From positions 16,292 to 80,291 of the IMG/VR virus record IMGVR_UViG_3300033475_000012: 64,000 nt of DNA, one strand, 5' to 3'. Shown here in pieces: positions 1 to 64,000 of this stretch. Source of the stretch: a virus (Duplodnaviria; Caudoviricetes). Numbering within the stretch: position 1 is the first letter of the stretch; the number at the start of each line of letters is the position of its first letter. The notes under the pieces were generated by a model. That model searched no databases. It had not been told where the DNA came from and worked only from the letters and a program-made list of their open reading frames with translations. A program made the translations under genes and the position numbers.

Positions 1-1155
1 AGCCCATCGATATCCTGTTCCGACATTAGAGTTTGTATTACCGCTTCCGCCGCCTCCCGTATTTGATATAATACCACCGGAAATAGATATCCCTGTACCG
101 GCAGTCATATTCACTAAATTTCCTGAATTATCATATCCGACAATAGTATTGGCTGAATTTGAAAAATTACCCAATAGACCGGAAAAGTTTGACGTAACAA
201 GTCTAGTCCCCGTACCTGCCAAAGAATTAATACTGAAATTTCCACTATTGTCAATATTCGCCCGGTTGGATGAATTTGTTTGAAAAATCAAAGAATTTCC
301 TACGGAGGATAATATCAATGGTGTTCCGCTTATGGTTAACTGTCCTCCACCGCTACTAAAAGTGGATATGCCGCCACTTGTTCCTCCTATCAAAAGATTA
401 CCATTGCTTGTTCCCAAACTTGAACCTATCGACAATGTATTACTGGATGTGTTGTACAAGAATTGACCCACTCCGCCTAGTGTCCCAGAATTATTGAAAA
501 TAACTTGCTGATTGGAACTTGAAATGGCGTTCTGTTTATTCCCTATTTGTGATGGAGTTACATAAGTAGTTCCGCTATCTCTTTTTCGGATAAAGAAATT
601 TCCCATAGCTGCGCTATCGGCATTAAACACCTTAGTTGTCCCGGAGATAGATTGAGTGATCCATAACCCCGGATTAACAGCAGAATCTACACTTCCGGAA
701 GTATTGCACGTTGGACACGAAATTACCCCTGTAGATTGATTGAAAGATATAGGAGATGTTCCGGATATGGCATTAAGGCCTACTTTGGTCGCCAATTGCC
801 CGTAAACGCCATTTCGCATAGTGTCTACTGAAAACTTTGTAGCATAAGTAAGACTGTCTGAAAAAGATAATATTTGACGCCATGTATGTCCTCCTGAAAT
901 CACCGTGTCTCTATACCATAAATGCCTAGAGCTATCGTCGTATACAATTCCACCTAAAGTATCAAGGCCCGAATTTAACCCAAAACCATTTACGGGATTG
1001 AATCCATGTATATGCGGGGCATACATATTCAAAAGAGCCCTCCAACGGGAGTCTTGTACGGTTACAGAAGAATTTGATCTGGGGGGCGCAAACGTCTGAG
1101 CGGAGGAAGTTATTCCAACGATCACCAAAATGAAAAGTATAATGAGTTTCTTCAT
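1..1155 (-). CDS. Ser/Gly/Thr/Asn-rich fibre/spike-like protein with an N-terminal Sec signal peptide (5' part; runs off the left edge; not in the ORF track)
   Basis: Manual translation from ATG at 1155 gives 385 codons with no stop to base 1: MKKLIILFILVIVGITSSA|QTFAPP... Low-complexity beta-rich composition; lies at the distal end of the virion module. Confidence 0.8.
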   Translation of the reverse strand, partial: MKKLIILFILVIVGITSSAQTFAPPRSNSSVTVQDSRWRALLNMYAPHIHGFNPVNGFGLNSGLDTLGGIVYDDSSRHLWYRDTVISGGHTWRQILSFSDSLTYATKFSVDTMRNGVYGQLATKVGLNAISGTSPISFNQSTGVISCPTCNTSGSVDSAVNPGLWITQSISGTTKVFNADSAAMGNFFIRKRDSGTTYVTPSQIGNKQNAISSSNQQVIFNNSGTLGGVGQFLYNTSSNTLSIGSSLGTSNGNLLIGGTSGGISTFSSGGGQLTISGTPLILSSVGNSLIFQTNSSNRANIDNSGNFSINSLAGTGTRLVTSNFSGLLGNFSNSANTIVGYDNSGNLVNMTAGTGISISGGIISNTGGGGSGNTNSNVGTGYRWA

Positions 1156-1156
1156 A

Positions 1157-1594
1157 TTAAAACGTTTGAGGCCCATTGATGAATATCAAGAACAAATCTG
1201 CCGAAGTATAAGTGCCGGGGATAAGAATTTGGACACCAGACACGCCTCCGACTATATCGGGAGCCCATGTGCTATTAGGATAAGATGGAGATGCGGAATT
1301 ATAGGTTAAAAATCCTTGACCTTGATAATAAACAATCAGATTAAACCCAGACAAAGGATTGCCAGATGGTGGAATATATTTATTTGATCCATTTAAATCA
1401 GCCCCAGTAAACATTATAATTCCATTGCTGAAAAGCTGGTTATAAAGACACTGCTTAACCGATCCCCACGTACGGAAGGCATATCCCCCAGTCTGGCCTG
1501 CTACATTTATGAAAAGGATTTGTTCGTTGTCGGCGGGGCACCCGGAGGCCAGCGGCGCTAGTGTAGAAAATTCTCCTTGACAAGGTGCTGCCAT
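1157..1594 (-). CDS. hypothetical virion-module protein (145 aa)
   Basis: Tightly packed in the operon (stop 1 nt before the next ATG); G/S/N/P-rich, like tail accessory proteins. Confidence 0.65.
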   Translation of the reverse strand: MAAPCQGEFSTLAPLASGCPADNEQILFINVAGQTGGYAFRTWGSVKQCLYNQLFSNGIIMFTGADLNGSNKYIPPSGNPLSGFNLIVYYQGQGFLTYNSASPSYPNSTWAPDIVGGVSGVQILIPGTYTSADLFLIFINGPQTF

Positions 1595-1598
1595 GATA

Positions 1599-2000
1599 TT
1601 AGTTTAAGAGTGCGCTACACCCATTTATAAGAATTTGACAATTATTCATTAAAGCATTATGCTGCGAACATCCACACATCTGAACTTCACACCCATTGAT
1701 CAATATCATGCACCCGTTTATGTACGGGAAACATTCTACACATGGACAACATTGACAGTTGGAAGCTACATATTGATCGTAGGCCGACTGAGATTGGAAT
1801 AAAGTACTTCCAAAAGTTTGTTCTCCATACTTGACAATGAACGCTCTTTTGGCTATAATGACATTTACCCCTGCATCATAATCCCGGTAGACCATTTCCC
1901 CAATGGGTATCACCCTATCGCACTGAAATGTGAAATTTACTGGCGATTCCTGTATCTCACCATTGACTATATCAGCCGGAAAAATAAAGCTCTTAGCCAA
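1599..2000 (-). CDS. hypothetical protein with a Cys-rich C-terminus carrying INGC-type repeats (133 aa, TTG start)
   Basis: C-terminus CQCCPCVEC-FPYINGC-MILINGC-...-ALMNNC-QILINGC; operon packing. Confidence 0.65.
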   Translation of the reverse strand: MAKSFIFPADIVNGEIQESPVNFTFQCDRVIPIGEMVYRDYDAGVNVIIAKRAFIVKYGEQTFGSTLFQSQSAYDQYVASNCQCCPCVECFPYINGCMILINGCEVQMCGCSQHNALMNNCQILINGCSALLN

Positions 2001-2079
2001 CTCATTTTGGCCGAAAGTTAATGAAAATCAGTAAGGGAGGAAGTGAATGCATCCCATTTGGGGGACAATTGTATTACAA

Positions 2080-3339
2080 TTATATAAAGGAGATGCCCGC
2101 TTTAGAAAGACGTTCTAATGACTTTTTGGCCTTATCTACACTGTCCATTTTGATAGAAATATCGAATCCCTCTATTGAATAAGCAACCTCTTTGGCTTTT
2201 TTTATGGCTTCGTCCATGGTTCTCCCTAATCCAACTACGGCCCCCATTTCTTTCATTTTTTGACCGTTGGGTGTGTAATATGAAATACCATCGTCGTCAA
2301 TGACCAAGTTCTTTATCTTTACAAATTTTTTATTCTCTTCTGGAATTTTTATGGGAGATGGGTCTGTTTCGGCTAAATCAGATTTTATTATAAACTGACA
2401 GGCATATTCGTAATCAAATCTTATTTCAGGTATTTTACCACCAGCAATCGTCCAAACTATTTCTGGGAAATTAGTCCACCAACTTGTTAGGATGGATGTG
2501 GGTGGCTGTCCAAAACGACAAGTGTAATCGAGCATATACCCCACCTTATCTTTGCCTATGATAGTTTCATTAGAGAATATACCGTTATACTCCATATCAT
2601 TAAAGATCGGGGCAAGCCTATCGGTAATATCCTTTACTTGTCTTGGCAACGAATGATAAGGCACCATCCTCGTTATATACATACAATCTTTAACTTCTAG
2701 ACCGGCACTACAATAATAAGTATACGCTCCATTGGCTGTGGGAATATCAATACCTATTTCGGATAATCCGTCGATATGGTGTTCTACTGTATATTTTGGT
2801 TGATTTTGGAATATCTTCAATCCTGATTTAATTCTTTCAACTTCACCTTTTGAAAAAATCCAATCCTTATGCTCCCATGTTTCTCCATCCCCTCGAAGTC
2901 CCCCCTTAACCCAAGAATGCGGCGCATTTTTCAATATTTCAGATAAACCATCAACACCATCAGCTTCGTAATAAGGGCCAACCGGCAGACCCAACTCTTT
3001 TAATATTCTCTTGCCTAATCTTCTGTCATTTTCTAATTCTGATGCAAAAAAACTACCGAATACTCTCTTACCTAAATTTTTCCAATGTTTCTGAAGGTAA
3101 GGTTCATGTGCGTCCGTAGTTACAACAATACTACATTGATCTATAACAGAAGCCCATTCCTTTACCCGTTCGATATTAGGCACATTACGAGCCATATCCA
3201 TAGCCTCGTGAGAAGGATTGCCATTCATCACATAAGGACCGGTATAGAAAACACGTTCGAAAGACTCCGCAAGACGAATAGCGATTTCCATCTTGTCATA
3301 GTAGTCATATACTAAACAGCATTCATTGGACAAATCCAT
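2080..3339 (-). CDS. PurD-like ATP-grasp amide ligase (about 419 aa)
   Basis: Motifs align by eye with PurD/ATP-grasp: LENDRRLGKRILKELGLP, WVKG, VEHHIDG, YNGIF...MLDYTCRFGQP. Start moved to MDLSNEC (3339) because the longer ORF overlaps the upstream endonuclease. Confidence 0.8.
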   Translation of the reverse strand: MDLSNECCLVYDYYDKMEIAIRLAESFERVFYTGPYVMNGNPSHEAMDMARNVPNIERVKEWASVIDQCSIVVTTDAHEPYLQKHWKNLGKRVFGSFFASELENDRRLGKRILKELGLPVGPYYEADGVDGLSEILKNAPHSWVKGGLRGDGETWEHKDWIFSKGEVERIKSGLKIFQNQPKYTVEHHIDGLSEIGIDIPTANGAYTYYCSAGLEVKDCMYITRMVPYHSLPRQVKDITDRLAPIFNDMEYNGIFSNETIIGKDKVGYMLDYTCRFGQPPTSILTSWWTNFPEIVWTIAGGKIPEIRFDYEYACQFIIKSDLAETDPSPIKIPEENKKFVKIKNLVIDDDGISYYTPNGQKMKEMGAVVGLGRTMDEAIKKAKEVAYSIEGFDISIKMDSVDKAKKSLERLSKAGISFI

Positions 3340-3343
3340 AACA

Positions 3344-4210
3344 CTAAGTTGTTTTATATTTCCAATAAAATCCTTTAAATACAATTCCGCTAACACAGGC
3401 ATCGGATATCCCATGCCTATAGGCTCCTATATTGTCTTTTTCAGCCCGATTGAGAGAAAGATATTCGGATATAATTTCTCCTTCTAATGATATTTTTAAT
3501 ACATTAGGGAATCCTCTGGATTTCTTTATTTTATTTATGGATTCGTCCGTATGTTTTTTACCAAAAAAACTATTTTTTTCATTTCTCCTATCTTCGGACA
3601 TTTTTGCTTTCGTTTCATCCGATGCTTTACGACCGAAACTATGACAATATGGTCCCCTTTTTCCATACGCCCAATGTTTTTCTCCTTTTTGAGATTCACT
3701 CATTTTTTTGATTGACTCTTCGGAATGTTTTTTACGGTAAAATGGGTTGTCTTTTCCCATTTTTTTACCCTTTTTTATGGCACTAATTTTATCTCCCGTT
3801 TCTTTTGGCCTTTTTCTACCTCTATGAAATTCAGCCAATCTAGCATATTTTTCCTTAGAAATAAAACACTTCCCTTTTCTGCTTTCGCTCATCTTCTTTT
3901 TGGTTGATTCAGAATGAATCATACCTAATACTCCATCGCCTCCGTTAGTTAAGTTACACAAAATGCCACCATTAGATTTCCTTCCATACAAACTAATAAA
4001 CTCCTTTTCTTTTTCAATAGCATCTTCCCACGATATATTATCCACTATTATTTGAACCTCATATGAAGTATTTTTAACTATATTATGCCAATGCCTATTT
4101 CTGTCCAGCATAGAATTAGCTCTTGTGTACTTTCCATTATCATCACTACCTATACCAATATAAAATGGCTCGTTCTTATCAAGTCTTATATGTCTATATA
4201 CGTATGCCAT
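3344..4210 (-). mobile_element. free-standing GIY-YIG homing endonuclease with NUMOD3 repeats
   Basis: N-terminal YVYRH...FYIGIG; repeated HSEstkkKMSesrkG-type NUMOD3 units; likely start MAYVYRH at 4210. Confidence 0.85.
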
Positions 4211-4212
4211 TA

Positions 4213-4644
4213 TTACTCTTTTATAGGTTGAATAAACCACCCTTTACCGTATCGTTCGCTATACCAGTTTTCTTCGAGATATTGGGAATCTAGCTTTTCT
4301 ATCTCTCCTGTTGCTGGATTATATATTGTAAAGAATCCGTGTCCTTGACCTAGAACAACGCAGTAATGCCCGTCCTTGCCGTCTTCGTCTTCATACTGGT
4401 AGTTAATGATAGCTGGCAAGAATTCCTGTAAAGATGATATATGGGCATTGTCCCAGCTTACCCATTTCATTCCAAAATGCTTAAACGCCTTTTTAATCCC
4501 CTCGTGAGAAGTGCCATCCTCTTCCGTGGCCCCCATTATTGGCTCCAAAGCTTCTGGCAATACTTTGTGACCGTGTAATCCCAAAAGAAACCATGCGGCA
4601 TATATTCCACACGTATAATTCTTGTCTTGTTCTATTGGTCTCAC
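4213..4644 (-). CDS. stand-alone C39-like cysteine peptidase (143 aa)
   Basis: Q-x4-C (EQDKNYTCG), GTS...I, HYCVV and IYNP reproduce the C39 Cys/His/(Asp/Asn) layout; no ABC domain. Confidence 0.8.
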   Translation of the reverse strand: MRPIEQDKNYTCGIYAAWFLLGLHGHKVLPEALEPIMGATEEDGTSHEGIKKAFKHFGMKWVSWDNAHISSLQEFLPAIINYQYEDEDGKDGHYCVVLGQGHGFFTIYNPATGEIEKLDSQYLEENWYSERYGKGWFIQPIKE

Positions 4645-5138
4645 AGTTCTTGTTTATATAAAGTTACCATTTCTGCGGTTTGATACCAATCATCTATATG
4701 CTCAACCGCTTCCGCCCCGAATGATTTATTTAGTTGCAACGAGCCGTTATGCCGGGCGTGTCCTACGACTATTTTCCAACCTTCGGCTCTCAAATAACCT
4801 AGCATATAAGATTTAAGGATGCCCCCAAATCCCTGTTTTTGAAACTTAGGTAGAATAGTATTGGAATAACAGTATACAGCTTCTTTACCGTAAAATGGAT
4901 CAAGTCCATCGTAATCTTGGTGCTCATCTGCATCCCAATCCTGCATAAGGTCTAATGGAAGGAAATACGTTTCTCCTATTAGTTCTCCCGTTTCACCATC
5001 TTTCAAATAAACAAACTCCGCCCCTTCTTCAGCCAATTCTTTTTTATCTTCCAAAGACATGGATAGGTTTTCTGGATAAATCGATTCAAAAACCATTGAT
5101 TCCTCTACGGGAATGTTATGAACAAATTTTAGTATCAT
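4641..5138 (-). CDS. GNAT-family acyltransferase (165 aa)
   Basis: Acyl-CoA motif A (TILPKFQKQGFG) and downstream N-x-x-S-x-x-L-x-x-x-F-G (NGSLQLNKSFG). Confidence 0.85.
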   Translation of the reverse strand: MILKFVHNIPVEESMVFESIYPENLSMSLEDKKELAEEGAEFVYLKDGETGELIGETYFLPLDLMQDWDADEHQDYDGLDPFYGKEAVYCYSNTILPKFQKQGFGGILKSYMLGYLRAEGWKIVVGHARHNGSLQLNKSFGAEAVEHIDDWYQTAEMVTLYKQEL

Positions 5139-5710
5139 TTGCTTTGAATTAAATATTTTTTAGCTAAATCTGGATTGTTTAAAGAACGAACGTAGTCTTC
5201 CATGTTAACTCCGAAGTCATATTTTTCTCCTGTATTGGTCGATCTATATGAAGTAGGGTAGAAGAGACGGCTTGTGATACTGCCTAACCAACCGTCCACC
5301 GGAGATACTTCTCGGTCAAGATAAGGACTAGTTCCACTTGCCGTTCTAAGACCTCTTTTTATGAAGGCAATTTCTTCCGGCTTTAGTCCGGGGAACCTAT
5401 CCGTTTTTCTCAAAAGGTATTGCTCATATTGGATGTTTGGTATGATAGATGGATCAATGGCTCTATCTGGATTAGCGGCATTCCATTTTTTCAAATAGGA
5501 TAACCCTAAGGTTTGATCCCTTTTGTCCAAATCAGCCTTCCCACCTACGCCTTCCTTTTGCAGGTAATCCAAAAAGTCGTTCCAATCCTTCCGCTGCATG
5601 ACAGAAAGAGTCTTATACCCTTTTGGCGCGTCTTTGTATTCATCAGAAGGCGGTGTCCCCCCGCCGCCTTTGCCACCACCCTCTTCTGCCATATAGTAAA
5701 GTCTTATCAT
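5135..5710 (-). CDS. hypothetical protein with Gly-rich N-terminal motif (191 aa)
   Basis: ATGA overlaps with both neighbours; N-terminus MIRLYYMAEEGGGKGGGG; internal VDGWLGSITS resembles the DGxxGxxT peptidoglycan-binding motif (weak). Confidence 0.7.
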   Translation of the reverse strand: MIRLYYMAEEGGGKGGGGTPPSDEYKDAPKGYKTLSVMQRKDWNDFLDYLQKEGVGGKADLDKRDQTLGLSYLKKWNAANPDRAIDPSIIPNIQYEQYLLRKTDRFPGLKPEEIAFIKRGLRTASGTSPYLDREVSPVDGWLGSITSRLFYPTSYRSTNTGEKYDFGVNMEDYVRSLNNPDLAKKYLIQSK

Positions 5711-8700
5711 TCTGGATTTTCTTCGTTTTGACGGTAAATCTCGTCTATTTGCTGATTCATTTCATTCATGATTTGCCCTCGACGTTCGGCCTTTTCTTCT
5801 TTGGAAAGACTTGTGTTTGTCTCCACTTCAGTAATTTGATCTCGATAAGCCTTTTGGGTAGCCACAGCTTGTTTATAATATCCTTCTGATAATGCGCCCT
5901 TTTTGCTGAACCCTGGAAGATGGATGAGATAATCGGATGGGCGAAATACTTTACGCTTCATTGGGTTTCCGTTTTGATCCACATCCTGCCATTGACCCGA
6001 AGCGTATTTTTGCTGAATGCTTTGAATTGCGCCGCCAGCTAATGGCCCGGCTACTTTATCGATCATTGGAATCGAATTCATGATGTGGTTGATGTGAGTC
6101 AAGGCGTCATCCGAAACCGCCCTTGCCGTAGACTCGCCATCTACTATTTTATTTTGATATACCTGAACCAGAGACAACCCAAACAATGCGGATTGAAGTT
6201 GGGGAGCGTGTTCCATTATTTTAGCCGCCGTCTCCGGAACCACCCAATCTCCTATTTTTATTTCAGAGGTCTTTATCTCTGGAACCCCTGTTTCCAATTC
6301 TCTTTTTAACTTCTTTTGGTCTTCTGCCGTCTGCCCCTTATGAGCGAATCCGCCAAAGGCCGCATGACCCAAGACGGCCAACGCGTATATGCCTAGTCCA
6401 AATCCACCTTTACGGTAGGCCCTAACAATAGCAGCGGCCTTATCGGCATCCATTTTTTGCAACTGTTCTCCCAATTCCTTTTTGAACTGTGCTCTTTCAT
6501 TTTCTCCCCACTCTGACTGAAGGACTATTTTCTTTGCTTTTAAATATTCCTTGCCGGCAATCCAAGAGCCGGTTAATGCCCCTAGCGTATATTCCATAAT
6601 CCCTTCGTAGAGCATATTAATAGGAACACGGGTAATAGCTACATCCGCCCGCATAAGGTAAGCCAACCCCTCTCCCAACTTTCTCGTTTTAGACCCTTCC
6701 GTACCAATTCGTTCTACGGCATTGGTGGCCGAATTCCATGCATCGGTTATAGCGTTACTCTCTTGATACTTGCCTCTTTCAAAGTCTTGGTAACTTTCAT
6801 TAGCAAGTTCCAATATCTTATCAGCCTTTGATACATCTACTCCATTTTGTACGGCATATTCCAAGCGAGCCATGAACCCAGCAGAAAAGCTAAATCTTCC
6901 TGAAAAATTCTTTAATGCAGCATGAGAACGACCGAAGAAGTTGATGAGGTACGACCAATTATCTATATCCGACAAGGACCGTTTAGACAACAATGCCTGT
7001 TCACCTCTTTTGTCCCATGCTTCCCGGTCAAAATTGCCCATATTCCGTTCTAACTCAGTAGAACGATGAAGAAACACATCCCACCCTTCAGACAAAGACT
7101 TCCCTGAAATAAAGTCATACATTTTATACCCAACGGAATTTACAAGGGCATCATTCTTAGCATTCTGCAATTGGCCCAATTTTTTCTCAGCAGAACGATA
7201 TTCGTCCGTATCTTTTCCAACGGCGTATTTGATTCGATTGACCTCTTTTTCTTGATCCTGAAAATCCCCTAATGCCTTATGGTATTTATCAGAAGCGTCT
7301 TGGTACATTTTACCTATCTTATCTTCGCTATACTGTCCAAGATATGCCTTCCATCCACGTTCTATTTGTTTTACGTTACTTCCTTCCCCGCCTGCCTTAG
7401 CTCGTTCGGATACCGTCTTAGTAAAATCAGTAGGTATTTTTTCGAATAACTTACCTACAGTAAGTTTGGTGGCCGTTTCGATAGTAGGACGAATAACGGC
7501 GCTTCCGGCCACTTTTAGGAAAGTGATAGGACTTCCGATCAATCCGGCAACCTCAGCCCCACGCAAGAACTCCCATGCCCGTCTCATTCTGGTTTTGTTA
7601 TCTTTCTGGAATGTCTTTTGACGGTTCTTATATATTTGACCAATAGCATTTTTCTCCCTTTCCAATTTAAGTAGTTCGGCGTCGGTTTTGGATAAGACAG
7701 TGACCGGCTCGTCCTCGTATTCCCCATTGTATATTTTTTTAAAATACATCTCAGCATCTCTCTTGGCTTTATCCTTGGCCCTTTTCAGTTTTATTTCTTG
7801 TTCTGATTCATTCTTATCGGTATCGAATCCATCCACAGCCTTTTGTAAGGAGCGCCGAATGTCGGCAGCTTTTGAAATATCCCCGCTTGTATTTCTGTTG
7901 AATTCGCTTTGAAGACTTTTTAACAAGGACAACCCTCCATCCAAGGTTCGTTCTTGACTTAATGCCGAAGTTGGGTCTAAAACAATACCAGATGCGTCCA
8001 ATTGAGATTTCAATTTTTTTAGGGCCTTTTCTGAATCCGTAGACAGTTCCCCTTTAGACAGCTTTTCTTCAATGGATTTTGAGATATCATTAAGTCGATC
8101 ATTATGGGATTTGGCTCGTTGATCATAAGAAGACTTCTTATACTTATCCTCCCCGGTAATTTTAATGCCCATTGAATCCATAAGATTCTTTCTCTCCCTT
8201 TCTTTGGCTTCAATGGTTTTATCCTCCGGTAACGGTTTACTACTATCTCTTCGAAATATATCCTTCTTATTTTTTAGGTCGTTGATATCTTTTTCAAGTT
8301 TAGCCAGTTTATCGAATTGGCGTTTCGCATCTTTAAAACCACTTTCCAATTGTTTCTTAGTCATCTGCTTAAAATCACCTTGCTTCAGATAGGCTTCCAG
8401 CAAACGGTCTTTTTCTACATCCGGAAGAATAGTTTTAAGTTGGTTCGCAGCTACGTCCAATATTTCATTAGCATCATGCAATCCTACATGAGAATTAATG
8501 TAATCCCGGATAAGATTTTGGCCTACCATTTCGTTGGTAACGTCCATTACGCCATTGTTTTCAGCAAAGTCCTTTATTTTTTCAAAGGATTCGGCACGCA
8601 TATCCTGTTTATCAAGAACGGCAAGTAGATTATCCGTAAACTGCTGCTTATTCCCCCCATGTTCTTTGATGAAACTATCTATGGCTTCGGCCAACGTTGC

Positions 8701-11700
8701 ACCCTTCTCGACGGCCTGTGCTATAAATTCTATTACAAAGTTGACCGTTTGTTTAAATCCAGGGAATGGAACTGACGTTAATTGATCGCCTTTCATCTTT
8801 CCGCCACGTATCCTATCGGCGAAGTCTTTCCCTTTTTCCTTCAAAGTCTTTTCACGCTGTTCGGCTTTGCTGAGTTTTCGGCCTTCTCTGGCCGTCTTTA
8901 GCTGTTTCTCATAGTCTGCCTTCACATCAGCCATTTGCTTGTCAAAGGTTTCCTGCATTCCTCTTTGCTTCAAATCGGCCTCTTTTTGCATTAAAGCCCT
9001 TTCCTGTTCCCATAGCCTAGCACTTTCATCCAATTCCTCTGGCGTCAATCGTTCACCACCTTTAGCTGCAAGCAATTCCATTCGGCGTAACTTCAAGCCC
9101 TCATCCGGATCAATATTGGCCTCGGATTGGAGCATATACATAGCCCTACCAGTCTCTCCTTCTGGATTGGTTACACGGGCGATGTTGTAAAGATCATTAC
9201 TCAATGTAGCCCATGTAGCCACAGCCCCCATGCGCTCCAAGTTGTTATCGCTGTCCCATCCCGGAATCTCAGCCATTCTCTTTTCAGTCTCATTTCTGAG
9301 CACATTGAATACGGCAATATCTTCAGATGTGGGATTGAATAATTCTCCGGCATTCAACCTATCCACAAAATCATTTACACGGGAACGCATGGCCTCATAT
9401 AGCCTTTTGTCAGGATACATGGCCAATACATTCTTCATAGCATTTTGATACGTTTCAGTCCACTTCACTTTCTTGCGGCCCGAAAACAATTCTTTGGCAC
9501 CCTTTATTTCCCGAAGTCGTTCCTTCCGAACGCTGGTAAATTCATCTTTTGGAGACTCCTTCGGCACACGAGGTTCGGAAGGAGGAAGAGGGGGAGCGGG
9601 TGGCGCCGATTTTTCCGCTCCCTCCTTTTCGGTTAGCAGCGGCCCGGAGACTTCTTTCCCTGTACCCCCATCTGGCCGCCCTTTACCTTTCCCTTGGCTT
9701 TCTTGGCCCCCTTGCTTACCTTCGCTGCGTGGGGCATTGGGCTCTGTTTTTTCATCGTTTTCGATTTTTGGTGAAGAAATATCTTTTACCGGTTCTATTT
9801 TTTCTCGTTGAACTGGTTCATCAACTTTAACTGTTTCTCCTTCGGGAGTAACTGAAATTCCTGCATTGTCCATTTCTTTTCTTGCCCCTTCGTTTTCGTT
9901 GAGGAATTGTTCGAATGCTGGTTGTTCATTGGAGATTTGTTTTAGAGTTAATTCATAAGCCAAGTCTTCGGCCACTTGACCACGGAAAGTACGACGCTGA
10001 CCATCCGGCGTTTCCAACTTTACGGCTACTACATTCCCATTCTTATCATGAACGATAGCCTTTAATGGGTCTTCATTTGGATTAACGTAATCTTTCCCAC
10101 GGACGGATATTTTACCTTCAGGGCTTACATCAACGACGGATTTTTCCGTATCGATGCCAAAATCTTTCAATGACCGACCACCGACCTCGTTGATGTTACC
10201 TAATTCATATTCTCGATTACTGTTTTCTGGTTTAAATATTACCGTCTGTCCATCTTGGATGAAAGTTCCACGCTGACCCTTGTAGACACCTTTTTTATCC
10301 AACATTTCTGAGACGGTAATATTGTCTTCCGGAGCTATTTCTTGCCCCGTGCTGTCCGTTCGGCGATTGCCACGATCTGCTGGTGGCTGCGCTTCTTCTT
10401 CCCGTGGTGCGCCAACTCGTGGATGTTCTTTCCCACCTGCTTGTTGATCGCCTTCTCCGACTTTCCCTTTGCCTTCGGTAGCGGCATACGTACCTCCTTG
10501 TTTTATAAGTTGTTCAGAATGATCGGCTCCAAATTCTTTCATGGCCTCTTCTCTGGTGATTATTCTCCCATCAGATGTTCTAAACATCCCATCTCGTTCT
10601 CTGTCAATTTGAGACACATCTTCACCAGCTTGTCTAGCTTTTTCTATTGCTTCACCATGATCATTACCTTCGTAAACCTTATCACCTATTTTAATAACAG
10701 CGCTTTCTACTTTAGGCGCTTCCGGATATAGCATTTTGGCCATATCAACGATGTCATTGCCGTATTGCTCTCTGGCTGATTTTTCGGCATCGGGTAAGTC
10801 CGACTTAATGGGATTGCCATCCGAATCTCTCATTATACCATGTACTTGATCGGAAACTGTCTTGAAAAATTCTTCCGGATTGGATTTGGCCACAAAGTAA
10901 AAAGCTCCCAATTTTTCTTTGTTAGCCTCGATAAGATCAGCACCGTGTTCGGCTAAGTCTTTACCTGATATTTCAGCCTCTCCCTTGGCTGAAACGAAAT
11001 CTTTATAACGTTGAGCAAATTCTGGATCATCTAAAAAATGAGCGCCTTTGATCGTTCCCTCATTCATCCATTGCTTGATTATCCCCGTAGATTCAAGGTC
11101 TTTAAAGGATTTGTCGGACAAGAAAATAGGCGTCCCTTCAGAACTCATCAAATAATACCCTTTAGCATCGCCATTGGCGGCAGCTTTAGCCTGTTCTCTA
11201 TAATCCTTGGCTTTATCTTTGTATACTTCAGCCAATGTTTTATTCCCTTCTTTTTGAGCCTGTTCGGAAAGATAATCGTGCTGATCGGCCAATGCTAAAT
11301 TATGAGCCTGATAAAGGTCATTAACATTAGTCCGGTCTAAATTTCCGGATTTAATGTTCCTTTCAAGATTTGTGCTATAAAGAAGAGTGTTTTTTAAATC
11401 AATCAGCTGCCTTTTACCCTCATCATTTAATCCATCAACATCAATATTGATGGTATGAAGTTTCAACGCATCTCTCAAATAATTTCCATTCCCGTTCATT
11501 TCCTGTCCCAAGGCATAATTTTGAGACAATTGATTTTTGAAGTCCCCTTCAGCAGTCGTTAGTTTTTGCCAATTTTTTAGATTGTGCATGTATTGTCCCG
11601 GTGCATGGATTAAAGAGAACCCAGCACCCATAATCATGGCATTGGCTACATTATCCTTGAAATCATCGGACTGCATATAGTCGAAAAAATCAGTAGGATG

Positions 11701-13803
11701 CCCTTGCGCCTCTTTCATTTCGGCATAACTGGTATATCCTTGCGCTACGTTAAATGGAAGTTGTTCTGCTGTGCTTACTCCCACTTTTGCTAAGGCTCCT
11801 GCTATGGTAGGATTGGCTATATTCTTTGCCTTTAGCAACGTTCCGGAAGTAATGGCCATCATCAACACATTAGGCAGAAAATCTTTTGCAGCCTGATCCG
11901 CTGTTCTGGCTGCTGCGTCGGACTCGGAGATCATATGCCCATCCTTCGTCTTTGTGGTCAAAATCTGGTTATATGTCGAAAAGGCGCTCTGAGCAGTAAA
12001 CAGTCCGGCATTAGCGAGCCAACCGATATATTCCGGCACTCCTTCACCCCCGGTAGCTACCCCTACAGCGACACCTCCTGCCAATGCAGGCACAGATGCC
12101 CCTAATTTAGATAGATAGAAATTTTTATTTAGCAAAGACTCCCACCCTTTCCAATTCCATGTAGCGGCGACATCAGATTGAGACGCTTGCGGTGCGGCTA
12201 CATCTTTAGCCTCAAACCATCTTACATTGTCTCCGCCCCACCCTGTTCTACCGAAGAACCACTTAGTCATCCCTTCAATCATATCATTGGCGGAAGACTT
12301 TAACGAGCCGAAGAAAGCTCCTTCAGCCTTAGCCCTTTCATTTGCCGATCTTTTCCATGCTTCATTATTCTCAGCCCCCATTTGTTTAGCTACATCGTCT
12401 TGCTGTTTTCTATAATCTTCTAACAACTTTTTATATTGATCCTCTGGCATGGAAGCTAATCCCGGCGTTCCATCACTATAAACAGTATAAGAAGGATGCT
12501 CTTTTCTTAGTCCATCTACCAGGAATTTATCGTATTGTTTTTGGGCGTCTAAAGACACCTTATTTACCTCACTTTCATAATTATTGGTAATGGATTTTAA
12601 TTCAGGGTTCTGTTCAATTTCTGCTACCATTTGCTTTCTGGCCACATCGTCCTCCATCTTTCCGTCATGGACCAACTGAGCGTATTTTTCCTGAATGTCT
12701 TTCATCATAGGACTACGCATCATAATCCCATTCGATCCGTAATATTTATCCTTTATCTGAATGTAAGATTTGTCTGCATCTACTTTAACCTTGGTCTTTA
12801 CATCATTTACATTGGCATGTGAAAAATAGTCGTTAACTTCTTCGTTGGCTTTTAATGCGGCTTGAATCTGTGGATGATCTTTAAAAAACTCAAGCGCCTT
12901 TTGTTGCTGTGCCTTTTGAATGGGAATAAGGTTTAACTGATCCAGAACCGACCTTCCAAGATCAAAATAATTCCTATTCTTTTTATCCAAATTCCCCGAA
13001 ACGGCCGCGTTGACAATAGGGTTATTTCGACGATTCATTTCCGCGTCTACCTTATCAAATACCCATTTGGCAGATATGGGCCGAAGCGTATGTGTCTTAG
13101 GATCAAACTCACTGTCGTCTACTAATCCCTTTAATTGATTAGCCAATTCTGGAACCAGAGAATTCTTTTCAAATTCATAGTTTTTTTGAATCTCCCCCTG
13201 ATAGAAGTCTCTTTGTGATCTCAGCTGAGCCATTCTATCCTTGTCTTCTCTCAAACCGGCTACACCCGGAACATGACTTTCCGCTCCCAGACTATATATT
13301 TGTCTGTCTAAATCTTGTTGTTTTTGCAGTAAGTATTGAGTAGATAGGCGAGAAGGTTCGTTTTGAAGTCGTTGAAGTCCTATCCCCTTATTGTTGATAA
13401 GGTCTTTAACCAAATCGGGAGTTAGGCCATCACCCTGAACCGGACCAACATCTTTTGCAGTAAGAGAATTATTCTTAAAATTGGCCGTTGGTGGTTTCTG
13501 ATCGGAAACCGAAGTACCTACAGGTTGTTCCGTCTGAACGAGTTTCGGTGAAGAAACCGAAGGAGCAGGAGAGCCAGTATCTTCTTTTTTTTTTACGCTA
13601 TCACCAGTTATCTTTTGTTCAAAATCCTTGTATGACCCTAGATTAAACTCTTTACCAACACCATCATAGAAGGCTTTTCTTTTGGCCGGATCGGCCAACT
13701 TTTGCCTAAACTCATCGTAGGTACCTACATTATAATCCTTAGACACAGCATCATATAAAAGTTGTGTCTTGGAAGGTGGTTGTATGTTTGTAGTGCCGCC
13801 CAT
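5707..13803 (-). CDS. giant internal virion / DNA-ejection protein (2698 aa)
   Basis: 8.1-kb ORF, helical and charged; N-terminal repeat LYDAVSKDYNVGTYDEF / FYDGVGKEFNLGSYKDF; position after two smaller ejection-type genes as in podoviruses. Confidence 0.75.
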   Translation of the reverse strand: MGGTTNIQPPSKTQLLYDAVSKDYNVGTYDEFRQKLADPAKRKAFYDGVGKEFNLGSYKDFEQKITGDSVKKKEDTGSPAPSVSSPKLVQTEQPVGTSVSDQKPPTANFKNNSLTAKDVGPVQGDGLTPDLVKDLINNKGIGLQRLQNEPSRLSTQYLLQKQQDLDRQIYSLGAESHVPGVAGLREDKDRMAQLRSQRDFYQGEIQKNYEFEKNSLVPELANQLKGLVDDSEFDPKTHTLRPISAKWVFDKVDAEMNRRNNPIVNAAVSGNLDKKNRNYFDLGRSVLDQLNLIPIQKAQQQKALEFFKDHPQIQAALKANEEVNDYFSHANVNDVKTKVKVDADKSYIQIKDKYYGSNGIMMRSPMMKDIQEKYAQLVHDGKMEDDVARKQMVAEIEQNPELKSITNNYESEVNKVSLDAQKQYDKFLVDGLRKEHPSYTVYSDGTPGLASMPEDQYKKLLEDYRKQQDDVAKQMGAENNEAWKRSANERAKAEGAFFGSLKSSANDMIEGMTKWFFGRTGWGGDNVRWFEAKDVAAPQASQSDVAATWNWKGWESLLNKNFYLSKLGASVPALAGGVAVGVATGGEGVPEYIGWLANAGLFTAQSAFSTYNQILTTKTKDGHMISESDAAARTADQAAKDFLPNVLMMAITSGTLLKAKNIANPTIAGALAKVGVSTAEQLPFNVAQGYTSYAEMKEAQGHPTDFFDYMQSDDFKDNVANAMIMGAGFSLIHAPGQYMHNLKNWQKLTTAEGDFKNQLSQNYALGQEMNGNGNYLRDALKLHTINIDVDGLNDEGKRQLIDLKNTLLYSTNLERNIKSGNLDRTNVNDLYQAHNLALADQHDYLSEQAQKEGNKTLAEVYKDKAKDYREQAKAAANGDAKGYYLMSSEGTPIFLSDKSFKDLESTGIIKQWMNEGTIKGAHFLDDPEFAQRYKDFVSAKGEAEISGKDLAEHGADLIEANKEKLGAFYFVAKSNPEEFFKTVSDQVHGIMRDSDGNPIKSDLPDAEKSAREQYGNDIVDMAKMLYPEAPKVESAVIKIGDKVYEGNDHGEAIEKARQAGEDVSQIDRERDGMFRTSDGRIITREEAMKEFGADHSEQLIKQGGTYAATEGKGKVGEGDQQAGGKEHPRVGAPREEEAQPPADRGNRRTDSTGQEIAPEDNITVSEMLDKKGVYKGQRGTFIQDGQTVIFKPENSNREYELGNINEVGGRSLKDFGIDTEKSVVDVSPEGKISVRGKDYVNPNEDPLKAIVHDKNGNVVAVKLETPDGQRRTFRGQVAEDLAYELTLKQISNEQPAFEQFLNENEGARKEMDNAGISVTPEGETVKVDEPVQREKIEPVKDISSPKIENDEKTEPNAPRSEGKQGGQESQGKGKGRPDGGTGKEVSGPLLTEKEGAEKSAPPAPPLPPSEPRVPKESPKDEFTSVRKERLREIKGAKELFSGRKKVKWTETYQNAMKNVLAMYPDKRLYEAMRSRVNDFVDRLNAGELFNPTSEDIAVFNVLRNETEKRMAEIPGWDSDNNLERMGAVATWATLSNDLYNIARVTNPEGETGRAMYMLQSEANIDPDEGLKLRRMELLAAKGGERLTPEELDESARLWEQERALMQKEADLKQRGMQETFDKQMADVKADYEKQLKTAREGRKLSKAEQREKTLKEKGKDFADRIRGGKMKGDQLTSVPFPGFKQTVNFVIEFIAQAVEKGATLAEAIDSFIKEHGGNKQQFTDNLLAVLDKQDMRAESFEKIKDFAENNGVMDVTNEMVGQNLIRDYINSHVGLHDANEILDVAANQLKTILPDVEKDRLLEAYLKQGDFKQMTKKQLESGFKDAKRQFDKLAKLEKDINDLKNKKDIFRRDSSKPLPEDKTIEAKERERKNLMDSMGIKITGEDKYKKSSYDQRAKSHNDRLNDISKSIEEKLSKGELSTDSEKALKKLKSQLDASGIVLDPTSALSQERTLDGGLSLLKSLQSEFNRNTSGDISKAADIRRSLQKAVDGFDTDKNESEQEIKLKRAKDKAKRDAEMYFKKIYNGEYEDEPVTVLSKTDAELLKLEREKNAIGQIYKNRQKTFQKDNKTRMRRAWEFLRGAEVAGLIGSPITFLKVAGSAVIRPTIETATKLTVGKLFEKIPTDFTKTVSERAKAGGEGSNVKQIERGWKAYLGQYSEDKIGKMYQDASDKYHKALGDFQDQEKEVNRIKYAVGKDTDEYRSAEKKLGQLQNAKNDALVNSVGYKMYDFISGKSLSEGWDVFLHRSTELERNMGNFDREAWDKRGEQALLSKRSLSDIDNWSYLINFFGRSHAALKNFSGRFSFSAGFMARLEYAVQNGVDVSKADKILELANESYQDFERGKYQESNAITDAWNSATNAVERIGTEGSKTRKLGEGLAYLMRADVAITRVPINMLYEGIMEYTLGALTGSWIAGKEYLKAKKIVLQSEWGENERAQFKKELGEQLQKMDADKAAAIVRAYRKGGFGLGIYALAVLGHAAFGGFAHKGQTAEDQKKLKRELETGVPEIKTSEIKIGDWVVPETAAKIMEHAPQLQSALFGLSLVQVYQNKIVDGESTARAVSDDALTHINHIMNSIPMIDKVAGPLAGGAIQSIQQKYASGQWQDVDQNGNPMKRKVFRPSDYLIHLPGFSKKGALSEGYYKQAVATQKAYRDQITEVETNTSLSKEEKAERRGQIMNEMNQQIDEIYRQNEENPE

Positions 13804-15252
13804 TTAAAATCCTTGTATAGTCTTTTTAGTTGGAGTTGTTGTTTGGATAGTTCCAGAACTACTAGATTCTGTAGTTTCTTCTTCGTCATCGGCTGATGCG
13901 TTAATCTCCTTTTCTGTTGCCGAAGTTCCCAGTACGTCTTTACCGAATCTCAACTTGAACTCATCTATGCCGAATTTCTGTACATTCTGTAATTTACCTC
14001 CTTGCCCACGAAATACGGCATATACTCTTTTGCCATCTTGACTAACCAATAGCTGATCTGGTGAATCTTCTACAGTTTTACCAACTACAGCCTTTTTCTT
14101 GGCGAAGTCTTTAAGGGTTCCGGCAGAAATAGGTAACGTATACACTACATCATCATTAATTAATCCACCCGGTATGTCTTTCGGAGCTTGACCGGCTGCA
14201 ATAGCATCGTTAACAAAAGTGTCTACAATTCCATTTAATGCGCCGGTCTGATCTTTTTTGGACATACTTTTAAGATGCTCCTTATATTTGGCTAATTCTT
14301 TTTGACCTCCTAACTTCATTTCCTCCAATACCTTGTCATACCCAAACTTAACCGCCATCTGACCCAATTTGTCCTTATTCTTCATAGCCTCCAATGCAAA
14401 TGGCTCTTGTTTGAATTCGGTCTTTGTGATTTTTTCGGGAGACATATACGACTTAACCATGTCGTCATAAAAAGCCTTAGCTGGATCGTTCGGATTTTTT
14501 TGTTTATAAGCATCCTGAACGTAAGCAGGCATACTATTAAACCGTTTTTGAACAGCAGATTGTATTGATCTTCCTTGCGCATCTTGTCCAAAATACATAT
14601 GGTCTATAATTCCTTGAAACCTGCTTGGATCAACTCTACTTCCGGTAACCGACTGAATAAACTTTTGATCAGGCGTCAAAGTATTACTGAAAAATGGGGT
14701 TTGAGAAAGTGTACTTGCTGTTTGCCCTATTTCTTCTGGCTTGAATAAAGAAGGCAGATCGAACGTATAATATTTTCGTTGGCCCAAAGGCTGTTTAAAA
14801 AACCCGTTGATCATGGCCTTATTCTCATCTGTATTCAGTGTAGGGTCTCTATCCAAAAAAGAACGGTGCGCCTGATCGAAAACTTGATCCTGCGCACTCT
14901 GAGTAGATTCGCTTCTTAGTTTACCAATCGCTTGTTCTATTTCCGGCAATCCACCTTGAAAGAATTTTTTTGGGTCAGAACCTATTTGTTTGAATATAGC
15001 CGCAGCCTGTTTTTGTAGATAGGGTCGATCCGCCGAAGCCACCTCCATCCCTTGTAAATCTCCTAATTGCTTATAGACACCAGCCAGATTTTGTTGAAAT
15101 AGATTGTATTTGCGCCAATCCATTTCTGCTTTTTGTTGAGCGGCTTGATTAGCCTGCCTAGCTAAAGAAGTGTTGTCAAAAAGGACCCTAGGCGATATTT
15201 CTCCGCCGCCCGGTTCTTTAACAATGGATTCTATTTCGGATAGTGTAGGCAT
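13804..15252 (-). CDS. putative internal virion/ejection protein (482 aa)
   Basis: Q/K/A-rich helical sequence; abuts the giant gene. Confidence 0.6.
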   Translation of the reverse strand: MPTLSEIESIVKEPGGGEISPRVLFDNTSLARQANQAAQQKAEMDWRKYNLFQQNLAGVYKQLGDLQGMEVASADRPYLQKQAAAIFKQIGSDPKKFFQGGLPEIEQAIGKLRSESTQSAQDQVFDQAHRSFLDRDPTLNTDENKAMINGFFKQPLGQRKYYTFDLPSLFKPEEIGQTASTLSQTPFFSNTLTPDQKFIQSVTGSRVDPSRFQGIIDHMYFGQDAQGRSIQSAVQKRFNSMPAYVQDAYKQKNPNDPAKAFYDDMVKSYMSPEKITKTEFKQEPFALEAMKNKDKLGQMAVKFGYDKVLEEMKLGGQKELAKYKEHLKSMSKKDQTGALNGIVDTFVNDAIAAGQAPKDIPGGLINDDVVYTLPISAGTLKDFAKKKAVVGKTVEDSPDQLLVSQDGKRVYAVFRGQGGKLQNVQKFGIDEFKLRFGKDVLGTSATEKEINASADDEEETTESSSSGTIQTTTPTKKTIQGF

Positions 15253-15253
15253 T

Positions 15254-16024
15254 TTACATACGTTCCCATGGGCTTACTACAGCACCGGGAGAATAACTAT
15301 TTGCATTAATTGTACCCACATCGGCAGCAGGAGAATTAGTCCCAGAAGGGGTTGTTGTGGCTATAGACGGCGTATTGGTTGCATAAGGCGCAGAGTATTG
15401 TGGCGCTTGTTGCTTTTGTCCATACAACTGATTCAACAAGCTCTTATATTGATTCCCCTGAAATCCGGACATTACCCCAGAAGCGATAGAATCAAAAGCC
15501 CCATATTCGTTTGCCGTATCCGTTTGCACGCTTGTTTGCAACTGCTTCAACTTAGCCTCGTATGGTTGAAGTTCATTTACCGCCCATGTCTTTTCTTTTT
15601 GTTCAGCTAGTTGCTTATTTACATCCATGAAATACCGGATGTTATTCATATGAGTTTCGGCATCCTGTGCTCCTATTTTGTTGATATTGTCATTATACCC
15701 TTGCAGGAGCATGGAAATATCGTTAGGAGTAGCACCGCCCATTTCCGCAGCCTTTACTCCTGTTCCAAGTCCACGTTCGGCCCCTTGGGTCAGATATTGC
15801 ATTTCAGAATACGGCAATCCTTGTCCCGCCATCTGTTCGGCTAAATTCCGGTTCTGGAAATATTCTCCTTGAACTTGCTCGAATGGCTGTTTCAGCGCGT
15901 CTAACTGCTTTTGATCCTTATGATGAGATATGGCACCACTAATCAACTTGCCAGCGCCAACGGCCACTGTGATGCCAGATGCTACCCACGTACGCATTAA
16001 TATCGGAGTGAAATCAGTTCTCAT
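15254..16024 (-). CDS. putative ejection (pilot) protein (256 aa)
   Basis: N-terminal Gly/Ala hydrophobic stretch (WVASGITVAVGAGKLISGAI) followed by a Q-rich coiled coil, as in podovirus small ejection proteins. Confidence 0.65.
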   Translation of the reverse strand: MRTDFTPILMRTWVASGITVAVGAGKLISGAISHHKDQKQLDALKQPFEQVQGEYFQNRNLAEQMAGQGLPYSEMQYLTQGAERGLGTGVKAAEMGGATPNDISMLLQGYNDNINKIGAQDAETHMNNIRYFMDVNKQLAEQKEKTWAVNELQPYEAKLKQLQTSVQTDTANEYGAFDSIASGVMSGFQGNQYKSLLNQLYGQKQQAPQYSAPYATNTPSIATTTPSGTNSPAADVGTINANSYSPGAVVSPWERM

Positions 16025-16496
16025 TTTTGACTGATTTTAGTTTAGGTCTTTTTTCAATAATCTCATCTTCGATCATATCTACCGCATCTTTTAACGCTTC
16101 GGGACTATCATCAACGGGCATTATATTGGTAGGATGACAGGTAGCAAATAAGCAATTTTCTTCAATGTATAATATTCGACGCGTTCCCGGTTCGGTAATC
16201 CCGAGATACGGGGCCTCCACTCTTTCCCACTTTTTCCCATTTACTTGTATCCAAGCTATCCCAGCTAGAACAAAAAATTGATGGCGGGAACGATGTATCT
16301 TGGACACAATAAGATCACCAGCTTTCATTAGGATCGTACGAGAATACAATCCGGGCGTGAACACATGCTGTAAAGGACAATCAGCCGGGGGATATTCCGA
16401 CATCTTTAATTCCAGTTCATCTATCCTATCATGATAGGATTTATCTGAAGCCAGAATTTGATCAAAATCTTGTATGGAAACGTTTGCAACTTCCAA
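16014..16496 (-). CDS. cupin-fold phage protein (160 aa)
   Basis: PLQHVFTPGLYSRTILMKAGDLIVSKIHRSRH...GITEPGTRR...TCHP matches a cupin family often seen beside podovirus ejection genes. Confidence 0.7.
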   Translation of the reverse strand: MEVANVSIQDFDQILASDKSYHDRIDELELKMSEYPPADCPLQHVFTPGLYSRTILMKAGDLIVSKIHRSRHQFFVLAGIAWIQVNGKKWERVEAPYLGITEPGTRRILYIEENCLFATCHPTNIMPVDDSPEALKDAVDMIEDEIIEKRPKLKSVKNEN

Positions 16497-16508
16497 TTGA
16501 TCAATTTG

Positions 16509-16853
16509 TTAGGTTAATGTATCAAAAACAAAGTTACCGCTGTTGATAAAATTAGTCAAAAAGCTCGATATATCGCTGGAAAATGTTGAGAATGCGGGTC
16601 TTAATTGAAGCAAAAGCACCGAAACCGGCCCCGGATTGACCTGCAAAACAGTGTACCCAGCAATATTCCCGTCTACCGTCCGGATAGCATAAGGTATAGT
16701 CCCTGGCACTACTTGGGAGGTCTGACTTTGGACATAGGCTTGAATAGCAAACCCGTCCTGATCTTTTACGGCAGGGATATTCGCTCGGGAATCGGCGATC
16801 ACTCCCCACATGAGACTTTGGTAATTGTCTGCGTATGTCAGATTGTATGTCAT
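16509..16853 (-). CDS. degenerate GNAT-like small virion-assembly protein (114 aa)
   Basis: IAGYTVL...VLLLQLRPAF resembles GNAT beta3/beta4 plus the motif A start but lacks the Gly loop; position like T7 gp13-type genes. Confidence 0.4.
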   Translation of the reverse strand: MTYNLTYADNYQSLMWGVIADSRANIPAVKDQDGFAIQAYVQSQTSQVVPGTIPYAIRTVDGNIAGYTVLQVNPGPVSVLLLQLRPAFSTFSSDISSFLTNFINSGNFVFDTLT

Positions 16854-19800
16854 TTCTTCGCTGTTCCGCTTTGGGTGTATAGATATTCGACGCTCTGCAA
16901 TTCCGAATAAACGCCTGCCTCATGGGGTACAAACCTACAGATAAAATACCGGCCAAATACTCTTTTACCCGCCGTATCGGTCAATGTGCTTCGATATAGC
17001 TTGTCGTCATTCGTGTTCGGTTGGGGGTAACTTGCCGTATTCCGGAGCACCGGCGCATAATACATATTCTCTTTCCGTTTAAAATAGTTCCAAGGGATAT
17101 AAGAAAATGATCCAGATTCTTCCGATGAAATAGCGTCTACCCTATAACCGTCATACACCGAATTAGGAGAGATGTTTTCCAGCACCTTTATAAACTCCTT
17201 GTCGGCATTCAAGACCCCATGAAAACAGGGGGTAACTTGTACGCCATAAAAGATACAGTACATCGGATTATCTGTATTATTATGGATATATGGGATACCT
17301 GCCGCAAAGGATAGTAATTCAAGTCCACTCTGCGACCCCTTCAACATTCCATAAGATTCTGGCGTCTGGCCAGTGAAACGGACGAATCTTTTTGATGGAA
17401 GATTGTAAATGATAGTTTCTTGATAAGCTAAGTTTACGTTCTGTTGGTTGTTCACATAGGACAAAGGATTATTGGAATTATTCCTTCTTGGCCGGAAAGT
17501 GATATATATATTATCCAGATCGGAATCAATACCAGCCATTACGTCAAACTTTTCAGGCATACTATGACTGTTGTTCCAGTTTTTTAATGTCTGTGTTTTC
17601 TTGCTAAAGTATGCTTTTATGAAACCTTCTTTCACTAAGTCAACGGAAGGACCCCATCCCATTTGAATAAAGGCTTCATTCTTGTAATCGAACCAAAAAA
17701 CAAACTTATCGTGGAACAGGATAGTTCCCGTATCTTCATAAGCACAACCAAATGCATCTCCTATCTTTTGATGAGGCAACCCTAGGTTATTATCCAGATT
17801 GGCTATTTGAATACCTTGGGCATTGGCATAAATATATTGATAGTTATAGTCAGTAATGAAGTAGTCATTCTCGCAAATGAACGCAACCAAATTCCTAAGC
17901 GCCTTGACAGCAACTATTCCGCCCGACTTGAAGTCTTTGAACACCTTTCGGTTAGTAGAACGGAATGTGCCTATGCCATTAAGGATTCCTTCACTTATAA
18001 AGTCATCCGATTTTATAGACTCATCAACATACCAAATTTGTTTTGCGTTGTCATTCTTAACGTTTTCTCTGCCGCCGCTGGTAATGTTTGATCCGAAGGT
18101 GTCGCTTATATTAGGACTTTCGAAAGGATGAGAAAAAAACTTGTCTCCTACGTTAGGTATAGTTATGTTTCTAGGATAAAGATAAGTATCCCAAAAGTTA
18201 AGATTTAACTGAGTGTAATAATTATAAACCGGCAGGTTGCTGCTGTAACCAGTAAAATCACATATTCGCCCGTTAACTATCGGATAGAACCCTCCATCTT
18301 CTCTGTAAATTAAAGTGTCGGATTGCAATGAAGGAGTATATAATTCAATCCAAAATCCGGTACTATTAATTAACTTATTTAACCTTGGATCATATAAGAC
18401 ATATAATGTGATCGATTGATTGTTTTGCTGGGTTGCCAGTGATATAGTAGTCGTAACCGTCCCACTAGTCACACTTGTAGATGCGGATGTCCCAAGATTA
18501 TTATTGACTATAGGAACGGTACTATTGTTTGGCAACAAGTTGGAATTGATAGCGGCCTGATTGTAATTTTGGCCTAAAATACGAAGGTCAATAGGATTAC
18601 CTGTGAGTAGGTTCCCATTACCATCATCTAAAAACAATATCCTATCTCCTAAAGTGAATTGATAATTAGCTAACGTCGAGAAATTTCTGGACAAATTGTA
18701 GTTGTATAGGCTATTGATAGTTATACTACAATATACGGCGCTGGAAACATCGGTCACCACATTACCACTGTTGTCAATATAGATTATGCTATCTCCCACC
18801 CATTGCAAGTAACTTTTTTCTCTCAGGTTCTTGCTAACTACCGGGCAGGCCCATTTAAAATCCGGATTGATCGTTCTAAAATCGAATGTAGAGTCAATAA
18901 GCAATTGAAGAAAAGTTGCTGCCGTGTCTTGCCTTTCAGTAAAAGATGTAACTGTAGCTACTCCAACAACATTAACAAAACTCATTCTTCCGGCCAAATC
19001 AGCCACCAACAAACCTCCTGAATAAGCTCCGCCATCTTTCAATGACATCTGGCTATAATTCTGTACCTGAATCAATAAGTTTAATGGTATAGGATAATTT
19101 CTAACCTGACAATAAACACAAGGCGCATTAGATTCGTCATAATGGTATAATGGTAAATATCCACATCCGGTTAAAGTAATAAGGAAGTTTCCACCGGCAT
19201 TCACATAAACATTGCTTACTCTCGGTTGAGACTGACCATTATGAATAATCAACGTAAATGTACCATCACTTCCGCTTACTACGGTTGCCCCGTCTTTAAT
19301 TGATATAGATATGTCTGAATAATTTATAGTTCCATCCAAAGACGTAACTTTCCCTGTATACAAAACCCGGTTGCAATCTCCAACAACGCCGTTATTATGA
19401 TCGGCCAAATAAGCTGTACCATTTATCCTATATCCCTCTCCTGCCTGACTTGTTTGGATATTGAAACTGACAGGATAAGAACAATTCAACCGAATGGTAA
19501 AATAAATATCACTAACGTCTGCGTGAGGCCCCCTATAAGAACCGAAATAAAATCCATTTTTGTCCGTAAATCCTCCTATGACATTGAAACCTTGGGTCAT
19601 GGTATAAGGAAACATCTCTACGCCAATAGGCGATCCTTGACTTTCCTGAAAATACCCTTCTATAAATCTCCATGACCCGGCACTAATGAATGGGCAATAC
19701 ACGTAAAACAAGTCCTCTCCGTTTCCCCAAACATCCACATCGCCAGAAGTACAGTCTATTTCCATCTCTTTAGACTGAGTAACTATTGTTCCTTGTTTTT

Positions 19801-21607
19801 GTGGGTTTATGCTTGTTACGGTAGTGCCAGAAAATGTTCCAGTACTTTTTACTCTGGAATTGGCTATACCCAATACATACGTGCTTGTACTCCTATAATC
19901 TCCCGAACTAGGTACATTATGTCTACCAACGGATGCATTATACCTTCCGGCAGGAACCTGAAAGTCAAAAACACAGACAAAATATCCTCCGGCTATGAAT
20001 ACATTTTGAACGAATGTAAGTACGTCGTTATTAGAAAAGTCCAACAATCCTGTTAGCTTGACTAAAGAATTGTCGGAATTTGCCTGATACCATGTTCCGT
20101 CTGCATAATAAGGAGTACCCTTCAGATATACCCTCAAAGCATTCCTATCGGCAAAATCCAAGTTGAATGTCTTACTCTGGGAAATGTTTACCTGTGCCGA
20201 TCCGCCTCCCCCAGGCCCAGCCTGAAGACCGCCAAATCGCATCTGAGTATCTGTTCCATTATAATATCCCACCTGAGATTCCCAGCTTTCCCTATCCCCA
20301 TCACGACCTATATACGCATACAACCTTATTTTTCTGGTAGGTATATTACACCCAGAATTAGGCTTTTCGGTAACCTGTAGACTGAAATTGGAGATCGCCT
20401 GACCGCTTAGGTTATCATAATCTCTCCGGTTATTGGCGAGCAACTGCGCATCTCCCAAATCACTAAGACCCACGCTCAATTGAGGAATGTCATTTTGAAG
20501 TCTCGCAGCATCGGTTTGATCTATGATCTGACATACATTCGAATTATCGAATTTGTATTGAATGGTGTTTAAAACAGCATCATAGTTGTAATTTTCCCAA
20601 GGGTTCGTCCGTAGCCAATATTTAGTACCTATAACGGAAGATTCGCTCGTTTGGGATGATCCAAATTTATATATCGTATCGTAAAGATACCAGTCCGACC
20701 ATTCCGTTATCGTAGCAATAGAGTTGCTATTCAATGCCGACTTTCTTGTATAGATCATTATCTTCTCTACCAATGGAGAGCCAGCATAAAACGAAAACTG
20801 AGCGTTTTTGGGAAGATTGTCCGGGTTGCTTAGATAGTCTTCTGATTTAACTATCAACGGGAGGGAATAAGGGCTAAATACCGTAGTTCTCCCATCGGTC
20901 ATCTGAAATGCGTAGGCTACTTGTATACACTGATCAATAAGCCGGTTCACTTTATCGGTGTCAGCCGGAATGTTTGGCAGAGTAGCTACTATTGGTTTAT
21001 ACATAGGAGGTCGAACTGCCCACTCAATCAATTCCCTACGATCAAAGTGTGGTGGTTGTAAACGCCAATAAGGATAGGCATTAGCATTGAATCCATGTGT
21101 CTGTATCGACGAATTAACAAGTATATATTTTTGCCAGCTATTACCATCGGTTAACACCAATATCTTTTCAACTACGTTTTTGTCGGCATCCAAAAATGTT
21201 CTAATAGATACCCGGTGAGATGCTATAAATCCATCCTGTTCATCGGTGAATTGAAGTTCTGGATCAATGATAACAGTATCTACCGTGAGAGATACCCCAT
21301 ATATTACATATATAACGTGGTTACCATTGCCATTATATATAAATACGTAAGTTTCATTAGTTGTTGGGCTAAAGAATGATCCTATGTTTTTATTGTACCC
21401 ATCTGGAAGAGTTACTGGAAGTCCTTGGTTACTTCTTAATGGCGTTATAGAAAGTTGATTATTCCCTTCCCCAATGGCGGAGCCTATAAGGTTCTGGTTT
21501 TCGTCCCAAGTGACGTCTCGAATAAACGGGGAACTATTCGGTTTTAAATCCGAATAATTAGAATCCATATCCAAAAACAGAGGCTTTATGGAACCTACTT
21601 TCTGCAT
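16850..21607 (-). CDS. tail nozzle/muzzle (tubular protein B / stabilisation-like) protein (1585 aa)
   Basis: Size, beta-rich propeller-like N- and C-termini (FGCAYEDTGTILFHDKFVFWFD), an inserted Ig-like segment (YTGKVTSLDG...SGSDGTFTL), and position between ring and ejection genes. Confidence 0.65.
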   Translation of the reverse strand: MQKVGSIKPLFLDMDSNYSDLKPNSSPFIRDVTWDENQNLIGSAIGEGNNQLSITPLRSNQGLPVTLPDGYNKNIGSFFSPTTNETYVFIYNGNGNHVIYVIYGVSLTVDTVIIDPELQFTDEQDGFIASHRVSIRTFLDADKNVVEKILVLTDGNSWQKYILVNSSIQTHGFNANAYPYWRLQPPHFDRRELIEWAVRPPMYKPIVATLPNIPADTDKVNRLIDQCIQVAYAFQMTDGRTTVFSPYSLPLIVKSEDYLSNPDNLPKNAQFSFYAGSPLVEKIMIYTRKSALNSNSIATITEWSDWYLYDTIYKFGSSQTSESSVIGTKYWLRTNPWENYNYDAVLNTIQYKFDNSNVCQIIDQTDAARLQNDIPQLSVGLSDLGDAQLLANNRRDYDNLSGQAISNFSLQVTEKPNSGCNIPTRKIRLYAYIGRDGDRESWESQVGYYNGTDTQMRFGGLQAGPGGGGSAQVNISQSKTFNLDFADRNALRVYLKGTPYYADGTWYQANSDNSLVKLTGLLDFSNNDVLTFVQNVFIAGGYFVCVFDFQVPAGRYNASVGRHNVPSSGDYRSTSTYVLGIANSRVKSTGTFSGTTVTSINPQKQGTIVTQSKEMEIDCTSGDVDVWGNGEDLFYVYCPFISAGSWRFIEGYFQESQGSPIGVEMFPYTMTQGFNVIGGFTDKNGFYFGSYRGPHADVSDIYFTIRLNCSYPVSFNIQTSQAGEGYRINGTAYLADHNNGVVGDCNRVLYTGKVTSLDGTINYSDISISIKDGATVVSGSDGTFTLIIHNGQSQPRVSNVYVNAGGNFLITLTGCGYLPLYHYDESNAPCVYCQVRNYPIPLNLLIQVQNYSQMSLKDGGAYSGGLLVADLAGRMSFVNVVGVATVTSFTERQDTAATFLQLLIDSTFDFRTINPDFKWACPVVSKNLREKSYLQWVGDSIIYIDNSGNVVTDVSSAVYCSITINSLYNYNLSRNFSTLANYQFTLGDRILFLDDGNGNLLTGNPIDLRILGQNYNQAAINSNLLPNNSTVPIVNNNLGTSASTSVTSGTVTTTISLATQQNNQSITLYVLYDPRLNKLINSTGFWIELYTPSLQSDTLIYREDGGFYPIVNGRICDFTGYSSNLPVYNYYTQLNLNFWDTYLYPRNITIPNVGDKFFSHPFESPNISDTFGSNITSGGRENVKNDNAKQIWYVDESIKSDDFISEGILNGIGTFRSTNRKVFKDFKSGGIVAVKALRNLVAFICENDYFITDYNYQYIYANAQGIQIANLDNNLGLPHQKIGDAFGCAYEDTGTILFHDKFVFWFDYKNEAFIQMGWGPSVDLVKEGFIKAYFSKKTQTLKNWNNSHSMPEKFDVMAGIDSDLDNIYITFRPRRNNSNNPLSYVNNQQNVNLAYQETIIYNLPSKRFVRFTGQTPESYGMLKGSQSGLELLSFAAGIPYIHNNTDNPMYCIFYGVQVTPCFHGVLNADKEFIKVLENISPNSVYDGYRVDAISSEESGSFSYIPWNYFKRKENMYYAPVLRNTASYPQPNTNDDKLYRSTLTDTAGKRVFGRYFICRFVPHEAGVYSELQSVEYLYTQSGTAKK

Positions 21608-22734
21608 TAGTAAAGATATCCGTCTCTGTACCGATCTTGCCGATGATCAATATAGGAAGGAACGTGTGTTTTTGGTGTAAGAATCTGAGCATTTTCGGCA
21701 ATACGATACATATTCATATCCTTCAGTAATCCAAACTTCATTTGAGAATACCGGCTTCCATAAAACTTGGCTAAGTCTTGGTGCATATCATCGTATTGAT
21801 TATCCCAAAATTTCAGTCCCATAATGAAAGTAGGTACAGCAATAACGGGTATTTCAAGATGCTGCAAATCTACATCGTAGTAATACCTGACAATGACTTT
21901 ATCGAATCCGAAGTGATGAGGGAAGATAAGCGTATCTCCTAGTTCATTGATATTGTATATTTGGTTACAATCCTTTTTAAAATGAGTGGAATGCCCGCAT
22001 TGTACATTGAACCAATCTTGTTTTGAATTGCAGTGATATATCCATGTGTTTGATTGCGCGGTCGGGCCTTGTTGGGCGTCTCCACCGAATGGAATCCCAA
22101 GAATACCGGAAGCCTCACATACCCGATTCCAGTTTTCTTCACTATCACAAATGCATCCATTTTCGTCCGTTTCGCACTCGCACAGTTTCTTTTGTTCAGT
22201 CTGCAATATAGTATCTGTCCAAACACCATTTGTAAAAACATGCAAAGGATATTGCCATTCCAAATATAAAAAACCGTTTCTATCTACGGCCTTTCGACTA
22301 ATACAAGTAAAGGTTATTGGCGTTCCATTAGGTAGAGAATCCGTAACGATAGAAGTAATTGCTTCATAACCTTTAATAGTATTACATAATTGATACCCGC
22401 ATCCATTCTCGCAAGCACAGTTTTTATCTGCTGGTATTTCAACAACATCGATATGCAATCGATCATTTCTGTAAACAGGCCATTCTACTCCATGATGATC
22501 CATTACGTTGACCGAACTTAGATACTGGAAGTCAAAAGGCATCTTAACGGTATTCGTCCGCTTATTGATCTTGAATTCTTCCCGTTTGACTTTTTTTACC
22601 GTTGACAGGTTCAAATCCAACCACACCTCTTTAGCCCAACGCAGCATTCTACCTTTAGCCCGTCTTCCGATATCTTTGTTGCCCAATAACGCAGAATCGA
22701 TTACGTAGTCAATATGTTGAAATCTTGTACTCAT
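21607..22734 (-). CDS. putative tail ring/adaptor protein, Cys-rich (375 aa)
   Basis: Position next to the nozzle; helical N- and C-termini with a Cys-rich insertion. Confidence 0.5.
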   Translation of the reverse strand: MSTRFQHIDYVIDSALLGNKDIGRRAKGRMLRWAKEVWLDLNLSTVKKVKREEFKINKRTNTVKMPFDFQYLSSVNVMDHHGVEWPVYRNDRLHIDVVEIPADKNCACENGCGYQLCNTIKGYEAITSIVTDSLPNGTPITFTCISRKAVDRNGFLYLEWQYPLHVFTNGVWTDTILQTEQKKLCECETDENGCICDSEENWNRVCEASGILGIPFGGDAQQGPTAQSNTWIYHCNSKQDWFNVQCGHSTHFKKDCNQIYNINELGDTLIFPHHFGFDKVIVRYYYDVDLQHLEIPVIAVPTFIMGLKFWDNQYDDMHQDLAKFYGSRYSQMKFGLLKDMNMYRIAENAQILTPKTHVPSYIDHRQDRYRDGYLY

Positions 22735-23420
22735 TGTGGTTGTGATTGAACGGATTCTTCAGCCATCCTTCTTCTTAAATCTGCGCCCGAAGTGGTCTGA
22801 TAAGGGTTGTCGGACGGGGATGCCGTTCTAAATTGTTTTATTTTCAATTCCCATCCTAATATATTCCATGCTACCTCGAAGGCTATATCCATAGGAATAT
22901 CGATCATGTCGTCTTTCCGGTCGAATGTAGTTTCTACGTCTAATTCTTCCACGCATTCAGGGATATGATATGTGTCTAAACCATTGGCCTTAACCTCGTA
23001 AAATTTGAAAAACTGGAAGTCTGGTCCAAGATAAAATTTAGATTCCCCTGGTTCCACTTGAACAATCTCCCAATTGGGGTCATCCGGCCCACAGCATGAT
23101 CCAACAGGCCACAAACTTGTAAAGTTCTCATTTTTGGGCATCCTAAAAATATCAATGCCAGTCATATCCAAAAATCGCTTACCTCTTAAATCGGATTTTC
23201 CCAATTTAAACCGCTGTATGGATAAAAGTCCGGAGTAGAAATAATACTCATTCCCAAGCCCCATTTTTTTGTTCTGGTAATAAAGATCACGGGCTCTACT
23301 TGTATATCCCAACCTAATCAATTGGCTAATATCTGCTACAGAATATGTTTTATCAGTAGCCCGGTTTCTACCCTGCTTCTCTACACTTAGAATTACCTGA
23401 GCTAGTTGCTTTATTATCAT
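22731..23420 (-). CDS. putative tail ring/adaptor protein (229 aa)
   Basis: Operon position and size typical of crAss-like ring proteins; inference. Confidence 0.45.
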   Translation of the reverse strand: MIIKQLAQVILSVEKQGRNRATDKTYSVADISQLIRLGYTSRARDLYYQNKKMGLGNEYYFYSGLLSIQRFKLGKSDLRGKRFLDMTGIDIFRMPKNENFTSLWPVGSCCGPDDPNWEIVQVEPGESKFYLGPDFQFFKFYEVKANGLDTYHIPECVEELDVETTFDRKDDMIDIPMDIAFEVAWNILGWELKIKQFRTASPSDNPYQTTSGADLRRRMAEESVQSQPQ

Positions 23421-23776
23421 AACTTTTTAAATACCCAGTAATTTAAAGAAATAAGGGCCACACTATCCAATACCCACGCATATATTTCTATCCAATGGAA
23501 CCCAAAAACATATAATACCAACGGCCAGAAAGTAAGTATAGAATATAACGAAGACATACATTTTACGCATGATCCCAAGGGCCTAAACCATACCTTATTT
23601 TTATTTCGTTCAAAAAACTCGGGACTAATTTTATACATTAAGTTTCCATCGCATATTCTCCCCTTATTCATGTCCTGTACACACTTTCCTTGAAACAATT
23701 CGTACATTCCGTTGATAAAAAGAGATTGAATAAACATGAATACCAATCCTCCCAAAAGATAAAATAATATTGTCAT
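23417..23776 (-). CDS. small membrane protein with CxxC (119 aa)
   Basis: Two to three hydrophobic segments; PLGSCVKCMSS. Confidence 0.6.
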   Translation of the reverse strand: MTILFYLLGGLVFMFIQSLFINGMYELFQGKCVQDMNKGRICDGNLMYKISPEFFERNKNKVWFRPLGSCVKCMSSLYSILTFWPLVLYVFGFHWIEIYAWVLDSVALISLNYWVFKKL

Positions 23777-24513
23777 ACTATGTCAATTTGAGACAGTAAG
23801 TTACTCCATTCTTTTATTTCTTGGTCACGAACATAGGCAGAATATAGGTGACAAAGACCTTTGAACAAACTTTTAAACGCGGAATTATTCCAATTGCCAT
23901 CAACCGTATTTTTAGGATCATAATTCCACGTGTCATCTGGATTTGGCAAATACGCCAATTGATATATTCCTTCCTGCTGCGTATAAAGGAAAAATATTTT
24001 CGGAATATCGAAAGGACACACCTTTAATGTTTTCTTTCCCGTAAAATAAGCAATCGGATATTCCCATGTTGGGTAATTATAGGTTGAATTTGTCCGGATA
24101 GAAAACTCTGCCTGACTTACTATTTCCAGAGGATTTACCCGGCAGGAAGACCGATTCATGGCTGCCTGAAATTGAATCTGGTTGTTTATTTCTGGTTGAG
24201 ATTCGCAAGACCCGTTATTTTTTGGATTGGCAAATACGTATGGCGAACCAAGTATGTTTCGATAGTCGTCCGGAAGAGTTACCAATCCATTATTTACCGG
24301 CTGCATGGCGTATCCCACATACGGATCAATAATATCCAGAACGAACGGTTTTTCTGGGTATAATTGTACACACCTATCCAGTAAAAATGATGTTACAATA
24401 TTGTAATGCGTAGAAAAAATAGACGGCGGATAAAGAGCAGATTGCTCTTCATTAGCCACAGACAATACCGCCTGCAACATATTGTACATTCTGCTTTTGC
24501 TTGTATTCGCCAT
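23773..24513 (-). CDS. putative head-tail ring/adaptor protein (246 aa)
   Basis: GLVTLPDDY motif typical of adaptor/tubular A proteins; operon position. Confidence 0.5.
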   Translation of the reverse strand: MANTSKSRMYNMLQAVLSVANEEQSALYPPSIFSTHYNIVTSFLLDRCVQLYPEKPFVLDIIDPYVGYAMQPVNNGLVTLPDDYRNILGSPYVFANPKNNGSCESQPEINNQIQFQAAMNRSSCRVNPLEIVSQAEFSIRTNSTYNYPTWEYPIAYFTGKKTLKVCPFDIPKIFFLYTQQEGIYQLAYLPNPDDTWNYDPKNTVDGNWNNSAFKSLFKGLCHLYSAYVRDQEIKEWSNLLSQIDIV

Positions 24514-24522
24514 TATCTATTT

Positions 24523-27500
24523 TTATGATACGCTAATACTACCTCCACCCGAAGAATTCGACGATGTGTATATCCCGGTGAAAGAAACAGAACCAGGAAC
24601 AGGCATTACAAACTGCAAAGTATTCGACCCATTGCTGGCAATTACAGTCCCCTCTCCTGATACATTACATTCCATTGTATAAGTGCCTCCGGGAGGTCCA
24701 GAAGCGTTCACTGTGACGGTCACAAGCATTCCAACAGGGGCAGATATAGTTCCACTTCCGTTTGGAACGGACGTGCTATAAGATGTAGTCCCGCTTATGC
24801 TTGGCGTACAAGACAATCCGGTAGACGAACCGATAAGACCCGTTGATGAATTCAAGTTATAAATAACTCCGCTATAAACCACATAAGTACTTCCTGTTTG
24901 AGGATTTGTCAGGGCGCTGTCTGTATACAAAGTCAACCCTACTGAGAAGTTGCCATTAGTGTATAATGTCACACTAGAACCGCTGCATATGGTCGATGTG
25001 CTATTGCCAAGCACATAAGTTCCTGCCGTTCCTGTAGTACAATTGCTTCCGGTATTTGCACCAACAAGACCTGTGGAAGAATTAAGGTTATAGATAGCGC
25101 CAGATGCGGTAGCTACATAGGTAAATGTCGTTACAGGAGTGGTCAGACCCGCGTCCTGATATAATGTTACTCCGGTTCCAAAATTAGTGCTGGAATAGAG
25201 CGTTACAGGCGTCCTCGGACAGATATTGGCAATTACCGTATCCAGCCTATAGGAACCGCTTACTACAGGAGTAGCCGGGGTAGTTACCTGATTGACAAAT
25301 TGATTGCCGCCACAGTTATTGGTAATGCCGATATCGTAAGTGGTTCCGGCTGTTAGACCGCCAATAACATAGGGAGAAGTGCCGGTTATAGTTCCATTTG
25401 GACCGATTGTCAGATTGCTGGTAGATGTTAGCCAAGCCGTCGTTCCAGTTGGTCGATATTGAACCGTAACCGTCTGAGACGAATTTGGTGTTGCCTGCCA
25501 TGTAACTCCATACACTCCAATAGTAGTTGTATTGACGGCGGACACATTGATTGCTGAAATCTCTGCGCAGCTTCCCGGAGTAGTACAATTAATGGCACAC
25601 CAAGCAGTTTTTACAGAGGTATATTTACTAACTGCTGCAATTACAAGATTGGCGATCTGCAAGTCAGTTAATCCGGCACATGAACCTCCTAATGTTCCAT
25701 ACAATACATCCGAATTACCAAAAGAACCGGCAGAATTAAGAGGGAATAACGCTTGTAGTTTAGCACATGTAACCCCTGTTATAGTATTGATCCTATTAGC
25801 CAGATTGCAGATAGAATTTACTGCCGCCACATTGAAATCGTTCTGCTTATTGGCTGCGGTTAAATTTGTTGTCTGAATATCCCCATTATAGTCAAAGTAG
25901 CATAACGCTAAATTATTTCCTATCCCAACTTGCGCGGCAGTGATCTGGCAGATATAATCCACCATAGCCTGCAAGAAAGCAATGACGCTTTTATTCGTCT
26001 TTTGGAAGAATATAACAGTATTACCAGATGAGAGTGACAATGACATGCTTACCGGACCGAAAGTATTGGCGTTTGTAAGCACACTGAAATAAGACCCGTT
26101 TGAGCTATTATCAAATGCCACCTCGTAGGAACCTACGGATAGTCCATTAAGCCATGCTTCTACACCCGTTATATTGCTCACCAACAATCCGGCAGGAGCA
26201 TTGTAAGTTGTCGATCCTACAATGATATTGTTTATAGTCACATTTGCCCCCGGAACAAGAATGGAAAGGAAATAGTTTACTGAGCTTAGATCAATGATGC
26301 ACTTACCATCCAAATTAGTTAGGTCAATATTAACTGTAGCACTGATTAAAGCGTTTAGCTGGGCTGTAAGTGTTGGACTAGCACCAATAGCGGTTAAAAT
26401 AGCCGAAGAAAGATTTGCATAATTGAACGTGATAATATATTTTACCGTATTGGCGGTTGCCGTGTTTACGGTTACGGAAAAAGTGTTATCTCCATTACCG
26501 TTTACAACTTGGTAAATACTTGAAGTAATGGCAAACGTCTTTGTATTTCCCACTACGGTTGGAGAAGGCACACTTGTTCCACCAGCGCCAGTAAGAACAA
26601 TATTTGTTACGGAAGGATTTAATGGGGTTGGCTCGTTTTGCCCCATTGCGTTAGGTCCGCAGTTGCAATTAAGTTGTTTTTTAATGGATTGATAAGCCCA
26701 TTCCGAATCCATCCCATTCATCTCCTGACCTAATCCAAGGAAAAAAGGAAGTTCTACTTCATCCAATTGTTGCGCAGCCCTTTTCCCAAGTGCGTTGTCA
26801 TAGTTTTTTATCTTCATTCGATACAAATCTTCTATACAACAGAGTAGGTCAGAAACTTTGTTAGAACAAGTAATGTCGAACTGCTGATTCGTTACGTATG
26901 AAACTAAAACATACGTGTCATCCTGAAGATTATAAGTGGCTATGCTTGTGCATGACAGCATATACCTGCCCGTGTAAACGACACTATTGATGAAAGGAGT
27001 AACGGAAAATGAAACTGCTGGAATTGTACCAGTTGGATAATTTAAAGTCCCTGTTTTAAATATAGACTGAGGTGTAAGGTTATTATAGACAAATACAGTG
27101 AACTCCTTGACCAAAATATCATTGTTCGTACAATCAGCCCTTAATTGAAACATCCCGCACACATACCCAGACTCCTGAAAATCATTAGGCTGACATATCT
27201 TTTTATAAATGGGAGGTATGGTGTAAACGGTAGAATTTTGGTCTTGGATAGCAGCCGATATTTGGTAGGTCTGAAATAAAAAGGCATAATTAAGACTAGA
27301 CAAATCAATCGTATAGGATGTTGTAGTTCCCGGATTTGGTATTTGAGGCGAAGACCAATTTATGGAAGCGAGAATAACACCCTCCTGATCTATAACACTA
27401 AATGCCACTCCCAAAGTATTAGACAATCCGGTTCCGGTAGTAAATGGAGACAAAGAGAATATCATCCTCTTATTGGCTATATCCACTGTAACGGAATACC

Positions 27501-27543
27501 CGAATGTATTTATGTTTGCTGAACCTATGGTTATCTGTGGCAC
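24523..27543 (-). CDS. large Ser/Thr-rich structural protein with an FN3 domain and two 77-aa tandem repeats (1006 aa)
   Basis: FN3 signature VTW...VQYR...W...GLTAGTTYDIGI; repeats ending IYNLNSSTGL(V/I)G. Confidence 0.7.
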   Translation of the reverse strand: MPQITIGSANINTFGYSVTVDIANKRMIFSLSPFTTGTGLSNTLGVAFSVIDQEGVILASINWSSPQIPNPGTTTSYTIDLSSLNYAFLFQTYQISAAIQDQNSTVYTIPPIYKKICQPNDFQESGYVCGMFQLRADCTNNDILVKEFTVFVYNNLTPQSIFKTGTLNYPTGTIPAVSFSVTPFINSVVYTGRYMLSCTSIATYNLQDDTYVLVSYVTNQQFDITCSNKVSDLLCCIEDLYRMKIKNYDNALGKRAAQQLDEVELPFFLGLGQEMNGMDSEWAYQSIKKQLNCNCGPNAMGQNEPTPLNPSVTNIVLTGAGGTSVPSPTVVGNTKTFAITSSIYQVVNGNGDNTFSVTVNTATANTVKYIITFNYANLSSAILTAIGASPTLTAQLNALISATVNIDLTNLDGKCIIDLSSVNYFLSILVPGANVTINNIIVGSTTYNAPAGLLVSNITGVEAWLNGLSVGSYEVAFDNSSNGSYFSVLTNANTFGPVSMSLSLSSGNTVIFFQKTNKSVIAFLQAMVDYICQITAAQVGIGNNLALCYFDYNGDIQTTNLTAANKQNDFNVAAVNSICNLANRINTITGVTCAKLQALFPLNSAGSFGNSDVLYGTLGGSCAGLTDLQIANLVIAAVSKYTSVKTAWCAINCTTPGSCAEISAINVSAVNTTTIGVYGVTWQATPNSSQTVTVQYRPTGTTAWLTSTSNLTIGPNGTITGTSPYVIGGLTAGTTYDIGITNNCGGNQFVNQVTTPATPVVSGSYRLDTVIANICPRTPVTLYSSTNFGTGVTLYQDAGLTTPVTTFTYVATASGAIYNLNSSTGLVGANTGSNCTTGTAGTYVLGNSTSTICSGSSVTLYTNGNFSVGLTLYTDSALTNPQTGSTYVVYSGVIYNLNSSTGLIGSSTGLSCTPSISGTTSYSTSVPNGSGTISAPVGMLVTVTVNASGPPGGTYTMECNVSGEGTVIASNGSNTLQFVMPVPGSVSFTGIYTSSNSSGGGSISVS
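24820..25265 (-). repeat. intragenic tandem duplication, about 231-bp (77-aa) period
   Basis: C-x4-VTLY...F..G.TLY.D..LT.P......V....IYNLNSSTGL.G..TG..C occurs twice; the IYNLNS codons are 231 nt apart. Confidence 0.75.
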
Positions 27544-27567
27544 TCTATGATATTTTATTAATTAACT

Positions 27568-27595
27568 AAAAAGCCACCTGCGAGAGATGGCTTTT
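27568..27595 (-). terminator. intrinsic terminator after the capsid operon
   Basis: Minus strand AAAAGCCATCT-CTCGC-AGGTGGCTTTTT: stem followed by a U-tract, 40 nt after the stop at 27635. Confidence 0.7.
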
Positions 27596-27634
27596 GCCCC
27601 GCTTACGCAGGATATTGTTTTGCTACAAATTCCG

Positions 27635-28231
27635 TTAGCTTGCGCACGGCCCTGGATATACCACATCCGAAAGAAGAACAATCCCCATGAACTGGGCCAG
27701 CGTATAATAAGACTGAATTGTGTAGTGAGACAAGCCGCTGAAATTGGAACGCAGTTGTGCACTTCCAACAAAGAGGCCCGTGTAATCGAAAGCGAATGCA
27801 TCATGCGCGCCGGCGGAACCGTCATCGAACCGGTAGATACAAAGGCTATTCAGAGCCAGAGGACTAAAGGCCGTGACATTACCTGCGTATTGATTTGCAA
27901 TGATGGTCGGTACTGCACCGCAGCAAGCGTCGCAAGCCTGCTGGAAGGCCGATACACTTTGGTTAAGTACATCAATCATAGTATCCTGTCCGTCTACCTC
28001 GATCCACATACCCGGAACTATGTTCGGGTCAAGCAATTCGTCCGAAGTAGGATTAAACGTAGGTTCGTACAGGATAATGGTTCCGTCACCGGGAGCCAAT
28101 GTCCGCTTCAACCAAACTGCCCGTGGCGAATACGAACGCAGCCTTTCGCAGTTAATGGAAATGGTGACTCCCTGATCCCCTACATATTGGGCGGTAGTAC
28201 CATTATAGATGACATACGCATTTACGAGCAT
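27635..28231 (-). CDS. putative capsid auxiliary/decoration protein (198 aa)
   Basis: Last gene of the GC-richer capsid operon, before the terminator. Confidence 0.5.
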   Translation of the reverse strand: MLVNAYVIYNGTTAQYVGDQGVTISINCERLRSYSPRAVWLKRTLAPGDGTIILYEPTFNPTSDELLDPNIVPGMWIEVDGQDTMIDVLNQSVSAFQQACDACCGAVPTIIANQYAGNVTAFSPLALNSLCIYRFDDGSAGAHDAFAFDYTGLFVGSAQLRSNFSGLSHYTIQSYYTLAQFMGIVLLSDVVYPGPCAS

Positions 28232-28237
28232 GGTTTA

Positions 28238-29227
28238 CTATTTTAATTTGTCGGTGATTTGTTTGAGTTGATGAGCGGCCCGATATGCAACGGGATGAAC
28301 AGGATGATCATACACCCATTGTACCATTGAATCTCCCTTCGCTTCGATACCCTCAGCAAGGATAGTCTTTTTATCTTTACCGGCTACCAGAACTCCGTCT
28401 TTAGTTGTGTCCAAAAGTCCGTATGCCTTGGCCTTGGCGAAGGTATCAGACACCTCCTGCTTATGGCCTTTTACCTTGTTCATGAACTCGGTTGGAACCG
28501 AATCGGCCAGGCCCATCAAAGCATCAAAAAGAAGGTCGTCGTGAATTTCAGCATTATGGGTAAGACCCTGAACTATGCCATAAAGGTTACGGAGAGAATC
28601 ACGGTTAGAAGCCGCATTCTTTACCAACAGGATACATTCGCCTTTGTCCTCGATAGCCTTGGAAACCATTTTCAATTCCTGGCCTTCGTTTTTCTCCTTG
28701 TACATATAGGAGATATGGCTAGGACTTTTGGAAATGCTGTCCTGATTATAGGCGTGGTTCTTGATGAACAAAGTTTTGTATTTGTCCTGCTGTTCGTCGA
28801 ACTCGTTCTCGCCACTGAGCAATTCCAAGAAATATACTTCAGCGGAATTCGCGTCGTCGGGATTGATATTAGAATCGGCATTCAGAACAAGGTTCTGGTA
28901 AAGCAAATCCAAGGTTTCATACCCCTTAAGATACCGGGTCTGAATCAGCGTCCCCCGGGGATCTCCCCATTTAAGGAACTCGATCTCACCACGGTAAGCA
29001 GAATCCTTTACATCTACCGGGTTGGAAGGAATCTTTCCATCGATCTTTCGTACGGCCCAGTTTTCGGAAAGATTAGGGATGCCGCATACACCCCGTCGAT
29101 TGACTACCTTCCCGGACAGGATACCTTCTTGGTGGCGCGTTTGTCCGCTGCCCTTTTCAAGGAACCCTGTTTCAATATACGGCGGCCGGGGATCTCCTGC
29201 GATTACGGTATATAGTTCTTTAGCCAT
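28238..29227 (-). CDS. conserved hypothetical capsid-operon protein (329 aa)
   Basis: Directly downstream of the MCP with the same codon bias. Confidence 0.6.
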   Translation of the reverse strand: MAKELYTVIAGDPRPPYIETGFLEKGSGQTRHQEGILSGKVVNRRGVCGIPNLSENWAVRKIDGKIPSNPVDVKDSAYRGEIEFLKWGDPRGTLIQTRYLKGYETLDLLYQNLVLNADSNINPDDANSAEVYFLELLSGENEFDEQQDKYKTLFIKNHAYNQDSISKSPSHISYMYKEKNEGQELKMVSKAIEDKGECILLVKNAASNRDSLRNLYGIVQGLTHNAEIHDDLLFDALMGLADSVPTEFMNKVKGHKQEVSDTFAKAKAYGLLDTTKDGVLVAGKDKKTILAEGIEAKGDSMVQWVYDHPVHPVAYRAAHQLKQITDKLK

Positions 29228-29237
29228 TGTTCAATTG

Positions 29238-30704
29238 TTATGCGGCATTGCTGTTACCCCTCCAAATCATGCCCAATTGGGTAGGTTTGTTCAATTCGAT
29301 ACCGAAGGCATCCTTGGCGAATACCGATGCGATGCGCTGACCCTGATCACGGAAGTCATACATCCAGCAGCGTTGTTCCCATGCCGGTTCTGCGCCTTCA
29401 ATTCCCACGTAGTTCAGTATGGGAACTCGTTCGCCATCGGTGGCGGTATAAGCCCGTGCTGGCCACAGCAATGCGAAGTATTCCAAGATACGACCGTACC
29501 GGTAGCTATCGAACATATCCATCTGATAGGCCAAGAAGTTGTAGTTAGACCACTTGAAGTTCTTGAACTGGAAGTATTCGAAATCACGCATCCCTTCACC
29601 TCCCTCACCAAACAGTCGGTATTGGTAATCCTGTTTATAGTTCCGGACAATGTTGGCGATGGCTTCGCCCCAATCGATACCGAAATTGAAGTCGTGGATG
29701 AGGAAATAGTCATTGGAACCGTTGATCTTCCGAAGAGACTTGATAATGGAGAATAGCAACGACTTGAACGAACCGCTCAGGAAAGAATCGTAAGCATAGT
29801 TGAACAACCCGTATTGCCGAGTCGTCGGCACTACGCCATTAAATTCCTGATCCAGATCGGCGTCATATTGGTTGAAAAGCGTTTGTACTGTCCGGTTCTG
29901 GATAATCCAGTCTTCCAGTTCCGTCTGAAGTTGCGGAATGTAGAAGTATTCCACCTCCTCCCCACGAGAGTTAAGTCCCTTGGCGATCATGATGTCCTTG
30001 TCGTAAACGTAGTTGTCGATTTCGGACTCATCAACGTCAATACGGGCTTCGTATTTTTGTACGGCACTCTTATACAAGGCCGGGGGGTTCTTTACGATGG
30101 CCTGACCTTGGATTTGGGAAGGCGTATTGTTCAACTGATAGGCCCTCATCGCTGCCATAACCACGGTATATTGACCCCTTTGCGTGAGGTTGAGAACCTG
30201 ATTGTTGATGGGAGTGAAGGTGATGTTGAAAATGCCGGGCGAAACTTCCGTAACCGCCGTGATGTTAACCACTTGCTGGTTAAGCTCTTTGATGAACGCC
30301 TTGTACCCTTCCAGCGGCTTGGCAAAAAGGCCATTTGCCGTAAGGGATGCCCTGCTAATCTGAACGGTAACCGGGAAACCAGCGCCGGGAACGCCAGCCG
30401 TAGACTTATTTACCGTAAACGAAAATGTCTGGAACTGATCGTACTCGGCCCACCAGAACTTACGAGCTTTCACTGTTTTCTTGTCAGAACCCAACATCTG
30501 TTGGAGTTGAGAGAAAAGTCCCCAAATCCCGGAGTCCGGAAAAGGAAGAGTGGCCGCAATTTTGCCTTGTGCATTGCGTCGAATAGAAGGCTGATAAGCG
30601 ATCTGCTTCAGCGGATCATAGAACGTCAACGGGGTTTGTCCTTTGATAACACCATCGATCTGGTACGTTCCTGCTTCAGAGAAAAACTGGTTCTGGTTGG
30701 GCAT
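29238..30704 (-). CDS. major capsid protein (crAss-like HK97 fold, 488 aa)
   Basis: Size, position after the scaffold, strong codon bias, N-terminal KFWWAEYD motif similar to crAss-like MCPs. Confidence 0.75.
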   Translation of the reverse strand: MPNQNQFFSEAGTYQIDGVIKGQTPLTFYDPLKQIAYQPSIRRNAQGKIAATLPFPDSGIWGLFSQLQQMLGSDKKTVKARKFWWAEYDQFQTFSFTVNKSTAGVPGAGFPVTVQISRASLTANGLFAKPLEGYKAFIKELNQQVVNITAVTEVSPGIFNITFTPINNQVLNLTQRGQYTVVMAAMRAYQLNNTPSQIQGQAIVKNPPALYKSAVQKYEARIDVDESEIDNYVYDKDIMIAKGLNSRGEEVEYFYIPQLQTELEDWIIQNRTVQTLFNQYDADLDQEFNGVVPTTRQYGLFNYAYDSFLSGSFKSLLFSIIKSLRKINGSNDYFLIHDFNFGIDWGEAIANIVRNYKQDYQYRLFGEGGEGMRDFEYFQFKNFKWSNYNFLAYQMDMFDSYRYGRILEYFALLWPARAYTATDGERVPILNYVGIEGAEPAWEQRCWMYDFRDQGQRIASVFAKDAFGIELNKPTQLGMIWRGNSNAA

Positions 30705-30716
30705 TTGATTTCAGTT

Positions 30717-31751
30717 TTATTTCGCGTATCGCGCCCTTGCGGCCGCAATTTTTTCATTTGATTTTTCTAGACTTAACACGTTGTTTCCATCCTTTCCAGG
30801 GGCCTGACCTTTGATAACAGAAAAAGGCTGTTCGGATCCTACATTAGAACCTTTTACAACCCCTCTTCCCTTACCCAATTCGAAGGCTTTGCCTACAATT
30901 TGATCATGGTATTTTTCCCGGAGGTATCCGTTGATCTTCTTGGAAATTCCGGCCTCCACTTTCGAAAGGTCTTTTTCTCCGTTCTCATAGGCGGCATAGG
31001 TCTTGGCAGTGCGAAAATGCTCGGAAAGCTCTTCCCGATCTTTTTTCGACAATTCCACCTCAACTTGAATTTCTTCTTCACCGTCTTTTACTTTGGAAAC
31101 GGATAGTTTATCCGGAGTGCATTTTTCAATCAGTGTGTCAACGAATTTGTTGAAGTCGGGTATCTTTCCCAACATGGCCTTTTCCCGATTATAGGCGGCC
31201 TCAGCACTTTGATATTTGGATGTCAACGGGGATCGCAACTCTTCGGCTTCTTTCTTCAGCCGGGCCTCGCCTCTGGCCTTCTGAGCAGCATTTTCGCTGT
31301 TTAGCCGGAACTCATTTTCGAAGTCGGACTTTGCCTGGGACTGAATTTCTTCGGCATCGGTCACTTCCGGATTGTCTTCCCGCCACTCTTTCAGATAGGA
31401 TTCAAACCTAAGGTCGCGATCCGACTTGTTTTTTAAAGACTCGTAGGAATTAAAATCTTCCACTTTCATCAATCCCTTTTCAGCGGCATATTTGATGAAA
31501 GTGGCCTTATTGACCTGAGCCTCTTTTTCCTTTTGCTCGGCAGGGATGGCGTTCTCCTTGTGAGATTGGAGAATGGTTCTAAGCTGATCCCGGTCTATTC
31601 CGTAGTTTTTCAACTCTTCTGCGGTGATGATGCTTTCGGGAACATCTACAGGCGCGGCAGATGCGGCAGCAGCACCAGCATTCGGTTCTGCACCACCAGC
31701 GCCTCCGGCCCCCTCAGCCCCATCTTCGAAAAAGAATCTTGGAATAAACAT
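30717..31751 (-). CDS. capsid scaffolding protein (344 aa)
   Basis: N-terminal RFFFEDGAEGAGGAGG leader; acidic/helical K/E/A-rich body; immediately upstream of the MCP. Confidence 0.75.
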   Translation of the reverse strand: MFIPRFFFEDGAEGAGGAGGAEPNAGAAAASAAPVDVPESIITAEELKNYGIDRDQLRTILQSHKENAIPAEQKEKEAQVNKATFIKYAAEKGLMKVEDFNSYESLKNKSDRDLRFESYLKEWREDNPEVTDAEEIQSQAKSDFENEFRLNSENAAQKARGEARLKKEAEELRSPLTSKYQSAEAAYNREKAMLGKIPDFNKFVDTLIEKCTPDKLSVSKVKDGEEEIQVEVELSKKDREELSEHFRTAKTYAAYENGEKDLSKVEAGISKKINGYLREKYHDQIVGKAFELGKGRGVVKGSNVGSEQPFSVIKGQAPGKDGNNVLSLEKSNEKIAAARARYAK

Positions 31752-31792
31752 CGTAAAGAATTGAGATATTGGGGGTAAAGTAAAATCAATTC

Positions 31793-31823
31793 TTTAAGAC
31801 TTATTATTTTTTTGTTAGATTTG
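31793..31823 (+). promoter_or_regulatory. Bacteroidota-type promoter for the inverted two-gene cassette
   Basis: TAGATTTG (exact TAnnTTTG -7 box) at 31816-31823, with TTTA 19 nt upstream. Confidence 0.5.
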
Positions 31824-31852
31824 GGGGACAAACATTAACCCAAACAACATCC

Positions 31853-32113
31853 ATGTCCGAAAAAGGCAATCCGATATTGGACACCTATAAAGGCCATCCC
31901 ATAAGGAAATACAATAAAATTTACATCCGAGTGACGCCATCCGAGATGCGGCAATTTATCGACGCCAGGGAAGAACTTGGAATTTCATCCAGACGTCTGG
32001 TGGAAATGTGTGCAGGTAAGACGGCCGAATGCCGGGGAATTGAAATAACCGTCTGGAATAAGAAGAAAAATAAAAGCATCACTTTAACCCGTGGATTCCT
32101 ATGCAGAAAATAG
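31853..32113 (+). CDS. small putative DNA-binding protein (ribbon-helix-helix-like, 86 aa)
   Basis: KIYIRVTPSEMRQFIDAREELGISSRRLVE has the RHH pattern. Confidence 0.5.
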   Translation: MSEKGNPILDTYKGHPIRKYNKIYIRVTPSEMRQFIDAREELGISSRRLVEMCAGKTAECRGIEITVWNKKKNKSITLTRGFLCRK

Positions 32114-32817
32114 CCTTGGCGTCAAAAATGTCGAAAGACCTAGAAAAAAACTGGCTTTCAGAAATAGAAGAGGTTAATCTTCACAACATATTTTCTCCCA
32201 TATATAGACTCAATCACAGCATATCGGTTTGCAATGCTATTGTAGTTTACATCATTCACGCCTACACGAACGAATCTCCTTGGTTGAATTTAAAACAAGA
32301 CAGATGGGATAACAAGGTTAAAATACTTTCCAGATTGGTTGAGGATATAAAGAAACCAATCTTCGACCGACTATTAAAAAACGATGATGAAGAAATAAAC
32401 GAAGTTATAGCATCTTATCTGGAAGATCAGGCTACATGGAAATTCCGATCCGTTGTGGATCACCTCGAATACCATTCCCGAACCATGCGTTTTGTTAGGC
32501 AGAAAACAGACTCCGAAAAAAAAGAGGACGTCATGGGAAAGGACGGAAAGGAAACCCTGACTATTGAAGTGAATCAGGACTTGGTAGGTAAAATTAATAT
32601 ACAAAAAGGTCAACTACTCGAAAAGGCAACCGAAGCGAGAGAAAAGGCAGACAAACTTATTGAAGAATTAAATAAAGAATTTGTTATGCTTAACCATGTT
32701 GTACTGTCCGATTTTAATTTCAACATACTTGACGAAAAGAAAATCGATCCTTATTCTTGGTCACAATGGATAAGACACCGGGTTTTGCCAGCAAAACAAA
32801 AACAGAAAAGTCAATAG
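32101..32817 (+). CDS. hypothetical helical protein (possible small terminase subunit, 238 aa)
   Basis: Solid ORF overlapping the preceding gene; converges on the portal; function inferred only. Confidence 0.5.
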   Translation: MQKIALASKMSKDLEKNWLSEIEEVNLHNIFSPIYRLNHSISVCNAIVVYIIHAYTNESPWLNLKQDRWDNKVKILSRLVEDIKKPIFDRLLKNDDEEINEVIASYLEDQATWKFRSVVDHLEYHSRTMRFVRQKTDSEKKEDVMGKDGKETLTIEVNQDLVGKINIQKGQLLEKATEAREKADKLIEELNKEFVMLNHVVLSDFNFNILDEKKIDPYSWSQWIRHRVLPAKQKQKSQ

Positions 32818-35343
32818 CTATTTTTGCTCAGGGCTTAATGCCTGGAATGTCTCATCCCCTCTTTGTAATTGATGTTTTTGATCTTCTTGCGTTAGTTTAT
32901 TGTTTAATAACTGCTGTTTTTGATCGGCCATAGTGCTTGCTTTTCCTTTATTGAGAGCATCATTTACAGCCATGTCAACACGACCTTGATTTTGAATATT
33001 GGAATTTTTACCATCAGCTTTCGACTTATTGAGCGCCATTGCTATCTGCAAGTCCATTTGCTTCATCTGCTTTTCACGCTCGAATTGTAATTGCTCTTTA
33101 TGCACAATTTCCTCTTGCTGTTTCTTAGCGGCTATCATTAGTAAACAATAGGCATATTTCCAATTTATCCTACTTTGATTGATAACGAGCCCGACTGCAT
33201 CCCTAGAAACTTGATTTTCATCGGCCATTTTATTAGCCAATTCGAATAGATATTTTTCATAAAACGAGACGTCTTCTAGCGAAACTGTCATCCCAATAGT
33301 TTCCGGATCGAGTTCTTCTATACTTTCCAACAGCCAGCTATTCGCTAAGCCAATCACATTTTGAATCTCGTTCCACCTATCCGAGTACCCATACTTTTTA
33401 TGTTCTTTAACAACTGTAATAAGCCATTGTATCGTTCGCTGTCCGAACATTATCTGCAACTCTCGGATAGGCTTTTCCATAAACCACATGCCATCGCTGC
33501 TGGCGGCTAGTGTTGCTTGAATCCCGGCTTCCGGAACGTGAGATTTACCAGATTGCCCTTCCGTCATAGAATTTTGGGAAAGGGACATTTGCATTAGATT
33601 GTATTGCTCTATAATGAGCTTTATATATCTTTCTGCTTTGGCGATATGACCGGAGTCTACGGGTACGAATAACTTAGAAGGATCAGCAACATACTCTCCG
33701 GTTTTTGAATCTCTAAAGTCAAGGAAAACGAGATTACCCTGCTTAATCATCTTCATAGATTCTACTGAAGCATCTTTGCCGTTTCCACCAGTTGGATAAG
33801 CCGGATCACCGGGATCTCGTTTATTGGTTTCATCGACAGCCTTCAGAACGGCTCCCAAAAAATCTTTGGCGATGCCCAAGGCTTGTGTATCCTGAATGAG
33901 ACAGTTTTCGAACTTGTGCCATGTGCTCCTGATTTTGGGCATGAAGGCTTCTTTAATATCGGTATAAGACATCCGGGTATCGTCTTTGTAGATAACCAAT
34001 GTTGATTTAGCATACCGGAAGTCCACTCCGTACCGATACATATCAATATCCTTTTTGATGTTGAAAATGTATTGAGACTGCCAGAGCCAGTCGGTCATCT
34101 GGTTACGTGCTTGCCGGTCGCCGGGAGGTGGAATGTAATAGCAGCTATACCATGTGTTGTAAATCTTTTGTCGTTTTGACCCTTCGCCATCCTTGTTATT
34201 TTCTTCGGGAATCCAAGACGGTGGTTTACGCTGCCAGATGGGGAGTCTATTTTGGGTGAAGTCTTCAGAGAACGAGTCGGCATCTTGAGTAAGGATACTG
34301 AAAATTCCCACCATGATAGTGGTATTGCTTCCCTTGAAACTCTTTGCCTTGGAATAGCTCATGCCATGACGGGTGCCGCTGTATCGGTTCAGTTCGAACA
34401 CCTCTTTCAATTGCTCATCCGTCATGGTCGTTCCGAACTGCCGGACAAACTCAGCAAAGGTTATAGAATATTCATAGTGCCACATCGTAATATCCTCTCC
34501 ATTGTTCCGTTTGAAAGGACTCGTGAAAAGACGGTCTGGTTCCAGATATTCTACTTGGTGACGGCCATTGGTTTCATCCGTATAAGATCGACCGCAATAT
34601 TTGTTAAAATGCTTATAGTCGTCCGTAAACCATTCCCCGATTATCGGCCATTTATTTAAGTCAATGAGGTAATGCTGGATGCCCATTTCAAAAGCCCGTT
34701 CTACGTCACCCTTGTATACATAGGCATCATATAATTGAAGGTCTTGGTTGTCTTTTATCTGGCTACGGATATAGTCTAAGGTCTTGTCAATTCCGGAAGT
34801 TACTTTGGCCGCATCCTCTCCATCTAAACTACGGATATATTCTTCCAAATTTTCACTGTCCTTTATTTTCGGTAGGCCAATAGTCTGATTAATGTCGTTG
34901 ATTAGGTTTCGGAACTCACGCTGGTAGATAATCCGCTGCCGGTCACGCTGTTTTTGGCTAAGAGCAAACTTATCAATCTCGTTTACCTGTAATTTATTTT
35001 GAAGGCATATTTTATCTAACCGGGCACGAACGATATTGTCAATGTGTATATCTACCGGGCAGGTTTGGAAAGAAGAGGAAAAGTATTCCGCTTTACCGCC
35101 GCCGCCCATAGGAGTGGGCGGATCAATCATGTCGATGTACTCCTGCTTATTTAACTCGCCTCGTTCTAATTGACGGTATATCTTCTTTCGCTTTGGATCA
35201 AGGAATACGACGGAGTTTTGCTTCGAGTAGAAGATAGCCTGTCCAAGCCACAGCGAATTTTTCGCCTCGGGAGGAAAGAAATTTAAGTAGTCGTAATAGA
35301 GAGTATTATCAGCAATTGGCGGCAGAGTCTTCTTTCTTGCCAT
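32818..35343 (-). CDS. portal protein (crAss-like, 841 aa)
   Basis: Size, long C-terminal Q/K-rich coiled-coil barrel, position between terminase and scaffold. Confidence 0.8.
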   Translation of the reverse strand: MARKKTLPPIADNTLYYDYLNFFPPEAKNSLWLGQAIFYSKQNSVVFLDPKRKKIYRQLERGELNKQEYIDMIDPPTPMGGGGKAEYFSSSFQTCPVDIHIDNIVRARLDKICLQNKLQVNEIDKFALSQKQRDRQRIIYQREFRNLINDINQTIGLPKIKDSENLEEYIRSLDGEDAAKVTSGIDKTLDYIRSQIKDNQDLQLYDAYVYKGDVERAFEMGIQHYLIDLNKWPIIGEWFTDDYKHFNKYCGRSYTDETNGRHQVEYLEPDRLFTSPFKRNNGEDITMWHYEYSITFAEFVRQFGTTMTDEQLKEVFELNRYSGTRHGMSYSKAKSFKGSNTTIMVGIFSILTQDADSFSEDFTQNRLPIWQRKPPSWIPEENNKDGEGSKRQKIYNTWYSCYYIPPPGDRQARNQMTDWLWQSQYIFNIKKDIDMYRYGVDFRYAKSTLVIYKDDTRMSYTDIKEAFMPKIRSTWHKFENCLIQDTQALGIAKDFLGAVLKAVDETNKRDPGDPAYPTGGNGKDASVESMKMIKQGNLVFLDFRDSKTGEYVADPSKLFVPVDSGHIAKAERYIKLIIEQYNLMQMSLSQNSMTEGQSGKSHVPEAGIQATLAASSDGMWFMEKPIRELQIMFGQRTIQWLITVVKEHKKYGYSDRWNEIQNVIGLANSWLLESIEELDPETIGMTVSLEDVSFYEKYLFELANKMADENQVSRDAVGLVINQSRINWKYAYCLLMIAAKKQQEEIVHKEQLQFEREKQMKQMDLQIAMALNKSKADGKNSNIQNQGRVDMAVNDALNKGKASTMADQKQQLLNNKLTQEDQKHQLQRGDETFQALSPEQK

Positions 35344-35373
35344 CTTTTTTTATATAAATGTAGTAATTTTTGT

Positions 35374-36444
35374 TTATTCCGTATTTTTTACCGTAATTAT
35401 GTCAATGTCGTTCATGCAGTGAATCTTTCTTCCTTCTATGACTACATCGAAAATATCGAAATCATCGACGACGACAGTATCACCCGTTTTTGCTCCAACT
35501 TTTTCTTCCGATTCCTTGGATATTGCTAGTATCTTCCGTTCGAAAATCTTCAACGTTTCGCTATATAAAATGCCACCAGCAGACACACGTTGTACGGTAT
35601 TTGATTCATGGACAAGGAATACATAGGGGTCAAAGCTGATCACTTCATTGTCCCGAACAACTCCGTATACTGAGGTTAATGTTTCGTAGTCTCCCTGAAC
35701 GGAAACCAACATATCTTTTGGGCATAGTCGTTGTCCGAATGATTGTTTTGTAGGGTTTTCTTCGGTAGACCTATTGGCTCTGACCCATTCGTCTTGCCCG
35801 ACATAACTCGTTACAGCCACAACGGTAACCAATTTATCTTCTCCATCATAACCAACGATGATTGTTTCGTCGTTGTCCACCAGATAATCCAAAATAGCGA
35901 CATCTCCCACTTGTGCGTGATGAATGTTTTCTCCGACGAATACAACTTCCCCAGTAGACACAAACCTAGCATTATGATCGGTATCATCGCTCGTTGTGGG
36001 ATTATACATGAAAAGATCGGTTACTGTTCCGTCATCACGGATAATCTTTTTGGTAAATAAAGACTCCCTCGCCTCTTTACTTATCTTCACAATAACGTGG
36101 TTGGGATGGCAAATCAACTTACCCTCGACTTCTTTACAAAGAACGTCATCTTCAGTAACCATTACACAATCCATCCCATCGTACACGAATTTCTTTTGTT
36201 CTGTGTTCTTTTTGTATATAACCGCATCGCCTTCTTTAAAGAACGAGCATTTTTTACCAGAGGCCAATATCTTTCCCCGGTTCTGCTTTTTCTTGTACAA
36301 AATATCTGAAGCTAAAACTTCATCTTGCCCCCACTGATAAAGATTAAAATTACTTCTCAATACCACTAGCCCTGAAGGTCTTTGCTCTTCAGTAACTATA
36401 TCTTCTACTGCTATTAACACTAAATTTCTGAGTGGTTGAAACAT
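35374..36444 (-). CDS. co-chaperonin with three tandem GroES-like domains (356 aa)
   Basis: Domain 1 QPLRNLVLI...SGLVV...RGKILASG...GDAVIY...VMVTEDDVL; domain 2 HPNHVIVK...TGEVVFVG...VGDVAI; domain 3 DPYVFL...SAGGILY...KILAI...GDTVVV...CMNDIDII. Confidence 0.8.
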   Translation of the reverse strand: MFQPLRNLVLIAVEDIVTEEQRPSGLVVLRSNFNLYQWGQDEVLASDILYKKKQNRGKILASGKKCSFFKEGDAVIYKKNTEQKKFVYDGMDCVMVTEDDVLCKEVEGKLICHPNHVIVKISKEARESLFTKKIIRDDGTVTDLFMYNPTTSDDTDHNARFVSTGEVVFVGENIHHAQVGDVAILDYLVDNDETIIVGYDGEDKLVTVVAVTSYVGQDEWVRANRSTEENPTKQSFGQRLCPKDMLVSVQGDYETLTSVYGVVRDNEVISFDPYVFLVHESNTVQRVSAGGILYSETLKIFERKILAISKESEEKVGAKTGDTVVVDDFDIFDVVIEGRKIHCMNDIDIITVKNTE

Positions 36445-36454
36445 AAAAATTATT

Positions 36455-38479
36455 TTAACGTCTTGGTGGAGTTATTTCCCATATTCTTGCCATGTAACTT
36501 CTAACATGGTCGTCTGTCACGTTTGTTCGCTTGGCTTGTTTCAACGCATATTCAAGCATAATTTCAGACATCGTTACGTCAAATGCTGTTGTATTTGCCA
36601 TGTCAAAGTTCTCCAAATCAATTAGGCCGTCTTCAAAAGGATAACAGGCAATATGATCTTTTTCATCAATGGTTTTGGGAGCCCGGTATCTTGTCTGTAG
36701 CATCTCCACTCCATTCTTTACTATCTTACCAGTACTATCAGTCCATATACCACACCCTCCATCTTTTTCATTATTCATTAGGAATCTTCCCATCCCTACC
36801 TCTTCAAACATTTCTTTTACACTTTCCACTTGCCGTTCGTGCATTAATGAACAACCAAAAAACTTACATGCTTTAGTCGCCTCTCGATGCACATCTTTAG
36901 GGTCGTCCATACGACCAAGAAATAGAGCGGCCTTTTCATCCTCCAAGAAATCTTCACTATCTGGCTTGTTAAAATAATCAAATCTTTTATGAATGATGAT
37001 AGATGCTCTTGAAAAGTTAGAACTTTTTATATCTTCTTTTCGATATCGCACAGGGTCATACCCTCCATAAAACTCAGGATTGATAGGCGGAATGACTTGG
37101 CCATTATCGGTTACAAAGAACCGATTGCTGGCATCTATTTTACGGTCAATAGAAATAAAAGGAAGCAACGAAATTAGCCATAAGCCAGACGGATCTTGTT
37201 CGAAGACGATGCGCCCAGATGACCCCTCATTCAATACGCCCCTTACATATGGCTTATCGTCGTATGCCTTGCCCTCTAATTCTTTTCTTCTAGAAACCAA
37301 CCGTATTTTGTCGAAATACGACGCTTCTGACGCGCTAATAAGGGCCTCATCCTCAGTCAATGGCAATTTTCTTTTCTCGTAGTAATATTCCTTTGTTCCC
37401 TTTGTTTTTTTATTAATCTCGTTTTCTATCCACTCTTCGTTTCTAGCTTCATCAATTTCTCCGTATTTGTCTGGCAATAACTCAATGGGCAGGTATTGGC
37501 TCCATAGGCTACTAACAAATCGTTTCACAAAACCGCTAATCGTTGTTTTCTTCCCTGGCAACAAGGAAGATTCCCCAGCCATCTTTATCCACTCTTTCGT
37601 AGATTGTATAACTGAATCCGAGTCGCCGGTAGTGGACAGAGCAGACAGTTTACCGCGACGGCCGGCATTACGAATAGTCTTTCTGTTTACCTCGATGGTC
37701 TGCCGGGGATTGGCATCAGTAGGATGTTTAGAAACCTCATCAACAGTTACCTTCATCTTTTCGGTTCCGTCCATCGCTTTTTCCTCAGTAGGATATACAT
37801 AGACCCGGCCGCCGAGCCAAGGTTCGCCCTCCGAGTCATCTTTGTTATTGACTAATTCTAGCGAATTACGCGGGCGCTTCCCATTACTCTTATAGTAATT
37901 CTCCCGCATCCAAAAAGGACGACTGAAATAGGCTTCGAGAAGGGGGAACAGAAGGGTCTTTTTAGCCTTGTCCATTGTGTCGGACTGAAGGCCGATATTG
38001 TTATTGAAGTCAGAAAGGAGTACGTAAATATTCTCCGTTGTCTCTTCCGTGCTCATCCCATAGCGTCGCGGCTTGATCCACATCGGGCCATCTATCTCGT
38101 CTTGTTCTGGCTGCCAATACCAATCTCGAAAGTAAAAATCCTCTCTTTGTGAACGATTATGCCGGAGAAAGCGGTTGTTGTATTTATTGAAAACCAAATG
38201 ATCAACATTCATCCCTGTGAGATAAGTTGGGACTCCGTTATTCATAAAATACATACCATTCAGCCACCGATAGCGCCATTTTTCTATGTATTCAATCCTG
38301 TCTTTCTCCGACATCCGACGAACATCTCTAATGTCTAACTCGAAAGTAAGATCGGCAGGCGTCCGCCAATACTGATCCTCTTTTTTTAGATTATAATACA
38401 AAATCTCCCGCTCCGGAGGAAGGGGCGGGAGTTTATATATAATTCCCTGCTTGGCATCAAGAGTTATTATCTGACCCAT
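36455..38479 (-). CDS. terL: terminase large subunit
   Basis: Walker A-like KPRRYGMST, Walker B VTVDEVSK, RuvC-like nuclease GGYDP; start MGQ (38479) or 38488. Confidence 0.9.
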   Translation of the reverse strand: MGQIITLDAKQGIIYKLPPLPPEREILYYNLKKEDQYWRTPADLTFELDIRDVRRMSEKDRIEYIEKWRYRWLNGMYFMNNGVPTYLTGMNVDHLVFNKYNNRFLRHNRSQREDFYFRDWYWQPEQDEIDGPMWIKPRRYGMSTEETTENIYVLLSDFNNNIGLQSDTMDKAKKTLLFPLLEAYFSRPFWMRENYYKSNGKRPRNSLELVNNKDDSEGEPWLGGRVYVYPTEEKAMDGTEKMKVTVDEVSKHPTDANPRQTIEVNRKTIRNAGRRGKLSALSTTGDSDSVIQSTKEWIKMAGESSLLPGKKTTISGFVKRFVSSLWSQYLPIELLPDKYGEIDEARNEEWIENEINKKTKGTKEYYYEKRKLPLTEDEALISASEASYFDKIRLVSRRKELEGKAYDDKPYVRGVLNEGSSGRIVFEQDPSGLWLISLLPFISIDRKIDASNRFFVTDNGQVIPPINPEFYGGYDPVRYRKEDIKSSNFSRASIIIHKRFDYFNKPDSEDFLEDEKAALFLGRMDDPKDVHREATKACKFFGCSLMHERQVESVKEMFEEVGMGRFLMNNEKDGGCGIWTDSTGKIVKNGVEMLQTRYRAPKTIDEKDHIACYPFEDGLIDLENFDMANTTAFDVTMSEIMLEYALKQAKRTNVTDDHVRSYMARIWEITPPRR

Positions 38480-39113
38480 CCTCAACAAATTTAAAGGAAT
38501 AGCCGCCTGTATGATGCCTCACTCCATAGCAGACTTTACTTATATTTTGAAAACTCAAATTTAGTTCTCTTCCAGCCTCAGCAACCGACCCATACATAAT
38601 TCCATTTGTAATACATAACACTTTTTTAGAACAAGGGCTTTGGTCTCCCGTCTTGCCCTTTCCGGGATGCCGTCGGCCAAGAACTCGCCAAGCATGTAAA
38701 TGTTGTTCGCGGTGAGTGTTCCATTCAAGTTGAGAGGCCCTATTATCCCATTTTATACCCCATTTATGATTGACCGTTCTTTTTTTTAAAGGATTGGGTA
38801 TAAAATGAAGTCCCACAAGAATTTGAACATATTTCAATGACGTTTTACCCTCTCGATTTAGGCCCACACAAAGATAGCCCCGTTCATCTCTTGGGCGAGG
38901 AGGGAGAATTGTTTCTTTTATTTTTTGATAAGACCTCCCATTCCATTTTTCCCTCTCCAAAGACTTAATCCGACCCATATTACTTACCTCATATACTCCT
39001 TCATAGCCGGCAATTGGCCTCCATATTTCGCCTTCAAGGTCAAAAAGAGAAAAATTTTTATAATGTTCTGGTATTCCTTCTTTTATGGTAGATATAGCGT
39101 ATTCTTGACTCAT
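38457..39113 (-). mobile_element. NUMOD4-HNH homing endonuclease
   Basis: EIWRPIAGYEGVYEVSNMGRIKS; VNHKWGIKWDNRASQLEW; C-terminal HTH; overlaps the terL start. Confidence 0.9.
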
Positions 39114-39143
39114 TTTCACTTTTTAGTCATTCAGGCTCCAAAT

Positions 39144-39195
39144 ATGCGCATTTTTTGTGATTATGCGTATGCGTATTAGTAAAAATCGTGCGCAT
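39144..39195. promoter_or_regulatory. cluster of TGCG-core palindromes/repeats overlapping a -7-like box; putative operator for the late operon
   Basis: ATGCGCAT 39144-51, TATGCGTATGCGTAT 39162-76, GTGCGCAT 39188-95; minus-strand CATATTTG overlaps the first palindrome. Confidence 0.4.
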
Positions 39196-39214
39196 CAAAA
39201 GGGCCCCGAAATAT

Positions 39215-40009
39215 TTAACAGTCAATCGCGTACTTTTTCAGGATTTGACTTAGTGCATCTTTGCCCAATGCCGTAATTTGCATCTTTGCGCCCCTCCCCT
39301 CGCCAATTTTACTGATATATCTTTTAGCCTGAAGTGTCCCGAAGGCGTTCTTTATCTTCCTAGTGCTTGACTGATAGGTTCTTTTGAATTTCTCCTTGTA
39401 GATAAAAGCAGTATTCTTGGCCTCCCCGTCAAAAAGAGATAAGAGAACATAAAATTCAGGGATAGTCACCCCGGTATTTACCGTCATTGTTTTACGGTTG
39501 GTCTCCCAGAAGGTCAGGAAACGGACGATATAGGCCAATTCCTTTTGGGATTGATCCACCTTATTGGGGGGGACGTTTTTGTTACGTAAAAGGTAGTTAT
39601 AAGCCGGGGAGGTAGATAAAAAGTTGAGGTAATGGAAGGCGTTCACAAGCTCTTTATTTGCCAAAACCATTCGGTCTGCGACTAGTAGCTGTTCGGCAGA
39701 TTGCAGGGAATAATCCCGTTCAGGAGCCTTGGAAATAAGTGCCTGAAATTGTTCGACGCCTATGCCCTCTTGCTCATCTTCTATAACCAAAAAAAAGCGC
39801 TTTTTGAGCGCCCGTAGTAAAACAAACATTTTGGACAGAAACGACAGTCGGCTGGTTGATTTGGCATCCCATTCCCCTCCTTTTCGGAATAGCTTAAAGG
39901 CTATATCCCTTGGGAGGTCTATTTTAGCTTGCTCTGTTATCCCCTCTATCTGTCGGGCGAAATACAGATCCAAACTTTCGCAAGATATGTCAAGAATAGT
40001 TTTTTGCAC
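39215..40009 (-). CDS. transcription regulator with a C-terminal MarR-like winged helix (264 aa)
   Basis: TIPEFYVLLSL...IKNAFGTLQAKRYISK...MQITALGKDAL. Confidence 0.65.
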   Translation of the reverse strand: MQKTILDISCESLDLYFARQIEGITEQAKIDLPRDIAFKLFRKGGEWDAKSTSRLSFLSKMFVLLRALKKRFFLVIEDEQEGIGVEQFQALISKAPERDYSLQSAEQLLVADRMVLANKELVNAFHYLNFLSTSPAYNYLLRNKNVPPNKVDQSQKELAYIVRFLTFWETNRKTMTVNTGVTIPEFYVLLSLFDGEAKNTAFIYKEKFKRTYQSSTRKIKNAFGTLQAKRYISKIGEGRGAKMQITALGKDALSQILKKYAIDC

Positions 40010-40736
40010 TATGTCTTTTGTTTTCAGTTTTATAGATAGGCGAAAAAACCTTCCCGGTAATTTTACTCCATTTTCTGCCTGTTTTTATTTGCCCTATTAA
40101 ATGGATATTAACGCCATATTTTTGTGAAATGTCTTTATAGCTCATATTGGCGTTAAAAATAGTCAAAACCATTTCTTCAGACAAGTACTTAACGTCTTTT
40201 TTGATGTACTTAGCACCTGTGACGCGATGCCAAATTTTCCCAATCTTAATATTGGAAATGTTTTGCTCAGTCGTATGATAAATAACCGATAATTCTGTTG
40301 GAGTTAATTCAGAATGATATATCTCAATGACTTGTGTTTTAGTGAGTTTAGAATCTCGATGGGTATGCCCGACCAATGAAGTCAATCCATTATCCAAAGC
40401 ATGAATAGTGTTTTCTGAATAAGTAACCCATTCTATATTGGAGACACGATTATCACTGGGAATGGCGTTTATATGATTAACGCAGGGCTTGTTTAATGGA
40501 TTGGGGATAAAAGTATTAGCTACAAGCCGGTGAACCTGCTCGCTCTTTGTTGTGCTCACCCACACACGGATATATCCCGGCTTGTTCTTTCTGCCCAACA
40601 ATATTCTTCCTTTGACTGGCTTTTTCGCCCCTCTTTTTGTAATCAATACTCTATCTATGCTCCTAATACGACCCATATTGGAACATTGAAGCCTATCCTC
40701 ATACCCTTTGCACGGAAGCCAAATCTCATTATCCAT
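39990..40736 (-). mobile_element. NUMOD4-HNH homing endonuclease
   Basis: EIWLPCKGYE...SNMGRIRS; VHRLVA...VNHINAIPSDNRVSNIEW. Confidence 0.9.
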
Positions 40737-40947
40737 TATATTCAGGATTAGGTATTTGTTTTAATACTTTGCCGCCATGTGGACAACCACAGTTTTCTAC
40801 GACAAATAGAAACCGACCGCAATCACATTGCGAATTATCATATTTTAAGTCGTTGGCCAGCGGCATGTACCCGTCCACCCCATGAAACTCAAGGCACTTT
40901 CTTTTGGCCGGTTGTTCAGTTTGCTGCTGGTTGTTGGCCCAATTCAT
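40729..40947 (-). CDS. small Cys-rich (Zn-binding?) protein (72 aa)
   Basis: CDCG...CGCPH; overlaps both neighbours. Confidence 0.45.
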   Translation of the reverse strand: MNWANNQQQTEQPAKRKCLEFHGVDGYMPLANDLKYDNSQCDCGRFLFVVENCGCPHGGKVLKQIPNPEYNG

Positions 40948-41938
40948 TTTTTCTTGTTTGAATAAAGTTAAGGATATTTTCCAATCTTACGCGCCAGGAG
41001 TGGTGTTTTAAGACCCATTCCCGGCCAACCTTAGCCAGTTCTTCCCGTTCTGCATCGTTTTTCAAGAGTCGGTCAATCTCCGTTTTTAGCATATCAAAGT
41101 CCAACCAAGTCTTTATTACGTTCTTATTGAAGTCTTGGTTTATGCCGTAGTAGTATTGGGAGATAGTCGCGCAACCGCAGCCCATGGCTCTCCAAATTCG
41201 GTCTGAAGTATATCCCCGGCGATTGAACTGGTTTTGAGTAATGGCTATTTTTGCAGTATTGTAAATGGCTATTTCATCATTCTTTTCTGCAATTCGGGAA
41301 TGTCCGCCCCAGCCCATGCCGTAAACAGCGAACCTATTCCCGTATTCATTTCTCAAAAAATCAACCATTTCTACCCGTTGTTGAGCCAAAGGAAATTCAT
41401 CTTTCAGAGAGGATGTAGTATAATTTCCGCCAATGAATACTATTTCAGGAAATGGGAACACCTTCTTTTCATCTCCTATTTTATAGGAGGTTATCAACTC
41501 AGGCTGAGGCGAATAAACATCATAATCGGCTGCACTATTCGACCACATTACGTTATTGAATCCGGCCCTCTTTAACTCGTCTACCGTTTCCATATCTCCT
41601 ACCACAACTAATCCTAAATGCGGTGCTAAGTCTTTTATCCATCCTATGTCCTGTCTAACGTCGAACGAAAAAAGAACCGTGAATGTTTTTTCGGGAAGCG
41701 AATGTAATAAGTCAGCGTCTAAATTTCCGCCAGATTGAACATGGAGAAATAACAAATCCGGCTCTTCCATATGCGCCTTTGCAATAAGCCTTTCCCACAT
41801 GCCTATGATTCCTTCATTTGCTTTTACGGACTGCCAATTAAAGACACTCACCTCTTCAAATAGTTCTTTCATGGCATTGGTGATGCCGGAAGATCTATAA
41901 GAAGGGCTTTCGATAGCGCAGTGCAGTATTGACTTCAT
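40916..41938 (-). CDS. glycosyltransferase, CgeB/Glyco_trans_1_2-like (GT-B, 340 aa)
   Basis: VFIGGN, FAVYGMGW, IYNTAKIAI...SDRIWRAMGCGC, ELAKVGREWVLKHHSWRVR. Confidence 0.85.
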   Translation of the reverse strand: MKSILHCAIESPSYRSSGITNAMKELFEEVSVFNWQSVKANEGIIGMWERLIAKAHMEEPDLLFLHVQSGGNLDADLLHSLPEKTFTVLFSFDVRQDIGWIKDLAPHLGLVVVGDMETVDELKRAGFNNVMWSNSAADYDVYSPQPELITSYKIGDEKKVFPFPEIVFIGGNYTTSSLKDEFPLAQQRVEMVDFLRNEYGNRFAVYGMGWGGHSRIAEKNDEIAIYNTAKIAITQNQFNRRGYTSDRIWRAMGCGCATISQYYYGINQDFNKNVIKTWLDFDMLKTEIDRLLKNDAEREELAKVGREWVLKHHSWRVRLENILNFIQTRKNELGQQPAAN

Positions 41939-41942
41939 GTTA

Positions 41943-42803
41943 TTAATAATTTAACCATGCTAATGGGTCTGGCTTGGCGATCTTATTTAATATTATTTCT
42001 CTGTTCTTTTCAAAGGTATAGTATTCCTTAAATATTTCAGCACCTCGTTCTTGCTTTTTGATTATTTCGGCATGGGATATAGAATGAAGTATTTGTTCAA
42101 GCCTTGGTAATTCTTCCTCTTTAACCAATACCCCGTATTCATTGAAGTCTATCCAATGAGGTTGGACGTGAGTATCCGACAAATATACCGGAATGCTACC
42201 GTATTCTAGGGCCTCCAATATACGAAAGGAGCTGGCCCCGCACCCACGGGGGCATATTGTATAAGTCGATTTTGCAAGGATTTGACAGAAGTCTCTAAGC
42301 GGGTGTTGAGCCTCGGATACATAAATACTACGGCCGCTGAAATCTCTCAAAAGCCGCTGGCGAATCGGATGAGTGTTACGCCCGATAAAATTAGCAAAAA
42401 GGCTTTTCTGGATACCGACCTTAAAATTATGCGGCGCACACAATAATGGCAACGGATAGTCTATTCTGCCTCCACTCATCCCAAAACATAATATATCCAA
42501 ATCTTTGAAATCGACCATAGGCCCTAAGTCGAATTGATGAATACAGTAATACTTCTTTGAACGATCCAAGGTGTCAACAAAGTCTTGGAGCCTTTTTACG
42601 GCCGCCTTATCCTCCCCAAATTTATGTGTAACTAAATAGCCGTTAAAGAAAATGGGCAAATATTCCCGTTCCGTCTCCCCTGGCATGTACGGGTAATTGT
42701 CATAGAACCACTCTTCAAAGTTGATTTTATTATCCGAAGGATAAGGAAAACTTTGACGAATCCTAAACTCAGGTGGTACTCCGTAATGTGATTTCCAGTT
42801 CAT
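41943..42803 (-). CDS. exostosin-family (GT47-like) glycosyltransferase (286 aa)
   Basis: STYTICPRGCGASSFRILEALEYGSIPVYLSD plus the following PHW-x-I-D pattern. Confidence 0.85.
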   Translation of the reverse strand: MNWKSHYGVPPEFRIRQSFPYPSDNKINFEEWFYDNYPYMPGETEREYLPIFFNGYLVTHKFGEDKAAVKRLQDFVDTLDRSKKYYCIHQFDLGPMVDFKDLDILCFGMSGGRIDYPLPLLCAPHNFKVGIQKSLFANFIGRNTHPIRQRLLRDFSGRSIYVSEAQHPLRDFCQILAKSTYTICPRGCGASSFRILEALEYGSIPVYLSDTHVQPHWIDFNEYGVLVKEEELPRLEQILHSISHAEIIKKQERGAEIFKEYYTFEKNREIILNKIAKPDPLAWLNY

Positions 42804-43969
42804 TTATATTTCCATTTAAATCCGTACGCTGTTTTCTTAACCCCAGAACACACCCTTACTATGCAAGACGTATCTGATCGCCCAAAAGACAGAGCCGCAT
42901 CTAATGCAGAATCCCAATCTTTAATAAATTCGTTTTCTTTTGAAAATTGTTGTATCGGCCTTTTGTGCCCGTATCTTGGTGACATATTCAGTGTAGACTC
43001 GTCTTCCAAATATTTCCAAAAAAATCCACCGGCGGTTCTGCCCTTTTTCTTACAACAATCTTTTATGTGGCTAGGGCATAATGACAAACAATCAGCGGCT
43101 ATTTTTATACTATCAAAAGACCTTACAAAATCACCAGACATGGAAAATTGACTGACCCTTCTATAGTTTGATGTTTTCTTCCTTTTAAATTGTACGCTTT
43201 CACTCGGGGAAGAACCGGAATACGCCCAGAAAAAACCGCCTACTGATTTTTGCCTATTATTACAACATCGACTAATACTTCCGGCGTTTATATTTAAAGA
43301 CCTCGCTGCATCAATCATGGAATCCCATTTCTTAATAAAAATTAGCCCAATGCCGAACTGATAAACGGACTTAGAATATGGGTTTAGATGTCCCAACCTA
43401 CCAACAGACATCTTTTTATAAAAGATGGGGTTACCCCAATTTTTCTTAGAAACCACGGAACAACCCATCCGCCTTTCACTGGTAAATACTTGTGGCTTTC
43501 TAACCAGAGCGTCCATGACTTTTCTTTTCTTATCAGACCATCCAACACCCCTTCGCATAGAGGAAAAGAGAGCTTTTGTTTCATCGGAATGCTTTCGACC
43601 AAACCAAGGATTTAAAACACCTATTTTGCCCTTCATGTGTCTGCCCATCTTAGCCCTGCTTTCATCAGACATTTTTGACCCAAGTCTACCGCCATTCATC
43701 AAGTTTAATCCGACAGAAGAATTAAAGGAGTTGTATTTGTCTATATAATATGTCTCGTAATAATTTAAAGAATCCTCGCTACAATAAATCAACACTTCAA
43801 ACAAATGTGCATCCCACCCGTATTTTTTTATAGAATTATACAGCTTGGGTTGACTTTTACACTGGACATTGGCATAGTTTCTTTTCCGTTTAGCTAGATT
43901 AATTGATTGACCAATATATATTCGTCCAGAGGGAGATGTTATTTTATATATTCCGATGAGCCTATTCAT
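42800..43969 (-). mobile_element. GIY-YIG homing endonuclease with NUMOD3/NUMOD1 repeats
   Basis: GIYKITSPSGRIYIGQS; three C-terminal NUMOD1-type repeats (QFS..G.FI..WDS..DAA...I..CC). Confidence 0.9.
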
Positions 43970-44600
43970 TGCTCAAATGTTTTCTAACATAAAAAGCGTC
44001 CGTCCACGCATCGCCAACCCAAGGGCCAGTTTCAACTCTTTCGAAATCAGAAAGAATCGTATCTATTTCTTCTACAAGAGCGTTCCCAGAATAAACAGAT
44101 TTTTTATTTATCTCGGTATAAACCCAATTTATTTGTCTAAGAGTTTTTAAACCGCCCGACAAGACTCTGTTTTCATATCCCTGACAATCCAAGACAAGGA
44201 GGTCATATCCCTTGTTTATTAATCCAAGATTATCAAGAATATCAACATCTACCAATTCTTCATCAGTAAATTTTACCGAATCGTGAAGAATAAGATGTAG
44301 GTCTGGGCGAAGAATACTATTCGATTGCCCGTGGTTGACTGTATTATCCCCGGTATACATCGTCACATCCACTTGCGATTTGTCGCCGCAAGCCAGATTA
44401 AACAATTTGATATTCTCCATTCCAAAGAACTTCTTATGAAGAACACCGAAGGCTGCCGCACAGGGCTCGATAAGCGCCATTCGTTTTATACCTACCGCCA
44501 CATAATCGTCGTACTCTTCACAAAAGTGAGCGCCGCAAACGATTACTCCATTTGCATTGATGTTATACTTTTTTACAAGTTCTTTGAAGTTAAGGAGCAT
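43962..44600 (-). CDS. FkbM-family SAM methyltransferase (212 aa)
   Basis: VIVCGAH, LIEP, LVLDCQGYE, YTEIN, WTDAFY. Confidence 0.85.
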   Translation of the reverse strand: MLLNFKELVKKYNINANGVIVCGAHFCEEYDDYVAVGIKRMALIEPCAAAFGVLHKKFFGMENIKLFNLACGDKSQVDVTMYTGDNTVNHGQSNSILRPDLHLILHDSVKFTDEELVDVDILDNLGLINKGYDLLVLDCQGYENRVLSGGLKTLRQINWVYTEINKKSVYSGNALVEEIDTILSDFERVETGPWVGDAWTDAFYVRKHLSNE

Positions 44601-44601
44601 C

Positions 44602-45249
44602 TTACTTTCTTTTTATAACGATTAGTTTTTCATACGCACATATCTCTACTGAGTCAATTAGTTTTTTGAATATGGCTGAATCTTCAGAAGTAAAGTACGG
44701 ATTTACTATCTCTCCTGTTTTTAAAAATTCTTTGAACATATGCAAGGGGGTGTCTTCAAACCTATGCACCAATCCGCCCCAATAAAAGGAGTCCAAATTG
44801 CAGTGGCAGTCTTCAATATAATAGATTCCGCCTTCGGTCATTTTACCCCAAAATATCTCTTTGAAGGAAACAATCTGATGATGTGCGTTATGACTACCAT
44901 CATCCACAGCCACTTCGTATTTGCCGGGAAGCGATCGAAGTAGATTGACGTCTGATTGATCCCCTTGTATAGGGTAGAATCCTTGGTTCCGACACCATCG
45001 TGCGCTAACAAACTCAGGATTCATGAACAAATCCAAACAATGAATATCCACCTCATTTGCGCCGAAAATGTCATTCCATATTTTCAGCGATTGCCCTCTG
45101 GCAACGCCTATTTCCAACAAAGTCCGACACGACTCGGGTAGTGTTCTGGAATAAACCTCCCAATACCCATGCTCTCCTTTGTCGGTATTAAGCCATCGAT
45201 TTAGAAAACCAAAACGAGCAAGCCTTATTTCCTGTATAGTCTTATCCAT
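44602..45249 (-). CDS. class I SAM-dependent (sugar O-)methyltransferase (215 aa)
   Basis: TDK...HGY...Y, LLEIGV, GDQSD, VDDGSH, GGIYYIED. Confidence 0.85.
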   Translation of the reverse strand: MDKTIQEIRLARFGFLNRWLNTDKGEHGYWEVYSRTLPESCRTLLEIGVARGQSLKIWNDIFGANEVDIHCLDLFMNPEFVSARWCRNQGFYPIQGDQSDVNLLRSLPGKYEVAVDDGSHNAHHQIVSFKEIFWGKMTEGGIYYIEDCHCNLDSFYWGGLVHRFEDTPLHMFKEFLKTGEIVNPYFTSEDSAIFKKLIDSVEICAYEKLIVIKRK

Positions 45250-45252
45250 AGG

Positions 45253-46071
45253 TTAGTATTTTATTCTATGCCATCGAGGAGGCATAATATCCATGGTAGC
45301 CAATGCCGAATTATCGGGTCCAAAGTAATTGTCTTCATGCGGACAAACCACCATAATTGAATGTCTATTTAAGATGCCAGCCAAAACAGAAAAGCTACTA
45401 TTAGATGTTACCAAAAAAGGACAGTTGCACATGGCTATAAAATCATCTTGCGTAGTCCCTATTGAAAATGAAAATTGATCTTCAGAACTAATAAAATATT
45501 TTTTCACAAATCCTCTACAGTATGGAATGTCGTCTGAACAAAACATGAATTTGGGAAGTCTCACCCATGAAGATGTGAAATTATTTTGAATAAAATGAAT
45601 GGCAGATAGCAAATATTCATCTGTAACGACCGGATGTTTTGTTGAATATTGTAAGTAATCGCCCCTTCTGACATGAATAATAACCATCTCTGTGTTATAC
45701 TCAGCATTATGATAGCCTATTGATAAGTTAAATTCATTTATAAGATTAGACTGCCACCCATCAATATACCGCCAACTTTGAAAGTATCCTGTCCTAATAT
45801 CCTTTGTCCCGATCATTATGTTTTTATCTCTCCACTCTTCTTTGAAAGGCAGTTCGACGAATGAGTGCCGCCCATCATTTACTTCAACTATTTCAAGATC
45901 GGGATTCCAATTTGGATTTTGTAAGTGCTGGTGATAAGTCGGCCAAACTGATGGGGCTAGCGATTCTTTTGGCGCGCAATACTCTAATCCATGCTTTTTA
46001 GCATAAACCCACCCCGTCATTTGCTGCCAAGTCGAGTTGGCGAAACGCCCTTTCGTAAATACGCTTACCAT
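45253..46071 (-). CDS. alpha-1,2-fucosyltransferase-like glycosyltransferase (GT11)
   Basis: KGRFANSTWQ, GYFQSWRY, IHVRRGDY, FCSDD, NSSFS; start ATG at 46071 in a TAATG overlap with the endonuclease stop. Confidence 0.9.
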   Translation of the reverse strand: MVSVFTKGRFANSTWQQMTGWVYAKKHGLEYCAPKESLAPSVWPTYHQHLQNPNWNPDLEIVEVNDGRHSFVELPFKEEWRDKNIMIGTKDIRTGYFQSWRYIDGWQSNLINEFNLSIGYHNAEYNTEMVIIHVRRGDYLQYSTKHPVVTDEYLLSAIHFIQNNFTSSWVRLPKFMFCSDDIPYCRGFVKKYFISSEDQFSFSIGTTQDDFIAMCNCPFLVTSNSSFSVLAGILNRHSIMVVCPHEDNYFGPDNSALATMDIMPPRWHRIKY

Positions 46072-46802
46072 TACGCTTTGGTCCAATTTTTATAAGTCAT
46101 CCCTAGTACTATTTTATTTACTGCGGCCCTTCCGATGTTCATATCTTTTGCAATTATAAATTGTGGCACTCCACTTTTATATTTTTTCATCACTTTTTTC
46201 ACTTGAGATTCTTTAAGTTTAAGATTGTTTTTGGCTTCCCTCCATTCATGGCCAAGATTTTTGGTCATAAAACCCCAAGTCCTCCCACCTCTAACGTTAT
46301 TTATGCAGCTTATGGTTACTCCATACTTTTTTGCCAATTCACGTTCGGTATACTCCCCAGTAGAGTATAATTTAAGCATTTCGACGACTTGTTGCTCGCT
46401 TAATTTAGCACCGGGGCCTTTTTCACCTAAATGACACTGTAATCCAGTAGCTATGGCATGTCTTTGGTTTTCCAGCTTAGTGGCCCATTCAAGATTAACA
46501 GCCCTGTTGTCCCATTTTATTCCATTTTTGTGATTAATTTGAGACTTTTTACTAGGGTTCGGTTTAAAAGCTTTTCCAACCAGCCTATGAACAAGACGCC
46601 CATGCTCCTTTTTGTCTTTAAATAAAGAAACTCTTACGTAATCGTCTTTGCTTGGTTTTAGCTTAAGATGTATCCCCTTTTTAATATATCTGCCCCCATA
46701 TGGAAGATACCCAATAAATCTATCCAATGACCTAACTCGACCCAGATTACTTATTTCGTAATACCCAGTAAACCCCCATATTGGTTTCCAAATTTCTTTC
46801 AT
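46071..46802 (-). mobile_element. NUMOD4-HNH homing endonuclease
   Basis: EIWKPIWGF...YEISNLGRVRS; VHRLVG...INHKNGIKWDNRAVNLEW. Confidence 0.9.
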
Positions 46803-47506
46803 AGTTCAATAATCATCTTTTCTATCTCAGAAACTTTTTTCATATTTTCATTGAGGTCTTTTAGGAAGCCAGATTCCGAATGTTGGAGGTGATCATATTG
46901 CATTCCCGGAACGACATATAGACTACCCCCGGCTTTTAACCATAGATAGTTGAAGAATATAGTATCCGAAGCTAGGATTGACGGATCGTGTCGATATACC
47001 TTGCAATAAGCCTCACGCGGCACTACATAGTTGGCGGTGTTACACATACAGCGAAACATGGGGTTATCCATAAATCCTTTAGCATTCTCTTTCGTAAAGG
47101 ACATGCTGGCAAACTCTCTGTAATCGAAGGACGGGCGCGCCCATTCTGGACAGAAAATCGTTCCGCTCATTGCGTCTGGTTCGGCCCCATTCAATTCGGC
47201 GTATAAAGCATCAAGGTAGCCGGGCGAAAAGGTGTTATCTGAATCCCATAGACAAACAAGCGGCATTGTACAGTGAGCCACTGCATCTGCCTTGTTTTTT
47301 GACATATTCACGTTCTTGTACTGCTGAAAAAGAACCACCTTATCGTTATTCCGATAATAGTTACTTAATCGATGAAAGGAACCGTCTGTAGAGGCATCAT
47401 CTGCGATAATGATACTGTTTACTCGTTCATCATTCAACACCTGTTCGATGGCGTTTTTTGTCATCGACTCACGATTATACGTAGTTATTGCAATGTCAAT
47501 TTTCAT
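46799..47506 (-). CDS. family 2 glycosyltransferase (235 aa)
   Basis: IAITTYNR, IIIADDASTD, LWDSD (DxD). Confidence 0.9.
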   Translation of the reverse strand: MKIDIAITTYNRESMTKNAIEQVLNDERVNSIIIADDASTDGSFHRLSNYYRNNDKVVLFQQYKNVNMSKNKADAVAHCTMPLVCLWDSDNTFSPGYLDALYAELNGAEPDAMSGTIFCPEWARPSFDYREFASMSFTKENAKGFMDNPMFRCMCNTANYVVPREAYCKVYRHDPSILASDTIFFNYLWLKAGGSLYVVPGMQYDHLQHSESGFLKDLNENMKKVSEIEKMIIEL

Positions 47507-47517
47507 ACAAAAAAGTT

Positions 47518-47639
47518 ACCGGAGGGTGCATCCAACGGTATCTCGTCCGGCCTGACGGCCTTTAGTGAAGTGTTGTCCCTCCGGTATCCTTATCGTTAAA
47601 AACTAATGCCTCTGTTTTTAACGAGATATCTTTGGATGC
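47518..47639. ncRNA. candidate structured RNA element in the only sizeable gap of the glycan operon
   Basis: 19-bp stem 47528-46/47621-39; 9-bp stem 47518-26/47577-85 crossing it; hairpins at 47549-60 and 47594-623. No family recognised. Confidence 0.4.
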
Positions 47640-47643
47640 GGGA

Positions 47644-48288
47644 CTAAGGTACAATCTTAGAGTTATTCTGCAAATTTAATTTTTGGGTATGTTTTTTAAA
47701 GGCTCCTTCGATGTAATACCCCCAGTCTTTGAACCCTCCTTCTGTTAAACTGATCCCTGGATACTGACTAGCCAACTGGGGGTAGGCATGAAAGCATTTA
47801 CCATGTGGTTCTATCTCACGCATCCACAAACTATCTATAGGGATACTTTCTGGCAATTCCAACGCTCTTTGCATAAACTCCCGGCTGTACATGGCTGCAT
47901 GGAGCCCGTAGGAGCCTTCGATTCGGAATAGGTTAGGCGTTATCAGATGCTCCACCGGTCGGATCAATACAGACCCTAATTTTATCTGCCACCAATCTAT
48001 TTCACGGGATTGACGGACTATTTCTTCCATGTAAGCATTGAATTCATCCGGAGGAACTAAGAACTTAACATCGTCCTCAAAAATGAGACATCTGGATAAC
48101 CATTGGGCTTGTTTAAAAAGATAAATAAACGATGTCCTTACTCCTTTCTTTCCGTCTATATCTTTTGTCCCGCCCCACCATTGAAAGTTTATGCCATACT
48201 TTCTGAAGTCGTCTATCACCCGCTGCTTTCTTTCGACATCGCCAATGGTTATCACATATATCTTATCAAAGTAGTTCCGCCAGGACAT
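47644..48288 (-). CDS. family 25-like glycosyltransferase (214 aa)
   Basis: FDKIYVI...ER, LIFEDD, YGLHAAMYS, PID. Confidence 0.8.
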   Translation of the reverse strand: MSWRNYFDKIYVITIGDVERKQRVIDDFRKYGINFQWWGGTKDIDGKKGVRTSFIYLFKQAQWLSRCLIFEDDVKFLVPPDEFNAYMEEIVRQSREIDWWQIKLGSVLIRPVEHLITPNLFRIEGSYGLHAAMYSREFMQRALELPESIPIDSLWMREIEPHGKCFHAYPQLASQYPGISLTEGGFKDWGYYIEGAFKKHTQKLNLQNNSKIVP

Positions 48289-48289
48289 C

Positions 48290-48532
48290 TTATCTTTTTC
48301 TTTTGGATTTACGTTTGCTTTTAGGTTCCGGTTTTTTATACTCGAACTGCATTGGATACTTTTCTTTTTTCATAGGACGAATCATCTTCTTTGTAATCGT
48401 GCTAATATGGAATGCACCACAGATTGGGCACCTATATATACGAAACTTATGTTTCCTATTACGGTTACGCAGTCCTATTAGGTCTTCTGCTGCTTCATGC
48501 GGGGTGTTGTATGTTCGTTTATCACATTCCAT
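48290..48532 (-). CDS. small Zn-finger protein (80 aa)
   Basis: C-x-K-x-x-Y...EA...IYRCPICGAFHI. Confidence 0.65.
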   Translation of the reverse strand: MECDKRTYNTPHEAAEDLIGLRNRNRKHKFRIYRCPICGAFHISTITKKMIRPMKKEKYPMQFEYKKPEPKSKRKSKRKR

Positions 48533-48533
48533 T

Positions 48534-48791
48534 TTAAAACGATGGAAATTTTCGCCATGAAAACAATTCCGAATCAGGAAGTTTAGAGTAATCCACTTCT
48601 TCAGAAAAGGTTACTCTGCTTGTCATGGGGGCGAATTCGGCGGCTTTTTTATTTCTTAAATGCTGCTTGCTGTTTCGATATAAGGAGACCGAAGCGCGGC
48701 ACATCCCTACTTTTTCTGCAATCTCAGCGTCTTTAAGACCTTGTGAAGTTAGGAAATGTATTTCTTCTACTAGCTCAGGAGTTGCTTTCAT
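48534..48791 (-). CDS. small HTH protein (85 aa)
   Basis: GLKDAEIAEKVGMCRASVSLY. Confidence 0.65.
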   Translation of the reverse strand: MKATPELVEEIHFLTSQGLKDAEIAEKVGMCRASVSLYRNSKQHLRNKKAAEFAPMTSRVTFSEEVDYSKLPDSELFSWRKFPSF

Positions 48792-48802
48792 CTGGATGAA
48801 TT

Positions 48803-49228
48803 TTAGAAGGGCAAGTCCTGAATAGGCTCTGTAATATCCTGAGCGCCGGGTTGGTTTGGCTTGTCCCAGTTGGCCGCACTGTAGGCGTCGTCATTTTTGT
48901 ATTGACTGACGTCATTTGGCTGACGAGTCGGGATATCAAAATCATCGTCGATGTGATTGGCATCCCGGCTTGATATCGGCTTAGGCTTATCCGACTCTTT
49001 TAAGTTCCCGATATACGGACGTCCGTCAATGTCTTTCATCTCCTTTGTCGGGTTCACCTGAATAGACATGATGTTCCCATACTTGTCAGTCTCGGCATTA
49101 AGCCACACATTGACGGCACAATAAATCTTCCCGTTGTTGCCTTTTGTAAAGGCGGAATGTTTTTTCTTTGCCAGTTCGATCAAGTCGGTAAGGCAAATAC
49201 TTCCGAAGAAAAGTTGATTTTGACTCAT
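48803..49228 (-). CDS. single-stranded DNA-binding protein (Bacteroidota phage type, 141 aa)
   Basis: OB-like N-terminus and an acidic tail ending QDLPF. Confidence 0.7.
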   Translation of the reverse strand: MSQNQLFFGSICLTDLIELAKKKHSAFTKGNNGKIYCAVNVWLNAETDKYGNIMSIQVNPTKEMKDIDGRPYIGNLKESDKPKPISSRDANHIDDDFDIPTRQPNDVSQYKNDDAYSAANWDKPNQPGAQDITEPIQDLPF

Positions 49229-49539
49229 TTTTTAATTTTTAATAACCAGTTTATATCTAATTCTGTTTTGAAAGGTTTTCCGGTTTCTTTATCCTTCAAC
49301 GTCATCATACGACCACTCTCGCACTCTTCGAAGATAAAGATTCCTGTTATGATTACAATGCGTCCATTAAGTTGTGCACTAAATCCTGGCTTCACATATA
49401 CTTCTTCGTTCAAAAGAAACGTCGTTCCGTCTCGCGATTTACCGTAGGTGACCGAGCACTTCGGACAAACATAGTATTCTCGCTTAACCAACGCCCGCAC
49501 AACATCCGGCCCCTCGTGCAGACAATTACTGCATCTCAT
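49225..49539 (-). CDS. Zn-ribbon hypothetical protein (about 104 aa)
   Basis: MRCSNC...CPKC; start trimmed from the ORF-track 49689, which overlaps the upstream gene. Confidence 0.55.
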   Translation of the reverse strand: MRCSNCLHEGPDVVRALVKREYYVCPKCSVTYGKSRDGTTFLLNEEVYVKPGFSAQLNGRIVIITGIFIFEECESGRMMTLKDKETGKPFKTELDINWLLKIKK

Positions 49540-49873
49540 TGTTCTTGTGTTTCGCGGCCTTAAATAAAACTTTATCCATCTGGCGATTGATATTAGACAA
49601 CATCCAATTTTCAGACAACCACCAATCAGAAAAAGCCCACTTAAGAAACGTGTTAAACGTTTGCAAGGCCGTTTCTTGTGTCCATTCAACTCCTGCTTCC
49701 TCTGTTCGCTTTCTTAGCGCCTGCACAATAGCCTTCAAATCTCTGGGCGCACTTCCATTGAAAGAAGGCGTTATCGAAAATTTAGACTTCGTAAATTCGA
49801 AATAGGCCGTAATAAATTCTTGCCAGTATAATTCGACAGGTTTTTTCTCTTTTTTAATTCGTGGCATGTGCAT
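49526..49873 (-). CDS. hypothetical helical protein (115 aa)
   Basis: Operon packing; resembles replication-region C-terminal helical domains. Confidence 0.55.
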   Translation of the reverse strand: MHMPRIKKEKKPVELYWQEFITAYFEFTKSKFSITPSFNGSAPRDLKAIVQALRKRTEEAGVEWTQETALQTFNTFLKWAFSDWWLSENWMLSNINRQMDKVLFKAAKHKNNEMQ

Positions 49874-49875
49874 GT

Positions 49876-50352
49876 CTAATTTTTATCCTCAAATTCAAAT
49901 CGTTTCATTTTGGCTCTCATCATGCAAGTCCGATCATATTCATTCCAGTCATCCATGAAATAAGGCATTGACCATTCTTTTTGTTTGATATACGACGACA
50001 ATGTACACTCGGCACATTCGTCTCCATTATTCCAACATCGATACAAAACTTCAGACGGCAACCCATTTGCCAACATAACAAAACCATTCTCGCCTATACC
50101 TTTTGAGAGAAGCCGTATTTTATTCATTTCACTTTCGGTTACGTTTTCTGGCTTCACTTCAATCCATGTATTAAGAGATGGTATAAAAAAGTCTGGCAAA
50201 TATGGAATACCACCCTCTAAAACAAACCCTTCTTTTTCATACTCATACAAAAACCCCAATTCAGATAAGAAAAATGCCCAACGAGCTTCTAATCGAGACC
50301 TAAAAAAATATCCTTCGAATTTTGTGTTGATAGCCCTTAACATAAACAACAT
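49876..50352 (-). CDS. PD-(D/E)xK nuclease-like phage protein (158 aa)
   Basis: FRSRLEARWA...YEYE...YLPDF...WIEVK. Confidence 0.75.
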   Translation of the reverse strand: MLFMLRAINTKFEGYFFRSRLEARWAFFLSELGFLYEYEKEGFVLEGGIPYLPDFFIPSLNTWIEVKPENVTESEMNKIRLLSKGIGENGFVMLANGLPSEVLYRCWNNGDECAECTLSSYIKQKEWSMPYFMDDWNEYDRTCMMRAKMKRFEFEDKN

Positions 50353-50355
50353 TTT

Positions 50356-52251
50356 TTAAAATGGATCATCGGTTACATCATCACCATCTTTGTATGGAAA
50401 CCACAAGTCAGGATTGTCATTCATTCTCTTTTCCATACCGGCAGCTAAAGTTGGATCGCACGGCATTTCACCAGACAACGGATCGGCATACCTTTTTTTT
50501 GCCCAATTCAAAACTAGTGGGAAGTCCCCCAACCTGCCCCCAGTCCTTTTCCGCTTTAACTTCTGAATATAAACCTGGACATGAGGATCGTTTTTGTCAA
50601 CATGAAAATTTGGTCGATAGTAGGAAACAATATTATCCATCTTGTTACCCCATGCGGCCCCCCCAGCAATGTCGTACATATCAACTACCGGTAGGGACTT
50701 ATCTTGGTTATAAGAAGGATTTTTAGGATGAGCGATGATGTTATAGCAAACATTGTTCAGTAAGGCAAATCGCTTCAAGTCTTTAAACACATCTGACAAG
50801 TATTGGTCTTCCCGTTGATATGCTTTTTGATTATGGTCAAGCTGGTTAAATGGGTCTATCATAACACCATCTAATCCTTTTTTGAGAACCAGATGACGAA
50901 ATCTCTCGTTGATTGAATTGACGTCATGGTCATTATCTGGATAAACGTAAAATATGTGCCGGGATATAAAATCACAACCTTCTGTGTATTCAGCCTCAGT
51001 CATATCCCTGAGCCACTTACCGACGTACATTTCAACCAAGTCGTCGTAAAAATCATTGGCAGGATAATTTTCAGGACTAAATATAGCCCATCGCCACCCA
51101 TCCCATATACTCTTTGTAAGCATCAACTGAAGAGCAAAAAAAGTCTTTCCGTGATTCCCATATCCCACAAACAAATTTAACTCACCTTTCTTCCATCTAA
51201 AGAAATCGTCCATATCCCTAAATCGAGTCGTAGGAGCCAACTGAACACCGTTTCGAAAGTTTTCCAGCATAGACGGGAAAATGTCTTCGAGATAGTATAT
51301 TCCATCGACAGGGATGGACTGTGCGTTTTTAACGACATTGATAACTGCTTCTGCCCCTAAATACATCAACACTTCGTTAAAATCTTTGCACCTACGTTTT
51401 AATCCGTTTTCAAGTGGGACAACTTCTTCCATAGGATAGTTGACGGTATAGCAACGTTCAACTCCCAAACGACGGATCAGTTCGTCTCGCAATGCTAAAC
51501 CCGCCGAGTCTGCATCTGTAGCAACCACAATCTCGTGAAATCCCATAAACCAATCTGAGCAATTATCTAAATATTCCAACTGCTGATTACCCTTACTCGC
51601 TCCGTTAGGAACTGAAAGCACCACCCATTTCGATAATTCTTCAGGAATAGCCTCGCCTATACCAAAATCAACTTCCTTCCCGAAACCAACTTCATACACA
51701 CTTAAACAATCAATCTCTCCTTCGACTATGATGCAATGTTTTTTTTCCCCAACAGTTTGAAGGTTGTAAAAAATCAATTCAGCACCTTTCGTCATCTTAA
51801 ACCCTTTCCTGGCATCCCGATACTTTATGTTTACCAAGTCCCCATCTCTGAAATAAGGGAAACAAATACAAGTTCCTTTCTTTTGCGTTTGCGGCATCCA
51901 CTCCTCTCGACCAAATATCATAAATTTATCCAGAGTCGATTTTGATATTCCTCTCTTTTTAAAGTAAGCAACTATTTTTTCGTTTAACTCAATAGACCTC
52001 AAAATATCTGCCGGAGGCCGTTCGTATTTCTTTTCCTCACGCTTTCGATCCAACGTACGCACATTGCCTTTCCATCCACAATTGTGGCAATTAAATTCAC
52101 CGGTAGTGATATTCACCGACAAAGGTTTGTCTGTCTTATTTTTTCGACCATCAGAACACTGAGGGCATTTCGTTTTTTCGCTGCCGCCGCGTCGAGTAAG
52201 TTTTATACCGAGATCAGAAAGTTTGTCGTAGTACATAATTTTAGCTTTCAA
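50356..52251 (-). CDS. bifunctional primase-helicase (Zn finger + TOPRIM + DnaB/T7 gp4-like helicase, 631 aa)
   Basis: CPQC...CHNC Zn finger; EGEIDCLS and ATDAD TOPRIM motifs; Walker A GYGNHGKT; IDPFN, IAHP. Confidence 0.92.
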   Translation of the reverse strand: MKAKIMYYDKLSDLGIKLTRRGGSEKTKCPQCSDGRKNKTDKPLSVNITTGEFNCHNCGWKGNVRTLDRKREEKKYERPPADILRSIELNEKIVAYFKKRGISKSTLDKFMIFGREEWMPQTQKKGTCICFPYFRDGDLVNIKYRDARKGFKMTKGAELIFYNLQTVGEKKHCIIVEGEIDCLSVYEVGFGKEVDFGIGEAIPEELSKWVVLSVPNGASKGNQQLEYLDNCSDWFMGFHEIVVATDADSAGLALRDELIRRLGVERCYTVNYPMEEVVPLENGLKRRCKDFNEVLMYLGAEAVINVVKNAQSIPVDGIYYLEDIFPSMLENFRNGVQLAPTTRFRDMDDFFRWKKGELNLFVGYGNHGKTFFALQLMLTKSIWDGWRWAIFSPENYPANDFYDDLVEMYVGKWLRDMTEAEYTEGCDFISRHIFYVYPDNDHDVNSINERFRHLVLKKGLDGVMIDPFNQLDHNQKAYQREDQYLSDVFKDLKRFALLNNVCYNIIAHPKNPSYNQDKSLPVVDMYDIAGGAAWGNKMDNIVSYYRPNFHVDKNDPHVQVYIQKLKRKRTGGRLGDFPLVLNWAKKRYADPLSGEMPCDPTLAAGMEKRMNDNPDLWFPYKDGDDVTDDPF

Positions 52252-52801
52252 GACCCTTCACAACTTGCGAAGGCTTCAGTTCACCTATTTTTTTTAGGTC
52301 CAATTGCGCCGCACCCAGTTTTTGGGTTGATCCGTCTTTAAAAAAAACAGATAACCCATCTTCAGAAAACCCAACCCCCCTTCTTTCTTTTCTCTTCTCT
52401 TCTTCTCTCTTCTTATCTGCCATAGGGTCGGCTAAAGCCCCCCTATGGCCACCCCATTTCTTTTCCGCCCCCAATTTACCATAATCTGAGAGGGTTTTCC
52501 TGTCTTCCTTATGACGTAACATCCTGTTACTGTATATCTTACCGTCTTCTTGATGGAACAACCCCAACTCAATCGCATTATTTATGATTTCAGATAGCCT
52601 CCCTTTAGCCACCCCATAGCCTAGCGATAGCCCCCCTATGTTTTTTAACTGAATGTAACCCAGATCATCTTCGGCCATAGTTTCTACGATCATCCAAAAT
52701 ACACCATATCCTTCGGCTCCAAAGTTTGCCCTTAGTTCCAAAATTTTCTCATCATTCCTGGCATTATTGTCGTGTTTAAACCAGAAGGAATCCTTCGCCA
52801 T
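52241..52801 (-). CDS. phage replication initiator (DUF4373/Lin1244-like N-terminus, 186 aa)
   Basis: WFKHD.NAR.DEK...GYGVFW.IVE; a KKREEEKRKERR linker; contains iterons. Confidence 0.75.
   Translation of the reverse strand: MAKDSFWFKHDNNARNDEKILELRANFGAEGYGVFWMIVETMAEDDLGYIQLKNIGGLSLGYGVAKGRLSEIINNAIELGLFHQEDGKIYSNRMLRHKEDRKTLSDYGKLGAEKKWGGHRGALADPMADKKREEEKRKERRGVGFSEDGLSVFFKDGSTQKLGAAQLDLKKIGELKPSQVVKGLES
52381..52638. repeat. putative replication origin: 11-bp iterons plus a purine-asymmetric tract inside the initiator gene
   Basis: Tandem 11-bp units TAGCCTCCCTT/TAGCCACCCCA/TAGCCTAGCGA/TAGCCCCCCTA (52595-638); AAGCCCCCCTA/TGGCCACCCCA (52435-56); inverted TAGCCGACCCT (52424-34); CT-only tract 52381-414. 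Confidence 0.6.
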
Positions 52802-52847
52802 TTTAAAGGGCCATTAGAAGTTTTAGTTAAAGTCATAGGATAGGTCT

Positions 52848-52935
52848 AAAAATAACAAAGCCCGGGGTGGCAGTCCCGGGACAATTGCTTCTCCAACTTG
52901 CGCTGAATATTCGTTATCCTTTATATCGCTGCCAC
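52848..52935 (-). promoter_or_regulatory. terminator/antiterminator-like leader upstream of the replication genes
   Basis: Hairpin CCCGGG-ACTGCCAC-CCCGGG followed by CTTTGTTATTTTT; its loop is complementary to upstream GTGGCAG (52929-35). Confidence 0.5.
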
Positions 52936-53000
52936 ACAATATGAAGGCTATAATTAGGTGAAATTACCGATGTGCATAAGAAGTGAATTTTAGCATGTTC

Positions 53001-53033
53001 TGTGAAGGTACAGAAAAAATTATACCAACCAAA
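53001..53033 (-). promoter_or_regulatory. leftward Bacteroidota-type promoter (variant -7 TACCTTCA)
   Basis: TTTG-N19-TACCTTCACA on the minus strand. Confidence 0.55.
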
Positions 53034-53128
53034 AAAATCTACGAATTGGGGTGGATAAGTGTAGAATATACGCCACAGCTAAGCGGCCACACCAATTGGT
53101 TCTCCGGCCTTTGTATTTATAAGGGTTG

Positions 53129-53497
53129 TTAAAGAGCCCGGAGAACGTTTTCTATTTTAATCAGCGAGACACCACGCGATATGGCGTTATCCAGCTCTTC
53201 CATCATACTTTGGCAAGCGATGTTGTTTGCCTGCCATTTTATGTCGCCGATAGCGCCAAGTCTTGTGTCAATGATTCCATGAAGCTCCTCTTCCTGAAGG
53301 TTTGTAATCTCAGTGTCTTTTTCATCAATCGCCGCCTCTTTGGAAGTCACTTCGTCTTCCAATTTCTCAATCTCCTTTTCTTTTTCATCCTTGTAGGCGT
53401 CCAAAAATTCCAATCCTTCGTCGTTGCCTTTCAATATTTCTTGAAGGTACTCGTAATTTGTTTTTACTTTTTTATTATTGGTAAAATCTACTGGCAT
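53129..53497 (-). CDS. acidic coiled-coil hypothetical protein (122 aa)
   Basis: Heptad E/K-rich stretch; operon packing. Confidence 0.65.
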   Translation of the reverse strand: MPVDFTNNKKVKTNYEYLQEILKGNDEGLEFLDAYKDEKEKEIEKLEDEVTSKEAAIDEKDTEITNLQEEELHGIIDTRLGAIGDIKWQANNIACQSMMEELDNAISRGVSLIKIENVLRAL

Positions 53498-53498
53498 A

Positions 53499-54500
53499 TT
53501 ATTTTTCTTTAGACATTTGCATGATAAAAGTAGAGGCCGTTGAATCTTTGGACTTGACGTAATAGAACGACTTTCCTTTGTATAAATCTATGTCTTCGCA
53601 GTCAAGGGCGGAAAGGATTTTATTCATGGCGATGGGACTGAAACCAAACTCATCAGATACATTGATCTGTTCCGCTGGTCTCGTTAGGGTTTCTTCCGAA
53701 TACATATCCCAAGCATCCAAACAGCCTTTTTTAAAGGAACAGTATGGAAACTTGGAGTATTTCATGAAGAGCTTGTTGAAAGACTCAAGATCCGATGCTG
53801 CGTAGGAGAAAGCGAATTCGGTGTCGAAATCAAAAACGTATCGGATGTCAACATAGGGCACTGAGGTTTTGGAGAACCCCACTACAACGCCGTCCATGTG
53901 AAAAAAAACGTTTGTATCTGATTGCGAAAATCCCGTCCATTTGTGGTTTGAAATTGATCTGGCAATGTCGCCTCTTAAAGCCAAGGTAATGTTCTGTGAT
54001 ATAGGGATGCGTAATCCGCAAATGCCGTCTCCGGAGCATATTGCATTATTGCCTATAAGGGTGTAAGCGTACATTGGCTTTGCCGCCTTTTCTTCGTCCG
54101 GCGAACAAAGGGGCCATGCCCTTTTGAGAGATTTAATAAATTCGGCATCTAATACGTCGGTTTGGGGAATAATTTTTGGGATTGCAAGGAAGTTTTTGGT
54201 CTCAATGGTTGGCACCTTGACAACTTCTTTACCATCCATTAACTTGAGTCCTTTCCCTTCTTTTTTGATGGTGATAAACTCGGCAGAACTTGTTGTCGCC
54301 AATGGGTATATATATTCTTCACTGATCAATAATTCTTCATTAGAGTCCGAGCAATCGTATTGAATCATGCACTCATAAGCATTTTTCAATATTTTCCCAC
54401 CGCCAAATCGAATATATGAATCGACCATAAGATTTTTTTGACGACGAATATCAGCGGCCAAATCTTTAAACCGCAAAATGTCTGATTTTTTGATTATCAT
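53499..54500 (-). CDS. putative DNA polymerase III beta-clamp-like protein (333 aa)
   Basis: Length and alternating alpha/beta pattern consistent with three clamp domains (e.g. ICSGDGICG at the position of the clamp ATDG-HRL motif); replication-module context. Confidence 0.5.
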   Translation of the reverse strand: MIIKKSDILRFKDLAADIRRQKNLMVDSYIRFGGGKILKNAYECMIQYDCSDSNEELLISEEYIYPLATTSSAEFITIKKEGKGLKLMDGKEVVKVPTIETKNFLAIPKIIPQTDVLDAEFIKSLKRAWPLCSPDEEKAAKPMYAYTLIGNNAICSGDGICGLRIPISQNITLALRGDIARSISNHKWTGFSQSDTNVFFHMDGVVVGFSKTSVPYVDIRYVFDFDTEFAFSYAASDLESFNKLFMKYSKFPYCSFKKGCLDAWDMYSEETLTRPAEQINVSDEFGFSPIAMNKILSALDCEDIDLYKGKSFYYVKSKDSTASTFIMQMSKEK

Positions 54501-54501
54501 T

Positions 54502-54813
54502 TTAGAAAAGTGTTTCAGATGGTTGAACAGACCTTTTGGTTGGCTCGTATTCTTTTACGTATTCCTTCATCCTGTTGATGCCGTCCACGTTTCCTTCAGT
54601 TTGGTTTAGCCTATAGCGAAAGTACCACCCTGGTAACCCATCTTCAAGCGTGAAGTTCACACGATCCTTTGACACTTCAACAGAGAATTTTTTTTCTATC
54701 TGCCTGCTTATTTCCCGCGGAAGATTTGTTATGCCAAATCTTTTGAAGCCGTCCATTATAGTTAGGACGTCTCCATTTATAAGGGCTTTGGCGACCCTTG
54801 CCGTCTTATTCAT
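54502..54813 (-). CDS. small HTH-like protein (103 aa)
   Basis: ALINGDVLTIMDGFKRFGITNLPREISR resembles small phage HTH families. Confidence 0.55.
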   Translation of the reverse strand: MNKTARVAKALINGDVLTIMDGFKRFGITNLPREISRQIEKKFSVEVSKDRVNFTLEDGLPGWYFRYRLNQTEGNVDGINRMKEYVKEYEPTKRSVQPSETLF

Positions 54814-54975
54814 TTATGTAGTTTGTAGTTTAAGTTCTTTCTCTGCGGCCAATTTCAGCCATATTCTTGCAGAATCTTCCGACCCAAACGACACCTTTTC
54901 ATCTTGCTCATAGTATCTATCGGATATGTTTCTTAACATTGATACAGAAGTTTTAAAGGACTTTGTAGCTGCCAT
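54814..54975 (-). CDS. small hypothetical protein, first gene of the leftward unit (53 aa; ORF track starts at 55032)
   Basis: MAATKSFKTSV...; abuts the next gene. Confidence 0.45.
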   Translation of the reverse strand: MAATKSFKTSVSMLRNISDRYYEQDEKVSFGSEDSARIWLKLAAEKELKLQTT

Positions 54976-55061
54976 TAACTTGCTAAATAATTGTAAAAAA
55001 GTGGAGTCAAGGAATTCTTCGGTAATACACATATTATTTGAGGATTTTGGTCTGTGTTTGA

Positions 55062-55141
55062 TGTGAAGGTATGCACAAAAAAAATATCGTCCAAATAATT
55101 TTGGAGAATTTTGGAATAAATTGGAAAAATGCTTAAAATTG
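55062..55141. promoter_or_regulatory. back-to-back divergent promoters with 10-bp-spaced TTGGA operator-like repeats
   Basis: Leftward TTTG(55095-92)-N20-TACCTTCACA; rightward TTTG(55110-13)-N20-TAAAATTG(55134-41); AATTTTGGA twice plus AAATTGGA at about 10-bp period; palindrome TCCAAA-TAAT-TTTGGA 55090-105. Confidence 0.55.
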
Positions 55142-55145
55142 TGGC

Positions 55146-55310
55146 ATGAAAATTCAAAAAGACAAGCAAATGCCTGCTAGTGGATCGGTAAAAATGGAGC
55201 CGGAAGTGCTACAAAAAGCCAGGGAGATTTGCAAAAAGAAGGGGCTTCTATTGTCGGCGTATATTACTTCGGCCGTTTACAAGGAAAACAAGAGACAATC
55301 TAAATTTTAA
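55146..55310 (+). CDS. ribbon-helix-helix (Arc/MetJ-like) regulator, 54 aa (not in the ORF track)
   Basis: Manual translation MKIQKDKQMPASGSVKMEPEVLQKAREICKKKGLLLSAYITSAVYKENKRQSKF. Confidence 0.65.
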   Translation: MKIQKDKQMPASGSVKMEPEVLQKAREICKKKGLLLSAYITSAVYKENKRQSKF

Positions 55311-55315
55311 TAAAA

Positions 55316-55801
55316 ATGTTAATCGAAATCTATCAGGGCGTAAGCATTAAATTCGACGCCAACAAGGACGAATTCTACACTGATATACAAATCAGCCCAA
55401 AAGGGAAAGCCAAGAAAGAATACATACGGGCCGGGCGTCTTGGTAAAGTACATTCCGAAATTGACAAATATCTCTCAGTGGCTAAACAAAAACCTTTAAT
55501 GCCCCAAGCGTGGATATTGTGCAGAAACTCGGAAGGAAAATACGAGTTGGTAGATGTTATTTCTTATAATTCCCTGTCTAACCAAATCACCTTCAAGAGG
55601 AAGGATTCCCAAGAACCAGAAACCAAAGGAATGAACGGTGGCTACAAGGATGACATGTTTTTCCTTTCTTGCAAAGAAAACGATGCTATCGTAACAAATC
55701 TCAACAAAAAGGCCAAAGAAATCCAGAAAATAAAGAATGAGGTTTCTTGCTCTGGTGGAAAGCTCATTCAATTGAAGCCAGAACACTTCCATGCCATATA
55801 A
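55316..55801 (+). CDS. hypothetical protein (161 aa)
   Basis: Operon packing. Confidence 0.6.
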   Translation: MLIEIYQGVSIKFDANKDEFYTDIQISPKGKAKKEYIRAGRLGKVHSEIDKYLSVAKQKPLMPQAWILCRNSEGKYELVDVISYNSLSNQITFKRKDSQEPETKGMNGGYKDDMFFLSCKENDAIVTNLNKKAKEIQKIKNEVSCSGGKLIQLKPEHFHAI

Positions 55802-56330
55802 CTCCACTATAATACCAAAGCAAAAAATTTGCATTTCCTGTGGGAAGCCTTGTTTTTGGTTCAGCCGGAAACGATGCAAGGCGTGTGCTACCATTGAAGA
55901 TACTCACGCAAAAATGGCTTCAATTGAACAAGTCGACGACGGGCTTCCGGAACTTATCGACCGGCTGGATGGTTTGGTGAGTAAATATGTGCGATGGAGC
56001 GCGACGCACAATGAAAACATGGAAATAGAATGCTATACTTGTGGGGATTGGCGGCCAAGAATGGTTATGGATGCTGGCCACTATATTACAAGGAATTGCA
56101 TGTTTTTGAGGTTTGATGTTTCGCGCAATATTCGGCCACAATGCCATGTTTGTAATCGTTCTAAATACGGAATGGCCGCCGAGTTCGGTAAAAAACTGGA
56201 AATAGAACGGTCCGGCATCACGGAGATACTGCTTGAAGAGTCGCGTATTATCCATAAATGGAGTCGGGATGAACTTTTGCAAATGATAGCGGAATATTCT
56301 TTAAAAGTGAAGGCTCTAAATATAAGATAA
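55791..56330 (+). CDS. NinG/Rap-like recombination endonuclease (179 aa)
   Basis: LDGLVSKYVR...CYTCG...DAGHYI...RFD..NIRPQCHVCN. Confidence 0.85.
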   Translation: MPYNSTIIPKQKICISCGKPCFWFSRKRCKACATIEDTHAKMASIEQVDDGLPELIDRLDGLVSKYVRWSATHNENMEIECYTCGDWRPRMVMDAGHYITRNCMFLRFDVSRNIRPQCHVCNRSKYGMAAEFGKKLEIERSGITEILLEESRIIHKWSRDELLQMIAEYSLKVKALNIR

Positions 56331-56569
56331 TGCCTATCTACGTAATACAATGCTGGCAGACGAAATATCCGGATTATCCATTGTCTGGAGCGGAAACCGT
56401 TGAAGCGTCAAATCGGGATGATGCAAGGATTATGGCTCGTAAGAAATGGGCAGCATGGACAGGTTTTGACGAATGCGATGTGCAGGCAAGAGTCATGTGG
56501 AATGAAACCATTCAGCGGGAAGACCTTGAATATGCTTTTATTCATGGATTGCCAGAAATTATAGACTAA
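56330..56569 (+). CDS. hypothetical protein (79 aa)
   Basis: TAATG coupling on both sides. Confidence 0.6.
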   Translation: MPIYVIQCWQTKYPDYPLSGAETVEASNRDDARIMARKKWAAWTGFDECDVQARVMWNETIQREDLEYAFIHGLPEIID

Positions 56570-56835
56570 TGGAATATAAAATTGTAAAAGGCAACACAAT
56601 TGATTTTTGCGAGGCAATAGGGTTGAATCCTACACGACAAAGAGAACTTTCGGCCAAATTGGACGCTATGGTAAAATCATGGTCTCCGTCTACGGGAACA
56701 GTGTCGGTCAAGGTTGTGGATATAATGGAAGAGATCGCTTCCTATTGCAAAAACATCGAAGAATTTTCCTACTGCGTGATGCTTCATATGGGATGGCATC
56801 AACGACGCGGAATGCTTTTAACCCCCAACGCGTAA
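56569..56835 (+). CDS. hypothetical protein (88 aa)
   Basis: TAATG coupling. Confidence 0.55.
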   Translation: MEYKIVKGNTIDFCEAIGLNPTRQRELSAKLDAMVKSWSPSTGTVSVKVVDIMEEIASYCKNIEEFSYCVMLHMGWHQRRGMLLTPNA

Positions 56836-56839
56836 ATTT

Positions 56840-58573
56840 ATGAAACAATCCATTAAAATCCTATTAGCTGCTGTTTTTGCTATTGGATGTGGTACTACAG
56901 GGCAAGTTTCGTGTCCGCCACCGACTACGATTACTTTATTTGACACTATACACGAAACAAAATATACCATCGTTGATAGTCCAGTATATGTGAATAGGGT
57001 GATTGACTCACCAGTTTATATTTTTCAGGACACGCCGATTTTGGTCAATACGGTTATAGATACGAATAATCCAATTAGTGTAATGACGGTCACGCCAAAT
57101 TTATCTGGAAACGATTATCCTACAGTTCAGGCGGCCTTAAATTATCAAGCTCAACACCCTGGTACTGTTTTAAAGTTTTTTGCCACAGATTATTATTTTA
57201 ATCATTCTTTGTTATTTGCCAATATGGTAAATAGAGACTATCAGCAAGTACAATTGGATATAGAAGGGCCTGTCTCTGCGTGGAATTCTCCTAGATGCAC
57301 TATTTTTCACTTCAGAAATACAACTGATTTTGGATTGGCGGTGCAAAAATGTAAAGGGTGTTCAATCAAAAACATTTACTTCGCCGGAGCTTATTCATTT
57401 CCGAACACCTTGAATGCCGTTCAAATAGATACTTTGCTTTTTTCTCAATGGCCAGAACCACTTGGTTCAACAAGAAGTAATCCTTATGCAGCGATAGTCA
57501 TTGACCCATTTAGCGATCCCGCTTATTATACAGCAAATCCTGGAGATAGTATGTACTCAAGTTATATGCCTTACTATATATCAGGAATGTCGAGAGGAGG
57601 TTCGACAGCAATAGATATAGAAGGATGCCGGATTAGTAATTTTGTAGTGGGAACTATGATTACGCCTTCTTTCCAGCAAAATGGAGAAATGATCAATCTC
57701 TTAAAGTGTCGTATCGATAACTGCAAGGTGGCCTATGCCTATACCCAAGACCAAAGTAAAACGAATACGATTTATAATTTAATGAGCTGGGGAAATTGCA
57801 ATACTATAATCGACGGGAATGATTATGGGCATCTCCATATAACTCCTAGTACTGCACCAATGGTAGATGTGATGAATATAGCTGGGAATAATCATCAATT
57901 GTTCAATATAAACGCGGCCACTTTTCCAATTAGCATGAAGCGTATATACGCTGAAGGATTATTTAAATTGGGGATTGCCATGGGAGTTGCAGGCATTCAT
58001 CTGGACGATTTTCAAATAGATTTCCAAAACAATAATCCAGGCGTCCCATCGCCTGACTGTTACTACTATGGGATGAATACAACTTTTACCGGATGCCAAT
58101 TTAGAATATATGGAAGTGAACCACAACGACGGATTATATTGAATTTCCCGGCAAATCAATATATAGGTGGTTCATTGGGGGCATCCCCATTAGTAAATCC
58201 TGTTCAAAAAGTAAGCGGTAGCTATGCGACAAATCCTTTATTAATACAAGGAGCTACATTGTATTACACGGGCCTTCTATTGAATGATAATACTTATGAC
58301 AGCGTCGGATCGGCAATTACTACCACAATTCATGTTAATGCAGATTTTTCCGGATGGTATTTAGGAACGGGGAAAGAAAGCAAAAACGATTTGATAACAG
58401 ATAATAGTGGGATATTTTTCATGGAGAATCTGTTTCCTTCCATACATTCCGCGGCATATCCAATCGGGTTCGTTACTTCTGTCAGTAACGATACTGTTTG
58501 GCTTTCGAATGTAGGTTGGGGAATACGCGATGGACAAATTATTCATGCATGGGATAATAAAATAAGAAATTAA
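56840..58573 (+). CDS. lipoprotein with a pectate-lyase-like right-handed beta-helix (577 aa)
   Basis: Lipobox MKQSIKILLAAVFAIG-C; DYPTVQAALN...FFATDYYF as in Pectate_lyase_3 N-termini; repeated xIxNCxI/NxF coils. Confidence 0.75.
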   Translation: MKQSIKILLAAVFAIGCGTTGQVSCPPPTTITLFDTIHETKYTIVDSPVYVNRVIDSPVYIFQDTPILVNTVIDTNNPISVMTVTPNLSGNDYPTVQAALNYQAQHPGTVLKFFATDYYFNHSLLFANMVNRDYQQVQLDIEGPVSAWNSPRCTIFHFRNTTDFGLAVQKCKGCSIKNIYFAGAYSFPNTLNAVQIDTLLFSQWPEPLGSTRSNPYAAIVIDPFSDPAYYTANPGDSMYSSYMPYYISGMSRGGSTAIDIEGCRISNFVVGTMITPSFQQNGEMINLLKCRIDNCKVAYAYTQDQSKTNTIYNLMSWGNCNTIIDGNDYGHLHITPSTAPMVDVMNIAGNNHQLFNINAATFPISMKRIYAEGLFKLGIAMGVAGIHLDDFQIDFQNNNPGVPSPDCYYYGMNTTFTGCQFRIYGSEPQRRIILNFPANQYIGGSLGASPLVNPVQKVSGSYATNPLLIQGATLYYTGLLLNDNTYDSVGSAITTTIHVNADFSGWYLGTGKESKNDLITDNSGIFFMENLFPSIHSAAYPIGFVTSVSNDTVWLSNVGWGIRDGQIIHAWDNKIRN

Positions 58574-58607
58574 TGGCGAATATGGTCGTTATAGTGATGG
58601 AGAATTC

Positions 58608-58862
58608 ATGATGTCAATAGCGTTTATATCACAGATAACAAATTCATTCACAATGACAGATTTAGGAAGAATATGGGCTAAGTTTGCTAATCGTTGTTGG
58701 GCAAACTATAAAGGCAAAACAGCCGAAAGAGTAAATGGGGGCGTATTATACGAAAGGATGTTCTATACTATTCAACAATGGCATGAACTAATAGATAGAA
58801 GATACGCCGAAGGAGCTTCAATAATAAATAAATCTATTAATAATGGTAAAGATAAAGGTTAG
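58608..58862 (+). CDS. hypothetical protein (84 aa)
   Basis: ORF in a co-directional run. Confidence 0.45.
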   Translation: MMSIAFISQITNSFTMTDLGRIWAKFANRCWANYKGKTAERVNGGVLYERMFYTIQQWHELIDRRYAEGASIINKSINNGKDKG

Positions 58863-59025
58863 GATTGGCCTATTCTGGTATTATTTTAATCTTTCAAATA
58901 AATTGTTCCCTTTCCAAGGATTAAGGGATAATGGAGAATGCTTTAGCATTGCCATCGTGCCATATATGATAGAAACTCTTAGACTTAAGTTCCCTAAATT
59001 TGCATTTAAAACAGAACCTGCATGA
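58843..59025 (+). CDS. hypothetical protein (60 aa)
   Basis: Overlap-coupled to its neighbours. Confidence 0.4.
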   Translation: MVKIKVRIGLFWYYFNLSNKLFPFQGLRDNGECFSIAIVPYMIETLRLKFPKFAFKTEPA

Positions 59026-59207
59026 TATATTTAGTCGCCTTCCTTTATTTGGCTGGGTATACGTGTTTTATTTCTTCCGTGGGATCAAGTCAAGAGAAAC
59101 CCGTTTTGTTGGAAGATTATATTTTCGGATTGCTATGGCCCATACTCGTTCTATCTTATTGGCTTTCATATTTGCTATCTTTAATTAAAAAGAAGAAACA
59201 TGAATAA
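59022..59207 (+). CDS. small two-TM membrane protein (61 aa)
   Basis: Two hydrophobic segments, GLLWP motif, basic tail. Confidence 0.55.
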   Translation: MIYLVAFLYLAGYTCFISSVGSSQEKPVLLEDYIFGLLWPILVLSYWLSYLLSLIKKKKHE

Positions 59208-59736
59208 TATATCTCCATTAAGTGTAGTAATATTCGCCTGTATCTCTATTTTGATTATGGGAGAATGCGTATATTTGTTCGTTAAGTGGCGAAGACGAAA
59301 AAGAAAGCCACAACCAAGCCTTCTAGTATTTTTTGTTAACAAAATAAATTCAAAAACCATGTCTACTGTTAATTCAGTAAATTTCACAACCAACGCTCCG
59401 GATCAAGGAGTAATCGCCGTGGTAGATACGGCAAATGGCAATGCGGTATTGACTGGCACTTTATCGAATCTTTCGGCCGCTTCAAGCGATTCGACCCAAG
59501 ACACGGCTTCTATAGATCCATCCGTGGCTAACACTCTGGATGTAGCCCCCGTTTCTAACCAAGGATCGTCTCTGGTGACGGTAAAGGGAGATTTTACAAG
59601 TCAGGGGAACAGCAACATTACTGATGGAACGGTTTTCGCCGGGATTACTGTACAGGTGGCTGTTACGAATAATATTCCGACAACGCCTCCGCCGCCTCCA
59701 ACTCCGGTCCCAGGATTGCAGGTTACTTTCCCGTAA
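59200..59736 (+). CDS. membrane-anchored Ig-like/Ser-Thr-rich protein (178 aa)
   Basis: N-terminal TM, basic patch, then a T/S/V/N-rich beta domain and a poly-Pro tail. Confidence 0.6.
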   Translation: MNNISPLSVVIFACISILIMGECVYLFVKWRRRKRKPQPSLLVFFVNKINSKTMSTVNSVNFTTNAPDQGVIAVVDTANGNAVLTGTLSNLSAASSDSTQDTASIDPSVANTLDVAPVSNQGSSLVTVKGDFTSQGNSNITDGTVFAGITVQVAVTNNIPTTPPPPPTPVPGLQVTFP

Positions 59737-59764
59737 ATATTTCAGGACATTCGCTTCCGTCCGG

Positions 59765-59790
59765 GCCGCCCTTAATCGGGTGGCTTTTTT
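59765..59790 (+). terminator. intrinsic terminator between convergent units
   Basis: GCCGCCC-TTAATC-GGGTGGC-TTTTTT. Confidence 0.7.
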
Positions 59791-60013
59791 ATGGCTTTCC
59801 TGCGATAAGATAGAGAGTATAGCACAGCCAGACAAATCCAAAGAGATAGGACCAAGGGAGAAGGAATGTCATATAGCTATTCCAGAACGGTAATCTTCCA
59901 CAGTACTCCCAATGCGGGCTTTTGTAACCAACGCCACATAACATTAAAGGGAAGGTGGCGGAAAAAATCCCGTAAAGCGTCGTGTGAAATAAATATCTTT
60001 TCAATGATTTCAT
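59789..60013 (-). CDS. small membrane protein (74 aa)
   Basis: Two hydrophobic aromatic-rich segments. Confidence 0.45.
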   Translation of the reverse strand: MKSLKRYLFHTTLYGIFSATFPLMLCGVGYKSPHWEYCGRLPFWNSYMTFLLPWSYLFGFVWLCYTLYLIAGKP

Positions 60014-60018
60014 GATAC

Positions 60019-60411
60019 TTATTTTTTAAGTGAAAACAACTGTACGTCATATCCTGCTCTTAAATCTTTTACCCATATACTAGGCTTTGTAGGAGATGTA
60101 GAGTCTAGGTAGATTATGGGACGTTTTTCAAGTTCTTGAATTCTTCTTTGGAGGGAGTCTAGGCGGCGGTTTAATGAATCGATATTATAAGCCAGCGTCA
60201 ATATTTTATAATCAGAAAACCATGGTGCGTAATTTGTCCATCCGTCTGGGCCTAATAAGTCAATGTTTGTAGAGTCGCGTACCATTTTTCCATGTACTGT
60301 ACGGTACATAACGGGCTTTCCAATCATGCCTGAACGAAGGGCTGAATCCTGCCCCTTCCCTACCATAGCAGTAAAAAGTAAGGAGCATAGAAGAATAGGT
60401 AACTTGTTCAT
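60019..60411 (-). CDS. exported protein with a Sec signal peptide and coiled coil (130 aa)
   Basis: MNKLPILLCSLLFTAMVGKG|QDSA...; IDSLNRRLDSLQRRIQELE. Confidence 0.7.
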   Translation of the reverse strand: MNKLPILLCSLLFTAMVGKGQDSALRSGMIGKPVMYRTVHGKMVRDSTNIDLLGPDGWTNYAPWFSDYKILTLAYNIDSLNRRLDSLQRRIQELEKRPIIYLDSTSPTKPSIWVKDLRAGYDVQLFSLKK

Positions 60412-60414
60412 GGG

Positions 60415-60759
60415 TTATGCAGTTTTTAATTTTTGTTTCCAAAATTGTTTTGCCTCTTTTCGAAGGGCATCTTCCATTTCCCAGCTCTTTTTGCTTATGA
60501 CGGTATAGCCGGGAATGATACCGTTTTGCTTGTCGGCGACGCTCATAAGCCTGTAATGTCCTTTATTGCCCTCAGCATGGTATTCTTTGCCTGCCCAAAA
60601 TAGTTGACCCTTAAAGTCTTCTAGAATGGCAATGTGATACATCCAATATCGCTTTTTGCCTCTACCTATAAAATGAAAGACTTTTAGAAGATCGCCTTCC
60701 TCTATCCTCATGCCTGTTTCATCTCTGTAAAATCTTTTTTCTCTGGGGTGTAAATTCAT
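60415..60759 (-). CDS. YopX-like hypothetical protein (114 aa)
   Basis: DETG..IEEGDLL pattern. Confidence 0.5.
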   Translation of the reverse strand: MNLHPREKRFYRDETGMRIEEGDLLKVFHFIGRGKKRYWMYHIAILEDFKGQLFWAGKEYHAEGNKGHYRLMSVADKQNGIIPGYTVISKKSWEMEDALRKEAKQFWKQKLKTA

Positions 60760-60789
60760 ACTTATTGCTTTTTAAGTTTATTGAAAGAT

Positions 60790-61038
60790 TTACCACAAAT
60801 CCTCATCTGGAATTTTGCCACTTGAAAGAACTTCAGGGAGGCATCCAAAGTGATATCGAAACTCGGTTCCGGCGGATGCATTGGGGTCGTATCCATAATC
60901 ACCCGGCTCAGAGGGCCAAGCCCTAATTGCCATTTCGTTTTCAGGGATAAGTTTGCCGCATCTGCTACAGAGGCATTCAGGATGTCCGGTATCCGGCGAA
61001 TCAAAAAAGACTTTATCCGTGGTCAAAATTTTAAACAT
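60790..61038 (-). CDS. small Zn-binding protein (82 aa)
   Basis: CSRCGK...YHFGC. Confidence 0.55.
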   Translation of the reverse strand: MFKILTTDKVFFDSPDTGHPECLCSRCGKLIPENEMAIRAWPSEPGDYGYDPNASAGTEFRYHFGCLPEVLSSGKIPDEDLW

Positions 61039-61080
61039 GTTATTAATTTTTGCGATTGGAATAACTGGGATAACGAGGAG

Positions 61081-61314
61081 CTACAAAGGACCTAAGTAAT
61101 TCGTCATTACCCACAACACAAAATATAACCAACTCAAGGACATGATTACGCCCACTACAGCCTTCCAGATTGACAGTTTTTTGTAAATAGCATTTACACA
61201 CATCCAAGTTCCAACAAGCAAGATGGGAGCTGGGGCAAACCAGCAGATCATTATGAAGCCGAATGGTTTATGTAGCATCCAATATTCAATATTAAAATGT
61301 GGAGGAAGAATCAT
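61081..61314 (-). CDS. small membrane protein (77 aa)
   Basis: Two TM-like segments. Confidence 0.5.
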   Translation of the reverse strand: MILPPHFNIEYWMLHKPFGFIMICWFAPAPILLVGTWMCVNAIYKKLSIWKAVVGVIMSLSWLYFVLWVMTNYLGPL

Positions 61315-62134
61315 TATTGTTGAGTTTTAGAGTGTTGGCCGCTTCTCGCTGAATTTCGCAAACCCTCTTGATTATCCAATCTGCGTTTTTCCAGCCAATA
61401 TCAGGCATGTTCCATATTGTGTCAAGCTGAGCATGGAAGCGTAACATACCCGTTCGATAGTCACCTCTTTCTTTTTCCAAAGCTGCTATTCTCTCTGCAT
61501 CGACTTTTCGTTGAGTTTGCAGGTGCTTTATCCTTTCGCTGAGCGCGTTTCGCATCCATTTCGCCCCACGTTCAGCGGCGGCCCGGGTGATTACCGGAAA
61601 ATTTTTTCTGATGTTTTCAGCGGAATACGGGGCGTCAAGTGGGGCTGGGCCGTGCGTGCTGACGTTCCATTTTTCGAAGCCATCCCACGCGTCCCATACG
61701 TTTTGATATTGATCCGGCAATTCTCCTTTATTTTCTCCTTGCCCTATCTGCTGTTCTGCCATAGCTAACAGCACGTCCTCGGAATGCTCTTCTTGTCCTA
61801 TAGTAGGTGGTTCAGCCCAGCAATCGTCGCACTGAGAGACGCATTTCTCTTCGCTAACGCCGTGAGTCTGGCCAAGTTTTAACTGAAGGTCTTTCACCCA
61901 TGCTCTAAGGGCTATGATAGCTCGCTCGTATCCTTTTTTATCGGCCTCCGGATCTCCTTCGTTATCGAACCATTTGAAAGATCGACTGGGATATCTTTCC
62001 AAGGAAGCTATCATATCCTTTTTTGCCATGGAGCTGGTTTCCATTCCTATATCATCAGGCCTGACTTCAAAAAGGCGATATTCGTTTTTGGGGAGATATT
62101 CATTGGGGGATACCCATTGGCCTATATTGCTCAT
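61292..62134 (-). CDS. hypothetical protein (280 aa)
   Basis: Long ORF with helical composition. Confidence 0.65.
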   Translation of the reverse strand: MSNIGQWVSPNEYLPKNEYRLFEVRPDDIGMETSSMAKKDMIASLERYPSRSFKWFDNEGDPEADKKGYERAIIALRAWVKDLQLKLGQTHGVSEEKCVSQCDDCWAEPPTIGQEEHSEDVLLAMAEQQIGQGENKGELPDQYQNVWDAWDGFEKWNVSTHGPAPLDAPYSAENIRKNFPVITRAAAERGAKWMRNALSERIKHLQTQRKVDAERIAALEKERGDYRTGMLRFHAQLDTIWNMPDIGWKNADWIIKRVCEIQREAANTLKLNNNDSSSTF

Positions 62135-62304
62135 GGTTTAGTACATTCAGTTTGATGAATAATTTTTGAATCTACGGTTTTGCCAGCAGTTACTCTTCTC
62201 CATACATGCCATCTTCCCCATTCATTGCCAGAGGCATCTTTCGATGGGCCACATGCTTGCAAAAGAAAAAGAGAAGCAATAAGTAGCTTACTGACCGTTT
62301 TCAT
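62131..62304 (-). CDS. small lipoprotein, 57 aa (not in the ORF track)
   Basis: Manual translation MKTVSKLLIASLFLLQA-CGPSKDASGNEW...; ATGA overlap with the next gene. Confidence 0.6.
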   Translation of the reverse strand: MKTVSKLLIASLFLLQACGPSKDASGNEWGRWHVWRRVTAGKTVDSKIIHQTECTKP

Positions 62305-62663
62305 TATATATTTTTGTTTGAAGTAGGATGTTTATGGCGATATCCCTTAATTTTATACCTCGCGTCATATCGCCCGCTTTTTCTGCGACTATGGAAATAC
62401 TAGCGATAAAGGAAATCCTTTTTATCTGTAACATGGCGATACTTTTTGCATTTTTTTACACCTTTGAGACTCTGAATAGCCGCCTTCATTTAACGGATAA
62501 GCCCCAAATTCGTAAGTCCACTTATGTCTACAGAATATATGCTTTAATATCTTTTTCATTACTCTATCCTTCCTTTAGATGTAATTAACGACGATGTTCG
62601 GTAAGCCATTTGAGTTTATCGGTTTTCGGCATAGAGAACCAATTATCCGGGAGCTTATCGAAT

Positions 62664-63002
62664 TTATCCGCGTTGACCGCAAGAATCCCCTTGTTGGGCG
62701 CTGTTGCGAATCCCTAATTTAGCGTAGACCATTGATTTTTGGTTGGAATTGAGAACTTTGCTCTCTTTGGCTAATTTCATAAGGACATCCTTTTCAATAG
62801 AACCAACCCGAATAACGTTCATAAATTCTATATAGGTATGAGGCAACTTAGTTGAGGTCTCGGATTGAAGTTTGGCGGTTTCTTTTTGTCCTTTATATCT
62901 GGCGTAATAGGCCCTTGACCGGCAGGTTTCGGAGCAGTACAATTTAGCCCTTTTCTTCGGTGTTTGTTGTATTTCTATACCACATATTGCACATTTGGTC
63001 AT
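62664..63002 (-). CDS. Zn-finger hypothetical protein (112 aa)
   Basis: CAICG...YCSETCR. Confidence 0.6.
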   Translation of the reverse strand: MTKCAICGIEIQQTPKKRAKLYCSETCRSRAYYARYKGQKETAKLQSETSTKLPHTYIEFMNVIRVGSIEKDVLMKLAKESKVLNSNQKSMVYAKLGIRNSAQQGDSCGQRG

Positions 63003-63409
63003 TCTACGGCTTTAAGATAATAGCAGCCTTTTATTTTTTCCTGCCTTGGCCAATCATATATCAATTCTCGGGTGCTCGGGGTGCCATCTTTTTTAATTTT
63101 AACGACTTTATAGTGGATTTGGCTAAGGTCTTTTAGCCATTCGTCTTCTTTTCCTATGTATTGGTCGGGATTAAATCCCCACTTCCAAGAAACTTCACAC
63201 CAGGCCTTTTCAACGAAACCAACTCCAAGGCTTTCGTCGGAATAGCCAAAAACTTCAACCTTTTGGCCGTTCTTAAATTTTCTGTGAGTTTCAATAAAGG
63301 AGATAATAAATGCTTTTAAATCCCCTTCCAATGAGGCAACCTGATCCTGCGCTGCCTTTAGCTTTTCTACCAAATCAAATCCATGCATGATTAAAACGTT
63401 TTCATACAA
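62999..63409 (-). CDS. hypothetical protein (136 aa)
   Basis: Overlap-coupled; KIKKDGTPS motif common in Bacteroidota phage proteins. Confidence 0.6.
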   Translation of the reverse strand: MYENVLIMHGFDLVEKLKAAQDQVASLEGDLKAFIISFIETHRKFKNGQKVEVFGYSDESLGVGFVEKAWCEVSWKWGFNPDQYIGKEDEWLKDLSQIHYKVVKIKKDGTPSTRELIYDWPRQEKIKGCYYLKAVE

Positions 63410-63472
63410 ATTTAAAACGTTTTATTTTAATATTCCAAATAATCCCCCTACTTTCGTAAAAAAATAACTTCT

Positions 63473-63754
63473 ATGTACAAATTCACTGTTCTTTTATTGG
63501 TTTTAGGGATTGCTTTTAGTGCTCAGGCTCAAAAGGCAGGGAACCCAGCCCCGGCAGATACGGCCAAAGTTCAGATCATGCCACCCACCGACAGCACAGG
63601 GCTACTCAACTACAATGACTTCAAAGAGTTATTGGATAAAATCCTTGGCGATATTCCTGCCAAATATTCTAATCCCATCTCTCAATTTTTACAACAACGT
63701 TTTCAGGAACGGGCACAACAATATTTGCAGAAACAAACGACTGGAAAGAAATAG
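63473..63754 (+). CDS. small exported protein with a Sec signal peptide (93 aa)
   Basis: MYKFTVLLLVLGIAFSAQA|QKAG...; upstream TACTTTCG -7-like box at 63449-56. Confidence 0.7.
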   Translation: MYKFTVLLLVLGIAFSAQAQKAGNPAPADTAKVQIMPPTDSTGLLNYNDFKELLDKILGDIPAKYSNPISQFLQQRFQERAQQYLQKQTTGKK

Positions 63755-63756
63755 TT

Positions 63757-63966
63757 CTACGCCCCGGCAACAACGCTCGGGGCTTCTTTTATTGCATTGT
63801 AACACAGATCTTTGAGTGCATCAGCGCCCCCCACCCTAGCAATTTCTTTATTCTGAAACAGAAGCCAAACTCCTACCTTTCTTTCTTCTTGGGGAATTGG
63901 TTTTCTTCCAGCATTAGACCGTGCTCCACCACTGCCTTTTCTTTTGGTACTTTCTTTTCTATTCAC
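63757..63966 (-). CDS. small DNA-binding protein (GGARxNAGRKP motif, 69 aa)
   Basis: RGGxRxxAGRKP-type basic motif followed by an RHH-like segment. Confidence 0.55.
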   Translation of the reverse strand: MNRKESTKRKGSGGARSNAGRKPIPQEERKVGVWLLFQNKEIARVGGADALKDLCYNAIKEAPSVVAGA

Positions 63967-64000
63967 AACTAATGGTTTTAAATAATTTAACTAACGATTA

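Follow-up and report, generated by a model that had tools for sequence, protein, structure and literature searches.

Seven soluble enzyme genes, all on the minus strand between 40916 and 48288 of the window (the whole 64,000-nucleotide stretch of DNA analysed here), were found in an uncultured phage whose host is probably a member of the Bacteroidota. The favoured reading, to which we give a probability of roughly one half, is that late in infection, in the cytoplasm, they equip virion proteins with a methylated oligosaccharide of the fucose type, much as some mycobacteriophages do. A sequence-only reading had proposed a co-directional block of seven enzymes between replication and packaging genes. 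The ORF list and Pfam searches agreed with it, the GT25 call being sub-threshold in Pfam, and a primase-helicase gene and the large terminase gene were found to flank the block. The features are as follows, in the direction of transcription:

50356–52251, minus strand: primase-helicase (Toprim and DnaB_C/AAA_25), upstream of the cassette.
47644–48288, minus strand: GT25-like GT-A glycosyltransferase, 214 aa, the first cassette gene, putatively assigned from homologs and fold.
47507–47643, minus strand: structured spacer, 137 nt, a GC-rich long stem closing a multiloop, then a U-run (terminator-like).
46799–47506, minus strand: GT2 GT-A glycosyltransferase, 235 aa (PF00535, 66.3 bits versus a cut-off of 23.3).
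46071–46802, minus strand: HNH/NUMOD4 homing endonuclease between GT2 and GT11 (PF07463, PF13392; phrog_59, E 4e-52).
45253–46071, minus strand: GT11 glycosyltransferase, fucosyltransferase type (PF01531, 65.5 bits versus 23.9; phrog_2644).
44602–45249, minus strand: class I SAM-dependent O-methyltransferase (Methyltransf_24 / CmcI-TylF-like, hereafter MT24; phrog_21658, E 1e-24).
43962–44600, minus strand: FkbM-family methyltransferase (PF05050, 35.1 bits versus 22.7).
42800–43969, minus strand: GIY-YIG/NUMOD homing endonuclease between FkbM and GT47 (PF01541, NUMOD1, NUMOD3, I-HmuI NUMOD-like; phrog_314, E 9e-29).
41943–42803, minus strand: GT47 (exostosin)-like GT-B glycosyltransferase (PF03016, 52.2 bits versus 33.4; RXYLT1_C).
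40916–41938, minus strand: CgeB/YkvP-like GT-B (GT4-fold) glycosyltransferase (PF13524, Glyco_trans_1_2/CgeB-type, 66.7 bits versus 25).
40729–40947, minus strand: Cys-rich ORF, 72 aa, sharing 32 nt with the end of the CgeB-like gene; cassette membership uncertain.
36455–38488, minus strand: large terminase (TerL; phrog_6681, E 9e-31), the late/packaging gene that comes first after the cassette.

The donor-binding and catalytic motifs, whose degeneracy had been named earlier as a point against the proposal, were intact. The GT25-like protein scored 16 bits (E 0.011) against PF01755, below the gathering cut-off of 24, and its putative assignment is drawn from homologs and predicted fold rather than from the Pfam score. 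Five of six homologs at 50–59% identity carried PF01755, and the EDD (DXD-type) motif was invariant across homologs. The predicted model (moderate pLDDT of 65, pTM 0.68) had the beta-1,4-GalT 8xkd and COLGALT1 9evj as top Foldseek matches (probability 1.0, TM about 0.52) and also matched Mimivirus R655/R699. In the GT2 enzyme, the motifs DDxS and DSDN (DXD) were invariant across orthologs, and the PDB matches were to the N-terminal halves of chondroitin synthase and GalT1. The GT11 ORF is open as far as a TTG at 46086, but translation probably begins from the ATG at 46071 (272 aa), which matches the MV... position at which the orthologs begin. It contains HVRRGDY (the HxRRxD GDP-fucose motif), SDD and SxSxFS, and by family and motif it is classed as an alpha-1,2-fucosyltransferase type with putative donor and linkage.

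MT24 scored 24.7 bits against PF13578, just under the cut-off of 26.3, and contained LEIGxxxGxS (SAM motif I, ExGxxxG) and DDGSH; its orthologs in relatives passed PF13578 and touched RMNT_CmcI. The nearest solved chains were 3ssm and 8ia9 (demethylmacrocin O-methyltransferase, E 5e-6 to 5e-5), which we take to be MycE/TylE-type 6-deoxyhexose O-methyltransferases. The FkbM protein, marginally under the TIGR01444 threshold (37.1 versus 37.7), was conserved in every cassette copy examined, and in many homologs it was fused with GT47 into one protein. These fusions and the nearest solved chains of MT24 suggest that sugar O-methylation is coupled to transfer. The GT47-like protein, which covers only the C-terminal half of the PF03016 model, retained the conserved motif PRG...SFR...E and matched the GT47 domain of EXT2/EXT1 in the PDB (EXT2, E 1.8e-6 over residues 166–265); its homologs (E<=1e-30) fell into 385 clusters when grouped at 90% identity and into 133 when grouped at 50%. 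Among cassette copies, the CgeB-like enzyme is confined to the clade of this phage; it had 52 homologs, several of them named CgeB by JGI. Its predicted model (pLDDT 91.8) showed a two-Rossmann GT-B fold with BA1558, BshA, MshA, PglA and SdgB as PDB neighbours, and its nearest viral folds in BFVD were giant-virus CgeB-like domains (TM up to 0.76).

The fucosyl transfer and sugar O-methylation proposed earlier thus appear, on sequence grounds, well supported by the intact motifs, by HVRRGDY, by the relatives of MT24, by the FkbM-GT47 fusions and by an Fcl-like GDP-fucose-synthase-type SDR gene that usually accompanies the cassette in relatives, beside GT11.

All cassette enzymes were predicted to be soluble, with a maximum 19-residue Kyte-Doolittle score of <=1.32 and no signal peptides, so the earlier claim that obvious TM anchors are absent holds; they were acidic to neutral (pI 5.0–7.7). 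The proposed lack of nucleotide-sugar synthases, flippase and polymerase also stood within the 80.3-kb record, for which CheckV estimated 69% completeness, i.e. 31% of the genome absent. In this record there was no PF01370 or PF00483 match, no flippase, polymerase, ligase/OTase or priming phosphoglycosyltransferase, and no large multi-TM ORF. The missing export components could be borrowed from the host. Junctions between block genes ranged from -32 to +4 nt except at the spacer 47507–47643, the sole real gap, which separates GT25 from the other genes. This spacer had an MFE of -42.7 kcal/mol (z -2.86 versus shuffles) and no Rfam match, and in relatives GT25 and GT2 abut without it.

The core order GT25, GT2, GT11, MT24, FkbM, GT47 recurred in relatives at 24–46% identity. 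Judged by gene order and homology, the cassette set is common to many other phages, and the block is far beyond chance, since many contigs that are unrelated share this order. The cassette lay in the head-morphogenesis module of 13 distinct contigs, viral or metagenomic, between portal (phrog_6547) and TerL, the latter directly before it and of the same PHROG as in the window (phrog_6681). Another lineage, represented by a complete genome of 54 kb, has it directly beside TerS/TerL, and terminase genes were touched in three lineages overall. In Flavobacterium phage elemoF, the nearest cultured relative, which has no cassette, the portal directly follows TerL; the cassette is therefore an insertion into the TerL-portal module. 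In the window it directly precedes TerL, where replication genes give way to packaging genes, and is not part of the head module. Through the relatives, the link to late and virion genes suggested earlier from position became stronger than the window by itself could reveal.

A plausible course of events can be outlined for glycosylation of the virion. The cassette would probably be expressed in the late phase, alongside the genes for packaging and head, as its position suggests. The five soluble glycosyltransferases (GTs) would draw on host nucleotide sugars, GT11 presumably on a fucose-type GDP-6-deoxyhexose, and a short oligosaccharide may be assembled in the cytoplasm in steps of putative order; the branching proposed earlier is purely an inference. 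The two SAM-dependent enzymes would O-methylate it, FkbM acting in concert with GT47. Attachment of the first sugar to protein would fall most plausibly to the CgeB-like enzyme, a candidate initiating O-GT. One or more virion proteins would be the most likely acceptor, giving a methylated glycan coat as in Che8 and Corndog. This reading is favoured because all seven enzymes are present and soluble with conserved catalytic motifs, because the conserved core order lies within the head module or TerL-TerS neighbourhood in relatives, and because these relatives add the Fcl-like SDR beside GT11.

Physical coupling of cytoplasmic GTs to a sugar O-methyltransferase, comparable to the FkbM-GT47 fusions, is also seen in chlorovirus PBCV-1 A064R, which we take to be a GT-GT-methyltransferase, chloroviruses and giant viruses presumably glycosylating capsids or fibrils autonomously. 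The viral folds closest to the CgeB-like enzyme, which add to the case, also come from giant viruses, as do the Mimivirus matches of the GT25-like model; however, these are eukaryotic viruses, and the likeness is at the level of fold only, with 9–18% identity. Further support comes from the CgeB/CgeA system of the Bacillus subtilis spore crust, in which CgeB, a soluble putative protein O-GT of the GT-B type, is proposed to glycosylate the self-assembling crust protein CgeA in the cytoplasm before elongation (PMC13577073). That system belongs to cellular sporulation, no CgeA homolog was found here, and the likeness is at family level only (PF13524).

The closest precedent is found in mycobacteriophages, whose cassettes (Corndog gp35-38 of Cluster O, Che8 of Cluster F and Omega gp16-17 of Cluster J) likewise combine soluble GTs and an O-methyltransferase by head or packaging genes; in Cluster O, the O-methyltransferase and three GT genes lie between those for the portal and the protease (PMC4351075). 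According to Freeman 2023, as reported in PMC12619734 and PMC10877033, subunits of the capsid and the tail tube are modified by phage GTs. MT24 was 28–35% identical to Omega gp17 (33.6%) and Wildcat gp11, and this homology supports the virion reading because the gp17 gene sits right after those of the major head protein gp15 and the GT gp16. However, the present cassette is larger (five GTs and two methyltransferases), and its probable host phylum differs. Among the enzymes tested, no mycobacteriophage homolog was detectable for GT2, CgeB-like, GT11 or GT47, and MT24 alone matched; the GT25, GT11, GT47-like and CgeB-like families were not detectably related to the GTs of those phages. Besides this lack of homologs, the position upstream of TerL, outside the head module, and the terminator-like hairpin after GT25 count against the virion reading. 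So does the habit of bacterial GT2, GT11 and GT25 enzymes, which mostly act on lipid-linked glycans. Putative head proteins of cassette-bearing and cassette-less phages shared 14–19% identity, too divergent to show an acceptor segment.

The main alternative, possible but less probable, is that the soluble cassette enzymes alter a lipid-linked glycan of the host (the Bacteroidota general O-glycan on undecaprenyl-phosphate, LPS or capsule) at the cytoplasmic face. Host flippase and transferase would then export the altered glycan to host surface molecules, serving exclusion or decoy avoidance, and possibly also to the phage's signal-peptide-bearing fibre-like proteins. GT2, GT11 and GT25 are typical families for such glycans, and the best NCBIfam matches of the GT2 enzyme were PglI and Eps enzymes. 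In Bacteroidota, O-glycans are assembled on Und-P in the cytoplasm, commonly with deoxyhexose and O-methyl groups (PMC12871550), and the general O-glycosylation loci of this phylum (LFG) are likewise GT-rich; from nucleotide sugars they make O-methylated glycans with deoxyhexose on the cytoplasmic side. However, LFG loci are chromosomal, with metG and a wzx flippase at their start, whereas the phage record lacks flippase, ligase/OTase and priming phosphoglycosyltransferase. The enzymes are acidic and without membrane anchors, and a TerL-portal insertion in a lytic-looking module would be an odd site for host-surface conversion. The seroconversion systems that are known depend on Gtr proteins in the membrane; the sole Gtr-type trace here was a weak N-terminal GtrB-like PHROG match. 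Sequons also bear on this role. The Sec-leader fibre-like phage proteins were enriched in D-[ST]-[AILMTV] (14 versus 3.7 and 6 versus 1.7 expected), and MCP, portal and p482 had none; the same pattern appeared in two other cassette-bearing genomes, and elemoF had no such exported sequon-rich protein. Nevertheless, the large exported sequon-rich protein was absent from three further cassette-bearing records (50–72% complete), and the sequon marks the host phylum rather than the cassette, because exported proteins of the cassette-less Flavobacterium 11b and Bacteroides B40-8 were enriched as well. It is improbable that the host undecaprenyl-linked O-glycan is rewritten late and the Sec-exported sequon-rich fibre-like proteins then receive a phage-specified methylated fucose-type glycan in the periplasm; if true, virion parts routed through the periplasm would be decorated by a general protein-glycosylation pathway that the virus hijacks from the bacterium.

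Two other products were weighed. The terminase adjacency of the cassette in three lineages counts for DNA modification and against virion glycosylation, as DNA-glycosylation genes can also neighbour terminase genes; in phages, 5hmC can be decorated with mono- to trisaccharides by GT-A and GT-B enzymes whose relatives are LPS and teichoic-acid GTs (bioRxiv 10.1101/2023.12.21.572611). Known sugar-hypermodification clusters (C5-MT/5mYOX or ThyS plus GT) share these GT folds and sometimes lie beside terminase. Nevertheless, a methylated oligosaccharide on hydroxymethyl-pyrimidines of the phage DNA for restriction evasion, for which the checks listed earlier had left room, is very improbable, since neither a ThyA-like gene nor a TET/JBP match was found in the record or in two near-complete relatives. 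Enzymes producing 5hmC/5hmU were not found here: the 80-kb record (69% complete) held no thymidylate-synthase-like hydroxymethylase, TET/JBP dioxygenase or C5-MTase, the last searched for in this record only. Five cassette-bearing records, including those 92% and 100% complete, gave no ThyA-like match and none to the TET/JBP model, which was run without a positive control. Moreover, the only oxygenase seen, which a relative carries in its cassette, belongs to the 'carbohydrate cluster 2OG-Fe(II)' type, and five GTs with two sugar O-methyltransferases exceed any DNA glycan in that study. A free or other product that manipulates host physiology (for instance a methylated oligosaccharide in soluble form, a glycolipid, or a small molecule or host protein to which sugars are added) is improbable too. 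Among the GT4-fold relatives there are GTs that act on small molecules (BshA, MshA), as well as a methylmannose-polysaccharide mannosyltransferase, and cyanophage metabolic islands carry GT11/GT25/GT47-like genes of no known target. However, such a product has no precedent in phages, no carrier or export gene was present, and the conserved head-module placement argues for a virion-linked role.

The 72-aa Cys-rich ORF at the end of the block had no Pfam or PHROG match. The earlier inventory was correct for the seven enzymes and had overlooked the two homing-endonuclease genes inserted in the block. The HNH gene has stop/start overlaps on both sides (ATGA, TAATG), and GT2 and GT11 adjoin in relatives without it. 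The GIY-YIG gene overlaps both neighbours, and in relatives FkbM and GT47 overlap or form a single protein without it. Two further HNH genes lie just downstream of the block, at 39990–40736 and 38457–39119.

Nine tightly packed open reading frames occupy the minus strand at 40916-48288 of the window, which corresponds to bases 16292-80291 of an 80,291-bp IMG/VR record with a CheckV completeness of 69%. The seven enzymes listed in the sequence-only reading are all present, namely a GT25-like protein, GT2, GT11, a class I methyltransferase of the Methyltransf_24 type (MT24), FkbM, a GT47/exostosin-like protein and a CgeB-type protein (PF13524), whereas the two homing endonucleases that complete the block had been left unmentioned. 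All junctions across the block fall between -32 and +4 nt, with the sole exception of a 137-nt spacer between GT25 and GT2.

Features of the cassette and its flanks (window coordinates)
50356-52251, primase-helicase, upstream of the cassette
47507-47643, minus strand, 137-nt structured spacer between GT25 and GT2
46071-46802, minus strand, HNH/NUMOD4 homing endonuclease between GT2 and GT11
42800-43969, minus strand, GIY-YIG/NUMOD homing endonuclease between FkbM and GT47
40729-40947, 72-aa Cys-rich ORF with a zinc-ribbon-like CxC...CxC pattern, overlapping the end of the CgeB-like gene by 32 nt; no family match
39990-40736, HNH gene beyond the cassette end
38457-39119, HNH gene beyond the cassette end
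36455-38488, large terminase (TerL), downstream of the cassette
35374-36444, 356-aa protein right after TerL with an N-terminal GroES/Cpn10-like domain (phrog_3188, E 6e-15)
Portal position downstream of the cassette, 841-aa ORF; no family match

A GroES-like gene likewise adjoins TerL in elemoF, a Flavobacterium phage without the cassette, and GroEL/GroES are present elsewhere in its genome. A sigma-70 promoter scan returned fewer sites than shuffled sequences and says nothing about promoters of the Bacteroidota type.

Family assignment was supported directly by sequence profiles for six of the seven enzymes. The exception was the GT25-like protein, which scored 16 bits against the Pfam GT25 model (threshold 24); the GT25 call of the sequence-only reading thus fell short on the Pfam score but gained backing from three other sides. 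PF01755 was present in five of six homologs with 50-59% identity, the EDD motif was invariant, and the best PDB matches of the AlphaFold model (moderate confidence) were bacterial beta-1,4-galactosyltransferases, human COLGALT1 and Mimivirus R655/R699, all solved GT25 enzymes. GT2 retained DDxS and DSDN, GT11 retained the GDP-fucose motif HVRRGDY, and the GT47-like protein retained PRG...SFR...E and matched the GT47 domain of EXT1/EXT2. MT24 retained its SAM motif, and its nearest solved chains were 3ssm and 8ia9 (demethylmacrocin O-methyltransferase), enzymes of the MycE/TylE type, which O-methylate 6-deoxyhexose sugars. The CgeB-like protein was modelled with high confidence as GT-B (pLDDT 91.8); its nearest PDB structures are GT4 enzymes, and its nearest viral models are CgeB/YkvP-like giant-virus domains. 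No sequence relatives of the GT11, FkbM and CgeB-like proteins were found in the PDB. The motifs are therefore intact and, together with the supported folds, speak against the catalytic degeneration that had been raised as a possible objection. None of the seven enzymes has a hydrophobic segment or a signal peptide, in agreement with the earlier remark that there are no obvious membrane anchors, and their pI values range from 5.0 to 7.7.

No cultured phage carrying the cassette was found; when the block was compared by megablast with 50,697 phage records, no match was returned, and a related-locus search with GT11 alone gave none either. IMG/VR and metagenome contigs contain the core genes again in the order GT25, GT2, GT11, MT24, FkbM, GT47, with 24-46% identity. 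Thirteen distinct contigs have the cassette between a portal (phrog_6547) and a terminase that belongs, like the one in the window, to phrog_6681. Two genes are usually added in these TerL-to-portal copies, a second small GT25-like gene and an Fcl-like SDR, which matches GDP-L-fucose synthase best but scores under the equivalog cut-off. In a complete 54-kb genome from a different lineage (TerL phrog_2, small terminase phrog_51), the terminase genes are direct neighbours of the same cassette. It is part of a large conserved module across several uncultured phage lineages, probably of Bacteroidota, and the interval from terminase to portal is its typical site. Because the portal directly follows TerL in elemoF, the nearest cultured relative by TerL, the cassette behaves like a mobile module that has entered the head and packaging genes.

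The copy in the window differs in lying just upstream of TerL, in lacking the Fcl-like gene, in ending with the CgeB-like GT and in containing homing endonucleases. The CgeB-like GT is common to the window's own clade, with homologs of up to 62% identity on contigs of 50-88 kb; contigs 75.6 and 81.7 kb in length encode GT47-like homologs with 70-73% identity, and proteins identical to those of the window are encoded by one of 89.25 kb. As a marker, the GT47-like protein gave 385 clusters at 90% identity and 133 at 50% identity (E<=1e-30), and the contigs of the best matches do not exceed about 89 kb. Of the best 150 GT47-like representatives, roughly one in four has a length of 450 aa or more, and in nearly all of these the GT47 domain occupies the C-terminal part. 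According to precomputed Pfam matches, these long representatives are FkbM-GT47 fusions (e.g. P0069-P0095, about 470-500 aa), and some members of the family reach 700-950 aa. By a Rosetta-stone argument, the fusions suggest that FkbM methylates either what the GT47 step makes or what it uses. An FkbM-Methyltransf_24 fusion occurs in another relative (L002, 12094-13305). In the related locus L051 (8960-9616), the Fcl-like gene is replaced by a 218-aa 'sporadic carbohydrate cluster 2OG-Fe(II) oxygenase' (TIGR04324, E 3e-9, below the cut-off), which hints at hydroxylation of the sugar or the acceptor in that version.

Cassettes of GT and MT genes in phage head modules are already known and have been established experimentally in mycobacteriophages. 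Outside a few mycobacteriophages, in which it affects antibody recognition, glycosylation of phage virions is not known to have been demonstrated by experiment. Specific to the present case are the family set (GT25, GT11, GT47-FkbM and CgeB-like), its placement upstream of TerL in a phage that is larger, at about 115 kb (CheckV estimate), the invasion by homing endonucleases, and the presence in the same phage of exported, sequon-rich fibre-like proteins, by which action on a lipid-linked glycan becomes testable.

Proteins considered as acceptors or exported proteins
Window 13804-15252, p482, structural-module protein with an S/T-rich C-terminal tail (12 of 20 residues at 459-478)
Window 28238-29227, p329, directly after the putative major capsid protein at 29238-30704; no signal peptide, no family or PDB match
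Whole record 9832-17467 (window up to 1176), three consecutive large fibre-like proteins (574, 773 and 1184 aa) with Sec-type signal peptides
Window 56840-58573 and 60019-60411, two smaller sequon-enriched proteins with Sec-type signal peptides

The reading that best fits several observations, with a probability of about 0.5, is that the cassette glycosylates virion proteins in the cytoplasm. Its enzymes are soluble and acidic, and in relatives it lies inside the head module. In Cluster O mycobacteriophages, an O-MT gene and three GT genes are found between those for the portal and the protease (PMC4351075), and MT24 is homologous to gp17 of mycobacteriophage Omega, which comes after the major head protein and a GT. 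Capsid and tail-tube subunits are reportedly modified by phage GTs (Freeman et al. 2023, as relayed in PMC12619734 and PMC10877033), and CgeB is a putative protein O-GT whose substrate is a self-assembling shell protein (PMC13577073). Glycosylation of the phage DNA is, by comparison, very improbable. GTs of that kind need a ThyA-like hydroxymethylase, or a C5-MTase together with a TET/JBP dioxygenase (bioRxiv 10.1101/2023.12.21.572611), and none of these families matched in the 80-kb record, which is 69% complete. The ThyA-like and TET/JBP families also had no match in the records of five relatives, one 92% and one 100% complete; the TET model lacked a positive control in these searches. Among the cassettes of relatives, the one oxygenase seen belongs to the 'carbohydrate cluster' type.

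Action on a host lipid-linked glycan is a possible but less likely alternative. Lipid-linked pathways typically use enzymes of these families, and Bacteroidota build their O-glycans, which carry deoxyhexose and O-methyl groups, on Und-P in the cytoplasm (PMC12871550). However, no flippase, ligase or priming transferase was found encoded in the record, which bears out the absence of a flippase noted from the sequence. The Bacteroidota O-glycosylation sequon D-[ST]-[AILMTV], scored against within-protein shuffles, was strongly enriched in signal-peptide-bearing fibre-like proteins of this phage (14 versus 3.7 and 6 versus 1.7 expected) and in small exported proteins, with a further count of 5 versus 0.5 expected within the set of Sec-leader proteins. 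Two more cassette-bearing genomes showed the same pattern, and elemoF has no exported sequon-rich proteins. Large exported proteins resembling the fibre-like ones are also present in the genomes G003 (746 aa) and G004 (1205 aa). This correlation with the cassette, at first three genomes versus one, failed with more genomes: three further cassette-bearing records, all incomplete, showed no exported sequon-rich protein, and two cassette-less Bacteroidota phages had the sequon enriched in exported proteins. The enrichment therefore seems to mark the host and does not tie the cassette to exported fibres; it supports a probable Bacteroidota host, in line with the weak connection of TerL to Flavobacterium phages.

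For glycosylation of virion proteins, p482 and p329 are acceptor candidates worth testing. The tail of p482 resembles the glycan sites that have been reported at the C-termini of capsid and tail-tube proteins in mycobacteriophages. p329 contains 6 sequons versus 0.86 expected (P<0.0005), and its counterpart in the group of the related locus L135 is not enriched; the sequon is absent from the putative major capsid protein, the portal-position protein and p482. Alignment of the putative major capsid protein and scaffold between cassette-bearing and cassette-less phages was uninterpretable at 14-19% identity. A collagen-like acceptor for the GT25-like enzyme, of the COLGALT type, was discarded, G-X-Y repeats being absent.

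From the observed gene set, motifs, folds and synteny, with no export or DNA-modification partners found, a pathway can be proposed. The cassette would be transcribed with the late genes, and the CgeB-like GT would place the first sugar on Ser or Thr of a virion protein, a step perhaps taken in relatives by the second GT25-like protein. The GT25-like, GT2 and GT47-like enzymes would extend the chain, and GT11 would add a fucose-type 6-deoxyhexose from a host GDP-sugar, the supply of which may be supplemented by the Fcl-like enzyme in relatives. Sugar hydroxyls would be O-methylated by MT24 and FkbM, the latter in concert with GT47. If the cassette coats virions, glycan-coated particles would be common in aquatic and possibly gut-related Bacteroidota phages, which would matter for adsorption, stability, immune recognition and phage therapy. 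For glycoengineering, the cassette would offer soluble GT/MT pairs (GT11, GT25, GT47-FkbM) in compact form.

Four homing-endonuclease genes, each translationally coupled to its neighbours, lie within 8.3 kb (38457-46802), and those inside the block overlap the stop and start codons of the adjoining genes. Their GC contents (0.37-0.40) are slightly below those of most flanking cassette genes and TerL (0.38-0.42). FkbM and GT47, the genes fused elsewhere, are precisely the pair that the GIY-YIG endonuclease separates, and the cassette of the relative L140 also contains endonucleases, at other junctions. Their presence between cassette genes suggests that co-infecting relatives share the cassette in a form conserved enough to act as a homing target. 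The 47507-47643 spacer is predicted to fold (MFE -42.7, z -2.9) into a terminator-like structure, a multiloop closed by a 10-bp GC-rich stem with a U-run after it; relatives lack the spacer, and their GT25 and GT2 genes abut. No Rfam family matched it, and a scan of 36-53 kb gave sub-threshold matches only, such as an S15 leader (26 bits versus 39.5), which were taken as chance. Judging from its predicted structure, the spacer could be a terminator or attenuator that sets GT25 apart from the rest.

Related genes also occur in cyanophages. The cultured cyanosiphovirus Synechococcus phage S-SKS1 (NC_020851, at about 40-48 kb) encodes a GT47-like protein with 29% identity, clustered with two nucleotide-sugar epimerases, a fucosyltransferase and a phosphoheptose isomerase, and in T4-like cyanophages such as S-SM2 the GT11 and GT25 genes are adjacent.
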